DNA from: Rickettsiales bacterium
GTDB lineage: Bacteria; Pseudomonadota; Alphaproteobacteria; Rickettsiales; UBA6187
Length of the DNA stretch: 64,000 nucleotides
NCBI GenBank assembly: GCA_040507985.1
Contig: JBEVNR010000001.1
Location: 16,098 to 80,097 of the forward strand
Direction: 5' to 3'
The translations under genes and the position numbers were made by a program. Every line of letters begins with the position of its first letter. Position 1 is the first letter of the stretch. Below, piece by piece: positions 1 through 64,000 of the stretch. Below the pieces are notes generated by a model that saw only the letters and a program-made list of their open reading frames with translations, was not told the origin of the DNA and did no database searches.

Positions 1-1
1 A

Positions 2-394
2 ACAACAATTTTTCGATCCATCAATTATCAGGAAAGCGTTAACGCAGATGTCTCTACGGATTATCTTCACCTTTTGCATGATTTCATAGATGATATCTAT
101 GAAATATATAACGCAAGATGGACGGCTTCTTCACCGGAAGAACACAGTAATATCAATCAAGAAATGGAATCATTTTTGAACTTTGCAAGCGTATTTTTAA
201 GTCATTTTGAATCTTTTAACCGTCAAGAAGGGGGCTCAACGCGCTTTATGCCTATCCTTACCCCTATGGAAGAAATCCGAAAGCAATTCGCCGAATATAT
301 TCCGCCTGAAAATATAGCGGCTAGCGGCCAGTCCGCGTTATTACGCCTCGAACATACGATGCCATACCGTCCTGCGAAAGCGGATATTTCATAA
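2..394 (+). CDS. hypothetical protein, C-terminal part (frame open to the left window edge)
   Basis: The frame of the listed 74..394 ORF (which begins at a TTG) has no stop codon back to nt 2, so the gene probably starts upstream of the window. It is visibly AT-richer than adjacent mrdA. No motif recognised. Confidence 0.35.
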   Translation, partial: TTIFRSINYQESVNADVSTDYLHLLHDFIDDIYEIYNARWTASSPEEHSNINQEMESFLNFASVFLSHFESFNRQEGGSTRFMPILTPMEEIRKQFAEYIPPENIAASGQSALLRLEHTMPYRPAKADIS

Positions 395-460
395 TTTTGT
401 TTTAGGTCAATCTTTCGCAAACTGCCATAGCGCGGGCGTTAAAAAAAATAAATTTTTCTT

Positions 461-506
461 ACGACGCTTCTCCCGCTAAAAATACGACGCTTCTCCCGCT
501 AAAAAT
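461..506. repeat. 23-bp tandem direct duplication (ACGACGCTTCTCCCGCTAAAAAT x2)
   Basis: Two identical adjacent copies at 461-483 and 484-506. The second copy contains the mrdA stop codon and its last codons. Confidence 0.9.
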
Positions 507-2310
507 AGAGTGCGTTCACCTTTTCGGCGATGGCTTTAGCCACGGGAGCGGCGGCTTTGCCGCCCGCGCCGCCATGTTCCACCACGACGGCAAAGGCGGC
601 CTTCGGCTTAATCAGCGGGGAATACCCCACGAACAGCCCGTGATGTTCCGTTCGCTTCAGCGATTCGACGTCGCCCCGATCTTCGTATTTTTTGCGCTGT
701 TTTTTAGAAATCACCTGCACCGTTCCCGTCTTGCCGGCAAAGGAGTAGTCGCGGTTCTCCAGCGCGTGGGCGCGGGCGGTGCCGCGCGGATGGTTGACCA
801 CGTCTTCCATCGCCTGCCGCACGATGCGTAAATGGCCCTCCGGCACGCCAAGCGGCAAAGGAAGGGGAGCGCCTTTGTCGACAAGGCAGGGGAACAGTTT
901 CACCCCGGAGGCGATGCGCGCGGCCATGGTGGCCAATTGTATGGGCGTCACCAGTACGAATCCTTGCCCGATGGCCATGTTCACGCTATCGCCGGGCGAC
1001 CAACGCTGCCCGTATCGCGCCAGCTTCCATTCCGGAGTGGGAATGAGCGCGGGAATTTCCGCGCCCAGCCCGGCGCCGGTGCGCTCTCCGAACCCCATTT
1101 CCCGCGCGGCACGCACGATGGGACCGGAACCCATTTGTTTTCCGAGCGTATAAAAATACACGTTGCACGATTGGCGTATCGCCTCGCGCATGTTCACCAT
1201 GCCGTGGCCGTAAGGATTCCAGCAATGGAACACCACGTTTCCGACGTCAATATATCCCGGACATAATACGCGCTTTTCGGGATTCACCCCCTCCGCCAGC
1301 GCCCCCAGCGCAACGGTGGGCTTAAAGGTCGAGCCGGGGGGATAGCTGCTGAGGCACGGCCGGTTAAGCAGCGGCTTGCGCGGATCGTTCAGCAGTTTTT
1401 GCCACGCCGCGCCGACGATGCCCCCGGTGAAAAGATTGGCGTCGTAGCCCGGCGACGAGACGTAGGCCATAATGCCGCCGGTATCGACGTCGAGCACGAC
1501 GACGCTACCCGATTGCCCGTCCAGTTTTTTTTCGACGTGAAGCTGTAGCCGCGCGTCTAGCGCGAGCCTCACGTCTTCGCCGGGCTTGCCGGGAGAGTCC
1601 GACAATTCCCTAACGGGATAAGACTTGGCGTTCACCTCGAAATAACGCACGCCCGGAGTTCCCCGCAAATCGGCGTCGAAGGCCCGTTCGGCGCCGGTGC
1701 GTCCGGCCGTTGCCCCTTCGATGCGAAATTCCGGATTGTCTTTTGCCTCCTCTTCCGTCGGCACGCCCACATAGCCCGTAATTTGGCTGCACGACTCGCG
1801 TAGCGGAAAGCGGCGACGGTACACGGCGTCGACGAACACGTAGCGCAGCTCCGGCCGTCTGGCCTCGATGATCGCCGTCTCTCCCCACGACAAGTCGTTA
1901 AGCAAGATGCGCGCCTGCTTTTCCCCCAGCCGTCCAAGCTTCGTTTTATCCTGATGCTCCAAGGCGCGACGCAATTCTTCTCGCCTCTCCGGCGACAATG
2001 CGAGCAAGACGCAAATATCGTCGTATATTTTATTGACTTCCTTCATCGCCTCCTCGTCGGCGGCAAGCCGAAACTCCAGGTGGTTCTCGGCCAACGCCAC
2101 GCGGTTGCGATCAAGGATTTTTCCGCGCATCGCCGGCACGTAGCGTTTTTTTATGCGGTTTTTGTCCGACATTTTTCGGTACGCGTCAGTTTTCACCGAT
2201 TGTAAATAGTAAAGCCGCGACGAAATGCCTAAAATGGACAAGGTTTTGACGACGCCCAGAAAAAAAGCGCGCCTCCCGAATCGCGCTTGCAGGTCGCGCC
2301 CTTTAGACAT
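499..2310 (-). CDS. mrdA: penicillin-binding protein 2 (peptidoglycan D,D-transpeptidase)
   Basis: 603 aa with an N-terminal membrane anchor. Transpeptidase motifs are present: STFK (SxxK), SCN (SxN) and KTGT. Confidence 0.93.
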   Translation of the reverse strand: MSKGRDLQARFGRRAFFLGVVKTLSILGISSRLYYLQSVKTDAYRKMSDKNRIKKRYVPAMRGKILDRNRVALAENHLEFRLAADEEAMKEVNKIYDDICVLLALSPERREELRRALEHQDKTKLGRLGEKQARILLNDLSWGETAIIEARRPELRYVFVDAVYRRRFPLRESCSQITGYVGVPTEEEAKDNPEFRIEGATAGRTGAERAFDADLRGTPGVRYFEVNAKSYPVRELSDSPGKPGEDVRLALDARLQLHVEKKLDGQSGSVVVLDVDTGGIMAYVSSPGYDANLFTGGIVGAAWQKLLNDPRKPLLNRPCLSSYPPGSTFKPTVALGALAEGVNPEKRVLCPGYIDVGNVVFHCWNPYGHGMVNMREAIRQSCNVYFYTLGKQMGSGPIVRAAREMGFGERTGAGLGAEIPALIPTPEWKLARYGQRWSPGDSVNMAIGQGFVLVTPIQLATMAARIASGVKLFPCLVDKGAPLPLPLGVPEGHLRIVRQAMEDVVNHPRGTARAHALENRDYSFAGKTGTVQVISKKQRKKYEDRGDVESLKRTEHHGLFVGYSPLIKPKAAFAVVVEHGGAGGKAAAPVAKAIAEKVNALYF

Positions 2311-2581
2311 TGGCGCGCTCCGTCCCGGACGGGGTCGAAAATCTGTGGATCATGCAAAAACGTCCCTCTTTTGCCTTAGAGCCTATGAGATCATTTTAAA
2401 GTGGATTCACTATCATATCCCGTCATCCCGATAAAAGTCGGAATATCTTTATAAACGATGACGGCATGCCGCTTTATAGCGGGATGGCGAGTTATTAGAT
2501 ATTTCATGCGTCAAATAACAGATTTCCCGTCATTTTTTGTTTTTTACATCAACACATAATGATTGGCGTCCTTCGTACGGC

Positions 2582-4396
2582 TTAATCGTCCGTCACCTTC
2601 AGGGCTTGAATGAAGGCGCTTTGCGGAATGTCGACGTTGCCGATGTTACGCATTTTCTTTTTGCCCTTCTTCTGCTTCTCCAGCAATTTGCGCTTGCGGG
2701 TAATGTCGCCGCCGTAGCATTTGGCGGTGACGTCCTTCCGCATGGCGCTCACCGTCTCGCGCGCGATCACCTTGCCGCCGATGGCCGCCTGAATCGCGAT
2801 TTTAAACATTTGCCGGGGGATTAAGTCTTTCAGCCTTGTGCATAGCTCGCGCCCGCGCGACTCGGCGCGGGTTTTGTGGACGATCATCGCCAGCGCGTCC
2901 ACAGGTTCGCCGTTAATGAGGATGTTCACCTTCGCCATGTCGCTGTCTTCGTAGCCGGCATGCTCCCATTCAAAGCTGGCGTAGCCGCGCGTGCATGATT
3001 TTAGCCGATCGTAGAAGTCGAACACGGTTTCGTTGAGCGGCAATTTATAGCGCACCAGCGCGCGCTTGCCGACATAGGTCAATTCGATTTGCACCCCGCG
3101 CTTTCCCGTGCATAGGGACAGGATGCTGCCTAAATATTCGTCCGGCGTCATGATGGTGGCGGCGATCCACGGCTCTTGCCAGCCGCGAATCTTCACCGGG
3201 TCCGGCATGTCGGCCGGGTTGTGCAGCGTCATTTCGCTCCCGTCGATAAGCTCCAGCCTATAGGCGACGCTCGGCGCGGTGGTGATCAGGTCGAGGTCGT
3301 ATTCCCTCTCCAGCCGCTCTTGAATGATTTCCAAATGCAACAGCCCCAAAAATCCGCACCGAAAGCCCATGCCAAGCGCGGCGGAGCTTTCTTTCTCGTA
3401 GGAAAAACCGGAGTCGTTGAGGCGCAGCATCGCCACGGAATCCTTCAATTTTTCGTACTCGGAGGCGTCGGTCGGAAACAGGCTGCAAAACACCACCGGC
3501 AGGTTGGGCTTAAACCCGGTCAGCGCCGCGTCGCATTGCCGCCCCTCTTCGGTGATGGTGTCGCCGATTTTACAATCGGCCACTTCTTTAATGGACGCGG
3601 TGATGAAGCCGATCTCGCCCGGATAGAGCGCGTCCGTCATGTATTGCTTTGGCGTGAAATAGCCGATGCGTTCGGCGTTATACACCGTCCTGGCTTGCAT
3701 CATGCGGATTTTCGTGCCTTTTTTGAGCGTGCCGTCCATCACGCGCACAAGCACGATGACGCCCAAATAAGGGTCGTACCAGCTATCCACCAGCAGCGCC
3801 CTCAGCGGCGCGTTCGGGTCGCCCTTGGGCGCGGGGATAATCTTCACGATATTTTCCAGAATCTCATGAATGCCTATGCCCGCCTTGGCCGAACACGGCA
3901 CCGCCCCGGAGGCGTCGATGCCGATCACCTCTTCGATTTGCTCCTTCACCCGCTCCGGTTCGGCGGCCGGCAGGTCGATTTTGTTTAACACGGGAACGAT
4001 TTCGTGGTTGCAGTCGATGGCCTGGTAGACGTTCGCCAGCGTTTGCGCCTCCACCCCTTGCGAGGCGTCCACCACCAACACCGATCCTTCGCACGAGGCG
4101 AGCGAGCGGCTCACTTCGTACGAAAAATCGACGTGGCCGGGCGTGTCCATTAAGTTCAGCATGTAATCCAGCCCGTCGTCGGCCTTATAGATAAGCCGAA
4201 CGGTTTGCGCCTTGATGGTGATGCCGCGCTCTTTTTCTATGTCCATGCTGTCGAGCACCTGCTCCTTCATCTCGCGCTCCTCCAGCCCTCCGCAGGTTTG
4301 GATCAGGCGGTCGGCCAAGGTCGATTTCCCGTGGTCGATATGGGCGATGATCGCGAAGTTGCGAATGCGGGAAATGGGAACGTGTATGTCTGTCAT
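2582..4396 (-). CDS. lepA: translation elongation factor 4 (LepA)
   Basis: 604 aa. GTPase motifs [14 protein letters not shown] and NKID are present, with the LepA-type C-terminal region. Confidence 0.97.
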
Positions 4397-4744
4397 AAGC
4401 CAAGTAAAGCAGGGTGGATTGCGCGCGCCATTCTAGCGGGAGGGCGGCGGATTGGCGAGGGAAAAATTGGCGGGAGGAAAAAGGCCGTGAACCGACGCCC
4501 CATGTTTTTTAATTCCAAATTTTTTTATACCCCAAATATGTACCCCTAAGAAATTATCATTAGCTCAGCTAATAAAAAGGATGGAAACGAGCGGACGCGT
4601 TCGCCGGGAAGCGCGGTAAGAAGCAAGCGTAACGGCGGACTGAATGTTATACTCCGATAGCGGCGCATAGTTTTTGCTTGCATCTTAAAGAAGGCGAGCT
4701 TAGGTATAATTCGTTCCCAAAATGAACCGCCTTCCATAACCGCC

Positions 4745-5272
4745 ATGAAAACCCTCACGTTACTTCGCCATGCCGAGGCGGCGCCCGCCGCCGGCCGTAA
4801 CGACAAACGCCGTCCTTTAACCCAACGGGGGGCGAACGAGGCCCGCGCGCTCGGGGGAGCGCTGGCGGAGAGTTTCTCCACGGACGCAGACGCCACGCGC
4901 GTCCTCTGTTCCGACGCCGTCCGCACCACGCAAACGGCGGAAAAATTAACGGGCCAAGAAATCGGACGACGCCTTCCGCTCGAAAGCGACGCGGCGCTGT
5001 ACAACGCCTCGGCGCAGAAAATATTTTCCGTGATAGCGACGCAAGACGACGGGCTTCGCGCGCTTGCGGTCGTTGCGCACAACCCCGGCATATCGGAGGC
5101 GTGCGCCGCCCTATGCGACCGATTGGGTAAAAGAGGCGATGAACGGCCGTCCCTTCCCCTTGCGCCGGCCACCGGAATGCGCTTCGTCTTTGAGGTGAAG
5201 TCATGGCGGGAATGCGTCGGCGCCGCGCCCGTCTCAGGGGCGTTCGTTACGCCGCATAAGGAGGCGACATGA
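4745..5272 (+). CDS. sixA: SixA-like histidine phosphatase family protein
   Basis: 175 aa. The N-terminal LTLLRHAEA (RHG-type catalytic motif) followed by RPLTQRG is typical of short SixA-type phosphohistidine phosphatases. Confidence 0.7.
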   Translation: MKTLTLLRHAEAAPAAGRNDKRRPLTQRGANEARALGGALAESFSTDADATRVLCSDAVRTTQTAEKLTGQEIGRRLPLESDAALYNASAQKIFSVIATQDDGLRALAVVAHNPGISEACAALCDRLGKRGDERPSLPLAPATGMRFVFEVKSWRECVGAAPVSGAFVTPHKEAT

Positions 5273-6036
5273 AAGAAAAAAACGGCTTCTCGCTCGTGGA
5301 AATGAGCGTCGTCATCGTGATTATCGGCTTGCTCGCGGCGGCGGTGACGGCGGGCAAGGGATTGCTGCGTTCCATGCGCATAAAATCTATGGCGGCGCTG
5401 GCCGAGGAATATAAAGGTGCGTTGGTGCAATTTTCGTCCATTTACCAAGGATTGCCGGGCGACCTCGTGAACGCGACCCAGTTTTTTGACGCCGCCTCCC
5501 TTCCGACTTCGTCCGAAGGCGCGTGCGACAACGGCGCCCTTTCCTCGCTAAACGGCAACGGAGACGGCAAAATTGCGGCAGGCGCGGAATCGACGCTCGC
5601 GAACCTGCATTTAAGTTTGGCCGAACTCACCAAAAAAACCTATTGCGGCGTGTGGTCCGGCAATTTCGACGTCGGCGTGAACGCCATAGAAAGCAAGGTG
5701 GCCAAAGGCGCGGCGATGCGCGTCGTGTGTTGCGCGGACGACGATTACCCGCGCAGCCTGCCCATGCGCAACCATTTCGAGTTTTTTGCGCTCTCGCCCT
5801 TGGCTGCGGGAGAGCGCGACGGCGTGCTGTCGCCGAAAGAGGCGCGCGACTTCGACCAAAAACTCGACGACGGCAATCCCGACGCCGGCTTTATCGCCGC
5901 CGGGGGAAAATTCGACGGCGGCGGATATGCAAGCGCGGGATGTTACCAAAACGCGGCCGATTCCGCCCTGTACGACGTATCGTCCGCAACGAGCGACGAT
6001 CCCTCCTCGTGCCGCATGATGTTCGGCTACGACTAA
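5269..6036 (+). CDS. prepilin-type N-terminal cleavage/methylation domain protein (pilin/pseudopilin-like, paralog 1)
   Basis: Leader MKEKNG then FSLVEMSVVIVIIGLLAA (G|F cleavage site, Glu at +5, hydrophobic helix). Its ATG overlaps the sixA stop (ATGA) with AAGGAGG just upstream. It shares the PGD, GNGDG and DxKxDDGxP motifs with 26624..27451 and 27636..28397. Confidence 0.8.
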   Translation: MKEKNGFSLVEMSVVIVIIGLLAAAVTAGKGLLRSMRIKSMAALAEEYKGALVQFSSIYQGLPGDLVNATQFFDAASLPTSSEGACDNGALSSLNGNGDGKIAAGAESTLANLHLSLAELTKKTYCGVWSGNFDVGVNAIESKVAKGAAMRVVCCADDDYPRSLPMRNHFEFFALSPLAAGERDGVLSPKEARDFDQKLDDGNPDAGFIAAGGKFDGGGYASAGCYQNAADSALYDVSSATSDDPSSCRMMFGYD

Positions 6037-6080
6037 GAGCCTGTAGCAAATTAAGGATATGCAGAAAATCTATTATAGGA

Positions 6081-7220
6081 CTACGCATGCTCCTCGGCGG
6101 CCATGCTTCCCTCGTACCTCGCCGTAAATTCCTCGGCGAATTGGCGCGCGCGTTTTTTTTCTATCGCCTCGCGCAACCGCTCGGTAAGGCGAAGGTAAAA
6201 GCGAATATTGTGCGCGGTCGTCAGCATCGACGCCAAAATTTCGCCCGCCTTGGTTAAATGGTGCAGATAGGCGCGGCTGTGGCCGGCGGAACAAGAGAGG
6301 CAATCGCAATCGGCGTCGAGCGGCGAAAGGTCTTCGGCGTATTTCGCGTTGCGAAGGTTGATCGCCCCGTGCCGCGTAAACGCCTGCCCGTTGCGGCCGG
6401 AGCGCGACGGCATGACGCAGTCGAACATATCCACCCCGCGCAACACCGCGCCGACTATGTCAAGCGGCTTGCCGACGCCCATTAAATAGCGCGGCTTGTC
6501 TTTGGGAAGCATGGGCGCGGTGACGTCCAGCATCGAGAACATCTTCTCCTGCCCTTCCCCGACCGCCAACCCCCCGATCGCGTAACCGTCGAATCCGATC
6601 GCCCGCAATCCGTCCGACGACGTTTTTCGTAATTCCGGAGACATGCCCCCTTGCACGATGCCGAACAATCCGTAGCCGTCGCGGGGAACGAACGCCTCTT
6701 TCGAGCGCTTCGCCCATCGCAGCGACAATTCGGTCGAGCGGCACGTTTCCTCCTCGGTGGCGGGATAGCGCAGGCATTCGTCGAAAATCATGGTGATTGT
6801 GCTGCCGAGGGCGCGTTGAATCTCCATCGAGCGCTCGGGCGACAACATATGCCGGCTGCCGTCAATATGCGACGCGAATTCGACGCCATGTTCCGTCACT
6901 TTCGCCAATCCGGATAAAGACATGACCTGAAACCCGCCGGAGTCGGTCAAGATAGGCCCGTCCCACCCCATAAAGCGCCGAAGACCGCCCAGTTTTTCGA
7001 CGCGCTCCGCTCCCGGGCGCAGCATTAAATGGTAGGTGTTGCCGAGAATAACCTGCGCGCCGGCGTCGCGTATCATGCCGGGCGTCATCGCCTTGACGGT
7101 GGCTTGCGTGCCGACGGGCATAAAAATCGGCGTGCGGATTTCGCCATGGGCCGTTTTGAGAAGTCCGGCGCGGGCGAAACCATCGGTCGCGTGCAGGGAA
7201 AAGGAAAAGCTATTGGACAT
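6081..7220 (-). CDS. tgt: tRNA-guanine transglycosylase
   Basis: 379 aa. Motifs LGNTYHL and TDSGGFQ are present, with the zinc site CDCLSC...H. Confidence 0.97.
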
Positions 7221-8319
7221 AGGAAAAACGATGAAGCGACGAGGGGTTGACGATAAAACACGCGTCGCCGTAAGAGAAAAAGCGATATTTTTCCTCTATG
7301 GCGCATTCATAGGCCGATAACATGCGCCGCCTTCCGCACAGCGTCGACACGAGCATGGCCAGCGTCGATTTCGGCAGGTGGAAATTGGTAAGCAGCGCGT
7401 CCGCGACGTTAAACCGATAGCCCGGGCGAATGAAAAGGCGCGTCTCCGCCTCGCCCGGCATGACGGCGTTGGCTTTCTTGCTCCACGCCGCCTCAAGCGT
7501 GCGCGCGGCGGTGGTGCCGACGCAAATCACGGCGCGCCCTTCCCGCCCGGCGGCGTTTACCTCCCGCGCCGCTTCTTCCGATACGATATAACGTTCCTTA
7601 TGCATGACATGGTCGCGGACGTCGTCGGTTTTCACCGGCGCGAACGTACCTAGGCCGACATGCAGCGTTACTTTTACCGTTCTGCACAAGCGCTCCTCGC
7701 ATCTCGCCAATATTTCGGGCGTGAAATGCAGCCCGGCCGTCGGCGCGGCGAGCGATCCCGCCGCATCGGCGTACACGGTTTGGTAACGGGCGAAATCTTC
7801 TTCGCCGAACGCCTCGTCACCGCGTTGCTTGCGTTCCTTCACGATATAGGGAGGAAGCGCGGGGCGCCCGTATGACGCAAGCAGCGCCGAAAACCCCGCC
7901 GGCCCTTCCGCAATCCGAAATAGGCTTTGCGCGCCGTCTTTTTTGTCGTTGCGAAGCACATATTCCCCGCACCGGAGAAGGTCGCCTTCCTCGACGTGCC
8001 TGGCAGGCAAGACGAAGGCGCGGCGCTCCGCCTCGCCTTCCGTATCGACGCACGTCAATTCTAGCGCGCGTCGATTTTTCTCGTTGATTACGCTTAACGA
8101 GGAAGGCACGACCTTGCTGTCGTTCACGACGATTACGCTGCCTTTGGGAATAATCTGCGGAAGGCGTTGAAAAACCGTATGGGTTATTCCCCCGTGCGTC
8201 ATTGCCAAAAGGCGCGATCCGTCCCGCCGCTCGCACGGACGCGTCGCAATCAATGCCTTGGGCACGTGAAAGTCGTAAGAAGACAAGAGGTCGTCCGGAG
8301 CGGCGGCGGTGCGCGTCAT
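7210..8319 (-). CDS. queA: S-adenosylmethionine:tRNA ribosyltransferase-isomerase
   Basis: 369 aa with motifs GTTAARTLE and [10 protein letters not shown]. It overlaps the tgt start by 11 nt (queA-tgt operon). Confidence 0.95.
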
Positions 8320-8554
8320 AGGCTTTTAGGGTAACAAAGAGGGGGAAGAGCGGCGTCACGTGCTATCTTTGGGAAAGGCGTGATATGTTTTTTACAATAG
8401 CTCAGTATTCCTTCAAAAGGATATCACATTTTTTGCTAAAAAAATCCCTAAAAATCATCTCGCTTCAATAAAGCGCATACAGCCTAAGTGACCGTTGAAT
8501 TTTAAGGGTAGCTTAATCTTGGAATATCGATGGCGTATGGAAGCCATCAGGCGC

Positions 8555-9298
8555 TTAAGCGGAACAAAATTCGTGACGTTCTTTTTTTCGAGAAATTATT
8601 AATATGACAATAAATAATGCGGCCGTAACGGCGGAAGCCTGCATCGTGCCTAAATCCAATCCTCCCTTGTCATGCGATTTTGTTAATAAATCGCCGAAGG
8701 TGGCTCCGAACGGGCGCGTAAAAATAAAAGCGACCCAGAACAAAAAAACGTGGTTTATGCGAGTGGCATAATGAAGGAACAACACGGCGAGAATGACGCC
8801 GGACGTAATAAGCGCCCCTTGCATATAGCTTAACGCAAGGTTGTCCGTCAGGTAATCGCCGAATGCCGTACCCAGGCTGTTTGAAAACAGAACCGCAACC
8901 CAAAACATGATTTCAGGTCTGCGACGATCGATCGGATACACTTGCAGCGTTTTTTCCTTGCAACGCCAGATAGCCAAAGTGATAAGCAAGCCTGAGGTTA
9001 AGACAAGCGAACCATAAAAGTAGCCCAACCCTAACGTCCTGTCCGTCATGTCCGAAATTTCGGTGCCGACCGTGGTGGTGCCGATAATGGCCGCCCAGAA
9101 GAGCGGAGCATGAAATTTTTCGGCCCGCACTTGAAAAAACAGCAATGCCAGCAAAATGGCGCCGGTAAGGAGAAGGCTTACCGCATACCCCATATTCAGC
9201 GTCATGGACAACATGTCCCCGGTAGTTTCGCCCAACGTGGTGGCAAGAATTTTCAACGCCCAGAAATAAACGGTGATTTGGGCAATTTTATTTTTCAT
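8555..9298 (-). CDS. integral membrane protein with four G-x3-GD repeats (COG4705-like)
   Basis: Multi-pass hydrophobic protein with four internal repeats (LGETTGD, VGTEISD, LGTAFGD, FGATFGD). I prefer the ATG at 9298 because AAGGAG lies 6 nt upstream; the track ORF extends to 9340. Confidence 0.65.
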   Translation of the reverse strand: MKNKIAQITVYFWALKILATTLGETTGDMLSMTLNMGYAVSLLLTGAILLALLFFQVRAEKFHAPLFWAAIIGTTTVGTEISDMTDRTLGLGYFYGSLVLTSGLLITLAIWRCKEKTLQVYPIDRRRPEIMFWVAVLFSNSLGTAFGDYLTDNLALSYMQGALITSGVILAVLFLHYATRINHVFLFWVAFIFTRPFGATFGDLLTKSHDKGGLDLGTMQASAVTAALFIVILIISRKKERHEFCSA

Positions 9299-9400
9299 GG
9301 CAATCTCCTTTTTGGGCAATGCAATGTATATACTATGCACGAAAACTTAAGAGAAACTGAGCGCTCGATTTTTTTTAGGGGTTGCCATGGAAGAATATAT

Positions 9401-9546
9401 TAGACCTCTTGCAAAACCCGCTACGGCGAGATGGATACGTGTCATCGCCCGCCCGCAGAACCGCAGCGTACTTAGGTACGTGAGGATTCGAGGACGGACG
9501 ATGGCGCGCAGACGTCCGCCGTAGGTAGGGTTTTGCAAGAGGTCTA
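9401..9546. mobile_element. MITE-like palindromic element (TAGACCTCTTGCAAAACCC termini)
   Basis: About 28-nt terminal inverted repeats: TAGACCTCTTGCAAAACCCGCTACGGCG at the left and its reverse complement, with one small indel, at the right. The central core GCAGCGTACTTAGGTACGTGAGG is shared with the AGGACT-type elements. Confidence 0.65.
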
Positions 9547-9810
9547 TTTATTTGAAGCCAACGGAAATCAGTATGCGCTTGAATGGAGCATATTCGTCGT
9601 CATGTGCTTTTGGAATTGCTTCCGGGAGGTAAGAAATTCGCGTCAGGAAGCGATTCCATACCCTATTTGTTGGGTCTTAGAGAGAGGAATGCGGAACGGC
9701 CTGAGGTCAAAAATCGGAAGAGCTAACGACCGAAGACAACCTTCCGCCTTAAGGGCAAGCCAATAGTTTTTCGTTAACGTAGTAAAAATTCAGAGAGGAT
9801 TCTTCATCGA

Positions 9811-9966
9811 TAGATCAGACTTCTTGCATAAATCGAGCTACCGGCGAAGTGAATATGAGGGGAGCGTTCGCCCACAGAAGCGCAGCGTACTAAGCGTACG
9901 TGAACAGTCTATGGCGAATGGTTATGCATAGAGGTCCGCCGTAGATAGCGTTATCCGAAAGGTCCA
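9811..9966. mobile_element. degenerate second copy of the 9401..9546 element
   Basis: The right end CGCCGTAGATAGCGTTATCCGAAAGGTCCA parallels the right end of the first copy. The left end TAGATCAGACTTCTTGCATAAATCGAGCTACCGGCGA is a decayed terminus. Same GCGCAGCGTACTAAGCGTACGTGA core. Confidence 0.5.
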
Positions 9967-10132
9967 TTGTATCGAAATTGTTGCAGGTATCCGTATAAAG
10001 AGAATCTACCGGAAATTCTGATGGGAAAGGCGTTTTTATCGTATGTTTTAAAGCCTTAATTTGTAAAATTATACAACATGCCGAGCGTTGAAGCGCCGCC
10101 AAAACGTGATTGATTTTTCTGTTAAGCGCAAT

Positions 10133-10176
10133 AAATGCCGCAATTTTTATACAGAGATTGCGGCATTTATTTTTAT
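10133..10176. terminator. stem-loop downstream of rpsU (possible terminator)
   Basis: Perfect 12-bp stem AAATGCCGCAAT / ATTGCGGCATTT with a 12-nt loop, starting 16 nt past the rpsU stop. The T-run is strong only on the plus strand, so the function for the minus-strand gene is uncertain. Confidence 0.4.
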
Positions 10177-10188
10177 GTTTATGAACAA

Positions 10189-10389
10189 TTAATCGTATTG
10201 TTCGCGCTTACGGTTTAGCTTAACCAGACGCCGCTTCGACTCGGCTTGATCCTGTTTTTTTTGCTCGCTTGCGGAGATATGGCACCGAATGCGCTTTATG
10301 TCGCGAAAGAAACCTTCGCGCTGTAATTTTTTCTTCCAAGCGCGCAACGCTTGGTCAACGTTATTATCTCGTACCACTACGTAAGACAA
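10189..10389 (-). CDS. rpsU: 30S ribosomal protein S21
   Basis: VVVRDNNVDQALRAWKKKLQREGFFRDIK matches the conserved S21 core. I prefer the TTG at 10389 (AAGGGGG 8 nt upstream, giving the usual ~66-aa length) over the track ATG at 10419. Confidence 0.88.
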   Translation of the reverse strand: MSYVVVRDNNVDQALRAWKKKLQREGFFRDIKRIRCHISASEQKKQDQAESKRRLVKLNRKREQYD

Positions 10390-10582
10390 CTCACTTACCC
10401 CCTTTTCGCCAAAGATCATAGTTATAACCAGTGAGAGTTTCTTACCTTACCGTATTTTTAATGATGGCGCCAGAGTTATTTGGCGTTATTTTGCCGAAAA
10501 TACGTGAAATACGTCGTTCGCACTTCTTAACGCCGGCGTCGTCCTTGACAAACGCTCCGGCAAAAGGCATATCTTAAACTAA

Positions 10583-12475
<1,893 letters not shown>

Positions 12476-12493
12476 CAACCGTGAGCGCTACAT

Positions 12494-12556
12494 AGGACTT
12501 ACGTGAAACGATAGTTTTCGAGGAATTTTTAGGATCCGCACGCCCTTAAGTAACGG
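12494..12556. repeat. truncated AGGACT-type MITE-like element (one terminus only)
   Basis: AGGACTTACGTGAAACGATAGTTTTCGAGGAATTTTTAGGATCCGCACGCCCTTAAGTAAC matches the right-hand halves, read in reverse complement, of the elements at 22153..22297 and 27483..27624. No second terminus follows. Confidence 0.6.
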
Positions 12557-12612
12557 AAGGGTGCTGTATGTATAGTGTTCCCACCTAATACGTTACACTA
12601 TTTTTTATGTTT

Positions 12613-12685
12613 GTCATTCCCGCTTTCGGGGGAATGAAGAAGAAAAAATAATTAATTTATTAATTTTAATTCATGTTTTCACCTT
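12613..12685. repeat. hairpin + AT-rich spacer + TTAATTCATGTTTTCACC module
   Basis: GTCATTCCCGCTTTCGGGGGAATGA hairpin, then an AT-rich spacer, then TTAATTCATGTTTTCACC. The same architecture occurs at 23737..23800. Confidence 0.7.
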
Positions 12686-12785
12686 GGCGGGGCAGGCATG
12701 CTGCGAAAAAAAACTTGTGGAGCGACGAGAAAGCTTCTATATATTCTTTTTTCCAAAAAAGACATAATGCGAGACGCATAAACCT

Positions 12786-14360
12786 ATGGCAAAGGTATTG
12801 ATTTCCGACAAAATGAGTCCGCGCGCGCGCGATATTTTCCTTGCCGAAGGCGTGGACGTAGACGTAAAGACCGGCTTGAGCGAAGACGAATTGTGCAAGA
12901 TTATCGGCGAATATGACGGCTTGGCAATTCGTTCCTCAACCAAAGTCACCGGGAAAATTCTCGACGCCGCCGTTAATTTAAAGGTGATCGGACGCGCCGG
13001 CATCGGCGTCGACAACGTCGACGTTCCCGCCGCGACCAATAAGGGCGTGATCGTCATGAACACCCCGTTCGGCAATTCCGTCACCACCGCCGAACATGCC
13101 ATCGCGCTGATGATGTCCCTTGCGCGCTCCATTCCCGTGGCCAGCGCCTCGACCCACGCCGGAAAATGGGAGAAAAATCGCTTCATCGGGGTGGAAGTCG
13201 CCCATAAGACGCTTGGGTTGATCGGTTGCGGCAATATCGGCTCTAAAGTCGCCAAGCGCGCGCAAGGGCTGGAGATGGAAGTGATCGTGTACGATCCATA
13301 TTTAAGCGCCGAACACGCCGCCGAGCTGCATATTGAAAAAGTGTCGCTGGACGATTTGTTGGCGAAGGCCGACTTCATTTCGCTCCATACGCCGCTGACC
13401 GCCGAAACGCGCAATATTCTGGGCGAAAAAAATCTGGCGAAAACCAAAAAAGGCGTGCGCATCGTTAACTGCGCGCGCGGCGGACTGGTCGACGAGGCGG
13501 CGCTGCGCAAAGCCATCGACGAAGGACGCGTGGCCGGCGCGGCGCTCGACGTGTTCAGCGAAGAGCCGGCGACCGACAACGTGTTGTTCGGATGCGAAGA
13601 CGTGATTTGCACTCCCCATCTCGGCGCCTCCACCGCCGAAGCGCAAGAAAACGTCGCGTTGCAGGTGGCGGAACAAATTTCCGCCTATCTGAACCACGGG
13701 ACCATTAACAATGCGGTGAACATTCCGTCGCTTTCCGCCGAAGACGCCGCGAAACTCAAGCCCTACCTCACGCTTGGCGAACAGCTTGGCGCAATGCTCG
13801 GCCAAATTGCCGACGGCGCGCCCGAAGCCATCACCATCGAATATGACGGCGAAGTGTGCGACGCGAACACCAAGCCGGTGACGGCCACCATCGTGCGCGG
13901 CGTGCTGTCGCGTTCGTGCGAAGACGTGAATATCGTGAATGCCCTTTCTATGGCGCAACAACGCAACGTGAGCGTAAGCGACGTCAGCCATCGCCGCCGC
14001 CGCAACTACCGTTCCGTAATTTCCGTGACGATAAAGGCCGACGGCAAGGAGTACGGGGTTGCCGGCACCTTGTTCCGCAGCAGTCCTCGCATTTTGGAAT
14101 TAAACGGCACAAGGCTGGAGGCCGCACCCGGCAAACACATGCTCTACGTGAACAATAAAGACAAACCGGGATTTATCGGCCGTCTCGGCACGTTGCTCGG
14201 CGAAGCGCAGGTGAACATCGCCAACTTCCATTTGGGGCGCGGGGAACGTGCGGGGAACGCCATTGCCCTAGTTGAGTCCGACGTGGCGCTTACCGAAGCG
14301 ACCGCAAACGCCGTCGCCGCCTTGCCGGACGTCATCACCGCGAAATGCATTAACTTATAG
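12786..14360 (+). CDS. serA: D-3-phosphoglycerate dehydrogenase (long form with ACT domain)
   Basis: 524 aa. NAD-binding GLIGCGNIGS and catalytic region TPHLGAST are present, with a C-terminal regulatory extension. Confidence 0.95.
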   Translation: MAKVLISDKMSPRARDIFLAEGVDVDVKTGLSEDELCKIIGEYDGLAIRSSTKVTGKILDAAVNLKVIGRAGIGVDNVDVPAATNKGVIVMNTPFGNSVTTAEHAIALMMSLARSIPVASASTHAGKWEKNRFIGVEVAHKTLGLIGCGNIGSKVAKRAQGLEMEVIVYDPYLSAEHAAELHIEKVSLDDLLAKADFISLHTPLTAETRNILGEKNLAKTKKGVRIVNCARGGLVDEAALRKAIDEGRVAGAALDVFSEEPATDNVLFGCEDVICTPHLGASTAEAQENVALQVAEQISAYLNHGTINNAVNIPSLSAEDAAKLKPYLTLGEQLGAMLGQIADGAPEAITIEYDGEVCDANTKPVTATIVRGVLSRSCEDVNIVNALSMAQQRNVSVSDVSHRRRRNYRSVISVTIKADGKEYGVAGTLFRSSPRILELNGTRLEAAPGKHMLYVNNKDKPGFIGRLGTLLGEAQVNIANFHLGRGERAGNAIALVESDVALTEATANAVAALPDVITAKCINL

Positions 14361-14369
14361 GCGCACGGC

Positions 14370-14696
14370 ATGACCATAGCAACGCGGATATATACGCGCC
14401 TTTGCGGAAAGAAAAAAGGTTCCGACGCCTTAGGCAACGTCTATTTTGAGAACGGAAAAAAACGTTGGGTGTTGTATGCAAAGGGCAACGACGCCTCTTC
14501 CGTCTGTCCGACGTGGTTTGGCTGGCTGCACCATACGACGGACGACGTCGCGCCGCAACCATACGCATGGCAATGCGAGCATGAACCGAACCATACCGGC
14601 ACGCAATATGCCTACCGTCCGCCCGGGCGCCGCGAGGCCCCGTCCGAACGACCCGCCCCCATAAAATATGGACCGTGGACCCCGCCCTCCGCGTAA
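14370..14696 (+). CDS. NDUFA12-like NADH:ubiquinone oxidoreductase subunit family protein
   Basis: 108 aa. LGNVYFE..KRWVLY...P.WFGWLHHTTD...W...HEPN.TGT..AYRPPG matches the alphaproteobacterial NDUFA12-family pattern as I recall it. Confidence 0.8.
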   Translation: MTIATRIYTRLCGKKKGSDALGNVYFENGKKRWVLYAKGNDASSVCPTWFGWLHHTTDDVAPQPYAWQCEHEPNHTGTQYAYRPPGRREAPSERPAPIKYGPWTPPSA

Positions 14697-14734
14697 ATTT
14701 CGCATCGCCTTAGGTAGGCCAAAGGATTGCCGAT

Positions 14735-15274
14735 ATGAAGCACGTTTTTGAAACGATTACCGGTTTCGTCGTCTTGGCAGCCGCCGCCGTTTTCATATGG
14801 GTATCCTATGATCGTGGCCATATTGCCTCCTTTAAGGAAGATGGCTACGTCGTTTCCGCCGATTTCGGCGAAATAGGATCGCTCGCTTCCGGCGCCGACG
14901 TGCGCGTGGGCGGAGTAAAGATCGGAACGGTCGCGCACGTGTCGCTCGAGCCTCGCACCTATCGTCCGAAGGTGGACATGCGCATCCATAACGACGTGGC
15001 GTTGCCGGACGACACCTCCGCCGCCATCGTCAGCGACGGGCTGCTCGGCGGAAAATACGTCGCGCTCTCTCCGGGGGCCTCCGAATCCATGCTAAAATCC
15101 GGCGCTTCCCTCGAATTCACGCAAGACGCGGTCAGCCTCGAAGCCTTAATCGGAAAATTTGCCTTCGGCGGCATCGGCGGTGACAAGGAAAAAGACCTCG
15201 ACGAACCTTCCGCCGGCGACCCTTTTGCCGAAGGAAGCGCTGCGCCTTCTTCCGAAACGCCGCAAGAGCCATAA
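14735..15274 (+). CDS. mlaD: MlaD/Mce-domain outer-membrane lipid asymmetry protein
   Basis: 179 aa with an N-terminal TM helix, then an Mce domain (VRVGGVKIGTV ... LPDDTSAAIVSDGLLGGKYVALSPG). Confidence 0.78.
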   Translation: MKHVFETITGFVVLAAAAVFIWVSYDRGHIASFKEDGYVVSADFGEIGSLASGADVRVGGVKIGTVAHVSLEPRTYRPKVDMRIHNDVALPDDTSAAIVSDGLLGGKYVALSPGASESMLKSGASLEFTQDAVSLEALIGKFAFGGIGGDKEKDLDEPSAGDPFAEGSAAPSSETPQEP

Positions 15275-15555
15275 GCGTTTCGGATAACCCCTCCGTTTTA
15301 AAAAACGTAAAAATCGTCGCTTTCACAAAACGTCAATCTATAGTTTGCCGCCCTTTCTTTCGCCCATCCATGCGCCGTCACGTTCGATACCCCGCATGAT
15401 TCGCCCTCGCAATACGAAAGGCATTCATATAAATCTCTTGCACAAGAAATCTATCGTATGTAACGCCATCTGATAACAATACCTGTATTTTTACTAAAAA
15501 CCGCTTTATTATGACATGGCGTTCCTCTTAAATAGACTACGGAAAAGGCAGAATC

Positions 15556-15993
15556 TTGACGAAAAACATATATTTTCATTTCGGCGTATACGGCGCGTGT
15601 TTCGACGAAAGCGGAACGCACGTTCTGGCGATCGTCAAGCGGCGCGGCGCCTATGCGGGACGGTACGATCTACCGGGCGGCACCGTCGACGTGCCGGAGA
15701 CTCTCGAAGACACGCTTCGCCGCGAAATAAAGGAGGAAACGGGCTGCGTCGTCGAGAGCGCAATGCAGCGCGAAACTCTCGCCACTCTTTTTGAGTATGC
15801 GGACGAAAACGGACGTCGCGCCACATTATATCACGTATGGCTATTATATGACGCAACCGTGACGGGCGTTCCTTCCGACGCGGGCGACGGACTCGACAGC
15901 GACGGCGCGCTATGGCTTTCATTAGCAAAAATTAACGAAAGCAACGTTTCGCCGGCGCTCCTGCACGTCGCTCGGCGATTTCCATCCACATAA
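15556..15993 (+). CDS. NUDIX hydrolase
   Basis: Nudix box GGTVDVPETLEDTLRREIKEETG. The track start is a TTG. Confidence 0.85.
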   Translation: MTKNIYFHFGVYGACFDESGTHVLAIVKRRGAYAGRYDLPGGTVDVPETLEDTLRREIKEETGCVVESAMQRETLATLFEYADENGRRATLYHVWLLYDATVTGVPSDAGDGLDSDGALWLSLAKINESNVSPALLHVARRFPST

Positions 15994-16002
15994 AGCTTTA
16001 GT

Positions 16003-16143
16003 AGGACTGACGCAGTGCGTAGATTTTTGAGCGATTTATAGGTCAAAAACGGATAAAAAGCGCAGCGTACTCAACGTACGTGAGTATTTTTAGACGATTT
16101 TTACCGCAGAAAGCGCCAAAAAAATGCGTGCTGCGTCAGTCCT
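16003..16143. mobile_element. AGGACT-type MITE-like palindromic element
   Basis: Termini are AGGACTGACGCAGTGCGTAGATTTTT and the reverse complement of AAAAAAATGCGTGCTGCGTCAGTCCT. Central core GCGCAGCGTACTCAACGTACGTGAG. Lies between the NUDIX gene and purL. Confidence 0.7.
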
Positions 16144-16261
16144 ATTTAGGTCAGGCGAATTTCCGTTCCGATAGCGCACCCGATTTTTCGCCGGAAATTT
16201 TTATTTTTCCTGTTACTATGCGAAACGAAACCATGTTAACGCGCATTACACGCTATATTTT

Positions 16262-18517
16262 ATGTCCGACTACACGCCCGTCATTCCCGACAACGCTCCC
16301 ATCGGCGAAGAGGCGGCGCATCTGCACAATCTAAGCGTCCAAGAATATAGCGTTGCCTGCAACGCGCTGGGACGGCGTCCGAATTTAACGGAAATCGGCA
16401 TTTTTTCCGCCATGTGGTCGGAACATTGTTCGTATAAATCAACCCGCAACCATTTGTCGAAGCTCCCGACGAAAGCCCCGTGGGTGATTTGCGGGCCGGG
16501 CGAAAACGCCGGCGTCATCGACATAGAAGACGGCGACGCCGCCATTTTTAAGATGGAGAGCCACAATCATCCGTCCTTCATCGAGCCGTACCAAGGCGCG
16601 GCGACGGGCGTCGGAGGCATTCTGCGCGACGTGTTCACCATGGGCGCGCGTCCCGTCGCGAACTTAAACGCGCTGCGATTCGGCGCGCTCGACCACGAAA
16701 AAACGCCGTATTTATTGTCGGGCGTCGTGGCGGGAATAGGCGGATACGGCAATTGCGTCGGCGTGCCGACGGTGGGGGGGGAATGCGGATTTCATCCCGC
16801 CTATAACGGCAATATTCTGGTGAACGCCATGAACGTAGGCGTGGCGAAGGCCGACCGCATTTTCTACAGCGCGGCGGCGGCGGTGGGGGCGCCGGTCATT
16901 TATTTCGGCGCAAAAACCGGGCGCGACGGCATTAACGGCGCGGTCATGGCCTCCGGCATTTTCGGGGAAGATTCCGCCGCGAAAAGGCCGACGGTGCAAG
17001 TCGGCGATCCGTTCATGGAAAAACTGGTGCTGGAAGCCTGCCTGGAGTTGATGCGGGAAGATGCGATCCTCGCCATTCAAGACATGGGCGCCGCCGGGCT
17101 GACCTGTTCGTCGCTGGAAATGGCCGACAAGGGCGGGACCGGCATCCACCTGCAATTAGATAAGGTGCCGCTGCGCGAAAAAGGGATGACCCCCTACGAA
17201 ATTATGCTATCGGAAAGCCAAGAGCGCATGCTCACGGTGTTAAAACCCGGATCGGAAGAAATCGCCGCGCGTATTTTCAACAAATGGGAAGTGCCGTGGG
17301 CGGTCGTCGGAAGCATCACCGACACGGGGCGCATCGTGCTGACGATCGGCGAAACCGTCGTCGCCGACATGCAGGTGAAGCCGCTTTCCGAGCAGGCGCC
17401 GCGCTATGATCGTCCGTACGTCATAAAAAATTCGTCCAGGGAAATACGCCCCGGCGACGTGACGCCGCCGGCGCCGCTTTCCGACGTTTTGCTTAGGTTA
17501 ATGGCGACGCCGGAGAATTGCGCGAAACGCTGGATCGCGGAACAATACGACTCGCAGGTGATGGGAGACACGATTTATAATTCCGGCAAGGCGGACGCCG
17601 CGCTCGTGCGCGTCCACGGCACGAAAAAAGCCCTGGCAATGACGACGGACTGTACGCCGCGCTATTGTAAGGCCGACCCGAAGCGCGGCGGCGCGCAAGC
17701 GGTGGCGGAAACGTACCGCAATATCTGCGCAACCGGCGCCACGCCGCTCGCCATCACCAACTGCTTGAATTTCGGCAATCCGGAGATTCCCGAGATAATG
17801 GGGCAGTTGGTCGGCTGTCTGGAAGGCATGGCGGAGGCGTGCCGCGCGCTCGATTACCCCGTCGTATCAGGCAACGTGTCGCTCTATAACTCCACCGGCG
17901 ACGAGGCGATTTTACCCACGCCGGCCATCGGCGGGGTGGGATTGCTCCGCGACCTGTCGAAACGCCTCGACATGGCGTTCAAGAAAGAAGGCAACCTTAT
18001 CGCGCTGGTCGGCGCCCCCGGAGACGGGCATCTCGGATGTTCGCTGTATATGCGCGAATTGTTCGGCGACGAAGACGCCGTCCCTCCCCTGCCCCGCTTG
18101 ACGGACGAAAAACGCAACGGCGCCTTTATCCGCGACGCCATAGGCAAAGGATTGCTCGAAGCCGCGCACGACGTCTCCGACGGAGGCGTCGCCTGCGCCG
18201 TCGCCGACATGGCGTTGGCGGGAAATATCGGAGCGATGATAACCGAGGCGTGCGGACTGCCCGAGCACGCCTTTTGCTTCGGCGAAGACCAAGCGCGGTA
18301 CGTCGTCGAAATTTCGGAAGAAAACGTGAAAACCGTCAGCCAATTGGCGGAATCGCATCACGCGCCGCTCGCGTTTATTGGGCTGGCGGAAGGCGCCGCC
18401 GTGACGTTGTTCGGTCACGAAACATCGCTTGCGGCGCTTCGGGCCGCAACCGAGAACGTGATTCCGGGACTGTTCGCCGGTCGCGCCGAACGCGCCGCTT
18501 TTTCCGTTCGGACTTAA
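16262..18517 (+). CDS. purL: phosphoribosylformylglycinamidine synthase subunit PurL
   Basis: 751 aa with the conserved [22 protein letters not shown] block and duplicated AIR-synthase-like domains. Confidence 0.97.
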
Positions 18518-18733
18518 GCTGTGCGGATTTTTTGGAAACGAGACGATTTTCAGATTGTCGCTTGATCTCTTGCCTAAACGAGGAGTATAAGTGCACAGGT
18601 TACGCTATGCCTTTCTAATTGAACGTATTGGGAGAGCATGACGAGGTATCCGTCGCTTTCGCCGGAATTGAACCTCTTCTATCCTTATCAATTTCGTTCG
18701 GTATATTACCGCAATACAATTAAGTGACGCCCT

Positions 18734-20032
18734 ATGTCTACGCATCGCCGCACGCCTTTCTTATCGCTCCGCTTTCTCGGCCTGCTTGCCTCTCTCTGCG
18801 GAGCGTCGCTCTCTTCCGCCGCGTGGGCGGTCAATTTTGAGACGCCGGCGCCGTACGCGGTGTTGATGGACGCCGAAACCGGAGCCGTCATCTACGAAAA
18901 AAACGCGGAAGAGGAAATGCATCCCTCTTCTTTGACCAAGTTAATGACGCTTTACGTGCTGTTCGATCAATTGAAAAAAGGCGCGCTGAAACTTGACGAC
19001 ACGTTTATCGTCAGCGAAGCGGCCTGGCGCATGGGCGGATCGAAAATGTTCGTTAAGGTGAGCGATCGCGTCAAGGTGGAAGACCTCATCCAAGGCATCG
19101 CCGTGCAATCGGGCAACGACGCCTGCATGGTGGTCGCCGAAGGGGTGGCGTCGACCGAAGCGGCGTTTGCCGAAATAATGAACGCCGAAGCCAAGCGTCT
19201 GGGCATGACGCAAAGCCATTTCCTTAACGCCTCCGGCTGGCCGCAAGAAGATCACCTCATGAGCGCCATGGACATTGCCGTGCTCACGCGCCATATCGTC
19301 ACCGATTTTCCTGAATATTACCGTTATTTCGCGGAGAAGGAATTCACCTATAACGGCATTACGCAACACAACCGCAACCGCTTGCTGTTCCGCGACGTCG
19401 GGGCGGACGGGTTAAAAACCGGCCACACCGAAGACGGCGGATACGGGCTTGCGGCCTCCGCCGAACAAAACGGACGCCGCCTGATCGCCGTCGTCAACGG
19501 GCTTCCAAGCGACAACGCCCGCACCGACGAAGCGGAGAAAATGCTGCAATACGGATTTCGTTATTTTAGCAACGTCACGCTTTTTCCTGCCGATAAGCCC
19601 ATCGACTCCCTGCCGGTATGGCTCGGCGACGTAAGCGAGACGGGCCTTTACCTAAAAAAACCGGTGCGCGCCGTCGTTCCCAGGGAAGGCAAGGCGCTGG
19701 TGCGCTCCGCCGCCGTTATTTACGACTCTCCGTTGCGCGCGCCCATTCCGAAAGACGCGCAAATAGCGACGTTAAAGCTTGTCGACTCGTCAGGCAAGGC
19801 AAGTTTCTTTCCGTTGTTCGCCGCCGAGGAGATAAGGGAGGCGAGTCTCGGCATGCGCATTCTTAAACGCATGAATTTCTATGTTCGCACGACCTTATTA
19901 GCCAAAAAACCGGAAAAAGACGCCATCTCCGACCGCTCCGCTCCTTCGGCGAAAAAACCTGCGGCGACCACGTCGAACGCGCCAAACCCCGCTCCCCTTA
20001 AGGCTCCCGTTTCCGAAGCGCCGAGCGAGTGA
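18734..20032 (+). CDS. D-alanyl-D-alanine carboxypeptidase (low-MW PBP, PBP5/6 class)
   Basis: Signal peptide, then SLTK (SxxK), SGND (SxN) and KTGHT (KTG). The C-terminal tail is Lys/Pro/Ala-rich and low-complexity. Confidence 0.92.
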   Translation: MSTHRRTPFLSLRFLGLLASLCGASLSSAAWAVNFETPAPYAVLMDAETGAVIYEKNAEEEMHPSSLTKLMTLYVLFDQLKKGALKLDDTFIVSEAAWRMGGSKMFVKVSDRVKVEDLIQGIAVQSGNDACMVVAEGVASTEAAFAEIMNAEAKRLGMTQSHFLNASGWPQEDHLMSAMDIAVLTRHIVTDFPEYYRYFAEKEFTYNGITQHNRNRLLFRDVGADGLKTGHTEDGGYGLAASAEQNGRRLIAVVNGLPSDNARTDEAEKMLQYGFRYFSNVTLFPADKPIDSLPVWLGDVSETGLYLKKPVRAVVPREGKALVRSAAVIYDSPLRAPIPKDAQIATLKLVDSSGKASFFPLFAAEEIREASLGMRILKRMNFYVRTTLLAKKPEKDAISDRSAPSAKKPAATTSNAPNPAPLKAPVSEAPSE

Positions 20033-20061
20033 TAAAAAGGGGGAACCCTCCCCTTCGCGCC

Positions 20062-21966
20062 CTACGCCGCCTCTTCGAGCAATTTATAAATGCGCTTGCC
20101 GTAGGCGTGCGGGTCTTGCGGCGGCTCGCCTTCGGAAATGCATGCCTGGTCGAAAAGAATCCATATTTTCTCCTTTGATTTTTCGTCGTCCTTCGCCTTC
20201 ATGATCGCCTGAACGATGGGGTGTCCGGGGTTCACTTCAAGAATTTTCGGGGCGGCGTGCGACAATTGTTTTTGCGCGATGAGGAAGCGTTCCAGGCGCA
20301 TGTCCATTCCGCCTTCCTGCACCGTCAGGCACACGGGGGAGTCGGAAAGTTTTTTGGAGACGCGCGCCTCTAAGATATGGCCTCCCAGCGTTTCCTTAAA
20401 CAACGCGCGGATTTGCGCGTGCTCCGCTTCGTCGACCTCGCTTTCCTTCTCCTTGTCGCCGTCGCCGCCTTCAGCCTCGCTTAAGTCAAGCCCGGCGCGG
20501 GAGACGTTCGTCATGGGCGCGCCGTCATAATCGTGCGTGACGTTCACCCAAAAATCGTCTACGGGATCGGTCAAAATCACGACCTCCAGCCCACGCGCCT
20601 TAAACCCTTCCAATTGCGGACTGTTAAGGGCGGTTTTTTCGTCTTCGGCGATCAGGTAATATATCTCTTTCTGCCCGTCCTTCATGCGCGCCTTATAGTC
20701 TTTTAGCGAGATAAGCTCGCCGGGAGAGGCGGACGTCGAAAAAAGGCACAAATCGAGCAATTTTTCCTTCTCGACGTCGATGGACTCGCACAACCCCTCC
20801 TTCAGCACCGCGCCGAAACGACGCCAGAAATTGACGTAGGCGTCGCGGTCGCCGTCCATGCGCTTTTGCAGTTCCGCCAAAATTTTATTGCCGGCGGTTT
20901 TGCGGATTTTACGCAGCACGGCGTTATGTTGCAGGGTTTCGCGGCTAATGTTAAGGGGCAGGTCTTCGGAATCGATCACCCCGCGCACGAAGCGCAGGTG
21001 CGGAGGAATGAGTTCGGCTTTTTCGTCGGCGATGAACACGCGCTTGACGTATAGTCGCACCCGCGCGACGCGCTCTTGCGAGAACAGGTCGAACGGCTTT
21101 TCGGTGGGAACGAACAAGAGATAGGTAAAGGCGACGGCGCCTTCCACCTTGCCGTGAAGCGTGGCCCACGGTTCGTCGCCGGCATGGGCGACGTGGCGAT
21201 AAAATTCGGCGTATTGGACGGCTTCCACGTTTTTCGGAGGCTCGGTCCACAAGGCGGTGCCTTCGTTGATGATTTCCTGCGGCGTTTCCTCCGGCTTGCC
21301 GTCCAACCCTTGCTTAACCGTTTTTAGTTCGATGGGGTACGGCACGTGGTCGGAATAGGTGCGAACGATGTGGCGAATGCGAAATTCGGACGCGTATTCC
21401 GCGTCTTCGTCGCGCAAATGCAGCGTTACCCGGGTGCCGCGCTTCGGAGCGGAATCGAGCGGCGCCTCCTCGACGTCGTAGCCGTCTCCGCCTTCCGACG
21501 TCCATCTATGCGCCACGTCGCTTCCCGCCGCCCTCGTCGTCACTTCCACCTTATGCGCCACCATGAAGGACGAATAGAACCCGACGCCGAAGCGGCCTAT
21601 TAAATTCAGTTGATCGCCGCCCTCCTTCGCGTGCTTCATGGCGTCGATGAATTGCTGCGTGCCGGACTTCGCGATGGTGCCGAGATTCTCGATCAGTTCC
21701 TCGCGCGTCATGCCGACGCCGTTATCCTCTACTTCGACGACGTTTTTTTCTTCGTCCGCGCGAATCACGATGCGAAGCCGGTCGCCGTCCTCTGCCGTAA
21801 AATCGCCCTTTTGCAGCCCGTAACGACATTTGTCGCAGGCGTCGGACGCGTTCGACGCCAATTCGCGCAAAAATATGTCCTTGTTCGTGTAGAGCGAATG
21901 GATCATCAATTGCAGAATTTTTCCCGTTTCCGCCCCAAAGGCGTAGGCGTGTTTTTGCGCGTTCAT
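20062..21966 (-). CDS. htpG: molecular chaperone HtpG (Hsp90)
   Basis: 634 aa with the N-terminal ATPase motifs RELASNASDACDK and GRFGVGFYS. Confidence 0.97.
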   Translation of the reverse strand: MNAQKHAYAFGAETGKILQLMIHSLYTNKDIFLRELASNASDACDKCRYGLQKGDFTAEDGDRLRIVIRADEEKNVVEVEDNGVGMTREELIENLGTIAKSGTQQFIDAMKHAKEGGDQLNLIGRFGVGFYSSFMVAHKVEVTTRAAGSDVAHRWTSEGGDGYDVEEAPLDSAPKRGTRVTLHLRDEDAEYASEFRIRHIVRTYSDHVPYPIELKTVKQGLDGKPEETPQEIINEGTALWTEPPKNVEAVQYAEFYRHVAHAGDEPWATLHGKVEGAVAFTYLLFVPTEKPFDLFSQERVARVRLYVKRVFIADEKAELIPPHLRFVRGVIDSEDLPLNISRETLQHNAVLRKIRKTAGNKILAELQKRMDGDRDAYVNFWRRFGAVLKEGLCESIDVEKEKLLDLCLFSTSASPGELISLKDYKARMKDGQKEIYYLIAEDEKTALNSPQLEGFKARGLEVVILTDPVDDFWVNVTHDYDGAPMTNVSRAGLDLSEAEGGDGDKEKESEVDEAEHAQIRALFKETLGGHILEARVSKKLSDSPVCLTVQEGGMDMRLERFLIAQKQLSHAAPKILEVNPGHPIVQAIMKAKDDEKSKEKIWILFDQACISEGEPPQDPHAYGKRIYKLLEEAA

Positions 21967-22152
21967 GACAGCGACGAAACTCCGTTTTCGTTAGACTTGT
22001 TACGTAATATAAGGCGCCGGGAACAAAATTCAACAGAAACGAAAAAATGAACGTAGTGTATGACGCGAAATATATCGCGTCCAATTTTAGACCTAACAAC
22101 GCGACTTGCCATAGCGCTTGCGGAGAATGATATATGCGGTATAGTTAAGGTT

Positions 22153-22297
22153 AGGGCTTACGCGATACGTCGTTTTTTCGGCAATTTTGTCGTCGCCTCC
22201 GTCCTCGAATCCTCACGTACGTAAAGTACTCTGAGGTTACTATAAGGGCGTGCGGCTCCTAAAAATTGCCGAAAAAACGACGTATCGCGTCAGTCCT
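22153..22297. mobile_element. AGGACT-type MITE-like palindromic element
   Basis: Near-perfect ~35-nt terminal inverted repeats: AGGGCTTACGCGATACGTCGTTTTTTCGGCAATTTT and the reverse complement of AAAAATTGCCGAAAAAACGACGTATCGCGTCAGTCCT. It ends 40 nt upstream of the gltX start. Confidence 0.8.
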
Positions 22298-22336
22298 AAA
22301 GGTAATTCTTTTGTAAACACGATTTTTGCCAAACCT

Positions 22337-23659
22337 ATGACCGTCGTCACGCGCTTCGCTCCTTCTCCCACCGGTTTTTTGCATATCGGCAACGCACGGA
22401 CGTCCATCGCCTGCGGTATGCTCGCGCTGGCTACCAAAGGGAAATATATTTTACGTATCGACGATACCGACGCCGAACGGTCGCGCGAGGAATATGTCGA
22501 CGGGTTACGGCGGGACCTGGCATGGCTTGGCGCCGAATGGTCGGAAGAACAAAGACAATCGGAACGGTTTGACCGTTATAATGCGTGCGTCGAGCAATTA
22601 AAGGCGGAAGGACGCATGTACGCCTGTTACGAAACGTCGGAAGAAATTGACATAAAGCGTAAAATATTGCTCGGACGCGGATTGCCTCCCCTTTACGATA
22701 GGGAAGGCTTACGTCTTTCCGACGCCCAAAAGCGCGCTTTCGAGAGCGAGGGAAGAAAGCCCCATTGGCGCTTTAAACTAAACTCGGCGGAAGCGATTGC
22801 CTGGACGGACGCCGTAAGGGGAGAACTCTCGTTTAACGCCGCCGACCTCAGCGACCCGGTGGTCATTCGCGAAAACGGAACTCCTACCTATTTGTTTCCT
22901 TCCGCCGTCGACGACGTCGACATGGGCGTAACCCACGTCGTGCGCGGCGAGGACCACATTACCAACACGGCCATCCAGATTCAAATTTTTACGGCCTTGG
23001 GCGCCGTTCCCCCGACATTTGCGCATTTGTCGCTGCTCAAAACGAAAGAGGGAAAAATCTCCAAGCGCAAGGGCGGAAACGCGATCAAAGACTTGCGGGA
23101 AGAGGGAGTGGAGTCCGCCGCCGTCGTGTCGTACCTGTCGCGCCTCGGCACCTCTCGCCCCGTCATCCCTCTTTCGGGAATGAAGGAGGCGGCGGAAGAT
23201 TTTTCTTTCTCCCATTTTTCCCGCGCGAGTTGTATTTTTGACCACGAAGAGCTTGAAAGACTGAGCGCAAAAATTGTGCGCGGCTATGAATATGGCGACG
23301 TTAGAAATCGAGGCTCCGTAAAATATGTGGACGAAAGCTTTTGGAACGCGGTGCGCGGCAATTTGTCCCGCGTAAGCGACGCGGAGGAATGGCGAAGCAT
23401 CTGCGCCGACGCCCCCTCCCCCTATCGAGAAGAAGCGGAGTTCTTGCGCGAGGCCGCTTCCCTGCTTCCCGGCGGGGAATGGAACGAAAACACTTGGATT
23501 GAATGGACCAACGTCCTGAAAGAGCGCACCGGGCGCAAAGGCAAGCAATTATTTATGCCGTTGCGCCTTGCCTTAACGGGTAAGGAATCCGGCCCGGAGT
23601 TGGCGGCGCTGTTGCCCGTTATAGGAAAAACCAAGGCAAAAGAAAGGTTGGAGCGATGA
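22337..23659 (+). CDS. gltX: glutamate--tRNA ligase
   Basis: HIGN (HIGH) and KISKR (KMSKS) motifs. I chose the ATG at 22337 (MTVVTRFAPSPTG) because the track extension to 22250 lies inside the palindromic element. Confidence 0.95.
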   Translation: MTVVTRFAPSPTGFLHIGNARTSIACGMLALATKGKYILRIDDTDAERSREEYVDGLRRDLAWLGAEWSEEQRQSERFDRYNACVEQLKAEGRMYACYETSEEIDIKRKILLGRGLPPLYDREGLRLSDAQKRAFESEGRKPHWRFKLNSAEAIAWTDAVRGELSFNAADLSDPVVIRENGTPTYLFPSAVDDVDMGVTHVVRGEDHITNTAIQIQIFTALGAVPPTFAHLSLLKTKEGKISKRKGGNAIKDLREEGVESAAVVSYLSRLGTSRPVIPLSGMKEAAEDFSFSHFSRASCIFDHEELERLSAKIVRGYEYGDVRNRGSVKYVDESFWNAVRGNLSRVSDAEEWRSICADAPSPYREEAEFLREAASLLPGGEWNENTWIEWTNVLKERTGRKGKQLFMPLRLALTGKESGPELAALLPVIGKTKAKERLER

Positions 23660-23736
23660 CGTCATGGCAGGGAAAGGTTTCCTGCGAAAGCCCCAATATG
23701 AAAGTATGCTTTGCGCAAAATTTGTTTTTTGCCTAG

Positions 23737-23825
23737 ATTCCCGCTTTCGCGGGAATGACAATGTTTAATTTTTTATAATCTTGTTAATTCATGTTTTTGC
23801 CCTGAGACGTATCGCGTCAGTCTTA
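23737..23825. repeat. hairpin + AATTCATGTTTTTGC module fused to an AGGACT-type terminal fragment
   Basis: ATTCCCGCTTTCGCGGGAAT hairpin, AT-rich spacer, TTAATTCATGTTTTTGC, then ACGTATCGCGTCAGTCTTA, which is the right terminus of the 22153..22297 family. Confidence 0.7.
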
Positions 23826-23984
23826 TTTTATGTATTGCGCCTTAACGTAAAGAGTGATACTTAAATTTACATGTTCGCTTCCTTCTTCGGTTTTACCCTT
23901 TAAACCTTGCCGAAGATCCTATTTGTCTCTGCCGCATAGCAAGCATCGCTACCTCTTTGCGTAACCAACCGCTACATACTCGCA

Positions 23985-24962
23985 ATGGGAGGAGGATCAC
24001 CGAACGATAGCGGTCCCTCTCCGGTGAGGAACGATCAAGAAATGGAGGGGTGGGAACATGTTGACAACACGTACCCTGTTCCTTCAGAGGAATTCAGTGC
24101 ACGCTACCCGGACTTCGTTACGAAGCTAACTGAAAGCCCCATGAACGTTCGCCTTACGGATGTTCTTTTGATATGGTTCAGCGATTCTGATTTTTCGAGC
24201 TTTTGGGCTGAACTCAAGAAATGGCAGGAAAGCCAGAAAGCGTCGAATAGATTGAACTCTGACAAGAAACCTGCTTCTCAAGCCCCTCAACAACCTAAGG
24301 CTTCTAAGAAGCCTGCTTCTCAACCCCCTCAACAGCAGCTTAAGGCTGCTACCAAGCTTACTTCTTCTGACACTCGGCAGCAATTCTATCTTCCGAATCC
24401 AAATGGACAGCCTGTTCAATCGCAGCAATCTTACGTGGTTCGTAGTCAGCAGTCTATGATTTATCCTCAGGGCAATCAGACTAATGTCGCCTCTTTGAGC
24501 TATCCTCTTCAGAGCACGTTGCCGCAGGTTATGCCGAATATTCCGATTCAATCTGCCCGGCCGCCGCAGCAGCCTCTTCCGGTTTCGGCTGCGCCGCCTA
24601 TGACGGCAAAGAATATTCCGATTCAATCTGCCCGGCCGCAGCAGCAGCCTCTTCCGGTTTCGGCTGCGCCACCGCCACCGCCACCGCCACCGCCATCGCC
24701 ACCGTCAGTTCAAAATCAGCTTATTACTCTACGACAACAATTTGCAGTTGTTAGCTTGAGAGATGAGAAAAATTCCCATAGAATCAACGTACAGTCCCAT
24801 CAAATTTCCATGTTAACGGGTCTCATTCAAGAGCTTTTGCTATGTGACAAGATCGATATACCGAAATGTTTTCTTATGAGTGCGGGAGCAACCATTCAGA
24901 AAATCAAAAGTTCATCGCCCTCGCCTTGCTGCTCCCATGATGATTCGGATGGCGATGATTAG
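23985..24962 (+). CDS. Pro/Gln-rich tandem-repeat orphan protein
   Basis: 325-aa ORF in an AT-richer islet. It has 14-aa (KKPASQxPQQ) and 25-aa (NIPIQSARPxQQPLPVSAAPP) tandem repeats, a PPPPPPPPPSPPS run and an acidic C-terminus. No signal peptide or known domain recognised. Confidence 0.55.
   Translation: MGGGSPNDSGPSPVRNDQEMEGWEHVDNTYPVPSEEFSARYPDFVTKLTESPMNVRLTDVLLIWFSDSDFSSFWAELKKWQESQKASNRLNSDKKPASQAPQQPKASKKPASQPPQQQLKAATKLTSSDTRQQFYLPNPNGQPVQSQQSYVVRSQQSMIYPQGNQTNVASLSYPLQSTLPQVMPNIPIQSARPPQQPLPVSAAPPMTAKNIPIQSARPQQQPLPVSAAPPPPPPPPPSPPSVQNQLITLRQQFAVVSLRDEKNSHRINVQSHQISMLTGLIQELLLCDKIDIPKCFLMSAGATIQKIKSSSPSPCCSHDDSDGDD
24264..24347 (+). repeat. 42-bp period coding tandem repeat (2 copies)
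   Basis: AAGAAACCTGCTTCTCAAGCCCCTCAACAACCTAAGGCT followed by AAGAAGCCTGCTTCTCAACCCCCTCAACAGCAGCTTAAGGCT. Confidence 0.85.
24537..24673 (+). repeat. 75-bp period coding tandem repeat (2 copies)
   Basis: AATATTCCGATTCAATCTGCCCGGCCG...CAGCAGCCTCTTCCGGTTTCGGCTGCGCC occurs at 24537 and again at 24612, nearly identical. Confidence 0.9.
24668..24704 (+). repeat. hexanucleotide (ACCGCC)n tract encoding the poly-proline run
   Basis: GCC ACCGCC ACCGCC ACCGCC ACCGCC ATCGCC ACCG, in frame within the orphan ORF. Confidence 0.9.
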
Positions 24963-25226
24963 CGCTTCAGAATCCGTCATTTCGTCGTTGAACGTTGCCG
25001 TGAAACGGATGGACCGGGATAGGATGGCGTTGCTTTTCGTGTGCTGCTTGCTGCTTTTTCATTTCCTTGGATTGACGTGTGCGAATATCTTGCGGGCAGG
25101 CTCCGCTTCCACGCTCGTTTAATTAGGTAGTTTCCTTTATTCGTGATAGGCGTTCTTGGATGACGACGACGCACGCAATTGCCTGCGCGTTCAAAAAAAG
25201 AGAAAAAAGAAAAAAGCGTGCCGCGT

Positions 25227-26618
25227 ATGGCTTCCCCTCCCAAAGTCAAAAAACAATATCGCTGCGTGGAATGCGGCGAAGTGCAACCCAAATGGCAGGG
25301 CCAATGTCCGGGGTGCGGCTTGTGGGACAGCTTTGCCGAAGAGGAGACGGAAAAAACCTCCTCGTCCGCGCGCGGCGTGGGAGCGGCGCTCGCCTTCGTG
25401 CCTCTCGACGCCGAGGCGCAGGCGCCGGACCGATTTCCGTCCGGATTAGCGGAACTCGACCGCGTGCTGGGCGGCGGCGTGGTGCGGGGAAGCGCGGTGC
25501 TGCTCGGCGGCCAGCCGGGCATCGGCAAATCGACGTTGCTTTCCAAAACGCTGGCCGAGACGTCGGAAGACGGCGCTCCCGCCGTGTACGTGTCGGGGGA
25601 AGAATCGGCGGAGCAAGTGCGCATGCGTTTCCGTCGCCTTAAACTGGACGCGACGAAGTTGAAGTTTCTGGCCGGCGCCGAGATCGAGCGCATCGTCGCC
25701 GCGCTGGACGGGTTGCCGCGCGTCAAGTTGCTGGTGATTGACTCCATTCAAACCATGTTTAGCGCGCGCGTGCCGTCGGCGCCGGGAACGGTCGCGCAGG
25801 TGCGCGTCTGCGCCAACGATCTGGTCCGCTATTGCAAGCGGCGCGATGCGGCGTTGGTGTTGGTCGGCCACGTGACGAAAGACGGCCAGATCGCCGGTCC
25901 GAAACTCCTTGAGCATATGGTGGATACGGTGCTCTATTTCGAGGGAGAGGACAGGGGGCATTTCCGCATGGTGCGCGCGGTGAAAAACCGTTTCGGCGCG
26001 GCCGGCGAAGTCGGGTTTTTCGACATGCAACCCGACGGATTGAAAGAGGTGCGCAATCCCTCCGCCTTATTTTTGTCGGCCGGCGGGGGATGCGTGGCCG
26101 GCGCCGCCGTCTGCGCCGGCATGGAGGGGAGCCGCCCCATTTTGCTGGAGGTGCAGGCGCTCGCCGCCAAAACCAACATGGCCACGCCCCGCCGCGCGAC
26201 GGTGGGGTGGGACCCGAACCGCCTCGCGATGATGCTCGCGGTGTTGCAGGTGCGTTGCGGCGTATTTTTGGGCGACAGGGAAATTTACCTTAACGTTGCG
26301 GGGGGCGTGAAGATTACCGAAACCGCCGCCGACGCCGCCGTGGTCGCCGCCCTGCTTTCCTCTTACTACGACAAGGCCTTGCCCAAAGGCTGCGCCGTGT
26401 TCGGCGAGGTGGGGTTGTCCGGCGAAATTCGCATGACGGGCCACGCGGCGGCGCGCGTTAAGGAAGCGGTCAACGCCGGATTCCTGCATATTCTTTGCCC
26501 GCCCCTGCCGGAGGGGATGGAGGAATCGTTAAGCGAATCGTGCAAGGAGCGCAGCGGCAAGGTTCCGACGATCTCCGTCGTGCGGCACGTGCGCGACGTG
26601 GCCGCCTTTATCGGTTAG
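25227..26618 (+). CDS. radA: DNA repair protein RadA/Sms
   Basis: Zinc finger CVECGEVQPKWQGQCPGC, Walker A GQPGIGKST, the KNRFG motif and a Lon-like C-terminal domain. I prefer the ATG at 25227 (MASPPKVKKQYRC). Confidence 0.95.
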   Translation: MASPPKVKKQYRCVECGEVQPKWQGQCPGCGLWDSFAEEETEKTSSSARGVGAALAFVPLDAEAQAPDRFPSGLAELDRVLGGGVVRGSAVLLGGQPGIGKSTLLSKTLAETSEDGAPAVYVSGEESAEQVRMRFRRLKLDATKLKFLAGAEIERIVAALDGLPRVKLLVIDSIQTMFSARVPSAPGTVAQVRVCANDLVRYCKRRDAALVLVGHVTKDGQIAGPKLLEHMVDTVLYFEGEDRGHFRMVRAVKNRFGAAGEVGFFDMQPDGLKEVRNPSALFLSAGGGCVAGAAVCAGMEGSRPILLEVQALAAKTNMATPRRATVGWDPNRLAMMLAVLQVRCGVFLGDREIYLNVAGGVKITETAADAAVVAALLSSYYDKALPKGCAVFGEVGLSGEIRMTGHAAARVKEAVNAGFLHILCPPLPEGMEESLSESCKERSGKVPTISVVRHVRDVAAFIG

Positions 26619-26623
26619 ATACG

Positions 26624-27451
26624 CTATATCGTCGGCAATTCAAAGATAAGCGTGCATCCGGGAGCGTCTAAGGCAAGGCTGTAGACGTCGTCGGAGGTGG
26701 CGTCGGCGCTGTCCGCGCCCTCTAAGTGGCAGGCGGTCACGGAACCGTCGCTGACGTACGTGTCGGGATCGCTCGTGCCGGGGTCGCGTGCGCGCACCGA
26801 TCCGGTATAAGGCATGCCGTCGTCGATTTTAGAATCTATGTCGGCGGCGTCGCGCGGGGCGAAGGTGGCCGTGGTGTCGTAGGCGTCGTCCGCTTGCGCG
26901 CCGGTGACGCCCGCGACCAGGAAGTTGCGGTTAAGCGCGGTGTACACGCCCCAGCCGCTCGCGCGCGCCTTCACGCGCGGCATGTTTTCGTCAATGACGT
27001 TATTCACCGTCGCCGACGGGGTGGTGCTTTCGTATCCGTCGAAGCTGCCTGCGATCAAGTGCGTTTCGCTTAGGTGCATCCAGAAACACCCGACTTCGCC
27101 GTCGAACGTTTCCTTGGCGCCGTCGGAATTGTCGGCGTCTTGTATCAATCCGTCGCCGTTGCCTAAGCCGATCGCGCTGCTGTCGCAGTTGGTGGGCGTC
27201 AACCCGAAACTCGCGGAATTGCTGATGTCGCCCGGTATTTTATTCTGATAGCGCGTGGCGAAGGTTTGGTAGCCGGTGCGCACGTCGTTATATTGCGCAG
27301 TGATGGAGCGCAACTCCGCCGCGCGGATGATGTCTTGCCCGACCAGCACGCTGGAGATGATAAGCCCGATAATGACCAACACGATGGCAAGCTCGACGAG
27401 GGAGAAGCCTTGCGCGTCCTGTCTGCGGGAAAGAAGGGAAGGAGTGCTCAT
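26624..27451 (-). CDS. prepilin-type N-terminal cleavage/methylation domain protein (paralog 2)
   Basis: 15-aa leader ending in G, then FSLVELAIVLVIIGLII. Shared family motifs: YQNKIPGD, GNGDGLI, IDSKIDDGMPYTG and C-terminal PGCT. Confidence 0.8.
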   Translation of the reverse strand: MSTPSLLSRRQDAQGFSLVELAIVLVIIGLIISSVLVGQDIIRAAELRSITAQYNDVRTGYQTFATRYQNKIPGDISNSASFGLTPTNCDSSAIGLGNGDGLIQDADNSDGAKETFDGEVGCFWMHLSETHLIAGSFDGYESTTPSATVNNVIDENMPRVKARASGWGVYTALNRNFLVAGVTGAQADDAYDTTATFAPRDAADIDSKIDDGMPYTGSVRARDPGTSDPDTYVSDGSVTACHLEGADSADATSDDVYSLALDAPGCTLIFELPTI

Positions 27452-27482
27452 ATGGGTCGCCTTCGGTTGGATATTGCGGTAT

Positions 27483-27624
27483 AGGACTTACGCGAAACGT
27501 CGTCTTTTTGGTAATTTTTGCGTTGCCTTCGTACTCGAAGCCTTATGTAGATTGACTACACGGCGGCTTCTGTGTGCGAAGGCGCCTAAAAATTCCTCAA
27601 AAATACTCGTTTCGCGTAAGTCCT
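27483..27624. mobile_element. AGGACT-type MITE-like palindromic element
   Basis: Termini are AGGACTTACGCGAAACG... and the reverse complement of ...CGTTTCGCGTAAGTCCT. It fills most of the 184-nt spacer between the two tandem pilin-like paralogs. Confidence 0.8.
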
Positions 27625-27635
27625 GGCTGTAAAAT

Positions 27636-28397
27636 TTATATGCGCATTAACACGCTAAAGGTGCAAAGCGGATCGTTCAAATCGACGTTATAGTCGCCGT
27701 CCGCTCCCGCCGCGCTGACGCATAACGCTGCCCCCGCGCCGGGATTGGTCAAGGGGTTGGTCGCGTTTTGGCCGCGCGCGCGCAAAATTCCCCTGCCGGG
27801 ACGCCCGTCGTCAATTTTCGAGTCGATGCTGAGCATGTCTTTGGGAGAGAGAATGTTTTCCGTGTACCACGCCGCGCTGCTGCCGTTATCGGCGGCGCCG
27901 TAGATAAAGTAGTTCTCTCCGGTCGACAGGGAAAACGTTCCCCAATATCCGCCCTGTTCCGATTGCGGTAAAATCGTGCTTATGTCCGCGCTATGCACCG
28001 CCCCGCCGGCGTACGATTCCGGAATAAGCCCCGCGCCGCTGCCGCCCAAATGGTTCCAAAAGCGCGTGTATTCCCCGCTGTGCAACGAATAGTTTCCGGC
28101 GGCGTCTTCAAGCAACCCGTCTTCGGTCGTTCCCGCTTCCGCCACCCCAAAACCGAAGCGGACGTCGGCCCGCACGTCGCCGGGAAGGCCGGAATATTTA
28201 TCCCTAAACGTGGCCGCCGCCTTGTTGAACTCCTCGTATTGCGACGCGAGGGCGCGCAATTCCGCCGACCTGACTAAATCTTGCCCCACAAGCACGCTGG
28301 AGACGATAAGACCGATGATGACCAATACGATGGAAAGCTCGACCAACGAAAAACCGGCGGAGCGCCGCTTCGATTCTATCGATAGATAATGGGCCAT
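27636..28397 (-). CDS. prepilin-type N-terminal cleavage/methylation domain protein (paralog 3)
   Basis: 15-aa leader ending in G, then FSLVELSIVLVIIGLIV. Shared family motifs: YSGLPGD, FWNHLGGSGAGLI, IDSKIDDGRPGRG and C-terminal PLCT. Confidence 0.8.
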   Translation of the reverse strand: MAHYLSIESKRRSAGFSLVELSIVLVIIGLIVSSVLVGQDLVRSAELRALASQYEEFNKAAATFRDKYSGLPGDVRADVRFGFGVAEAGTTEDGLLEDAAGNYSLHSGEYTRFWNHLGGSGAGLIPESYAGGAVHSADISTILPQSEQGGYWGTFSLSTGENYFIYGAADNGSSAAWYTENILSPKDMLSIDSKIDDGRPGRGILRARGQNATNPLTNPGAGAALCVSAAGADGDYNVDLNDPLCTFSVLMRI

Positions 28398-28609
28398 GCC
28401 GTTTTCCTATTCGCGGGAAATTGAACTATTAGCACATAGTAACGGAGCTTAATTTAAGAAACCGTTAAAAGGGCGAAGGCGCGCCGAGATTTTTACCGAA
28501 GACGGCGACCGGCGGTAAGCTATGGTCGCTTATAAAAAAGTCTTGCATAAATCGCGTATTTGGCAAAGTATCTGCCCAATCCGTTAAATATATTAGGTAT
28601 GATGTCGCT

Positions 28610-29638
28610 ATGACGCCTATGCTTCCCTCCTCGCATCTTTCCGCCTTATGGAAAAAAGGAACCGATTTTTTAGGAACGCCCTACGCGGTCATGGGTGGGG
28701 CGATGAGTTGGGTATCGGAAAGAAACCTCGTCGCCGCCGTCTCCGACGCCGGCGCCTTTGGGGTGATCGCGTGCAGCTCCATGACGCCCGACCTGCTGGA
28801 AGAAGAAATTGCCGCCGCCAAAGCCTTAACCTCCAAGCCTTTCGGCGTGAACCTCATCGTCATGCATCCAAAGCTGGACGAGCTTGCGGACGTATGTTTG
28901 CGCCAAAACGTATCGCATATCGTCCTTGCGGGAGGGTTGCCGTCCAAAGCGTTGATCGATAAAATTCAGCGCGCCGGATCAAAGGCGATCGCGTTCGCTC
29001 CCGCGCTTCCGGCGGCGAAGCGGCTGGCGCGATTCGGCATAGACGCGCTGGTGATAGAGGGGTCGGAAGCCGGCGGGCATATCGGGCCGACGTCGACCTC
29101 GGTGTTGTGCCAGGAAATACTTCCCCACATGGCGCACGCATTGCCGATTTTCGTCGCCGGCGGCATCGGCCGGGGAGAAGCCGTCGCGGCGTATTTGCGC
29201 ATGGGCGCGGCGGGCGTGCAGATAGGCACGCGACTGGTCTGCGCCACGGAATCCATCGCCCACCCCGCCTTTAAGCGCGCCTTCGTCAACGCCCACGCGC
29301 GCGACGCAGCCGTGACCGTGCAACTGGACCCGGATTTTCCCGTCATTCCCGTGCGCGCCTTAAAAAACAAGGCGACGGATTTATTTATGCAGGCCCAAAA
29401 AGACGCCATATCGGACTATAAATCGGGAAAACTATCGAAAAACGAGGCCGCCTTGCAGATAGAGCATTTCTGGGCGGGCGCATTGCGTCGCGCCGTGATC
29501 GACGGCGACGTGGAAAACGGATCGCTCATGGCCGGGCAAAGCGTGGGCATGGTGGAAAAAGAAGAGCCGACGCGCGATATTTTAGCGCGGCTCGTTCGCG
29601 AAACGGAGGACGCCCTTCGGGCAGGCCCCATGTCATAG
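28610..29638 (+). CDS. nitronate monooxygenase / FabK-like FMN oxidoreductase family protein
   Basis: 342 aa. GGAMSWVSERNLVAAVSDAGAFGVI and IEGSEAGGHIG are typical of the NMO (2-nitropropane dioxygenase) TIM-barrel family. Confidence 0.85.
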   Translation: MTPMLPSSHLSALWKKGTDFLGTPYAVMGGAMSWVSERNLVAAVSDAGAFGVIACSSMTPDLLEEEIAAAKALTSKPFGVNLIVMHPKLDELADVCLRQNVSHIVLAGGLPSKALIDKIQRAGSKAIAFAPALPAAKRLARFGIDALVIEGSEAGGHIGPTSTSVLCQEILPHMAHALPIFVAGGIGRGEAVAAYLRMGAAGVQIGTRLVCATESIAHPAFKRAFVNAHARDAAVTVQLDPDFPVIPVRALKNKATDLFMQAQKDAISDYKSGKLSKNEAALQIEHFWAGALRRAVIDGDVENGSLMAGQSVGMVEKEEPTRDILARLVRETEDALRAGPMS

Positions 29639-30454
29639 CAACGCCTGTACGCCCGGCACGTGCGGTTCGCCGCGAAAATTCACGGCGTTGTCATAACGCG
29701 ACATACACGTGGAAAAATATTTGTCGCACCCCGGCGATAGGGTGGCGGCGTCGCCTTGGGCGATAGGAAAAGGGCATGATTCCCCGAGCGTCACCCTATT
29801 TTCCGTTACGCTTGCGACGGAAAATACGGCGCCGGCGTTCGCTCCGCTCGTGAATTTTGCCTTGCCGCAGCGAAAGGCGGCGGCGTTTTCGGGAGCGTCG
29901 GAAAAAACGAACGCGCGATAGGCGTCTTCCCCCTCCTCCGTCACCTCGCCCGACACGGAAAGCGCGTCAAGGTCGACGCCGCATCGCGCGTCGCCAAGGG
30001 CCGCGCGGCACAAAGGCGAGAAGCGCGCCATATGTATAAGGGAGGCGCGCGCGCCCATGCCGGCAACGCCAAAGGCGAAGCGTCCGTCTTGCAGTTTTGC
30101 CTCGACGACGATTCCGCGCATGACGTCTGCCCGTCCGTATTCGGGAAAAAGCGGCGCGACCATAAAACAGCGCATGTCGGCGCCGTCAAAAAGCCCTTTG
30201 CTTATATCGTCTTCGGGCAGGCCTTTCCCCGAAAAACGCATCGCCCCGGCGTCCGTTCCGCGCGAGAGCGTCACGTCGCCGTCAAAGGCGGGCGCGTAGC
30301 CGGCGCCGTAGGTTTCTCCGCCATGGACGACGTCGCGGTCAAAGTCGCACATGCGGAACGTTTCTCCGTCTACGCGCGAAACGACCCAGCAATGGCACAA
30401 TATGTGGGCGGAGTTGCGCATATATTCCGTTAACGAGGGCGATATGGCGTGCAT
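29633..30454 (-). CDS. GTA/phage tail-module protein, RcGTA g13-like (DUF2163 + BR0599-type C-terminus)
   Basis: HCWVVSRVDGETFRMCDFDRDV...GETY pattern and C-terminal CDKYFSTCMSRYDNAVNFRGEPHVPG. I prefer the ATG at 30454, which is preceded by AAGGAG embedded in the last codons of the upstream gene. Confidence 0.78.
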   Translation of the reverse strand: MHAISPSLTEYMRNSAHILCHCWVVSRVDGETFRMCDFDRDVVHGGETYGAGYAPAFDGDVTLSRGTDAGAMRFSGKGLPEDDISKGLFDGADMRCFMVAPLFPEYGRADVMRGIVVEAKLQDGRFAFGVAGMGARASLIHMARFSPLCRAALGDARCGVDLDALSVSGEVTEEGEDAYRAFVFSDAPENAAAFRCGKAKFTSGANAGAVFSVASVTENRVTLGESCPFPIAQGDAATLSPGCDKYFSTCMSRYDNAVNFRGEPHVPGVQALL

Positions 30455-30459
30455 GCGCG

Positions 30460-31062
30460 CTACTCCTTTATTTCGATCAGGCGAACGTCGTTCCAAAAAT
30501 AGCGCTCTCCCACGTCCGAACGCATCGCCAGCGCGTCGACGTCGAAGCGCACGGGAACGTCGAAGGTGAAATCGGCGGAGATGACGGCGCCATCCGCCGG
30601 CGGCAAGGCGAACGTCACGACCCCCGTCGCGACGTTCATGGAATATCCGCTTAGCAGGGGAGCGTCGTTGACATAGATCGCAAAATCGTCCGCCACCGGC
30701 TTGGCGATGATACGAGCGTCTCCCTCTTCCGCGCCCTCATAGGTTTTTATCAACGGAAAAGCGAGGGTTTCGCCGTCGCCTTCGCCGATCATTTGCCCAT
30801 CGGCCCGGCAGTCGCTTTTGTCGCGAAACCGGAATCCGTAGGCGCGGCCCTTCCGGGCGCGGAAAAAGGCGATAAGCGCGTCGCGTTGCTCGGCGTTGCG
30901 CACGCCGCACCCCACTTCGTATTCGATATATCCGCTGCGGGCCCGAACGGCGCGAGACTCGACGCCTCCCCGCCGCCGCACCACGTCGACGTCGAAACGC
31001 GGACCTCCCACGGCGCCGGCGGCAATGTCTATCGGAAAGGAAACGTCGTGAAAACCGCTCAT
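30460..31062 (-). CDS. GTA/phage tail-module protein, RcGTA g12-like (DUF2460)
   Basis: MSGFHDVSFPIDIAAGAVGGPRFDVDVV...ALIAFFRARKGRAYGFRFRDKSD is the characteristic DUF2460 N-terminal pattern. Confidence 0.78.
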   Translation of the reverse strand: MSGFHDVSFPIDIAAGAVGGPRFDVDVVRRRGGVESRAVRARSGYIEYEVGCGVRNAEQRDALIAFFRARKGRAYGFRFRDKSDCRADGQMIGEGDGETLAFPLIKTYEGAEEGDARIIAKPVADDFAIYVNDAPLLSGYSMNVATGVVTFALPPADGAVISADFTFDVPVRFDVDALAMRSDVGERYFWNDVRLIEIKE

Positions 31063-31241
31063 AAATACGCGCTCGCTGCCGTTGGTGATGGCTTTATGTC
31101 GTAATATGCGGCAAAGGAAAACGGAAGGGGGAGGAAAAAGAAATTTCGGCTATGTTAAACTTATGCGCGATCGGGTATAATCAACTTTCCGAGGCGTAAT
31201 GCAAAAAAGCGCCGCACAACCCGACAGGCGCACCCATACAT

Positions 31242-33086
31242 ATGCCCAAAGACGCAAAAACCGCAGCGATGGAACGCACGACGCTAATTCGGCGATACAT
31301 GAAGGAGCGCAACCTCGACGCCTTCATTCTGCCGTCGCACGACGAATATCGCAGCGAAATGCCGCCGAAGGGCAATTGCCGCCTTGCCGCGCTCACGGGC
31401 TTTACGGGATCGTTCGGCGTCGCGATTGTCACGCAAGACGCCGCTTTTCTCGTCACCGACGGACGCTATCGCCTTCAGGCGCGGGAAGAGCTTCCGATGG
31501 ACATATACGTTCCGGTGGACGTATCGACGAAACGCCCGACGCAATTGCTCGCCGAACGGCTTCCCGCCGGAGCGTTCGCGGGATTTGACCCGGAGTTGAC
31601 GTCAAAATCGGAAATGGACGCCTATCGGGCGGCGGCGCCGTCGGTGCAATTCGTGCCGGTTTCCCCCAATCCCGTCGACGACGTATGGGAGGATAGGCCG
31701 CCGGCAAGCGACGCCGAAATTTTCGCCTATCCGGAAAAATACGCCGGCGAAAGCGCGGGAACGCGGCTGGCCAAGCTCGCGCAAGCGCTCGAAAAATACG
31801 AGGCGGACTATGTGTTCGAGCCGTTCCCGGAGCATATATGCCGCCTGCTTAACGTGCGGGGCGGCGACGCGCCTTATACGCCGGTGGCGTTCGGACGGCT
31901 TTTGGTGGAGAAAACCGGCGTTGCGCATTGGTTCGTCGATATGTCGCGCGTGAATCGGGAATTGCGCGACGCCTTGCACGAGGCCGGCGTAAAAATTCGT
32001 CCGCTCGAAGAATGCGCGGCGGCGCTGGAGGCGATTCCCGAAAAGGCGCGCGTGCTGCTTGATCCGAGCTTAACGTCGATGAAGCATTACAATGCGCTTA
32101 AACACGCCGTCGTCGTGCCGTCGCCCTCTCCTTGCGCGATGATGCAGGCCGTCAAAACCGACGCCGAAATCGCCGCCATGAAAGAGGCGCACCGCATCGA
32201 CGGGCTGGCCATGACGCGCTTTTTGCATTGGCTGGAAAAAAGCCGCAAGGCCAAGGAAGAGCTACGCGAGACGGACGTCGTTTCTGCCTTAACCCGCTTT
32301 CGCGCGATGAGCGACGAATATCGCGGCGACAGTTTCGCCGCCATCGTCGGCGCGGACGCCAACGGCGCCGTCATCCATTACCGCCCCTCTCCCAAAACCG
32401 CCGCGACCATTCGCGACGGCTCCATGGTGCTTATCGACTCCGGCGGACAATATCTGCAAGGCACGACCGACGTGACGCGCACCGTATGCCTGTTCGAGCC
32501 GACGCCGGAGCAAAAGCGCCGGTTTACCCTCGTCTTGCGGGGGCATATGGCTCTCGCCCGGGCGGATTTCCCCGAGAACACCGCCGGGGAAATGCTCGAC
32601 GCGCTGGCGCGGCAATATCTATGGCGCGAGGGAAGGGACTACGCCCACGGCACCGGCCACGGCGTGGGGTGTTTCCTCGGCGTGCACGAAGGTCCGCAAC
32701 GGATTGGCAAGGGATTAAGCGGCGTCGGCCTACGCCCGAACATGGTGCTCTCGAACGAACCCGGCTATTACCGGGACGGCGCCTACGGCATTCGCATCGA
32801 AAGCCTCATCGTCGTCGAGCGCTCGCCTTCCTTATCGGACGAAGCGCAATATTGTCGCTTCCGCACCATCACGCTCGTTCCGATCGACGCGCGCGCCATC
32901 GATTTTTCGCTGCTGAACGTGGGCGAAAAAAACTGGCTGCGCGACTATCACGACCGCATTCTGGCGGCACACGGCGAATTCCTTTCCCAAGACGAGCGCG
33001 CCTGGCTGGAAGATCTATGCGCCGTCTACGCAAGCGAAGCCGCGACCATGCGCGAGCGAAGCGTCCACCATCCGGCGAATTTTTAG
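31242..33086 (+). CDS. pepP: Xaa-Pro aminopeptidase (M24B family)
   Basis: 614 aa with metal-ligand motifs HGTGHGVG and SNEPGYY, and creatinase-like N-terminal domains. Confidence 0.9.
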   Translation: MPKDAKTAAMERTTLIRRYMKERNLDAFILPSHDEYRSEMPPKGNCRLAALTGFTGSFGVAIVTQDAAFLVTDGRYRLQAREELPMDIYVPVDVSTKRPTQLLAERLPAGAFAGFDPELTSKSEMDAYRAAAPSVQFVPVSPNPVDDVWEDRPPASDAEIFAYPEKYAGESAGTRLAKLAQALEKYEADYVFEPFPEHICRLLNVRGGDAPYTPVAFGRLLVEKTGVAHWFVDMSRVNRELRDALHEAGVKIRPLEECAAALEAIPEKARVLLDPSLTSMKHYNALKHAVVVPSPSPCAMMQAVKTDAEIAAMKEAHRIDGLAMTRFLHWLEKSRKAKEELRETDVVSALTRFRAMSDEYRGDSFAAIVGADANGAVIHYRPSPKTAATIRDGSMVLIDSGGQYLQGTTDVTRTVCLFEPTPEQKRRFTLVLRGHMALARADFPENTAGEMLDALARQYLWREGRDYAHGTGHGVGCFLGVHEGPQRIGKGLSGVGLRPNMVLSNEPGYYRDGAYGIRIESLIVVERSPSLSDEAQYCRFRTITLVPIDARAIDFSLLNVGEKNWLRDYHDRILAAHGEFLSQDERAWLEDLCAVYASEAATMRERSVHHPANF

Positions 33087-33456
33087 AGTACATCCCTTTA
33101 TTACGTATCGCGCACGCCAATCGACGTTAAGTTCGCCTCACCTATCCCGCCGAAGCCTTACCGATGGATTCCAACGTCGGAACGTCGGGCTGCCCCACGG
33201 ATTTCGTCTCTACGATTACCGCGCAAGCCGAAAACGGGTATATCGACGCGAAGGGGTATAATATTTCCGACGATGAATTTACACCCCTCCTTTTCCTTAT
33301 CAAACGATATTCCGTTACCCGCTTTTTCGCAGTCGCGCTTCTGTGGAAGTATGCAAAATGTGTCGGGCGGGAAATTTTTTTCCGGAAGTTTTTATTTTCC
33401 GCGCGCCTCGAAAGCGGTTATACTGCGCGTTTAAAGAAAAATGGGCGAAAGATGCG

Positions 33457-35232
33457 ATGGAAGAAACGGCGCAACGCATGACGGCGGAGGGAGCGGGCGC
33501 GATAGCGCACGCCGATCCCGCCTATCTGCCGCAAATATTGTGGCTGTTATTGGCGGCTACCGTCGTCGTGGCCGTGTTCAGTCGCATGCGCTTAAGCCCG
33601 GTGCTCGGATATTTATGCGCCGGCGCCCTTATCGGCGTCCATGGCTTGGGGCTGGTGTCGCACGACGATTTCGAGGTGATCGCCGAATTCGGCGTCGTGT
33701 TCCTATTGTTTATGATAGGGCTGGAACTGACGCTTGAGCGCCTGGTCGAAATGCGCCGCTATTTGTTCGGCGTGGGGACGCTGCAACTTGTCGCCACTTC
33801 CGCCGCGATTGCCGCCTTATGTTACGGCGTGGCAGGATTCGACGCCATGCAATCGCTGATCGTCGGATCGGCCCTGTCGCTGTCTTCCACCGCCGTGGTG
33901 CTGCGCGTCATCGCCGACGCGCAAATGCAGGGCGCCCAAACGGGTCGGGTGTCGATCGCGATATTAATCCTGCAAGATTTGGCCGTGGTGCCGTTACTCG
34001 TGCTGTTGCCGAAGCTTGGCGGCGACATGTCCGGCGTCGGCGCGATGATAGGCCGCACGCTGGTCGAGGCGGCGCTGGGCGTGGCGGCCATCTTCCTGAT
34101 CGGGCGCATGATCATGCGTCCGCTCTTCAACCGCATCGCCGATAATAACGAATTGTTCGTCACCGCGATTCTGTTGGTCATTTTAGGAAGCTCGTTCATC
34201 GCCGTTTACGCCAATTTGTCGCTCGCCATGGGGGCGTTCGTCGCGGGCATATTGATCGCCGGCACCCGCCACCAATATCAGGTGTCCGATTTCGTGCGTC
34301 CGTTTAAGGACGTGTTGATGGGATTGTTTTTCATGACCGTCGGCATGTCGGTCAACGTGGGGTTGCTGAAGGACCATATCGCCACGGTTGCCGTGCTCAC
34401 CGTTTCCCTTATCGCGGTAAAAACCCTCATTCTGGCGGCGGTGTGCCGTCTTTTCCGCATGCCGTGGGAGTCTTCCGTCAAAACGGCCCTGCTGTTGTCG
34501 CAAGGCGGCGAGTTCGCCTTTATTTTGTTCCGCATGGCCACGCAACCGGACATCGGATTGCTGCGCGAGGGAGACGCGCAAATGCTGTTTTTCGTCGTCA
34601 CCATTTCCATGGCGCTGACGCCCTTGTTGCCGGCGCTGGAAAAATTCGTCGCCAAACGACTGAATTTACGCAAGAACGCCTCCGTCGAAGCGTCCGGCGG
34701 CAAGCAAGAGCTGACCGACCTTAACCGGCATGTCGTCATCGTCGGCTTTGGCCGTTCCGGGCAAATGACCGCGAACGTGCTGAAGAAGCAAAAAATTCCC
34801 TTCGTTGCGCTCGACAACAACGCAGTGCACGTGCGCACGATGCGCGAGGCGGGAAAGGAAGTCTATATGGGAAGCTGCCAGGACCCGGAAACGCTGCATC
34901 GGCTCGGCATAGAGCGCGCCCGCGCCTTGGTGGTGAGCGTCACGAACGACGCCAGGGCGGAAAAACTCGTGCGCAACATTCGCTCCGCCTACCCGTCCCT
35001 GCCCATCGTGGCGCGCGCCTCGGACATTACCCACGGCAAGCTGCTGGCGGATTGCGGAGCCGACGCCATCGTGGCCGAAAAATGCGAGGCGGGGCTGCAA
35101 CTGGGCGCCGTTTTGCTGCGCGGGGCCGGCATGACCGACGCGGAAGTCTCGGCGATAAAAAAATGTTTCAGGGACGAAGGGTACGACGTTCCCGGAAGCC
35201 GCTGCCCCACCGCCATCGCGTCGCAGGAATAG
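33457..35232 (+). CDS. CPA2-family monovalent cation:proton antiporter with C-terminal RCK/TrkA-N domain (KefB/KefC-like)
   Basis: Polytopic Na_H-exchanger-like membrane domain followed by the Rossmann motif VVIVGFGRSGQ. I prefer the ATG at 33457 (MEETAQ) over the track start at 33343. Confidence 0.88.
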   Translation: MEETAQRMTAEGAGAIAHADPAYLPQILWLLLAATVVVAVFSRMRLSPVLGYLCAGALIGVHGLGLVSHDDFEVIAEFGVVFLLFMIGLELTLERLVEMRRYLFGVGTLQLVATSAAIAALCYGVAGFDAMQSLIVGSALSLSSTAVVLRVIADAQMQGAQTGRVSIAILILQDLAVVPLLVLLPKLGGDMSGVGAMIGRTLVEAALGVAAIFLIGRMIMRPLFNRIADNNELFVTAILLVILGSSFIAVYANLSLAMGAFVAGILIAGTRHQYQVSDFVRPFKDVLMGLFFMTVGMSVNVGLLKDHIATVAVLTVSLIAVKTLILAAVCRLFRMPWESSVKTALLLSQGGEFAFILFRMATQPDIGLLREGDAQMLFFVVTISMALTPLLPALEKFVAKRLNLRKNASVEASGGKQELTDLNRHVVIVGFGRSGQMTANVLKKQKIPFVALDNNAVHVRTMREAGKEVYMGSCQDPETLHRLGIERARALVVSVTNDARAEKLVRNIRSAYPSLPIVARASDITHGKLLADCGADAIVAEKCEAGLQLGAVLLRGAGMTDAEVSAIKKCFRDEGYDVPGSRCPTAIASQE

Positions 35233-35338
35233 CCTGGCTTTGGCGCCGACGATTAAACGGCGGAGGAACGGCGCGATAATATAAAAATATTTTTCTTTTT
35301 TAAAAAGAGAAGAAGCCACATACGGAAGACAAAGCCTC

Positions 35339-35770
35339 TCATGATTCGTTGGGAAACATGTGGTTCAATTGTGCCATTATACAAGATAAATAGTAGAGTA
35401 TACAACTCTGGAGTACACGAATGTCATAGGAAACTTGTTCTATATTAGCCACAGCGTCGTCCACTAATATTCGATCGGCTGCGGCAATCATTGCGTTTTG
35501 ATCTGCGACGCTAAAGAATTCCCATCCTGCGGGAAGAAAAATTGTTTCGTTCCCGGCAAATACTCGCATATCTACAGCCTCGATAATGCCTCCGTCCTCT
35601 TGCATTTCAAATGCGTAAATGATGACGTCTTGCGAAAGATTGAAGTTTATACTCTTCGGAAGAGGATTGTGGTTTGGATCCTGCGGAAGAGGTGAGTCAA
35701 GCTTCTGGCCGTATCCTTTTTCTCCGCAAGCGACATACCGGCTATCTGCCAGAGTGGTGCCTTCGGACAT
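35339..35770 (-). CDS. hypothetical orphan protein
   Basis: 143-aa ORF in an AT-richer stretch immediately downstream of, and co-directional with, the SNF2/SWIM helicase gene. No motif recognised. Confidence 0.35.
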   Translation of the reverse strand: MSEGTTLADSRYVACGEKGYGQKLDSPLPQDPNHNPLPKSINFNLSQDVIIYAFEMQEDGGIIEAVDMRVFAGNETIFLPAGWEFFSVADQNAMIAAADRILVDDAVANIEQVSYDIRVLQSCILYYLSCIMAQLNHMFPNES

Positions 35771-35934
35771 TGCGGAAGTCAGACAAATTGGTACGTTGAT
35801 TTGTAATAGCTAAAGGTGTGTATGCATTTTATTTTAAAAGAAAAAACAAATTTTTCAATTTTTTTATGATTATTACTAAGGCAAAGAGGTTAATCGTGAC
35901 TTCGGCTTTTTTCACGCTTCATAATCCTTACGGC

Positions 35935-38900
35935 CTACGCCGCCGAAAACAAGGCCGCCACTTCGTCGCCGGTGATTTTCGCTCCGGCGTTGGCGGTCGG
36001 GTCGAAAATGCCGTCGGCAAGTTCGCGTTTTTTCTCTTGCATCTCCAGAATTTTTTCTTCGACGGTTCCTTCGGTGATAAGCTTATAGACGAACACCGGC
36101 TTTTCCTGGCCAATGCGGTGGGCGCGGTCGGTGGCCTGGTTTTCCGCCGCCGGATTCCACCATGGGTCGTAATGAATGACGGTATCGGCGGCGGTCAGGT
36201 TCAGTCCTACCCCGCCGGCCTTTAGGCTGATGAGGAACAGCGGAACGTCGCCGTTTTGAAAGCGCTCTATCGGGGTTGCCCGGTCTTTCGTCTGCCCGGT
36301 CAACTTGACGTAGTCGATTTTTTCCTTCGCCAATTCGCCTTCGATCAGTTTGAGCATGCCGGTGAATTGCGAAAAGAGCAGAATTTTCCGCCCGTCTTCG
36401 ATTAATCCCGGAAGCATTTCCATGAGCATGTCGAGCTTGGCCGACTCGGTGAGTTTTTTCGCCCCCTCCATGGGAAGCAGGCGGGGATCGCAACAGGTTT
36501 GGCGCAATTTCAGCAACGCCTCCAGCACCACGATATGGCTGCGGGCCAATCCTTTTTTGGCGATTTCGTCGCGCACCTTTTCGCTCATGCTCACGCGAAT
36601 GGTTTCATACAGGTCGCGCTGCGCCTTGTCGAGCGTCGCGGTGCGAATCATTTCCGTTTTCGGGGGAAGTTCCGCCGCCACCTGCTCTTTCGTGCGACGC
36701 AGGACGAACGGGGCGATGCGGCGCGCGAGTGCCTTATTGCGGTCGAAATTTCCGTCCTTCTCAATGGCCTTCCGATAAAATTTGTTAAATTCGCGGTCGC
36801 TACCGAGGTAATCCGGCATCAGGAAGTTAAACAGCGCCCATAATTCGCCCAAATGGTTTTCGACGGGCGTACCGGTCATGCAAATGCGATGGTCGGCCTT
36901 CATCATGGAGGCGATTTTGTTGAATTTCGACTTGGGGTTTTTAATGTAATGCGCTTCGTCCAGAATCACGGAATGGTACGCGTGCGCGAGCAACGCGTCC
37001 TTATCGCGCGGCAATAGCGGATAGGTGGTCAGCACCATGTCATACTGCGGAATGTTGTCGAAATCTTCCTTGCGCGAGGCTCCGTGCTGCACCAGCACCT
37101 TTATGTCCGGCACGAAACGCGCCGCCTCTTTCGCCCAGTTGCCCATCAGGCTGGTGGGAGCGACGACGAGCGCGGGCTTGGTAAGGCGCCCGTTTTCTTT
37201 TTCGCAGGCGATATGCGCCAGCACTTGAACGGTTTTGCCCAGCCCCATATCGTCGGCGAGCACGCCGGCCAAACCGAATTCGCGCAAAAACTGCAACCAG
37301 CTTAATCCTTCCCGCTGATAGTCGCGTAAATTCGCGCGCAGCGACGTCGGCGGGGGCGTCGGTTGGACGGCGTTGAAGCTTTTCAGTTTTTTCGCCAATT
37401 CGATCAGCTTATTCCCGCCGAAACGCCGCAACTTAAGGGCGGCGCTTAATTCTTCCAGCTCCAACATGTCGAGCGCGTCGTTGCGCGACAGTTTAATGGC
37501 GTCGAAATCGGCGCCTTCCCTAAAACTGTACAGGTCCTTGATGAATTTTAGCATCAATCCCACGCGATCGGCGGGAAGCGAGATGATTTTCCCGTCTTCC
37601 ATGGGAATAAGTAAATCTTCGCCCCTCGCTTTTTTAATGTGCTCTTCGGAATAATTCGACATTTCGGGAAAAATTTTCAGCGCGCGCAACAAAATGGGCA
37701 CTAAATTTATTTTTTCGCCGCCTAACGTTACGCCCAAATTAAAGCCGAACCAGTCCGTTCCGGACGAATCGTCGATATCGGCGTACCATTCCTCGTCGGG
37801 TTTAACGATATTGAACGGGAAATCCGGCTCAACGTCGATTTTCCACCCTTTGTCGCGTAAGGCCGGCACGACGTCCGTCATAAAGTCGCACCATGCCTCG
37901 AAACTTTCCTCGGTGTTTATCTCGCCCGGCGCGCCGACGATGATAAACGGATCGCCTTGCGTTTTTGGGAGGGAGTACATTTTTTGCTCGGGAAGAAGCC
38001 GTCCGAGATGGTTCTTTTTCAGTATGTCTATAAGGCGATATTCTTCTTTTTTATTGCGCATTATGTCGTAAAGGCGACCGCCCTCCGCTTTCGTCGCCGT
38101 GTCGCCTTGCGCGGCGAAATGGGTGATCGCCCCCTCGTAAGAAAAAGTCAGGTCGCCGCCGGCGGTCGTGACGTTCGGCCTCCCCCATAATTTCGACTCT
38201 AGCGTGAATGAGGTAAGGCGCAATTGCGGCGTCGGCTTCACTTGCTTCGCGACAAGTTGTTGCTCGAATTTTTCGGGCATAGGCAGAGCGGAAGAAGCGG
38301 CGTCTCCCGACCCTTGCGCAAACGCCTTGCCAAGCCGTTCGCGCACCTTGGCGACGGCGTCCGAGGCGACGGGCGGCGCGCTAAGCAAGTTTTTTAGCGT
38401 ACTCCCCGTAAACGGCGTATGAATTACGCCGATGCGGTGCGCGCTCGGGTCGTAATAATAGAGGGCGTTGCCAACGAAACAGGATGTCGCGCGGGGCAGA
38501 TCGGGGGTGCGAATTTCCAATCGCTGCGTTCCTCCCGTTTCGACGCGCCAAGCGAACTCGCCCTTCGTTTCGGGGCCGAGGGAAAGCGCCGGCCCGTCCG
38601 GCTCGCTTCCCCAACGGGAACGCCCCGTGGCAAGAATGCGATCGAGCAGCGAAGCGTCGCCGGCGTCGTTCAGCTCCGTCGGGTCGGCCACGTATCGATA
38701 ACCCGAGTAATCATGATAATAGAGGCTGCGCATGATGCTTTGGTCTTCGTCGGTGACGAATTTCGGCAACGCGCCCCCGCGCACGGCGCTTTCGGGAACG
38801 TAGCCGCGCACTTGGCCGTAACCGCCGCTTTTGAGCATGGCGGCGGAGCAGGTTTCGACGGTTAGGTAATTTTTATCCGAAACGCTAAGGAGATAAAATA

Positions 38901-39264
38901 TCGCTTTATTTACCGTGGCTTTTTTTTCGGCCTTCGGCTCGTCGAACTGCGCCAGCCATTTTTCGAGTTCCGCGTCAAGACGCGCGTCCTCGTCCGCTTT
39001 TTTAGAGGCGTTATTGACGTAATGATATAGCGCCGCCACGACGTGCTTGCAGTCTCCTCCCAACGGACAGGAGCAAAATCCCGTGATTTTTTTTCCGTTG
39101 AGGATAATTTTTTGCGTATATACTTCGCTCCCCCGCACTTTCCCTACGATGGAGCCGTCTTGCTGCGTCGTAATTTCCGCGACGCGGCCCTGATAATAAT
39201 AGTTTTTTCCGCGTTGGGCGGCGGCTGACGAAAATTGGCGGGATATGTCGGTAACGTCTATCAT
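35935..39264 (-). CDS. SNF2-family helicase with N-terminal SWIM zinc finger
   Basis: 1109 aa. SWIM motif CSCPLGGDCKH. SNF2 motifs DDMGLGKT, ILDEAHYIKN, LLFSQFT and GGVGLNLTAADTVIHYDPWWNPAAENQATDRAHRIGQ. Confidence 0.93.
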   Translation of the reverse strand: MIDVTDISRQFSSAAAQRGKNYYYQGRVAEITTQQDGSIVGKVRGSEVYTQKIILNGKKITGFCSCPLGGDCKHVVAALYHYVNNASKKADEDARLDAELEKWLAQFDEPKAEKKATVNKAIFYLLSVSDKNYLTVETCSAAMLKSGGYGQVRGYVPESAVRGGALPKFVTDEDQSIMRSLYYHDYSGYRYVADPTELNDAGDASLLDRILATGRSRWGSEPDGPALSLGPETKGEFAWRVETGGTQRLEIRTPDLPRATSCFVGNALYYYDPSAHRIGVIHTPFTGSTLKNLLSAPPVASDAVAKVRERLGKAFAQGSGDAASSALPMPEKFEQQLVAKQVKPTPQLRLTSFTLESKLWGRPNVTTAGGDLTFSYEGAITHFAAQGDTATKAEGGRLYDIMRNKKEEYRLIDILKKNHLGRLLPEQKMYSLPKTQGDPFIIVGAPGEINTEESFEAWCDFMTDVVPALRDKGWKIDVEPDFPFNIVKPDEEWYADIDDSSGTDWFGFNLGVTLGGEKINLVPILLRALKIFPEMSNYSEEHIKKARGEDLLIPMEDGKIISLPADRVGLMLKFIKDLYSFREGADFDAIKLSRNDALDMLELEELSAALKLRRFGGNKLIELAKKLKSFNAVQPTPPPTSLRANLRDYQREGLSWLQFLREFGLAGVLADDMGLGKTVQVLAHIACEKENGRLTKPALVVAPTSLMGNWAKEAARFVPDIKVLVQHGASRKEDFDNIPQYDMVLTTYPLLPRDKDALLAHAYHSVILDEAHYIKNPKSKFNKIASMMKADHRICMTGTPVENHLGELWALFNFLMPDYLGSDREFNKFYRKAIEKDGNFDRNKALARRIAPFVLRRTKEQVAAELPPKTEMIRTATLDKAQRDLYETIRVSMSEKVRDEIAKKGLARSHIVVLEALLKLRQTCCDPRLLPMEGAKKLTESAKLDMLMEMLPGLIEDGRKILLFSQFTGMLKLIEGELAKEKIDYVKLTGQTKDRATPIERFQNGDVPLFLISLKAGGVGLNLTAADTVIHYDPWWNPAAENQATDRAHRIGQEKPVFVYKLITEGTVEEKILEMQEKKRELADGIFDPTANAGAKITGDEVAALFSAA

Positions 39265-39370
39265 TATGTCGCTTTAAATACGTGAAGGGAACGCCATTGG
39301 CCGACAATGTATAGGATACGATATTCGCATGGCGATAAAAAAATGAGGGAAACGTCGATTTTTTATAAAA

Positions 39371-39427
39371 AATTCATGTTTTTGCGGTATACGTAACGGG
39401 CGCGTTATGGTATGCGCAGCGTTATGG
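39371..39427 (+). promoter_or_regulatory. candidate cis-regulatory region upstream of virB8 (AATTCATGTTTTTGC motif plus three CGT(A/T)A(C/T)GG direct repeats)
   Basis: AATTCATGTTTTTGC at 39371-39385 is identical to 23786-23800. CGTAACGG (39392), CGTTATGG (39403) and CGTTATGG (39420) follow, 30-65 nt before the virB8 ATG. Function is inferred only. Confidence 0.3.
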
Positions 39428-39457
39428 AAACGTCATTCCGTCATCTAAAAAAAACGC

Positions 39458-40201
39458 ATGGCCAGGGTAAGCGAACACGAAAAAAGCTATTTCTTAGACG
39501 TCGCGCGCCGCATTGAAGACGGGCGATATTTTAACGACGCGCGCGAATGGTATAAGTTTTCGACGCTGCTTCCCATCTGCGAACGTTCCTACGCGGCGCT
39601 TATCTTGGCCGCCGTATGCTTCGCCTTCGCCGTGACCATGATTAACGTCAACCTTATCGGCGAGACGATCATTCGCACGCCCTTCGCCGTCGGGGTGGAG
39701 CAAGGGTCCAACGTCGGCTATTACATGACGCGGCTTTCCGATGACTCCAAAGAAAATCCCCAATTGTCGGTGGCGAATTTCATGATAGGCTCCTTCGTCG
39801 AAACGAAGGAGGGGTATTCCCCAAAATTGATGACGCCGCAAGGGTACGCCTCGCGCTACCGCAAAATTAAGACGATGTCGTCGAAAAACATTTACAATCG
39901 CTACCGCGCGTACATGTCGCAGCTCAATCCTTCCAGTCCCTTAAGAAAATACGGCAACGACTTCACCCGCGACATAGAGGTGTATTCCATCGAATACAGC
40001 AATAATTACCTGTATAGCACGCACGCGAAAGTGCAGTTCCTCAGCAAGGAAATTCCGATCAAGGGAAAAGACCGAAAAATAAAAACGGACGAATGGGTGG
40101 CGGACTTGCATTTTCGCCTCTCCGACGTCGTGTCGATCGCGCGTTCCAGCGCGCCGATCAAGTTTCAGGTAACAAGCTATACGGTGCGCAAGAAAAAGTG
40201 A
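39458..40201 (+). CDS. virB8: type IV secretion system protein VirB8-like
   Basis: 247 aa with a bitopic layout: cytoplasmic N-terminus, one TM (YAALILAAVCFAFAVTMINV) and a ~170-aa periplasmic domain. The N-terminal YFNDAREWY segment resembles what I recall from Rickettsiales-type VirB8. It lies directly upstream of, and overlaps, virB9. Confidence 0.65.
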   Translation: MARVSEHEKSYFLDVARRIEDGRYFNDAREWYKFSTLLPICERSYAALILAAVCFAFAVTMINVNLIGETIIRTPFAVGVEQGSNVGYYMTRLSDDSKENPQLSVANFMIGSFVETKEGYSPKLMTPQGYASRYRKIKTMSSKNIYNRYRAYMSQLNPSSPLRKYGNDFTRDIEVYSIEYSNNYLYSTHAKVQFLSKEIPIKGKDRKIKTDEWVADLHFRLSDVVSIARSSAPIKFQVTSYTVRKKK

Positions 40202-40989
40202 CGAAATTACCTTACGTGTTGACGGCGCTGTGCGCGGCATTTTTTCTGGCGACGGCCTTTCCCGCCGCCGCGATGCAAGAATCTCGCCCCGTGGCCGGAG
40301 AGCCGCGCTTACGGGTGATTACCTATAACCCGAACGCAATTCACCATTATATCGGGCATTACGTCTATCAGGGCAGCATCTTATTTGGAAAGGACGAAAA
40401 AATTCTCACCGTCTCGCTGGGCAATCCGGCCGCATGGCAGGTGCTTCCAAAGGACAATCGCCTGTTTCTTAAGCCGATTGCGGTGTATCCCGAACATACC
40501 GTCACAAACATGATGGTCATTACCGAAAAGCGCACCTATTATTTTCAATTGGAAGGGCGCATCGCCGAAAACATCAACGACCCGCAACTGGCGTGGGAGA
40601 CGCGATTCGTCTACCCGGAAGGCGACTCGGCCGGCGATTCGCTGAGGCAATACGCTCCCCAAAGCGCGTCCGAGCCGGATTTAACCGACCTTAGCCGCTA
40701 TAACTTCAACTACACCATTTCCGGCAACGAATTTACGGCCCCGATTCGCGTGTTCGACGACGGAGAGTTCACCTATCTGGAATATCCCGACGTCAACGTG
40801 GACCTTCCCGCAATTTTTCTGGTGGATTCGCAAAACAAGGAGGCCATCGTCAATTTTCACGTCGCCGGAAAATACGTCGTTATCGAGCGCGTGGCGGGAC
40901 GCTTCACCCTGCGCCACGGCAACGACGTGACGTGCCTGTTTAACGAAAACTGGGCGTCGCCGAAATCCTTGCCCGCCGCCTTGCATTGA
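40198..40989 (+). CDS. virB9: type IV secretion system protein VirB9-like (CagX/TrbG family)
   Basis: Signal peptide (LTALCAAFFLATAFPAAA). N-domain: RVITYNPNAIHHYIGHYVYQGSILFGKDEKILTVSLGNPAAWQV...NRLFLKP...TNMMVITEKRTYYFQL. C-domain: PIRVFDDGEFTYLEYPD...LPAIFLVDSQNKEAIVNFHVAGKYVVIERV. I prefer the GTG at 40198, which overlaps the virB8 stop (GTGA). Confidence 0.85.
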   Translation: MTKLPYVLTALCAAFFLATAFPAAAMQESRPVAGEPRLRVITYNPNAIHHYIGHYVYQGSILFGKDEKILTVSLGNPAAWQVLPKDNRLFLKPIAVYPEHTVTNMMVITEKRTYYFQLEGRIAENINDPQLAWETRFVYPEGDSAGDSLRQYAPQSASEPDLTDLSRYNFNYTISGNEFTAPIRVFDDGEFTYLEYPDVNVDLPAIFLVDSQNKEAIVNFHVAGKYVVIERVAGRFTLRHGNDVTCLFNENWASPKSLPAALH

Positions 40990-40990
40990 T

Positions 40991-41725
40991 TTGTCGCTCG
41001 TGGACAAAGGAAAGCCTGACGTCGCATCTTTCGCCCTTCCCCCGCACCTATTGGCGGTGGACGACGACGACGGGCTGCGAGAGTTGCTCGCGGAATATCT
41101 GCGCCGCGAGGGCTATGTCGTCGGCATGGCGCGCAGCGCGGACGAGGCGACGAACTATCTCGCTTTTTACCGCGTGGACCTTATCTTGCTGGACGAGAAC
41201 ATGCCGAAAGAGAAGGGAACGGATTTTTTGCGTCGGTTGCGCAAGGGCGAAGGCGTTCCGGTCATCATGCTAACCGCCAACAACGAAACGCACGACCGCA
41301 TCGCGGGGCTGGAGGCGGGAGCGGACGACTACGTCGCCAAACCCTTCGCTCCCAAGGAGCTTTCCCTCAGAATCGCGCGGCTGCTCGAAAGATCGGCGTC
41401 CCCGCGCCATGCGAACGACGCAAGCGACGCGCATTACGTCGAGATAGGGCGCTACCGGTTTACGCCCGCCACGAACGCCTTGGCGTTGGACGGAAACGAC
41501 GTCGCGCTCGGCGAACGCGACAGAACCTTACTCGCGCTTCTCGCCGAAAGCGGAGGCGCGCCCGTCGCGCGAGAGGAGCTTGCGCGGCGATGCGGGATTA
41601 ACGAGCGCTCGGTCGACGTCGGCGTCGCCCGGCTTCGCGCCAAGCTTGAGCCTGATCCCAAAAAGCCGATCTTATTGCAAACCGTGCGCGGGGCGGGTTA
41701 CGTGCTGCGCCAACGGATGCGTTAA
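40991..41725 (+). CDS. OmpR-family two-component response regulator
   Basis: Receiver domain (LLAVDDDDGLRELL...DLILLDENMP...VIMLTA...KPF) and a winged-helix output domain (TVRGAGYVL). It starts (TTG, or GTG at 41000) 1-10 nt after the virB9 stop. Confidence 0.9.
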   Translation: MSLVDKGKPDVASFALPPHLLAVDDDDGLRELLAEYLRREGYVVGMARSADEATNYLAFYRVDLILLDENMPKEKGTDFLRRLRKGEGVPVIMLTANNETHDRIAGLEAGADDYVAKPFAPKELSLRIARLLERSASPRHANDASDAHYVEIGRYRFTPATNALALDGNDVALGERDRTLLALLAESGGAPVAREELARRCGINERSVDVGVARLRAKLEPDPKKPILLQTVRGAGYVLRQRMR

Positions 41726-41742
41726 GAGGTTCCGACGTCGAC

Positions 41743-43149
41743 CTATGGGTGCGTGGCGCGTATCGCCTCGGTCACGTCGACGACGAAACGGGGGAAGCGG
41801 ACCGGCAAATCTCCCCAAATCGACGCGCGCCCGGCAAACTCCGCTTCCTTTCCAAGGGCCAATAACGGTTTAAGTTCGTCAAACGAGGGATCGACGTAAG
41901 GAATGGCCGCGTTCCCTTCCGCGACGCGACGCATAAATGCATACCACGCCGCCGCGACGGCAATGGCGCAACGGGGAACGGCGCCCGCTTCGTACCGGGC
42001 GACCATAGTGGGGCGAACGAAAATGGCAATTTTATTTGCGCCGTCCATGCAAATGCGCTCCACCGCGTCGGCGATATGCGGGTTAAGAAATCGGTTTTTT
42101 ATCGACGCGACGTAAGAAGCGAGGTCGAGGGGAGATTCCTTCAATCCGGGAACGGCGTCTTCCCGCTCGTAGGCGTCAAAAAAAGCGCTTAGCTCCGGAT
42201 CGCGCAATGCCGTTCCGAAATTCGAATATCCTTTCAGCGCAGCCAAATAGGCGACGCAGCTATGGCCGCCGTTAAGAAGCCGTATTTTCGCCTCTTCGTA
42301 AGGGGCGACGTTCGGGACGAATTCGGCGCCGGCCGCATCGAGGGGAGGACGTTCCGCCGCAAAGGCGTCTTCTATCACCCATTGGGAAAAATCTTCGGAA
42401 AATACCGAAAAATCATCTTTTATGCCGAAAAGTTCCTCTATTTCATGCGAAAGCGCGTCGGTCGGGCGCGGGGTGATGCGATCGACCATGGCGCAAGGAA
42501 AGCTCGCCTTTGTCTTTACCCATTCGAGCAAGGCGTCGTCTTTTGCGGCGGAAAGATAGGCGAGAAAGTTGCGTCGCAAAATTTTTCCGTTTTCGCGCAA
42601 ATTATCGCAACACATGATCGTCACGGCGGCGCCGTCCGCCTCCATGCGCGCCCTCAACCCCGCGCGAAGAAATCCGTAAATCGTGGATTGAGGCCCTCCG
42701 GCGAGTTCGTCCGCTATTTCCTTTCGCGCGACGTCGAGCGAGCCGTCGCTCGCCATGTAATACCCGCTCTCCGTGACCGTCGCCGACACGACATGGACGG
42801 ACGGAAGCGCGAGGAGACGATGCGCCTCCGTCGACGCCGTGGCATGATCGATGACGCGAATCAGCGACCTTACGAGGCGATATTCCGTTTTTCCCTCGAA
42901 AGACACGGTTTTCAAGACATATTCTCCGTTTCTTTTTCGCAAGCGCTCCGTCTCCGGCGATTGTGCCGCGCGTACGTTGACGCCGGCGACGCCCCACCGC
43001 AAATCTCCGGTTTTTTCCATAAGCGAATCGTAATAGGCCGCCTGATGCGAGCGGTGAAACGCGCTTATGCCAACGTGAACCACGCCGAGGACGACGTCTT
43101 CCCGGCGATAGGAAGAACGGGCGAGCTTTATGTTTTGCGAGTTAGGCAT
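41743..43149 (-). CDS. mannitol dehydrogenase family oxidoreductase (long-chain polyol/mannonate dehydrogenase)
   Basis: 468 aa. N-terminal VHVGISAFHRSHQAAYYD Rossmann/signature region and family-typical length. Substrate not assignable. Confidence 0.82.
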   Translation of the reverse strand: MPNSQNIKLARSSYRREDVVLGVVHVGISAFHRSHQAAYYDSLMEKTGDLRWGVAGVNVRAAQSPETERLRKRNGEYVLKTVSFEGKTEYRLVRSLIRVIDHATASTEAHRLLALPSVHVVSATVTESGYYMASDGSLDVARKEIADELAGGPQSTIYGFLRAGLRARMEADGAAVTIMCCDNLRENGKILRRNFLAYLSAAKDDALLEWVKTKASFPCAMVDRITPRPTDALSHEIEELFGIKDDFSVFSEDFSQWVIEDAFAAERPPLDAAGAEFVPNVAPYEEAKIRLLNGGHSCVAYLAALKGYSNFGTALRDPELSAFFDAYEREDAVPGLKESPLDLASYVASIKNRFLNPHIADAVERICMDGANKIAIFVRPTMVARYEAGAVPRCAIAVAAAWYAFMRRVAEGNAAIPYVDPSFDELKPLLALGKEAEFAGRASIWGDLPVRFPRFVVDVTEAIRATHP

Positions 43150-43347
43150 AAGACGATCCGATGAGGCGACTGGAAGGCGTAAGAACGTTTACCATACGCG
43201 AAAACGGATGCGACGGCAAGGCAAGCCGTTACGTTCACAGGGTAAAGAGCAGGGTGAAAACCGTTAATTTTTTCTTCTTCGTCATCCCCGCGCGAATCAT
43301 GGCAGATGGCCACATGAGGGCGCTCGGATGGCGGAAAAAGCTAAGCC

Positions 43348-45168
43348 CTAAGAACCGTTCCCTTCGCGCAGCGCGGCGTTCACGCGAAATTTTTTAAGGG
43401 GACGCTCCGTGGGGCGACTTTCCCCTTTCTCTTCTCCTGCCGGAAGGGAGGCGGTTTTTTCCTCCTTTGCCTCCATCATTTTAAGCGTAATTCCCGAAAA
43501 CGCCTTGCCATCGGAAAGGGCGCTCATGAAGGCCAGAATATCTGCGTCGTCATAGGCGTTTCCCTTCAGTTCCACCGAACGGGGAAAGCGATACTCGAAG
43601 CTATCCAGCCACACGCCGGCGGGAATGACGGCGTTCACGTCGTCCAGCGCGCGCATGACGTGCGATTGGTTTAAGGGCAGGGAATCCGGCAAGGCGTGAA
43701 TTTCCTTTAGCTTCCCCGTCACGCCGGTTAATTCCTTCGCGCGCGCCAGTTTTTGGTCATAGCCGGCCGACAGGCGCTTCGCCTCTTCCAGATCGGACGC
43801 CACGCGCATTTTTTGCGTCCACATGCCCAGCGTCAAGGCGGCGAGCGTCGATCCGACGGCAAGCGCGAGGACGGAGGCGGCAAGAAATCCCTTGCGGCGG
43901 AGGGTTACGGCCTCTCCCGTCTCCTTCGCATACGGATAAAGGTTGAGTGCCCCCATATCCCGATACGGGTGCGACGCCTTGCCGAGAAGCGTTCGCCCCG
44001 CGATCAACGTGACCGCCGCATCGGAGGAAAAAGCGGCGGCGGCGGAACAATCATCAAGCGGCGCGATTTTATAACCATCGGGCGAATCCTGCCTTTGGAC
44101 GGCGTATAAACGCACCTCAGGCAAGGCGTCGCGTAATTTTTCGACGAAGGACGGCGCGAGCGGCACGCAGGAAGAAACGAGCGCGCGCACGGGGAAGCCG
44201 CTTCCCGACGCCGCCTGAATTTCCATGGTCGCCCGACGAAATTCGTCGGCGTAGCGCCCGGCGACGCTTTCCATAATGTGCGCGTCGCCGCCCGAAAGCG
44301 CGACCCTGTCCCAATCGCTGATGACGATTTCCTTATGGACGGGCAATCCGTTATGCGCGACGATGACGTGGTTTTCCTCCGGCCCTATCTGCATGACGGC
44401 GGACGGAGACGCATCGGAAGCGTCTATCTGCGTTGCCAACCGCATGAGCGCCGCCTCCCGCACGTCGAAGAGCGCCGGACGCAACCCGGCCCGGGCGAGG
44501 ACGTCTTCAAAAAACGCTCCGGCGTCGCGCCGATAGCCCGAAAACAACAGCTCCATCGCGTCATGTTCGGCGTTGCGGGAAACGACGTCGTAACATAGGC
44601 GGTAATGCTCAAGGTCCACGTCTTTTGCCAAGGCGTTCCGCCAAAAGTCGGGACTCGCCGACGCCATGTCTTTCAACGCTTCGCCGTTCATGTTACGAAA
44701 CGACGCGCGCCCGAGCGCCGACGCCGACATGGGAAGCGCCAGCGCCACCAGATTATGGGGCGCGTTAAGCGCCTTGGCGCCGGCCCTTAGCGCGGCAACG
44801 ACGTCGCCCTTACGTTCGGCCAGTTCCTCCCACGTCGCACAATCCCGCAAAGGACGCTCGACGTAGCGCGTTTTTCCCCTGCCGCGACGGCACATCCGCA
44901 CGTAACGGGGCGTTATCTCCACGCCGATCAACGACAAATGTGATAACTGGCGCGCCTTGCGTCCGCCGGCGCTTTCCGACGGAGCGGGTACATACGGGCA
45001 GAAATGCGGCAGCGACGTCGGAGGAAAAATGGCAACGACGTCCGCCGGAGAGGAAGGAAGCGCCGCGAGCATCGTCTCGGCGGCGTTTTCGTGAACGGTA
45101 AAATCATACTCCCGTTCCGTTTCGCCCCCTAAAAAATTATCGTGGGGCGGAAAATAATCATGGGTCAT
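43348..45168 (-). CDS. PilM-PilN-like fusion protein (GspL-like architecture)
   Basis: 606 aa. The N-terminal ~400 aa have a PilM-like actin-ATPase-fold pattern (LIGVEITPRYVRMCR ... VMQIGPEENHVIVAHNG). Then one TM (FLAASVLALAVGSTLAALTLGMW), a coiled segment, and a PilN/GspL-type periplasmic domain (VIPAGVWLDSFEYRFPRSVELKGNAYDDADILAFMSALSDGKAFSGITL). Confidence 0.55.
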   Translation of the reverse strand: MTHDYFPPHDNFLGGETEREYDFTVHENAAETMLAALPSSPADVVAIFPPTSLPHFCPYVPAPSESAGGRKARQLSHLSLIGVEITPRYVRMCRRGRGKTRYVERPLRDCATWEELAERKGDVVAALRAGAKALNAPHNLVALALPMSASALGRASFRNMNGEALKDMASASPDFWRNALAKDVDLEHYRLCYDVVSRNAEHDAMELLFSGYRRDAGAFFEDVLARAGLRPALFDVREAALMRLATQIDASDASPSAVMQIGPEENHVIVAHNGLPVHKEIVISDWDRVALSGGDAHIMESVAGRYADEFRRATMEIQAASGSGFPVRALVSSCVPLAPSFVEKLRDALPEVRLYAVQRQDSPDGYKIAPLDDCSAAAAFSSDAAVTLIAGRTLLGKASHPYRDMGALNLYPYAKETGEAVTLRRKGFLAASVLALAVGSTLAALTLGMWTQKMRVASDLEEAKRLSAGYDQKLARAKELTGVTGKLKEIHALPDSLPLNQSHVMRALDDVNAVIPAGVWLDSFEYRFPRSVELKGNAYDDADILAFMSALSDGKAFSGITLKMMEAKEEKTASLPAGEEKGESRPTERPLKKFRVNAALREGNGS

Positions 45169-45463
45169 AATGATGCACTAACGGGTGATCGTTCGGCGCC
45201 GCACTACAAGCGAACCGAAATAGGGAATATAATAATGAATAAGTATTATTTTATTAATAAGATTTTGCATCTATGGCGAGAAATATTCAGGGTATATACG
45301 TGCTATTTTTTGCGTAGCTACCATAGGCGCTTGTACCCCAATGGTTGAAAACATCCCCTAAAAAGATAAATTTTTTAATTTATATCGAAAAAATTAATAA
45401 CATAACTCATATTATGAGATTAATAACGATAATCATAAATTTTCCGTTGGATAACATACCCGT

Positions 45464-46402
45464 ATGGAACAATCTGCGCTTCTCGACGCCCCGTGCGCGG
45501 TCACGGCGGAACGCTTATACGAACAATTATTGCTCATACGCTCGATTGAGGCGCGCATGGACGAATTGCGCGTCGCCCACGGAAGCGGCGACTTCATGGC
45601 GCGCGTTTCCTCCGGGTGGGACGCCTTCGTCGCTCCCGTATGCGCGGCAATGGATCGGGAAGATGCGGCGTCGTGCGCCGACAGCCCCTATTCCGCCTAT
45701 GTGGCGCGGGGAGGTGACGTGGCGCGGCTGATGACGGAAATGCTGCATGCCTATGCTTTCGCATTCGACCGGGAAGAAGAAGGGAATGCGGCGTCGAAGG
45801 CGGGATGCGACGCCCACCCTTTTCGCGCGACGTCGGCAAAAGAGCTGGCGACGGGAGCGACGACGCAAAAAACGGGCGGCGTTACCGTTTTTTTCGCGTC
45901 GGACAAAGAAACGTCTCCCAAAGATTTGCGCGGCGCCGCAGACGCGTATCGCGCGGCGGGAAAAAAATTTCTGACGTATTACTACGTGACGGAGCGTAAC
46001 GACGCGGCGGCGCAAGAGGCGTTTTCCTCGTCATGCCGAAGCGAGGCGTTACGTCAAGGCGGGCCGCTCGGACTCTATGCGGAGGCGAAGGGACATTTAA
46101 AGGCGCTGCGCGACGGAGAAACGCCCTGCGTCGTGTCGTGCGTCGCCGCGCTTCCTCAACGGGGAAGCCGGGCGCCGTCGTTGGAAAGAAACGACGCCAC
46201 GTCGTGCTTTTATCGTTGGCAAGCGCGCGATCCTCTGGCCTCCCTTGCCGCCTCCCTTTCTCCGGAGGCGTTGAAGGACGTTATTTTTCGCGTGCAAGAC
46301 AAGGTGCGCGACGCGGAACGCATTGCGGGAACGGCGTCCGTCATTCCCTATTTTCGTCACGGCGCGCGCCCGTCGCTTAGCGGAGCGCAATCCTTTCGCT
46401 GA
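45464..46402 (+). CDS. degenerate 2-oxoacid dehydrogenase E1 alpha-like protein (catalytic motifs lost)
   Basis: 312 aa, colinear by eye with PDH/BCKDH E1-alpha. LYEQLLLIRSIEARMDEL matches the LLLRRFEE region. FFASDKETS sits where FLGDGAxNQG is expected. YYYVTERND sits where IIENNxY is expected. RGSRAPS...ARDPL sits where RGHSxSDP...RDP is expected. Confidence 0.5.
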   Translation: MEQSALLDAPCAVTAERLYEQLLLIRSIEARMDELRVAHGSGDFMARVSSGWDAFVAPVCAAMDREDAASCADSPYSAYVARGGDVARLMTEMLHAYAFAFDREEEGNAASKAGCDAHPFRATSAKELATGATTQKTGGVTVFFASDKETSPKDLRGAADAYRAAGKKFLTYYYVTERNDAAAQEAFSSSCRSEALRQGGPLGLYAEAKGHLKALRDGETPCVVSCVAALPQRGSRAPSLERNDATSCFYRWQARDPLASLAASLSPEALKDVIFRVQDKVRDAERIAGTASVIPYFRHGARPSLSGAQSFR

Positions 46403-46408
46403 AAAGTC

Positions 46409-48202
46409 TCATTCGGACGTCACGGCATGGGAGCGGCGCACGTAATCGCCCGGGGCCGGCGCCAACGATTCCGCGTTTTCCCTGGCGGGCCGAACGTCTT
46501 CCCCCATGAGTTCGCGTTGCCATTTTTCCCAGTTTTCCCACCACGACCCGGCGCGCTCCACGGCTTTCGCCGCCCATTCTTCCGCCGTTTTTACTTCCGA
46601 AGGCGACGTGGCATAGCCATATTTTTGTTTGGCGGGAGGGTTGATGACGCCGGCCACGTGGCCCGATCCGGCAAGCACGAACGTGACGGAAGACTCAAGA
46701 AGCAATTTGCAGCCGTTAAACACCGCTTGCCAGGGCGCGATATGGTCCTCCTTCGCCGCCAGAAAATAGGAGGGAACGGAAATGGCGCCTAAATCCATCG
46801 GCGTTCCCGCCAGGGAAAGGGCGTTCGGCGCCATCAGTTTGTTATCGACGTACATGTTCTTTAGGTAGAAGGAATGCATGGCCGCCGGCAGGTTGGTGAC
46901 GTCGGCGTTCCAATGCAAAATGTCGAACGGGGCCGGCTCCTTTCCCAGCAAATAGTTGTTGACGACGAAATTCCATATCAAGTCGTTGGCGCGAATCAGG
47001 CTGAAGATGTTGGCCATCGCCTTGCCGTCCATCAGACCGCCGCTGCGCAGCATTTGCGACTCGATGCGCCGCACCTTGTCGGCGTCGAGAAACACCGAAA
47101 AATCTCCCGTATCCGAAAAATCGAGCAAGGTGGTGAGGAAGGAGGCGGAGAGCGCCTCGTGCGCGCGTCCTTTTTTTGCCAAATAGGCCATTAAACAGGC
47201 GAGCAACGTTCCCCCCAGACAATATCCCATCAGGGCGGCACGTTTTGATCCGCTATGTTTCCGCACGAAATCAAGCGCGGCCAAGGCGCCGTCGATTAAG
47301 TAGTCGTCGAACGTCACCCCGGCCATGCGCGCGTCCGGGTTGGCCCACGATATGACGTACACGTCGAATCCGCGCTCGACGCACCACCGGACGAAGGACT
47401 TGTCTTCCGACAAGTCGAAAATATAGTATTTGTTGATCCATGCGGGAATCAGCAGCAGCGGAACGGCGGCCACCGTCGGGCCTTTGGGCTTGTAGCGAAT
47501 GATTTCCATCAGGTAATTGCGATACACCACGTCGCCGGGCGAGATGGCAATGTTTTTTCCCGGCGTAAAGGCGTTCGGGGGAGAGAGGTTGATGTGAAAA
47601 TGCCTGTCGGTGGCGCGCAGGTCGCCCAGCATGTTCTCCATGCCCTTCACCAGGCTTGCGCCGTGGCTGGCGATGAATTCGCGCATCGCGGCGGGATTCG
47701 TCGCGACGAAATTGCTGGGACTGATCGCCTCTAAATATTGGCTTACGTAAAAATCGTAGCGGCGACGCATTTTTTCGTCGTCTCCGCATAGGCCGTAGGC
47801 CCATTCGCGCATGCTTTCGCAGCCGCGCAAATACATGTGCCGCAACCCGGCGAAAAAAGGATTGGCGCTCCATTCCTCGTCCGAAAAACGTCGGTCGCGC
47901 CGTTCGTAAGAAAAAGGAAAGGCGACGTCGGCGCCAAGCGCGCGCTCATACGAGACGCGCGCTATCTCCATCCAATCGCACCATAATTCCATGCCGTGGC
48001 GCAGCCATTCTTCGGGACGAGAGGCGGCGTCCATCCATATTTTTTCCCACACCTTGCCGAAATCCTCCGCAAAGGGCGACGGCTCGCCCTCTCCCTTCGC
48101 GGCGATGCGCTGCCATTCCATCGCGACGAGGTGCGAGAGTTCGGCGATGCGCGACATATTTTCCGCCCATATGTCGTAGGGCATCTTGCGTTCGGACGTC
48201 AT
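46409..48202 (-). CDS. phaC: class I poly(3-hydroxyalkanoate) synthase
   Basis: 597 aa with the lipase-box GYCLGG (active-site Cys) and PhaC N-terminal domain features. Confidence 0.93.
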   Translation of the reverse strand: MTSERKMPYDIWAENMSRIAELSHLVAMEWQRIAAKGEGEPSPFAEDFGKVWEKIWMDAASRPEEWLRHGMELWCDWMEIARVSYERALGADVAFPFSYERRDRRFSDEEWSANPFFAGLRHMYLRGCESMREWAYGLCGDDEKMRRRYDFYVSQYLEAISPSNFVATNPAAMREFIASHGASLVKGMENMLGDLRATDRHFHINLSPPNAFTPGKNIAISPGDVVYRNYLMEIIRYKPKGPTVAAVPLLLIPAWINKYYIFDLSEDKSFVRWCVERGFDVYVISWANPDARMAGVTFDDYLIDGALAALDFVRKHSGSKRAALMGYCLGGTLLACLMAYLAKKGRAHEALSASFLTTLLDFSDTGDFSVFLDADKVRRIESQMLRSGGLMDGKAMANIFSLIRANDLIWNFVVNNYLLGKEPAPFDILHWNADVTNLPAAMHSFYLKNMYVDNKLMAPNALSLAGTPMDLGAISVPSYFLAAKEDHIAPWQAVFNGCKLLLESSVTFVLAGSGHVAGVINPPAKQKYGYATSPSEVKTAEEWAAKAVERAGSWWENWEKWQRELMGEDVRPARENAESLAPAPGDYVRRSHAVTSE

Positions 48203-48251
48203 CGGCTTTTCCGTTCCGTATCGTATTTAAGCGTTGCCGCCTTGCGTTAGC

Positions 48252-50057
48252 CTAATACACCCTCTTCTTTAGCGGTATCGCCTCCACCTCGTTGGTAAGG
48301 GTGGTGAGGCAGACGGGGCGGTAATCTAAGGAAACGTTGCCGGCGTCGGTGACGCGGGCGAGCGTGTGTTTCAGCCAGTTTTTGTCGTCGCGGTCCGGGT
48401 AGTCCTCCCGCGCTTGCGCCCCCCGGCTTTCGGTGCGGGCGAGCGCGCCTTCGATGGTGACGAGGGCCTGGCCGCGCAGATTGTCCAACTCCAGCGTTTC
48501 CACCAGGTCGCTGTTCCAAATGAGTCCGCGATCGGTGACGGAGACGTCCTTGAAGTTCTTGTAGCATTCGCGTACTTTTTCCACGCCTTCCGCCAGCGTT
48601 TTGTGCGTGCGATACACCGCCGCATGGTTTTGCATGGCTTTTTGCATGGTAAGCCGCAATTCCGCCGTAGGCGTCGCCCCCTTGGCGTGGCGGAGATTGT
48701 CGAAACGCGTGAGCGCCTTGTCGGTCGCCGCTTGGGGCGCAACGGCATGTTTTTGCTTCGGTTTTAATAGTTGCGCGGCGCGGATGGCGGCGGCGCGGCC
48801 AAACACCACCAGATCAAGCAGCGAGTTCGATCCCAGTCGGTTGGCGCCGTGCACCGATACGCACGCCGCCTCGCCAATGGCCATTAAGCCTTTGACCGTT
48901 GCATCTTTCCCTTTGTCGCGCGCGATCGCCTCGCAATAATAATTGGTGGGCACGCCGCCCATATTGTAATGCACCGTGGGGAGGACGGGAATCGGCTGGC
49001 GCGTCACGTCCACGCCGGCGAAGGTTTTGGCCGTCTCCGCGATGCCGGGCAGGCGCTCATGAATCACTTCGGGAGCCAAATGGTCGAGATGGAGGAAAAT
49101 ATGGTCCTTGTTTTTACCGACGCCGCGCCCTTCGTTTATCTCCACCGTCATCGCGCGCGAGACGACGTCGCGCGACGCCAGGTCTTTCGCCGATGGGGCG
49201 TAGCGCTCCATAAAGCGTTCGCCCTCGCCGTTGACGAGGTAGCCGCCCTCGCCGCGCACCCCTTCGGTAATCAGGCAGCCGGCGCCGTATATGCCGGTGG
49301 GGTGGAATTGCACGAATTCCATGTCTTGCAGCGGCAGCCCCGCGCGCAGCGCCATGCCGCCCCCGTCGCCGGTGCAGGTATGGGCGGACGTGCAGGAGAA
49401 ATAGGCGCGTCCGTAGCCGCCCGTCGCGAGTATGGTAAGCCCGGCGTTGAAGCGATGCAAGGTGCCGTCGTCCAGATTCCACGCCAGCACGCCGCAACAT
49501 TCCCCGGCCTCGTTCATCAGCAGGTCTATCGCGAAATATTCCACGAAAAACGACGCGTTATGCTTGAGCGATTGCGTGTATAAGGTGTGCAGAATGGCGT
49601 GGCCGGTGCGGTCCGCCGCCGCGCAGGTGCGCTGCGCCGCCTTGCCTTGCCCGTATTCGGTCGTCATGCCGCCGAAGGGACGTTGATAGATTTTCCCCTC
49701 TTTCGTGCGCGAAAACGGCACGCCGTAATGTTCCAGCTCGATAATGGCGCGCGGAGCCTCCTTGCACATATATTCGATGGCGTCCTGGTCGCCCAGCCAG
49801 TCCGATCCTTTTACCGTGTCGTACATGTGCCAGCGCCAATCGTCGGGACCCATATTGCCCAGCGCGGCGCTGATGCCGCCTTGCGCCGCCACCGTATGGC
49901 TGCGCGTAGGAAAGACTTTCGTCACGCAGGCGACGGACAGCCCGGCTTCGGCGATTCCCAAAATCGCGCGCAGCCCGGCGCCGCCGGCGCCGACGACGAC
50001 GACGTCGTTATAATGGTCGTGAACGGGATAGGCGTCGGTAGGCATGCATATATCCAA
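48252..50057 (-). CDS. sdhA: succinate dehydrogenase flavoprotein subunit
   Basis: 601 aa. FAD fold [13 protein letters not shown], covalent-FAD His region [11 protein letters not shown], and HPTG. Confidence 0.97.
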
Positions 50058-50063
50058 ATATAT

Positions 50064-50477
50064 CTAAGCGAAAACGGATCCGCCGCCCAAATGCCGGGCG
50101 ACGATAAGGCATATGGCGACGAAAACGGCGGCGCCGAGCGCTAAATTGACGAAACGCACCGTATTTAGCAGCACGAAATGCGCGACCGGGCAACGCACGT
50201 AGTCTTCGATAATCATCTGCATGCCCATGGCGGAATGGTAGAATCCTATGCCGAAAAGCAACACGCCGGCGGCGGCGTCCCACGCGCCGAAAAACATTTC
50301 GTCCGCTCCGCCGTCTCCGTGAGTGACGACGCACAAAAATCGCGCGACCACGTAGAGCACGAGCGGAATAAGCGCGAGGGCGGTTAAGCGTTCGGCCACC
50401 CAATGCGCCGCGCCCCGGCGCTCGGGCGCCCGATTTTTAAATAACGGATGGCGGGGCGAACGGCAATGCTTGTTCAT
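50064..50477 (-). CDS. sdhD: succinate dehydrogenase membrane anchor subunit
   Basis: Three-TM small hydrophobic protein between sdhC and sdhA. I prefer the ATG at 50477, which overlaps the sdhC stop (ATGA); the track ORF extends to 50546. Confidence 0.85.
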   Translation of the reverse strand: MNKHCRSPRHPLFKNRAPERRGAAHWVAERLTALALIPLVLYVVARFLCVVTHGDGGADEMFFGAWDAAAGVLLFGIGFYHSAMGMQMIIEDYVRCPVAHFVLLNTVRFVNLALGAAVFVAICLIVARHLGGGSVFA

Positions 50478-50884
50478 GACGCGGCTCCCAATACGTATAT
50501 CCAGCACCCGACGGTACAAACGATGGAGGCGACGACGACCGCCCATCCGGTTTTATGCATGGCAGGCAACGAAAAGCCTTTTCCCACATCCCAACACAAA
50601 TGGCGTATGCCGTTAAAGAGATGGTAAAAGAGGGAAAACGTCCATCCGAAAAGCAGGATTTTTCCGAAGGCGGACGAGAAAAACGCGGCTATCCATCCGC
50701 CGTTGCCCTCCGGATAAAACGCCGCGCAGCATATCCACAGCGCCGCAAGAACTAAACCGATATAATTCGCGACGCCCGTCATGCGGTGCAGAATGGACAA
50801 CACCGTGCTGATTTGCGGTTTGTAGACGCTTAAATGCGGAGAAAGCGGACGCTTCTCCCGCACGTTATTTCCAAGGGACGGCAT
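50474..50884 (-). CDS. sdhC: succinate dehydrogenase cytochrome b556 subunit
   Basis: 136 aa. RPLSPHLSVYKPQISTVLSILHRMTG is the SdhC signature. Confidence 0.92.
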   Translation of the reverse strand: MPSLGNNVREKRPLSPHLSVYKPQISTVLSILHRMTGVANYIGLVLAALWICCAAFYPEGNGGWIAAFFSSAFGKILLFGWTFSLFYHLFNGIRHLCWDVGKGFSLPAMHKTGWAVVVASIVCTVGCWIYVLGAAS

Positions 50885-51133
50885 GTCGCAGCCTTATAAA
50901 TACATTATTTTTATAGCGAAATGATACGCGCGCCCGTTTTTATATCAATGTATCGCGCGAATTTCCACGCAAAAATAGATTTTCTTTGCGTTTGCATTGC
51001 TGCGACGCCGTTCAAGATTTTTTTATCGATCTTTTTTTTATGGATGCAGATCAGCAACAAGAGAAAATGATAGAAAAAATAACGGACCGGCCGTTCTTTT
51101 GTAAGATAGAGAGCGCAATCGAAGGGGAATCGG

Positions 51134-52615
51134 TTACGGAGAATATGCGATCGTTGCCACCTCCGCTCCGCGTTCGTCGTCGATATCTTTGAAATACATA
51201 ACCTTAATATCGCGTTTCGTTCGCAGATCGGTAGCACAAGCCTTGTTTCTTAACTGTCTGCTGTCCGAGATGGATTCATTTTCGAATGTTTCAAGAGCAA
51301 AGAATGCAGGCAAAAAACTCACTTGGTTTTGATGGGAAGCGTTGATGCATACGCGAGTCAGCCTGAACGTGTGGTTTTTCAGGGTATAGCCAAGCCGCGT
51401 CATTGCAGTGCACCTTTGATAGGTACACCCTTGATTGCTAGGCACGTGGTTTTTTCCCGTGACGAATATATAGAATATTTGGGCAATATATTCTTCAAGT
51501 TGCGTGCGATACTCCCGGCCAAGAGCTATCGTAGATTGTGAAGCCAGACCTACAATCCACTGAAGAATAAGGTTGCCCTTAGATTCGCCGGATTGGTCTT
51601 TGAAAAGCGGGCTACAATCGATTGTTGAATTTTTAAGTATAGACGCGGCAAAATTTATCGCCTGCATTAGCGCATTTACAAAATCGTCTTCCATTGCGAC
51701 CGACATCTTCGGCCACGAGTCTTTCGTTATCGGCCCATTCGCTGTTTGTTGGCGTGGTAAGTTCGATAGGTCCGGCCAGGATTCTTTTGACAAAACGTTC
51801 CCGACGTTTTTGCGTTTGGGATTAGAATTTGAAAATCCTCCGGGTCGTTTCAGGGTAGAGGAAGAAGGTTGCTCTTCTTGCTCTTCGCCGGATTCTTCGT
51901 CGGAAGTTTCCGGGTTAGTGGCAGCGGCCGCGTTTTCTTGAAGCAAACGGCTTTGAAGGCCGGCATTCTGCGTGTTCAATGCGGCAAGCTGTTTAATAAG
52001 GTCGGCGTTTTTCTGTTCCGATTTGGTAAGTCGTTTACGAAGGTCGACGTTTAGGGCTGTCAATTCTATAATTTTCTTGTCACTTTGATCGCTTGCGCCG
52101 CTCGCATCGTTCAATTCGGCCTCTTTGTTGCCTTCAAGTTCCGCTATTTGTTCCAAAAGATCGTTGTTCTCTTCTTCTGCGGTAGTAAGCTTGAGTTCTA
52201 GCGAACCAATTTTTTCTTTATCTTGGGAGAGAGTCGTTCTTGTTTGGGATAATTCAAGCCTGAGCCTTTTCTCTTCTTCAGCTGTGGCGGATTTTTCCGC
52301 TTTAGTGGTTGCCAGTTGTCCGGTAAGGTTCTTATTTATTTCGTTCAATTCTTTAATTTCTTTATCTTTCTTGTCAACGTTTTCCTGAAACCATGCGAGC
52401 ACCCCGTTATCTTCGTGACGCACGAAGTTTACGGACGCTCTGAGCACGGACGCAAAAGATTGAGCGCGCGATAATCCTTCGGGAGTGGGTATTTCCGACT
52501 CGACGTTTGGCGTGAAGGATTGCATTCCGGGAAGAGCAGGAAGAGAGGGATTGCCTGATGTAAAGGATGATGTCCGTTGGCTTGGATCAACGCCGTTACT
52601 TGGATGAGCATCCAT
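51134..52615 (-). CDS. coiled-coil orphan protein
   Basis: 493-aa ORF in an AT-richer islet. It has a Ser/Pro-rich N-terminus, a ~170-aa heptad-like Glu/Lys/Leu-rich segment (KEIKELNEINKNLTGQL...LIKQLAALNTQNAGLQSRLLQ) and a C-terminal globular part. No signal peptide or known domain recognised. Confidence 0.55.
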   Translation of the reverse strand: MDAHPSNGVDPSQRTSSFTSGNPSLPALPGMQSFTPNVESEIPTPEGLSRAQSFASVLRASVNFVRHEDNGVLAWFQENVDKKDKEIKELNEINKNLTGQLATTKAEKSATAEEEKRLRLELSQTRTTLSQDKEKIGSLELKLTTAEEENNDLLEQIAELEGNKEAELNDASGASDQSDKKIIELTALNVDLRKRLTKSEQKNADLIKQLAALNTQNAGLQSRLLQENAAAATNPETSDEESGEEQEEQPSSSTLKRPGGFSNSNPKRKNVGNVLSKESWPDLSNLPRQQTANGPITKDSWPKMSVAMEDDFVNALMQAINFAASILKNSTIDCSPLFKDQSGESKGNLILQWIVGLASQSTIALGREYRTQLEEYIAQIFYIFVTGKNHVPSNQGCTYQRCTAMTRLGYTLKNHTFRLTRVCINASHQNQVSFLPAFFALETFENESISDSRQLRNKACATDLRTKRDIKVMYFKDIDDERGAEVATIAYSP

Positions 52616-52753
52616 GGCTATAAGGCAAAAAGCACAAAAACTTTTAAAAATGAAGCGGAGTCTGCACGAGAAAATCGAACTAATTAGTAATTAACACTAA
52701 CTCGCAAATCAAAAATGTAAAGCTTTTTATTTTTTTATCAGAGCTAATTGCAT

Positions 52754-52771
52754 GGTGAAAACATGAATTAA
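52754..52771 (-). repeat. TTAATTCATGTTTTCACC motif copy (minus-strand orientation)
   Basis: The reverse complement of GGTGAAAACATGAATTAA is an exact 18-nt match to 12666-12683. It lies 139 nt upstream of the coiled-coil orphan start, in the same orientation as that gene. Confidence 0.8.
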
Positions 52772-52879
52772 CGCATTAATAACTTATGTTTCCACCCTGT
52801 CGTCGTCCGTGATCTTGCTCCGGTCGCCCGCCTTATACAAAGGTTTTAATTCCCCGGTCTCTTGCAATATTTTATTCCA

Positions 52880-53076
52880 TCGATACACGACATGCGGCGC
52901 ACCTACGGTAGCAATTTGAGGGCTAAAGGGGTCGCCACGCAACCATTTCGGCGCTGATCGGAAGCAGCAGCGCCGTCACCGAACGCGTCTACGCCCGTCC
53001 GGAAGCCCACGAATTACGCGACGCCGTCAGCCTCCTTGACGAGGCCATGCACAAAACGTACACACCAACCAACTAA
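52880..53076 (+). pseudogene. tyrosine recombinase (integrase) C-terminal remnant, frameshifted
   Basis: One frame reads IHDMRRTYGSNLRAKGVATQ (HxLRxT box). A second frame continues TISALIGSSSAVTERVYARPEA...* (LLGHSS..TE.Y box with the catalytic Tyr). There is no N-terminal part. It ends 48 nt from the tRNA-Lys 3' end. Confidence 0.55.
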
Positions 53077-53123
53077 CTCGAATCGAGCGAAAAACCAATA
53101 ACCCCGTCAAATAAGAATAAAAA

Positions 53124-53199
53124 TGGTGATCCCGACAGGATTTGAACCTGTGACCCACTGATTAAAAGTCAGTTGCTCTACCGACTGAGCTACGGGATC
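53124..53199 (-). tRNA. tRNA-Lys (anticodon UUU)
   Basis: Full 76-nt cloverleaf on the minus strand: acceptor GATCCCG/CGGGATC, D-arm GCTC-AGTCGGTA-GAGC, anticodon arm ACTGA-CTTTTAA-TCAGT, T-arm ACAGG-TTCAAAT-CCTGT, encoded CCA. Confidence 0.92.
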
Positions 53200-53671
53200 T
53201 AAAAATAACGAAAGGAAATTGGACGCCAACGATGCGGTATTAATAAAAAATTACCGTCGCTATGTCAAGGGTGGATTTTAATGTTTTTGTGGTCGCGTCA
53301 ATCGTTGAATACGAAAATAAGCTTTCGACAAAGGCGGCACATCGCGGAATCACGCTTCATGCTCGCTTCCCCCGTTAGCGCGTTAAACGAGCTGCCGAAG
53401 CCGCATTTCCTTTCCGTCGACTGCGCCGCCTATAAGCGTCAACGCACCGAATGGAAAAGCATTCCTTACGCTGCGGCAGGTTCGCGGCACAAACGTACGT
53501 CACGTTTTTCCCTTTGATGCGGCTCTCGCCGCATATCGCACGCGCAGGCGCCTTTGTTTTCAAAAAACAAAAAATCTTCGTGCGCCTCTTCTCAAGAAAC
53601 GCGTGCGTTTCCATCGCTGCGCGCCGCGCCGACGCACGACCGGCAATCGGGTCATGATTCGTTATTTTTTC

Positions 53672-54085
53672 TCACTCCGGCGTCAATTCCTGCATTTGAA
53701 TCTTATAGGCAGGAATTTCTACGTTTTTGTAGGTTTTCGTTTGCAGATTTTTTAAATTAATTTCGGCGCTTTGGTTGCCGGCATTGATTTGCGTGGCATT
53801 GACGACCGCGACGCCGCCCGGGCCGGTCTGCACGCTGATCGAGTTGCCGACGGCGGTGGCGGCGTTCGTGCCGTCGGAGAGTCCCGGCCGGTTTGCCGTG
53901 CCTTCGGTGTATATTTGCTGAAACAGCGAGGCGCCGCGCGCGTCTTTCGCACTTACCCAATCTTCGACGTCGCGTCCTTTCGCAAAGCCGATGCCGCGAT
54001 CGAAGTTAAATTCAACCGCCGACGCCGCGCCCGACTGGCAGGCGACGAAGGCGATACAGATGGCAAGGGTTTTGAAACGAAACAC
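53672..54085 (-). CDS. small secreted protein with one curlin-like repeat unit (CsgB/minor-subunit or accessory candidate)
   Basis: 137 aa with a signal peptide (LAICIAFVACQSGAASA). NSISVQTGPGGVAVVNATQ followed by INAGNQSAEIN resembles the S-x5-Q-x-G-x-G-N-x-A-x3-Q curlin repeat. Last gene of the CsgG locus. Confidence 0.5.
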   Translation of the reverse strand: MFRFKTLAICIAFVACQSGAASAVEFNFDRGIGFAKGRDVEDWVSAKDARGASLFQQIYTEGTANRPGLSDGTNAATAVGNSISVQTGPGGVAVVNATQINAGNQSAEINLKNLQTKTYKNVEIPAYKIQMQELTPE

Positions 54086-54167
54086 GGACGGACTCCTTGA
54101 AGAATATAAACTTATAACGTCAAAAAAAGGAGGAGGAAATTTCCCCCTCCCCTTTATGCGTTCCTCC

Positions 54168-54968
54168 TTATTGCACTTTTACCGGCGCAATTTGGATGGA
54201 GTTGCCCATCGCGGTCACGTTTACGGGGTCTTTCATGCCGTTGATCGTCACTTTCGCGAGCGAGCTAATGTCGGCGCAGTTATGCTGAGAGACGGAGGCG
54301 GACGTAAAGTCCTGACTGGTGACGCTTAAGTTGTTGCCGAGGGCGGCCACGTTTACGCTCACGTCGGCGTCGGCAAGGGCGTTTTGGCCTTGCAGCAACG
54401 TGTCCAGACGGGCGTCGACTTTAGCGCCGGTATTGTTTTGCGCCATGTCGAGAATGAGGTTGCCGTCCGTTCCGAACGTCGCGGAGTTGGCGACGGAGGT
54501 CACGTTAAGGTCAATGTCGCCGATTTCGACAAGGTGGTTAAGCGTCAGGTTCGCTTTCGCGGTAACGCTTTGGTTGTTGTCCTGGGCGGCTTCCATCGCC
54601 GTACTGCCTTTTAGCTGGATGTTGGCGTTGTTGGCGATCGCGGCGGTTTGGCTTTCAAATTTGCCGGAGATAAACTGGCCGTAATAATTCAATTCGGAAT
54701 TAATTTTGCCGGTGTTCTTTTGGCTAAATTCCATCGCGTTTTTCACCGCGCCGGGAACGACAATGTCGATGGTGTGCGCGCCTTCGACCTTCAGGCCGGA
54801 GATGTCGACGCCGCCGGCGCCTTCGATATTGACGAATTTGCTATCGTTGACGTACAGGTCAAGCCCGCACACTTCGCCCGCGCCGCAGGCGTAGGAGGCT
54901 TTCGCCGCCGTCATCGCCATCGCGGAGGCGCCCATCGCCAGCAATGCGTATAATTTAACTTTTTTCAT
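54168..54968 (-). CDS. secreted repeat protein, curlin-like with ~46-aa period (major-subunit candidate)
   Basis: 266 aa with a signal peptide (AMGASAMAMTAAKA). Four to five units each carry (A/G)-N-(N/S)-(A/L/I) (AIANNANIQ, SVANSATF, ALGNNLSV, AMGNSIQI) and Q-x-N-x-(G/S/Q) (SQKNTG, AQDNNQ, AQNNTG, SQHNCA). Asn/Gln/Ala/Ser-rich. Confidence 0.55.
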   Translation of the reverse strand: MKKVKLYALLAMGASAMAMTAAKASYACGAGEVCGLDLYVNDSKFVNIEGAGGVDISGLKVEGAHTIDIVVPGAVKNAMEFSQKNTGKINSELNYYGQFISGKFESQTAAIANNANIQLKGSTAMEAAQDNNQSVTAKANLTLNHLVEIGDIDLNVTSVANSATFGTDGNLILDMAQNNTGAKVDARLDTLLQGQNALADADVSVNVAALGNNLSVTSQDFTSASVSQHNCADISSLAKVTINGMKDPVNVTAMGNSIQIAPVKVQ

Positions 54969-55085
54969 ATAATACTCCTTAAGGTGAAAAGTTAACTATT
55001 CTTTAGCGTCGGACGGGAATCGTCTTTTCGCCTGAAAGAATGTGGGATCGATCGGAAGGGCGTCTCCCCTTCCCCCTCGAAATTT

Positions 55086-55955
55086 CTATAAGCCGCCCTT
55101 AATCCAACCCGGCATAGGCTCGCTCGACAAGGCGGCGGCGCGGCACGAATCACCGGAGGTGCCGTAGAGCTTGCCGAGCAGTTCGTACACGGCCAGTTCC
55201 GATATGGAACGCACCGCCAGTTGAATCGGCTCGAGCGAACGTTCTCCGACCCCGACGTCAAGCAGCTTGTTTTCAAAGAATTTAAACACGCCGGCCTGCA
55301 CTTCGCGTCCGATGATTTGTTTTTGGTAGCTCACCGTCGAGACGATTTTCAGCGTGTCGGTTTCGACCAGGCGGAAATCCATCGCCACGTTCATCACGTA
55401 ATAGCGCATGCCGCCGGAGGCGATGTCGAACAGGGCGTTGACGTCGTTCGAGCGAATATTGTAGTTCAGTTCGGTGATGCCGCCCATGATGGTGTATTTG
55501 CTGCCCACGATCGAGCCGGCCAGAATGGGCTGATACGCCCGCTCGTCCCCTTCGATGCTGTTTTTAATGAGTTTGTTGTCCTTCATTTTCAGCTCGAATT
55601 CGTTCACCGACGTGTCGAAACGCTCCACCTGCGGCACGCCCACCTTATCGAGCGCCGAAATCATCATGAGCGTGGCGCCTTGCGTCAGGCGGCGGCCCGT
55701 TTCGATGTCGTCCTTGCCGGTGAAGTCCAGCACGCGGCCTATCGTCATCACGTCCGGCGTGACGTGTTTTTGTTTCAGTTCGGCGGACAGGCATTTTAAC
55801 TCTTTCGTGTAGACCGTGTCGTTTCCCGTCACCTCGCTTTGGCCTATGGGCGCGGCGTAGTTGTCGGTGTGCGTCCAATAATTTCCGAAATATCCGTTGC
55901 AACCGGTTAACGCCAGCAAGGGTAAGCCTAATGCGATTTTGAGCGCTTTTTTCAT
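55086..55955 (-). CDS. csgG: CsgG-family outer-membrane lipoprotein channel
   Basis: Lipobox LALTGC. The C-terminal half aligns by eye with E. coli CsgG: ours SYQKQIIGREVQAGVFKFFENKLLDVGVGERSLEPIQLAVRS, CsgG TSKTILSYEVQAGVFRFIDYQRLLEGEVGYTSNEPVMLCLMS. Confidence 0.88.
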   Translation of the reverse strand: MKKALKIALGLPLLALTGCNGYFGNYWTHTDNYAAPIGQSEVTGNDTVYTKELKCLSAELKQKHVTPDVMTIGRVLDFTGKDDIETGRRLTQGATLMMISALDKVGVPQVERFDTSVNEFELKMKDNKLIKNSIEGDERAYQPILAGSIVGSKYTIMGGITELNYNIRSNDVNALFDIASGGMRYYVMNVAMDFRLVETDTLKIVSTVSYQKQIIGREVQAGVFKFFENKLLDVGVGERSLEPIQLAVRSISELAVYELLGKLYGTSGDSCRAAALSSEPMPGWIKGGL

Positions 55956-55989
55956 AATTTTACTTCATTATCTTTCGTTAACTGTATTG

Positions 55990-56307
55990 TTACTTCGGCA
56001 ACTCGACGTTGCGATAAAACGGCGTGGTGACGGTTTGCGTTCCCTTGTCCACCTGCCGCACGTTCAGCATGACGGTGCTGCCCGGCGCCATCTCTATGCC
56101 AAGGGCGTCCACGTCGTAGGTCGATCCCGGAGAGACGGAAAGCTTTCTTCCCCATATGTCGCGGTCTAAGGCGTTTTCTTTTTCGTAGGCGCCCGCCTCG
56201 TTGCCCTCGCGCCCGCCGGAGAGCGCGCCTTCATGGTTCTCCGCCGACGCCGCTTGCGCAAAGGCAAGCGCGACGGTTAGCGTCAATAGCTTGAATGTCA
56301 TAAACAT
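55990..56307 (-). CDS. small secreted beta-rich protein, first gene of the CsgG locus (accessory-factor candidate)
   Basis: 105 aa with a signal peptide (LTLTVALAFAQAASA). The C-terminal ~60 aa alternate hydrophobic and polar residues (LSVSPGSTYDVDALGIEMAPGSTVMLNVRQVDKGTQTVTT). No family recognised. Confidence 0.45.
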   Translation of the reverse strand: MFMTFKLLTLTVALAFAQAASAENHEGALSGGREGNEAGAYEKENALDRDIWGRKLSVSPGSTYDVDALGIEMAPGSTVMLNVRQVDKGTQTVTTPFYRNVELPK

Positions 56308-56635
56308 ACCCTATGAAACGGATAAGCGGCGAGCGGAGGCGCCGCAACGAAACGGGGCGCGGCCTCTTCCTTGCGAAAAGATAGCGCAGGCAAGAGCCTT
56401 TCGCGCGATTTTACGACGATAAAACGAATGTGTAACGCATGATCCCTCTCCCCCTTTTGTCTTTGCTTTGTCGCCATGCGATGCGTCTTTTCCCCAAAAG
56501 ACGTCGGCGATTCGGCCCCCTTTATTCTTACCGGATTTTTTTTGGATTATCCGGCCTTGTAGTTAACACTATATCAATAATTATTGAATTATTTATAACA
56601 AATTGCACGAAGATTACGGTTGTTGGTTAGCGGAT

Positions 56636-56667
56636 AGGAAGAGACATGCCTAGGAAGAGACATGCCT
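56636..56667. repeat. 16-bp tandem duplication (AGGAAGAGACATGCCT x2)
   Basis: Two identical adjacent copies in the long AT-rich spacer between the CsgG locus and topA. Confidence 0.9.
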
Positions 56668-57208
56668 CAGAATTTTTTATTTTTTCGTTTTTTTGAGCCG
56701 AAATAGTCCCGTTGCGCCTACCAAAACAGAAAAGCGTCGCGCAATGCCGGATTGCGGAAAAAGAATGAGGATGCGGAATGAAGCGAGTTATATGTCCGGG
56801 GGATCCCGATGCGGAGGGAGTCTCTCATACGTCTCGGTGCCCATTTCGTCCGTCTGTGGAATTGCCAACGACGACGATGCGACAGACCCGTTGTTGGTAG
56901 CTTTTTCTCCCGGGGGTGACGTATATTGATCAAGCACGGCGTCCGCAGCGGATGGCATGATTGCAGCGGCGAGGAGCGTAGGCAATGGGGTAAGTGGCGC
57001 GGACTATAAAAGTAAGGATAAGATTGTGTTGATGTCAATCTTACCGCGCATGTGGCCGCGAATCAATCTTTTGTTTGGGCGAACGACAAAATATCCCCTT
57101 GCCACGCCGCCCCGTTTGTCGCTATAACGCGCAGCGTATGGCGTTATGGTTCGCCTTTGGCGAAAAACGTGATAACATACGACATATATAGAGGATGAAG
57201 GGGGCGTT

Positions 57209-59779
57209 ATGAAATTGGTGATCGTCGAATCTCCCGCCAAGGCCAAGACCATCGGCAAATATTTGGGGAAGGATTACGAAATTCTCGCCTCGTTCGGGCA
57301 TATTCGCGACCTGCCGTCTAAAAACGGGTCGGTCGAGCCGGCGAAAGATTTTGCCATGCATTACGAAATAAGCAAAGATTCCCTCAAGCATGTCTCGGCC
57401 ATCGAAAAAGCCGCCAAGCGCGCCGAGTCGATATTGCTCGCCACCGACCCGGACCGCGAGGGAGAGGCCATATCATGGCATATCGTTGAAGCGCTGGACG
57501 AGCGAGGCATATTCCAAAAGAAAAATCCGCCGGACGTCAAGCGCATCGTTTTTCATGAAATTACCGCCAACGCCGTCCGCCGCGCCGCCGCCAATCCGCG
57601 CGACGTGAACATGGATTTGGTGAATTCGCAGCAAGCCCGCCGCGCGCTCGATTATCTGGTGGGTTTCACGCTCTCGCCCGTCTTGTGGCGCAAATTGCCG
57701 GGCAGCCGCAGCGCCGGGCGCGTGCAATCGGTCGCCTTGCGCCTGATATGCGACCGCGAGGAAGACATAGAAAAATTCGTCGCGCGCGAATATTGGACGA
57801 TCGCCGGGCATTTCATTCCCGAATTGAAGGATGTCTTCCTTGTCGGACGGCTGGCGGAATATGAAGGCCAAAAGGTCGAACAATTCACCTTTACGAACGA
57901 AAAAACCGCCAAAGACGCGCAAGCCCGGCTGGAAAAAGGACGCTACGCCGTCTCCGGCCGCGACACCAGGCGCGTGGCGCGCCACCCCAAGCCGCCTTTC
58001 ACCACCTCTACCCTGCAACAGGAAGCCGCGCGAAAATTAGGGTTCAGCGCGAAGAAAACCATGCAGATCGCACAAAAACTTTATGAAGGCGTCGATTTCG
58101 ACGGCGAAACCACCGGGCTTATCACCTATATGCGTACCGACGCCGTGACGGTAAGTACGGAGGCGGTAGCCGAAGCCCGTCGCGCCATCGGCACGCTGTA
58201 CGGCGCGAATTACGTGCCGGATTCCCCAAGGGCGTACAAAACCAAAACCAAAAACGCGCAGGAGGCGCACGAGGCCATTCGCCCGACGTCGCCGTCGCGC
58301 ACGCCCGACATGCTGCGCCGAACGCTCGAGAAAGATTTTTTTGCGCTCTACGAACTAATATGGAAGCGGATGGTCGCCAGCCAAATGGCTTCCGCCGCGC
58401 TGGACCAAACCACCATATCGATTGCCGACGAAACCAAGAAAAACGTGTTCCGCGCCTCCGGCTCCGTGATCGTGTTCGACGGATTTTTAAGGTTATATAA
58501 AGAAGGGCTGGACGACGAACAGGAAGAGGGCGAAAGCCTGCTTCCCCCCGTGAAAGTCGGAGACAAGTTAACCACGGACAAGATCGACGCCGAACAGCAT
58601 TTCACCCAACCGCCGCCGCGCTATAGCGAGGCGAGCTTGGTCAAGCGGCTGGAGGAACTGGGCATCGGGCGCCCGTCCACTTACGCCAGCATCATTTCGG
58701 TGCTGCAAGACCGGCAATATGTGCGTCTGGACAAGCGCCGCTTTATCGCGGAAGAGCGCGGACGGCTGGTGACGAGCTTTTTGTCATCTTACTTCCCCCG
58801 CTACGTCGAATACGACTTCACCGCCAATTTAGAGGAGGAATTGGACGAAGTTTCCAACGGCAAGCGCGCTTGGAAGGATCTGTTGGCGGAGTTTTGGAAG
58901 CATTTCACCGCCAACGTCGACGAGCTGAACGACGTCACCATCTCGCATGTGCTGGAGGCGATGAACGAGAAACTCGCCTACCATTTATTTCCGCTCGGCG
59001 AGAACGGCAAACCCCAACGCGGCTGTCCCGAATGTAAAACGGGGGAATTAAGCCTGAAAGTCGGTAAGTTCGGCGCATTTCTCGGATGCTCGGTCTATCC
59101 GGAATGCAAATACACCAAGCAACTGGACGGTGAAGCCGACGCCAACGAAGGGGCGACGGCGGGAGCCGAAGGCGACCTGCCGCGCTCGCTCGGCGTGGAT
59201 AAAGACGGCAAACCCGTCACCCTAAAAAAAGGGCCCTACGGCGTGTACGTCCAACTAGGGGAAGATCAGGCGGACAAGAAAAAAGACCCGGCGCCCAAAC
59301 GGTTGGGCGTCCCGAAAGGCACGCCGCTAGAGAGCGTGACGCTCGAAAAAGCGCTGGAAATGCTCGCCCTGCCGCGTATCGTCGGCAACCATCCGGAGAC
59401 GGGGAAGGAAATTTCCGCCGGGATCGGACGCTTCGGCCCGTACGTGAAGCACGACGGAAAATATACGTCGCTGAAGCAAGACGATCCGCTCACCATTTCC
59501 GTCGCCCGCGCCGTCGAGACGTTGTCGCAAAGCAAAACTCCGTCGGGAGAGTTGATCGGCACACATCCGGAATCGGGCAAGGACATCATGCTCATGCCGG
59601 GACGCTACGGGCCGTACATTAAATACGACAAGGCCAACGTGCCCATCCCCAAACATCGGCAAGACGAACGCATGACGATCGACCTGGCGCTGGAATGCAT
59701 CGCCTCCGCGCCGGAGAAAAAAGGCAACCCCGCCAAGAAAACGACGACGCGGAAAGCGAAGAAAGGCGAGACGTCTTAG
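57209..59779 (+). CDS. topA: DNA topoisomerase I
   Basis: 856 aa. Toprim motifs LVIVESPAKAKTI and DPDREGE, active-site Tyr region GLITYMRTD, and C-terminal zinc-ribbon/repeat domains (CPECKTGEL...CSVYPEC). Confidence 0.97.
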   Translation: MKLVIVESPAKAKTIGKYLGKDYEILASFGHIRDLPSKNGSVEPAKDFAMHYEISKDSLKHVSAIEKAAKRAESILLATDPDREGEAISWHIVEALDERGIFQKKNPPDVKRIVFHEITANAVRRAAANPRDVNMDLVNSQQARRALDYLVGFTLSPVLWRKLPGSRSAGRVQSVALRLICDREEDIEKFVAREYWTIAGHFIPELKDVFLVGRLAEYEGQKVEQFTFTNEKTAKDAQARLEKGRYAVSGRDTRRVARHPKPPFTTSTLQQEAARKLGFSAKKTMQIAQKLYEGVDFDGETTGLITYMRTDAVTVSTEAVAEARRAIGTLYGANYVPDSPRAYKTKTKNAQEAHEAIRPTSPSRTPDMLRRTLEKDFFALYELIWKRMVASQMASAALDQTTISIADETKKNVFRASGSVIVFDGFLRLYKEGLDDEQEEGESLLPPVKVGDKLTTDKIDAEQHFTQPPPRYSEASLVKRLEELGIGRPSTYASIISVLQDRQYVRLDKRRFIAEERGRLVTSFLSSYFPRYVEYDFTANLEEELDEVSNGKRAWKDLLAEFWKHFTANVDELNDVTISHVLEAMNEKLAYHLFPLGENGKPQRGCPECKTGELSLKVGKFGAFLGCSVYPECKYTKQLDGEADANEGATAGAEGDLPRSLGVDKDGKPVTLKKGPYGVYVQLGEDQADKKKDPAPKRLGVPKGTPLESVTLEKALEMLALPRIVGNHPETGKEISAGIGRFGPYVKHDGKYTSLKQDDPLTISVARAVETLSQSKTPSGELIGTHPESGKDIMLMPGRYGPYIKYDKANVPIPKHRQDERMTIDLALECIASAPEKKGNPAKKTTTRKAKKGETS

Positions 59780-59868
59780 GGCCTGTTCACGATCTCTACT
59801 CCGGTTCGGGATAAGGAGTTGAATGCTTATATAGCAATTAGCGATAGGTTGGCATAAAAAATCATGAG

Positions 59869-59888
59869 ATCCCTGCTTCCGCAGGGAT
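59869..59888. repeat. perfect 8-bp hairpin ATCCCTGC-TTCC-GCAGGGAT
   Basis: Lies 90 nt downstream of topA. It has the same design as the ATTCCCGC-TTTC-GCGGGAAT hairpins at 12616 and 23737. A terminator or REP-like role is possible. Confidence 0.4.
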
Positions 59889-60064
59889 AACGGACGGATA
59901 GGGTATGTTCGCAACTTCATGACGCCAACCTGTCGAAGATGACTAGACCGGTAGGGCGGCGAGAGAAGGCGCTTGATATTGGCGATGCGTTCCGCTAATT
60001 TTTTATATAATCCGGCTCACGTCTTGTGCGGATACGGCCCTTTATCATCTTTTTGGACGCCGAC

Positions 60065-60691
60065 ATGACCGCCGTCACACGTTTTCGCGTTAAAGCCTTC
60101 TTCGCCCGTCCGCTTGTCGCCAATACGGTGAGGCTGGCGCTCGCCGGGTTTTTGCTGCTCTATATGGGGTATTATTTTAAGCTGATCGACATTCCCGCTT
60201 TTTCGCGCGACGATCCGGCGATAGAGGAAATCGCGTTTTTCGACGCGCCCATACAGCTTGGCGACGCCGACGCTTACGTGGACGGAAGGCGCACGTCGCT
60301 AAACGCCGCCGACAAACGTTTTCGCCTGGGGCTATTTTGGGCCTCGTGGTGCGGCGCATGCAAGGTGACGATTCCAAAAACGCTTGCCCTGCTGCCCGAA
60401 CTGCAAAAAAACGGCGTGGCGGTGGCGTTGGTGGCCACGCCCGATTCCCGCAGGGAAGTCTCTTCCGGCGTCAGGGCCGACGCCGCGCGCCTTTCCCTGA
60501 AGGACGGTGCCGCGCCGCTCGTGCTGGAGGACGACGGGAATATGTTGTTTTCCCGCCTGGAATTGCGTCGCGTGCCGCGTTTCGTCCTCATCAATAAAAA
60601 CGGCGAAGCGGTGGCGTACGCGCGGCTTAATCTAAACGCGCCCGATCTGCCGGCGACGCTGGGCGCGCTTGCCGCGCTGAACAACAAATAG
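60065..60691 (+). CDS. TlpA/ResA-like thioredoxin-fold thiol:disulfide oxidoreductase
   Basis: N-terminal membrane anchor and the active-site motif WASWCGACK (CxxC). I prefer the ATG at 60065 over the track GTG at 60026. Confidence 0.75.
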   Translation: MTAVTRFRVKAFFARPLVANTVRLALAGFLLLYMGYYFKLIDIPAFSRDDPAIEEIAFFDAPIQLGDADAYVDGRRTSLNAADKRFRLGLFWASWCGACKVTIPKTLALLPELQKNGVAVALVATPDSRREVSSGVRADAARLSLKDGAAPLVLEDDGNMLFSRLELRRVPRFVLINKNGEAVAYARLNLNAPDLPATLGALAALNNK

Positions 60692-60699
60692 GCGAAGCC

Positions 60700-61089
60700 A
60701 TGAAAAAAGCGGCGTTTCTGCTCTGCCTTGCCCTGCTTCCCTTAGGCGCGCAGGCCGCAGGGTACATTCCCACCACGGCGGCGCGGTTGTCGGTCATGTG
60801 CGACGCCTACGCCGGCGCCATGCAGGGAAAGCCTTACGACATGATGCTGGCGAAGGAATGCGAAGCCTATTTGTCGGGCTTTCTCGATTCTCTTATCGTG
60901 GCCGAGGCGATAAAGGGCGGACCGCTCGTGTGCAGCGACTCGCCGATTTTGCCGGGCGAGCTTCCCCTCGTGTTGCGGCAATGGATGAGCGCCAACATGC
61001 GCCGCGCGCAAGACGCCACGGCGGCGGTGGCGCTGTTCGGGGCCTTGTCCGAAAAATATCCCTGCCGTGGACGCGCAAGGCGAAATTAA
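60700..61089 (+). CDS. small periplasmic cysteine-containing protein (possibly Rap1a/Tai4-like fold)
   Basis: Signal peptide (LCLALLPLGAQA). The pattern C-x(16)-C-EAYLSGFLD ... C-x(n)-YPC resembles, from memory, Rap1a-type immunity-protein domains. This is a weak call. Confidence 0.4.
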   Translation: MKKAAFLLCLALLPLGAQAAGYIPTTAARLSVMCDAYAGAMQGKPYDMMLAKECEAYLSGFLDSLIVAEAIKGGPLVCSDSPILPGELPLVLRQWMSANMRRAQDATAAVALFGALSEKYPCRGRARRN

Positions 61090-61143
61090 GCGTAGCCTTC
61101 CCGAGAAATTCGCTTTATTCTGCGTCCCGCAACGCTAAAAAAG

Positions 61144-62046
61144 ATGGGCAGTATGACCGAAGATTGCGCCGCCTCGGCGGGCAGGGCCGCAAGTCCGGCG
61201 TTAGACGCCGTGCTCGGCAAGGAATTTCCCGCCCTCGACAAGGGATTCGTGCGGGTGGTCGACTATATGGGCAACGACGCCGCCGTGGTGCAGGCCGCGC
61301 GCGTCTCTTACGGAGCGGGAACGAAGAAAACGTCGGAAGACGCGGCGCTTATCCGCTACCTTATGCGCCATCGCCACACCACCCCTTTCGAGATGTGCGA
61401 AATTAAGTTTCACGTGAAGATGCCTGTGTTCGTCGCAAGGCAATGGATTCGCCACCGCACCGCCAGCGTCAACGAATATTCCGCCCGCTATTCGGTGCTG
61501 GAGGACGAGTTTTACGTTCCCGAGGCGCGTCACGTGGCCGGCCAGTCGGCGATCAACAAGCAGGGCCGGGGAGACACCGCCGCGCCGGAGAAAGCCTTGC
61601 GCGCGCAGGAAATTTTTCGCGAAGACGCGGCCCAATGTTACGCCCATTACCGCGAGTTGCTGGAAGAAGGGGAAGGCGGCTCTCCGGGCGTCGCGCGGGA
61701 ATTGGCGCGCATGAACCTTCCGGTGAGCGTTTACACCCAATGGTACTGGAAGATCGACCTGCATAATTTGTTGCATTTTCTGCATCTGCGCTCCGATAGC
61801 CATGCGCAATACGAAATTCGCGTCTATGCCGAGATTATCGAAAAAATCATCGCGCTGTGGACGCCGATATGTTTCGGCGCCTACGAAGACTATCGCAAGG
61901 GCGCCGTTTCCCTGTCCCGAGGGCAATGGGAGGCGGTGAAGGCCGCGCTGCGCGGCGAGGAATTTTCTTCTTTTGCGCGCGCGACGTCAAAAAGGGAGTG
62001 GAACGAGTTATGCGACGCGATGGAGCGCCCCGGCGACAAACTCTAA
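61144..62046 (+). CDS. thyX: FAD-dependent thymidylate synthase
   Basis: 300 aa with the ThyX motif RHRTASVNEYSARY. Confidence 0.95.
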   Translation: MGSMTEDCAASAGRAASPALDAVLGKEFPALDKGFVRVVDYMGNDAAVVQAARVSYGAGTKKTSEDAALIRYLMRHRHTTPFEMCEIKFHVKMPVFVARQWIRHRTASVNEYSARYSVLEDEFYVPEARHVAGQSAINKQGRGDTAAPEKALRAQEIFREDAAQCYAHYRELLEEGEGGSPGVARELARMNLPVSVYTQWYWKIDLHNLLHFLHLRSDSHAQYEIRVYAEIIEKIIALWTPICFGAYEDYRKGAVSLSRGQWEAVKAALRGEEFSSFARATSKREWNELCDAMERPGDKL

Positions 62047-63383
62047 TTTTCATCATTTTCCTGACGTTTCTCGCCGTGCATGCCTGCGCGCCGCGCGCCG
62101 ACGACTTCTTGGGCAGACGTCCTCCGAAAGGCCAAATCGAAAAACTCACGCGCCGCACGACCGCCTCGATGAACTCGGTGGAAACCGGTCGCCCCATACC
62201 CTACGGCCACGGCGTGCGGGGAGAGCAGGTGCGCCCGGCGAACCCCGCCTACGACCGCACCGCGCCGGGGGAGGACCCGTATTTCGACCGCCGCCTTCCT
62301 TCCGCGTCGGACGGAACCTACACGCATGAACCGGCCCAAACCTTTAACGTCGCGCTTATCCTCCCCTTAAGCGGCGACTACGCCATGCTGGGGCGGCAAA
62401 TGTTGCAGGCGGCGCAGCTCGCGCTGTTCAACCTGAAGGACCCCGCCGTCAACATCATGCCCTATGACGACAAGTCCGATCCGGTGACGGGCGCGCAAGC
62501 CTTTAGGGAAGCGCAAAAACACGACGTCGACGCGGTGCTCGGTCCGCTCTTCCGTCCGGTGGCGGACGCGGTGTCCGACGCGGCGCGGGGAAGCGGCGTG
62601 CCGATCGTCAGCTTCTCTAACGATACGGGCGTGACGGCAAAGGGCGCCTATGCGTTCGGCATGCTTCCCCAAACCCAATATGAACGCATGGCGAACTTCG
62701 CCTTGTCGCAGCGCATACGGGATTTTTCGTTGCTTGCCCCCAACAACGCCTATGGCGGCGCGGCCCTGGGCGCCACCCGTCGCGCGTTGCAAGGCCGGCC
62801 CGACGTTGCGTTCAGCCGCATAGAATTATATCGCGACGACCAATATGTCACGCCCGAGGCGCTGCGCGACCATATCGAGGCGGCGCTGGCGCCGCTGCTG
62901 AAGGGCAACGCCGCCTATTCCGCGCTGATTCTGCCCGAGACGAGTCCGCGCCTGCTCGAAATCGTGCGCATCGCGCGCGAGTTGCCGGATTTTTCGCAAA
63001 AAGTGCAGATCGTCGGCGACGCCGCGTGGACACAAAATCCCGAAATCATGCACGCCCCGCAATTGGCCGACGCATGGATCGCCATGCCGCCGCAAGACCG
63101 GCAATTGCTGTTCGAGCGCCGGTTTACCGGAGCCTACCGCCAGCCGCCCGGAAAGCTCGCCTCGCTCGCCTATGACGGGGTGAACATGCTGAGCGCAATT
63201 GCCCATCGCAACGGCGGTAAGATCATTCGCGACGCCGACTTGCAGCGCAGGGAAGGGTTTGACGGCATTTTAGGATCGTATCGATTTTCGCCCGATCGCG
63301 CCGTCCGCCGCGACATGGCGGTGTACCGCATAGACAATACCGGCAACGTGATTTTGCTCGACGCGCCGAGGGGAGATTTTTAA
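62010..63383 (+). CDS. periplasmic-binding-protein-fold lipoprotein (LpoA-like PBP activator / type I solute-binding family)
   Basis: NVALILPLSGDYAMLGRQMLQAAQLAL is typical of LivK/LpoA-type binding proteins. I prefer the ATG at 62010 (signal/lipobox FLAVHAC, AAGGGAG upstream), which overlaps the thyX 3' end by 37 nt. The track start at 61857 lies wholly within thyX. Confidence 0.7.
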   Translation: MRRDGAPRRQTLIFIIFLTFLAVHACAPRADDFLGRRPPKGQIEKLTRRTTASMNSVETGRPIPYGHGVRGEQVRPANPAYDRTAPGEDPYFDRRLPSASDGTYTHEPAQTFNVALILPLSGDYAMLGRQMLQAAQLALFNLKDPAVNIMPYDDKSDPVTGAQAFREAQKHDVDAVLGPLFRPVADAVSDAARGSGVPIVSFSNDTGVTAKGAYAFGMLPQTQYERMANFALSQRIRDFSLLAPNNAYGGAALGATRRALQGRPDVAFSRIELYRDDQYVTPEALRDHIEAALAPLLKGNAAYSALILPETSPRLLEIVRIARELPDFSQKVQIVGDAAWTQNPEIMHAPQLADAWIAMPPQDRQLLFERRFTGAYRQPPGKLASLAYDGVNMLSAIAHRNGGKIIRDADLQRREGFDGILGSYRFSPDRAVRRDMAVYRIDNTGNVILLDAPRGDF

Positions 63384-63483
63384 AAGCCGGCGCGTTTTTA
63401 TTTTTTTAGGGTTTTTTTATCTCCGACCGGCGGGTATAAAAAAAGCAAGTGCGCCTCATCGGTAACGGTGGTCTAACCTTGAA

Positions 63484-64000
63484 TCAAGATGGCATTTTCA
63501 GGAACACATTTTTCCGGATGTAGGCGCTATTGGAAAGCGCGCACCGTAGCAGCCGATGAAGCCAGGAATTCATATCCGGATCCTTTTCTGCAGATGCTAT
63601 ATTGACGCAATACTTAATAAGCGTCTCGCGCACTGTAACAAAACAGACGCGCAAATCTCCGGCAATTAGACTCTCTGACTCTTCCATCTCCGCACGCAAG
63701 TAATGCTCAAAAATAATGCAAAGAATTTCCATGGAAATTGCTTTCCCGGTGCCGTTATCAGCGGTAAGCTGGCGCATAGGTATTAAGTCCCAATGCTTCA
63801 GCGCCTTTACTAACGCAGGCATGTAATTTTTGTAAGCGTAAATTGTATTTGAGAAGGGCTGAAGGGGAGAGTCAGGTAAACATATCATAAGATTAAAAGA
63901 TTTTAACGTCGTGTTGAGGTAGTCTGACGTATAAAATATTTTAGAATCATCATCTTGAGAAGAAGATATTCTTCCCTTGAACGCGTGTGCGGTCCATATT
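63484..64000 (-). CDS. hypothetical orphan protein, C-terminal part (frame open to the right window edge)
   Basis: The frame of the listed 63484..63888 ORF has no stop between 63889 and 63999 (codon-by-codon check), so the gene likely starts beyond the window. AT-richer than the core genes. No motif recognised. Confidence 0.4.
   Translation of the reverse strand, partial: IWTAHAFKGRISSSQDDDSKIFYTSDYLNTTLKSFNLMICLPDSPLQPFSNTIYAYKNYMPALVKALKHWDLIPMRQLTADNGTGKAISMEILCIIFEHYLRAEMEESESLIAGDLRVCFVTVRETLIKYCVNIASAEKDPDMNSWLHRLLRCALSNSAYIRKNVFLKMPS

What the first reader, a model, noticed from the sequence alone, without database searches (positions are those of the whole stretch)
39458..41725. Orphan virB8-virB9 pair translationally coupled and fused operonically to an OmpR-type response regulator
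Seen: the VirB8-like ORF stop overlaps a GTG start of a complete VirB9 (GTGA). That VirB9 has a signal peptide and both N- and C-terminal domains. A response-regulator ORF begins 1-10 nt after the virB9 stop. No virB10, virB11 or virD4 follows, and no virB2-B7 precedes. The flanks are an SNF2 helicase and a polyol dehydrogenase.

Established: canonical virB operons keep B8-B9-B10-B11 together. Rickettsiales-type (rvh) systems are scattered and carry duplicated B8/B9 copies.

Inference: this is a scattered or duplicated T4SS module. A two-component regulator embedded in the same transcription unit suggests direct, possibly auto-regulated, control. Three CGT(A/T)A(C/T)GG direct repeats lie 30-65 nt upstream of virB8 and could be its binding sites.
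Basis: partly seen in the sequence, partly recalled or inferred. Interest (0 to 1): 0.6.

Follow-up and report, generated by a model that had tools for sequence, protein, structure and literature searches.

The report
Rickettsiales rvhB8-II/rvhB9-I islet plus regulator
The lone virB8-virB9 pair is a known, conserved islet (rvhB8-II plus rvhB9-I) of the scattered Rickettsiales type IV secretion system, and the response regulator abutting it appears only in this lineage, so the finding is largely ordinary.

Summary
A VirB8-family gene (39458..40201) overlaps by 4 nt (GTGA) a full-length VirB9 gene (40198..40989). An OmpR-type response regulator starts 1-10 nt after the virB9 stop. No other type IV secretion gene lies in the 64 kb window.

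The pair is not an oddity. It matches the rvhB8-II/rvhB9-I islet of the Rickettsiales vir homolog (rvh) system, described by Gillespie et al. in 2009 and 2015. Four results support this:
- The VirB8 lacks the NPXG motif and has APIK in its place.
- Its best sequence and fold match is R. typhi RvhB8-II (PDB 4O3V).
- The VirB9 has both domains.
- In about 165 related loci from Rickettsiales and alphaproteobacterial MAGs, the pair usually stands alone among housekeeping genes and is usually tightly joined.

The regulator adjacency is not conserved. None of the related loci has a regulator after virB9. The regulator's closest relatives (58-69% identity) are single genes with their own upstream region.

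The three CGTWAYGG repeats are present but statistically unremarkable, and the array is not conserved.

Most likely a local rearrangement placed an orphan regulator behind the islet, so it is probably co-transcribed. A dedicated autoregulatory role remains possible but unsupported.

The parts
39265..39457 (+). Intergenic region (40% GC) between the divergent SNF2 helicase gene and the VirB8-like gene; presumed promoter region of the islet
   Evidence: The only sigma-70-like match is at 39235-39264, no more than expected by chance. No Rfam match. RNA folding z-score is -1.4. A TATAC(T/G)-like box next to GCGTTAnGG is shared with relatives L002 and L093.
39392..39427 (+). Three CGTWAYGG copies (39392-39399 CGTAACGG; 39403-39410 and 39420-39427 CGTTATGG), with start-to-start spacing of 11 and 17 nt
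   Evidence: Searches confirm the copies. They are not significant: 104 of 2000 shuffles and 63 of 658 real windows do as well. The array is not conserved in L093 or L002.
39458..40201 (+). rvhB8-II-type VirB8 paralogue (247 aa): cytoplasmic N-terminus, one transmembrane helix, NTF2-like periplasmic domain; the NPXG position reads APIK
   Evidence: Pfam VirB8, E 7.9e-12. Best PDB sequence hit is 4O3V, R. typhi RvhB8-II, at E 5e-7, against 2e-4 for Bartonella VirB8. Foldseek top hit is 4O3V at E 2e-8 and TM 0.73, on a low-confidence model with pLDDT 57. APIK is invariant in its clade. None of about 70 partner VirB8 ORFs has NPXG.
40198..40989 (+). rvhB9-I-type full-length VirB9 (263 aa) with signal peptide and both N- and C-terminal domains; its GTG start overlaps the VirB8 stop by 4 nt
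   Evidence: CagX, E 7.7e-53; TIGR02781 at 206.5 bits. Matches TrwF 7O3J over residues 13-257 and TraO C-terminal domain over 169-256. It is 42-73% identical to VirB9 of Rickettsiales MAGs, Xenohaliotis and Midichloria. The C-terminal domain holds many invariant columns.
40991..41725 (+). Orphan OmpR/PhoB-family response regulator (241-244 aa; start TTG 40991 or GTG 41000) with a non-conserved 15-18 residue N-terminal extension
   Evidence: Response_reg plus Trans_reg_C. Best NCBIfam match is OmpR, 169 bits against a cutoff of 331. D24, D25, D68, T95 and K117 are conserved, and invariant H19 fixes the start. The closest relatives are stand-alone genes.

Best explanation
[quoted passage not shown] They sit in a GC-rich, metabolically rich MAG that NCBI labels 'Rickettsiales bacterium'.

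In rvh systems the machine's genes are dispersed in several islets. The canonical-looking VirB9 (RvhB9-I) is paired with the divergent VirB8 copy that lacks NPXG (RvhB8-II). The canonical VirB8 (RvhB8-I) sits with RvhB9-II, B10, B11 and D4 elsewhere.

Shown here:
- Family membership of both proteins.
- The RvhB8-II hallmarks.
- The full-length VirB9.
- The 4-nt start/stop overlap.
- The recurrence of this isolated, tightly joined pair across Rickettsiales-type genomes.

Inferred:
- The pair is translationally coupled.
- Its products join a T4SS whose other parts are encoded outside the window.

The response regulator is an orphan alphaproteobacterial OmpR-family regulator. A lineage-specific rearrangement placed it directly behind rvhB9-I and removed its own upstream region and start codon. 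It is therefore probably expressed by read-through from the islet promoter or from a promoter inside virB9. That it regulates the islet is possible but has no positive support.
For: Identity of the pair:
- Pfam, NCBIfam and PDB matches.
- Fold match to RvhB8-II 4O3V.
- NPXG replaced by APIK.
- The 4O3V sequence is 52-53% identical to the VirB8 partner of stand-alone pairs in Rickettsiaceae loci L029, L046 and L070, which ties the stand-alone pairs to RvhB8-II.
- The literature describes rvhB8-II and rvhB9-I as one operon separate from the B8-I/B9-II/B10/B11/D4 islet, and names B8/B9/B4 duplication as an rvh hallmark (PMC4676284; PMC11077975; PMC9352585).

Recurrence of the arrangement:
- 84 genome and contig loci plus 80 metagenome loci carry VirB9, usually with VirB8 directly upstream, and housekeeping genes downstream (GpsA, NadA, HisI, IlvB/N, FtsK, DnaE, EptA, SurA, HisS, MraY).
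- The B8-to-B9 junction is an overlap or a gap of 25 nt or less in 63 of 70 loci.
- Other vir genes lie nearby only in L078, L085, L061, L064 and L148.

Native status:
- GC3 of the two genes is genome-like.

Regulator as a late arrival:
- No related locus has a regulator after virB9.
- Regulator relatives at 69%, 66% and 58% identity are monocistronic, with AT-rich upstream regions.
- In L091 the regulator's neighbour is the orthologue of the window's pepP gene, which lies 8 kb away in the window.
- Relatives at about 50% identity sit in marR-RR-histidine kinase operons.
Against: - The rest of the rvh system could not be inventoried, because only 64 kb of the genome is visible. Participation in a complete T4SS is therefore inferred from relatives and the literature.
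- The VirB8 structural model is low confidence (pLDDT 57).
- No RvhB8-I or RvhB9-II sequences were available for an explicit paralogue phylogeny.
- The 1-10 nt gap makes co-expression of the regulator with the islet likely, and co-expression can be selected for function.
- Repeat copies 1 and 2 have the 11-nt spacing typical of OmpR/PhoB sites.
- The junction is seen in only one MAG and one Logan contig, possibly from the same reads.
Confidence: 0.8

Rival explanations
1. Autoregulated module. The response regulator was recruited into the rvhB8-II/rvhB9-I operon as its dedicated transcription factor. It binds the CGTWAYGG repeats upstream of virB8 and so controls its own synthesis together with the two T4SS components.
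For: - A gap of 1-10 nt with no terminator-like site at the junction.
- An intact phospho-acceptor pocket.
- Repeat copies at 39392 and 39403 are 11 nt apart, as in OmpR/PhoB sites.
- One copy plus an adjacent TATAC box is partly conserved in L002.
- From general knowledge, OmpR-family regulators control virB operons in other Alphaproteobacteria (VirG, BvrR, BatR).
Against: - The adjacency is absent from all of about 165 related loci and from the regulator's three closest relatives.
- The repeats are no better than 5% of shuffles and 10% of real windows.
- There is no window-wide enrichment of the motif.
- The array is not conserved in the 81%-identical relative L093.
- No cognate kinase lies in the window.
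Confidence: 0.12
2. Remnant or repurposed pair. The genome lacks a complete T4SS, and the VirB8/VirB9 pair either is a decaying leftover or works alone in some other envelope function.
For: - No other T4SS gene in 64 kb.
- Most related loci also show no neighbouring vir genes.
Against: - Both ORFs are intact.
- VirB9 keeps 30 invariant family positions, and VirB8 keeps clade-invariant blocks.
- The same isolated pair occurs in Rickettsiaceae, Midichloria and Xenohaliotis loci. In such lineages the dispersed rvh system is described in the literature as complete.
- Basal Rickettsiales are reported to carry full rvh sets.
Confidence: 0.06
3. Assembly artefact. The virB9/regulator junction is a chimeric join in a metagenome assembly.
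For: The junction is known only from one NCBI MAG contig and one Logan contig of run SRR28982155. The regulator has an unusual, non-conserved N-terminal extension.
Against: - Two assemblies give the identical sequence.
- Composition and GC3 are continuous across the junction.
- The regulator reading frame opens cleanly with a start codon right after the stop.
- The pepP gene, which neighbours the regulator in relative L091, lies only 8 kb away in the window. That fits a local rearrangement better than a foreign join.
Confidence: 0.02

Closest known systems
rvhB8-II/rvhB9-I operon of Rickettsia typhi (RT0278 for RvhB8-II) and Neorickettsia, part of the Rickettsiales vir homolog (rvh) T4SS 'archipelago' (Gillespie 2009, 2010, 2015)
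   Same: - A divergent VirB8 without NPXG is paired with a full-length VirB9 that has a conserved C-terminal domain.
- The pair is separate from the B10/B11/D4 islet.
- RvhB8-II (4O3V) is the best sequence and fold match.

   Different: - The host is a GC-rich (56%) MAG with biosynthetic genes, PHA synthase, pilin-like genes and GTA-like genes, unlike reduced intracellular Rickettsia.
- The position equivalent to NPXG reads APIK, against MPFH in the R. typhi structure (4O3V).
- A response regulator directly follows virB9 here.
Canonical Agrobacterium-type virB1-virB11 operon, for example Rhizobium sp. NLR16a plasmid p7, locus L175
   Same: Homologous VirB8 (21% identity, E 1e-6) and VirB9 (38%, E 1e-43), in the same order and tightly joined.
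   Different: - In the canonical operon, B8 and B9 are embedded between B6 and B10-B11-D4.
- Here nothing else of the system lies within 64 kb.
- Canonical VirB8 carries NPXG.
OmpR-family regulators that control virB systems in Alphaproteobacteria (Agrobacterium VirA/VirG, Brucella BvrR/BvrS, Bartonella BatR/BatS), recalled from general knowledge; and the non-two-component regulators of rvh loci (Ehrlichia EcxR, Wolbachia wBmxR1/2; PMC4676284)
   Same: The regulator has the same domain family as VirG (receiver plus winged helix; NCBIfam VirG model 104.8 bits) and is physically linked to T4SS genes.
   Different: - Those regulators are not encoded downstream of virB9 in the same operon.
- This regulator scores far below every equivalog cutoff.
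- It has no kinase nearby.
- Its linkage to the islet is not conserved.
- No binding data exist.
Alphaproteobacterial marR - OmpR-type regulator - histidine kinase operon (loci L087 and L089)
   Same: The regulator is 51-52% identical to these proteins over its full length.
   Different: In the window and in its three closest relatives, the marR and kinase neighbours are absent and the regulator is an orphan.

Membership tests
rvh T4SS islet rvhB8-II/rvhB9-I | VirB8-family protein with an NTF2-like periplasmic domain | tested here: met
   Pfam VirB8, E 7.9e-12. Foldseek hits to 36 VirB8/TrwG/TraE/CagV chains at E <= 1e-3, on a model with pLDDT of only 57.
rvh T4SS islet rvhB8-II/rvhB9-I | RvhB8-II hallmark: the NPXG dimerisation motif is degenerate, with Asn and Gly replaced | tested here: met
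   The position reads APIK in the window and is invariant in its six-member clade. None of about 70 partner VirB8 ORFs has NPXG, whereas the Bartonella reference has NPLG. The criterion comes from PMC4676284.
rvh T4SS islet rvhB8-II/rvhB9-I | Closer to RvhB8-II than to canonical VirB8 or RvhB8-I | tested here: inconclusive
   4O3V (RvhB8-II) is the best PDB hit by sequence (32.7 against 24.1 bits) and by fold. It is 52-53% identical to the orthologous partners in Rickettsiaceae loci. No RvhB8-I sequence was available for a tree.
rvh T4SS islet rvhB8-II/rvhB9-I | RvhB9-I: full-length VirB9 with a conserved C-terminal domain (RvhB9-II lacks it or its conserved residues) | tested here: met
   Aligns to TrwF over residues 13-257 and to TraO C-terminal domain over 169-256. 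TIGR02781 scores 206.5 bits. Invariant C-terminal-domain columns are listed.
rvh T4SS islet rvhB8-II/rvhB9-I | The pair is encoded apart from virB10, virB11 and virD4 | tested here: met
   tblastn with reference VirB2-B11/D4 finds only B8 and B9 in the 64 kb. Neighbours are an SNF2 helicase, a regulator and a mannitol dehydrogenase.
rvh T4SS islet rvhB8-II/rvhB9-I | The same genome carries the other rvh hallmarks (RvhB4-I/II, multicopy RvhB6, RvhB8-I, RvhB9-II, B10, B11, D4; no VirB5) | not testable with these tools
   Only the 64 kb window is available, out of an 88 kb contig. The MAG is not a species representative in the genome collection.
rvh T4SS islet rvhB8-II/rvhB9-I | The organism belongs to Rickettsiales | tested here: inconclusive
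   NCBI labels the source 'MAG: Rickettsiales bacterium'. VirB9 relatives are overwhelmingly Rickettsiales genomes or MAGs. No phylogenomic placement was done, and some related loci carry other labels such as Azospirillum or Rhodospirillaceae.
OmpR/PhoB-family response regulator | Receiver domain with an acidic pocket, a phospho-acceptor Asp, and conserved Thr and Lys | tested here: met
   Response_reg, E 7e-30. D24, D25, D68, T95 and K117 are invariant in alignment A2.
OmpR/PhoB-family response regulator | C-terminal winged-helix Trans_reg_C domain | tested here: met
   Trans_reg_C, E 2.6e-14, residues 168-239.
OmpR/PhoB-family response regulator | Membership of a named orthologue group (OmpR, PhoB, VirG, CtrA and others) | tested here: not met
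   Every NCBIfam equivalog scores far below its cutoff. The best is OmpR at 169 against 331 bits; VirG scores 104.8 against 344.
Dedicated T4SS two-component regulator (VirG/BvrR/BatR-like) | Conserved genetic linkage or co-occurrence with the T4SS genes it controls | tested here: not met
   None of about 165 related VirB9 loci has an adjacent regulator. The regulator's closest relatives are unlinked to virB9.
Dedicated T4SS two-component regulator (VirG/BvrR/BatR-like) | Specific binding to the T4SS promoter | not testable with these tools
   Needs EMSA or DAP-seq. The candidate repeats are statistically weak.
Canonical contiguous virB operon | B8-B9-B10-B11 are contiguous | tested here: not met
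   The gene after virB9 is a response regulator, and the next gene is on the opposite strand. There is no B10 or B11 homologue in the window.

The most novel reading that the evidence does not exclude
In this basal, probably free-living Rickettsiales-like lineage, an orphan OmpR-type regulator was captured into the rvhB8-II/rvhB9-I operon and now autoregulates the 'duplicate' rvh components through the CGTWAYGG sites. This would give the first two-component switch hard-wired into an rvh islet. It would also offer a handle on what the enigmatic Rvh-II/Rvh-I paralogue pairing is for.
Probability: 0.1. Interest if true: 0.5.

Novelty: new member of a known kind. Interest (0 to 1): 0.25.

Why it matters
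The result shows that an apparently orphan virB8-virB9 pair is the expected rvhB8-II/rvhB9-I islet of the dispersed Rickettsiales secretion system. This survey finds the tightly joined pair in most of about 165 loci, including environmental MAGs and Midichloria. The literature had reported the two genes as one operon only in Rickettsia and Neorickettsia.

Regulators of rvh in basal Rickettsiales are unknown. If the regulator fusion were functional, it would give a testable entry point. On present evidence it is a one-lineage gene-order accident.

Tried and rejected
- **Other T4SS genes or a kinase in the window.** I looked with Pfam on 36 ORFs and tblastn with a reference VirB2-B11/D4 set. None was found.
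- **VirB10/B11/D4 downstream of the pair in relatives.** Recurrent neighbour clusters first looked like candidates by size (about 334 aa and about 480 aa). They turned out to be GpsA, NadA and Mrp/Nuo-type membrane subunits.
- **Conservation of the regulator adjacency.** It was absent in 84 plus 80 loci and in the regulator's own closest relatives.
- **Significance of the repeats.** They were not significant.
- **A structured RNA or known RNA family in the leader.** None was found.
- **Promoter and terminator scan at the virB9/regulator junction.** It was uninformative, with counts at or below shuffle expectation.
- **Naming the regulator's orthologue group (CenR/PetR idea).** A literature search gave no useful hit and I dropped it.
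- **VirB8 homologue search in the word-indexed database.** It returned only 6 proteins, so the structure model rests on a shallow alignment with pLDDT 57.
- **Recent horizontal acquisition of the pair.** Rejected, because GC3 is genome-like.
Full report
**Observation**

The ORF at 39458..40201 (+, 247 aa) matches Pfam VirB8 (E 7.9e-12, residues 48-245). Its TGA stop overlaps a GTG at 40198, which opens a 263-aa ORF ending at 40989.

That second ORF matches Pfam CagX/VirB9 (E 7.7e-53) and the TIGR02781 VirB9 model at 206.5 bits, just below the 217.7 cutoff. It has a signal-peptide-like N-terminus. It aligns to R388 TrwF over residues 13-257 and to TraO C-terminal-domain structures over 169-256, so both domains are present.

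The next ORF is an OmpR/PhoB-type response regulator with Response_reg and Trans_reg_C domains. In an alignment with its relatives, His19 is invariant. No start codon exists between 41003 and that residue, so the start must be TTG 40991 or GTG 41000. That is 1 or 10 nt after the virB9 stop.

The flanks are an SNF2/SWIM helicase (35935..39264, -) and a mannitol-dehydrogenase-family enzyme (41743..43149, -). Pfam scans of 30 further ORFs show housekeeping genes only: PBP2, LepA, ThiC, SerA, PurL, HtpG, GltX, RadA, PhaC, SdhA, TopA, Tgt, QueA and others. tblastn with VirB2-B11/VirD4 from a Rhizobium plasmid finds only VirB8 (E 1e-6) and VirB9 (E 1e-43) in the 64 kb.

**What the pair is**

The exact VirB9, VirB8 and regulator proteins are on record from an NCBI 'MAG: Rickettsiales bacterium' (88-kb contig) and from a Logan contig of run SRR28982155. 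VirB9 relatives at 42-73% identity come from Rickettsiales MAGs, Candidatus Xenohaliotis and Midichloria.

I surveyed gene context in four contigs of close relatives, 80 genome loci and 80 metagenome loci.
- In the genome and contig set, a VirB8-like ORF lies directly upstream of VirB9 in nearly all loci. In the metagenome set this holds for 58 of 80 loci, many of which are truncated.
- What follows VirB9 is variable and housekeeping: GpsA, NadA, HisI, IlvB/IlvN, FtsK, DnaE, EptA, SurA, HisS and MraY.
- Only a few loci have other vir genes nearby: L078 (VirB2 and VirB4), L085, L061 and L064 (VirB6-like), and L148 (a second VirB8 plus VirB10 on the other strand).

This is the arrangement published for the Rickettsiales vir homolog (rvh) system. 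Its genes are scattered in islets. rvhB8-I and rvhB9-II sit with rvhB10, rvhB11 and rvhD4, while rvhB8-II and rvhB9-I form a distinct operon in Rickettsia and Neorickettsia (PMC4676284; PMC2653234). Duplication of B8, B9 and B4 is treated as an rvh hallmark, and it is also present in the free-living-like basal families Mitibacteraceae and Athabascaceae (PMC11077975; PMC9352585).

**Tests of that assignment**

RvhB8-II is defined by a degenerate NPXG motif.
- In the window protein that position reads APIK, and APIK is invariant in its six-member clade.
- None of about 70 partner VirB8 ORFs in the surveyed loci has NPXG, whereas the Bartonella reference has NPLG.
- The best PDB sequence match is 4O3V, the R. 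typhi RvhB8-II crystal structure (E 5e-7), ahead of Bartonella VirB8 (E 2e-4).
- An AlphaFold model built from a shallow alignment has a mean pLDDT of only 57. Even so, its top Foldseek hit is 4O3V (E 2e-8, target TM 0.73), followed by VirB8, TrwG, TraE and CagV structures.
- The 4O3V sequence is 52-53% identical to the VirB8 partner of the stand-alone pairs in Rickettsiaceae loci L029, L046 and L070. RvhB8-I and RvhB8-II share at most 19% identity, so those pairs are rvhB8-II/rvhB9-I.
- RvhB9-II lacks the C-terminal domain or its conserved residues. The window VirB9 has that domain with many invariant positions, which fits RvhB9-I.

I could not build an explicit paralogue tree, because no RvhB8-I or RvhB9-II sequences were in reach. 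I also could not inventory the rest of the MAG.

**Coupling**

The 4-nt GTGA overlap is typical of the family. Among 70 loci, 19 have the same NTGA-type overlap, 9 have a 1-nt overlap, 5 have other overlaps and 30 have a gap of 25 nt or less. The 71%-identical relative L002 has the identical GTGA junction. Translational coupling is inferred from this, not shown.

**The response regulator**

Its receiver domain keeps D24, D25, D68, T95 and K117, so it looks phosphorylatable. It falls far below every NCBIfam equivalog cutoff; the best is OmpR at 169 against 331 bits. No histidine kinase lies in the window.

No related VirB9 locus has a regulator directly downstream. That holds for the 84 genome and contig loci, and for the 66 metagenome loci that have more than 700 nt after virB9.

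The regulator's nearest relatives are monocistronic, with their own AT-rich upstream regions and an ATG two to four codons before the conserved His:
- P0122 at 69% identity (L091),
- P0123 at 66% (L086),
- P0124 at 58% (L092)
.

In L091 the divergent neighbour is the orthologue of the window's pepP gene (31242..33086), which sits 8 kb from the regulator here. This points to a local rearrangement. More distant relatives, at about 50% identity, lie in marR-regulator-kinase operons. The window regulator has a 15-18 residue N-terminal extension that no relative shares.

The simplest reading is that a rearrangement brought the islet and the regulator together and removed the regulator's own leader. 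In relatives the islet sits downstream of argD-argF. The regulator is now probably co-transcribed with the islet. That makes it co-expressed with the islet, but not demonstrably its regulator.

**The repeats**

CGTAACGG (39392), CGTTATGG (39403) and CGTTATGG (39420) are present. The evidence that they matter is weak:
- The pattern occurs 13 times in the window against 11.8 expected.
- A three-copy cluster at least as good arises in 104 of 2000 dinucleotide shuffles of the intergenic region, and in 63 of 658 real 193-nt windows.
- The core CGTWACG is itself palindromic, so direct and inverted arrangements cannot be told apart.
- Relatives L002 and L093 share a TATACT-like box next to one GCGTTAnGG-like element, which may be a promoter element. 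The three-copy array is not conserved.
- No Rfam family matches and there is no unusual RNA structure.
- The promoter and terminator scan is at background.

**Other checks**

GC3 of the two T4SS genes (0.69-0.71) matches the rest of the window (0.65-0.77), which argues against recent acquisition. A chimeric assembly is unlikely but not excluded, since both records may derive from the same reads.

**Verdict**

The 'orphan' pair is the known rvhB8-II/rvhB9-I islet, here in a GC-rich, metabolically rich Rickettsiales-labelled MAG. It is a new member of a known kind.

The regulator fusion is confined to this lineage, and the proposed binding sites are weak. I give about 0.1 probability to a genuine autoregulatory module. 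Interest is low to moderate, at 0.25.

Noticed in passing
L002 4923-8837; L003 4857-8804; L005 4194-10989; also L007-L009: In the closest relatives the rvhB8-II/rvhB9-I pair sits in a conserved block: ABC2 permease - argD (Aminotran_3) - argF (OTCase) - virB8 - virB9. In several of them rsmE-gshA-Rap1a follows. In L005 only 37 nt separate argF from virB8, which suggests co-transcription with arginine-biosynthesis genes. The window lineage has lost this context.
   Followed up: partly
window 29633-31062 (-): Two adjacent ORFs carry gene-transfer-agent or phage tail-type domains (DUF2460; Phage_phiJL001_Gp84_N plus Phage_BR0599, from the precomputed Pfam hits). They are flanked by housekeeping genes (nitronate monooxygenase, pepP). 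This looks like a small GTA-like remnant, which is unexpected in a MAG labelled Rickettsiales.
   Followed up: no
window 26624-28397 (-) and 43348-45168 (-): Two proteins of 253-275 aa carry N-terminal methylation (pilin-type) motifs, and a 606-aa protein has a C-terminal PilN domain. These point to type IV pilus or pseudopilus machinery, consistent with a free-living-like basal Rickettsiales lifestyle.
   Followed up: no
window 50000-56000; tRNA-Lys at 53124-53199 (-): A low-GC stretch (0.49) lies around a tRNA-Lys gene. It holds ORFs without any Pfam match (51134-52615, 493 aa; 54168-54968, 266 aa) and a CsgG-like lipoprotein (55086-55955). It may be a genomic island.
   Followed up: no
window 35339-35770 (-): A 143-aa ORF next to the SNF2 helicase has strikingly low GC (0.45, GC3 0.44, against a window GC3 of 0.65-0.77) and no Pfam match. 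It may be foreign or not a real gene.
   Followed up: no
L148 (3-2700, - strand, and 4001-4729, +); L078 (8368-11202): In L148 a second VirB8 and a VirB10 lie on the opposite strand just upstream of the VirB9 match, resembling the adjacent tandem islets of R. typhi. In L078 the pair is followed, after hisI, by VirB2 and VirB4 homologues. These loci show different partial clusterings of rvh islets.
   Followed up: partly
L044, L058, L078, L035 (record titles): Several genomes that carry this rvh-type pair are labelled Azospirillum sp., Azospirillaceae or Rhodospirillaceae. Either the labels are unreliable or the rvhB8-II/rvhB9-I pair extends beyond recognised Rickettsiales.
   Followed up: no
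L024 9263-10756 (Candidatus Midichloria mitochondrii IricVA): VirB8-like and VirB9 genes are adjacent here with a 3-nt gap. The 2015 literature states that rvhB8-II and rvhB9-I are separate transcription units in derived Rickettsiales other than Rickettsia and Neorickettsia.
   Followed up: partly
L086 and L093 (both from beach-sand metagenome ERZ937833): The closest VirB8 relative (81% identity) and a close regulator relative (66%) come from the same sample but on different contigs. The regulator there has its own upstream region. If they belong to one organism, this directly shows that the islet and regulator are unlinked in the sister lineage.
   Followed up: partly
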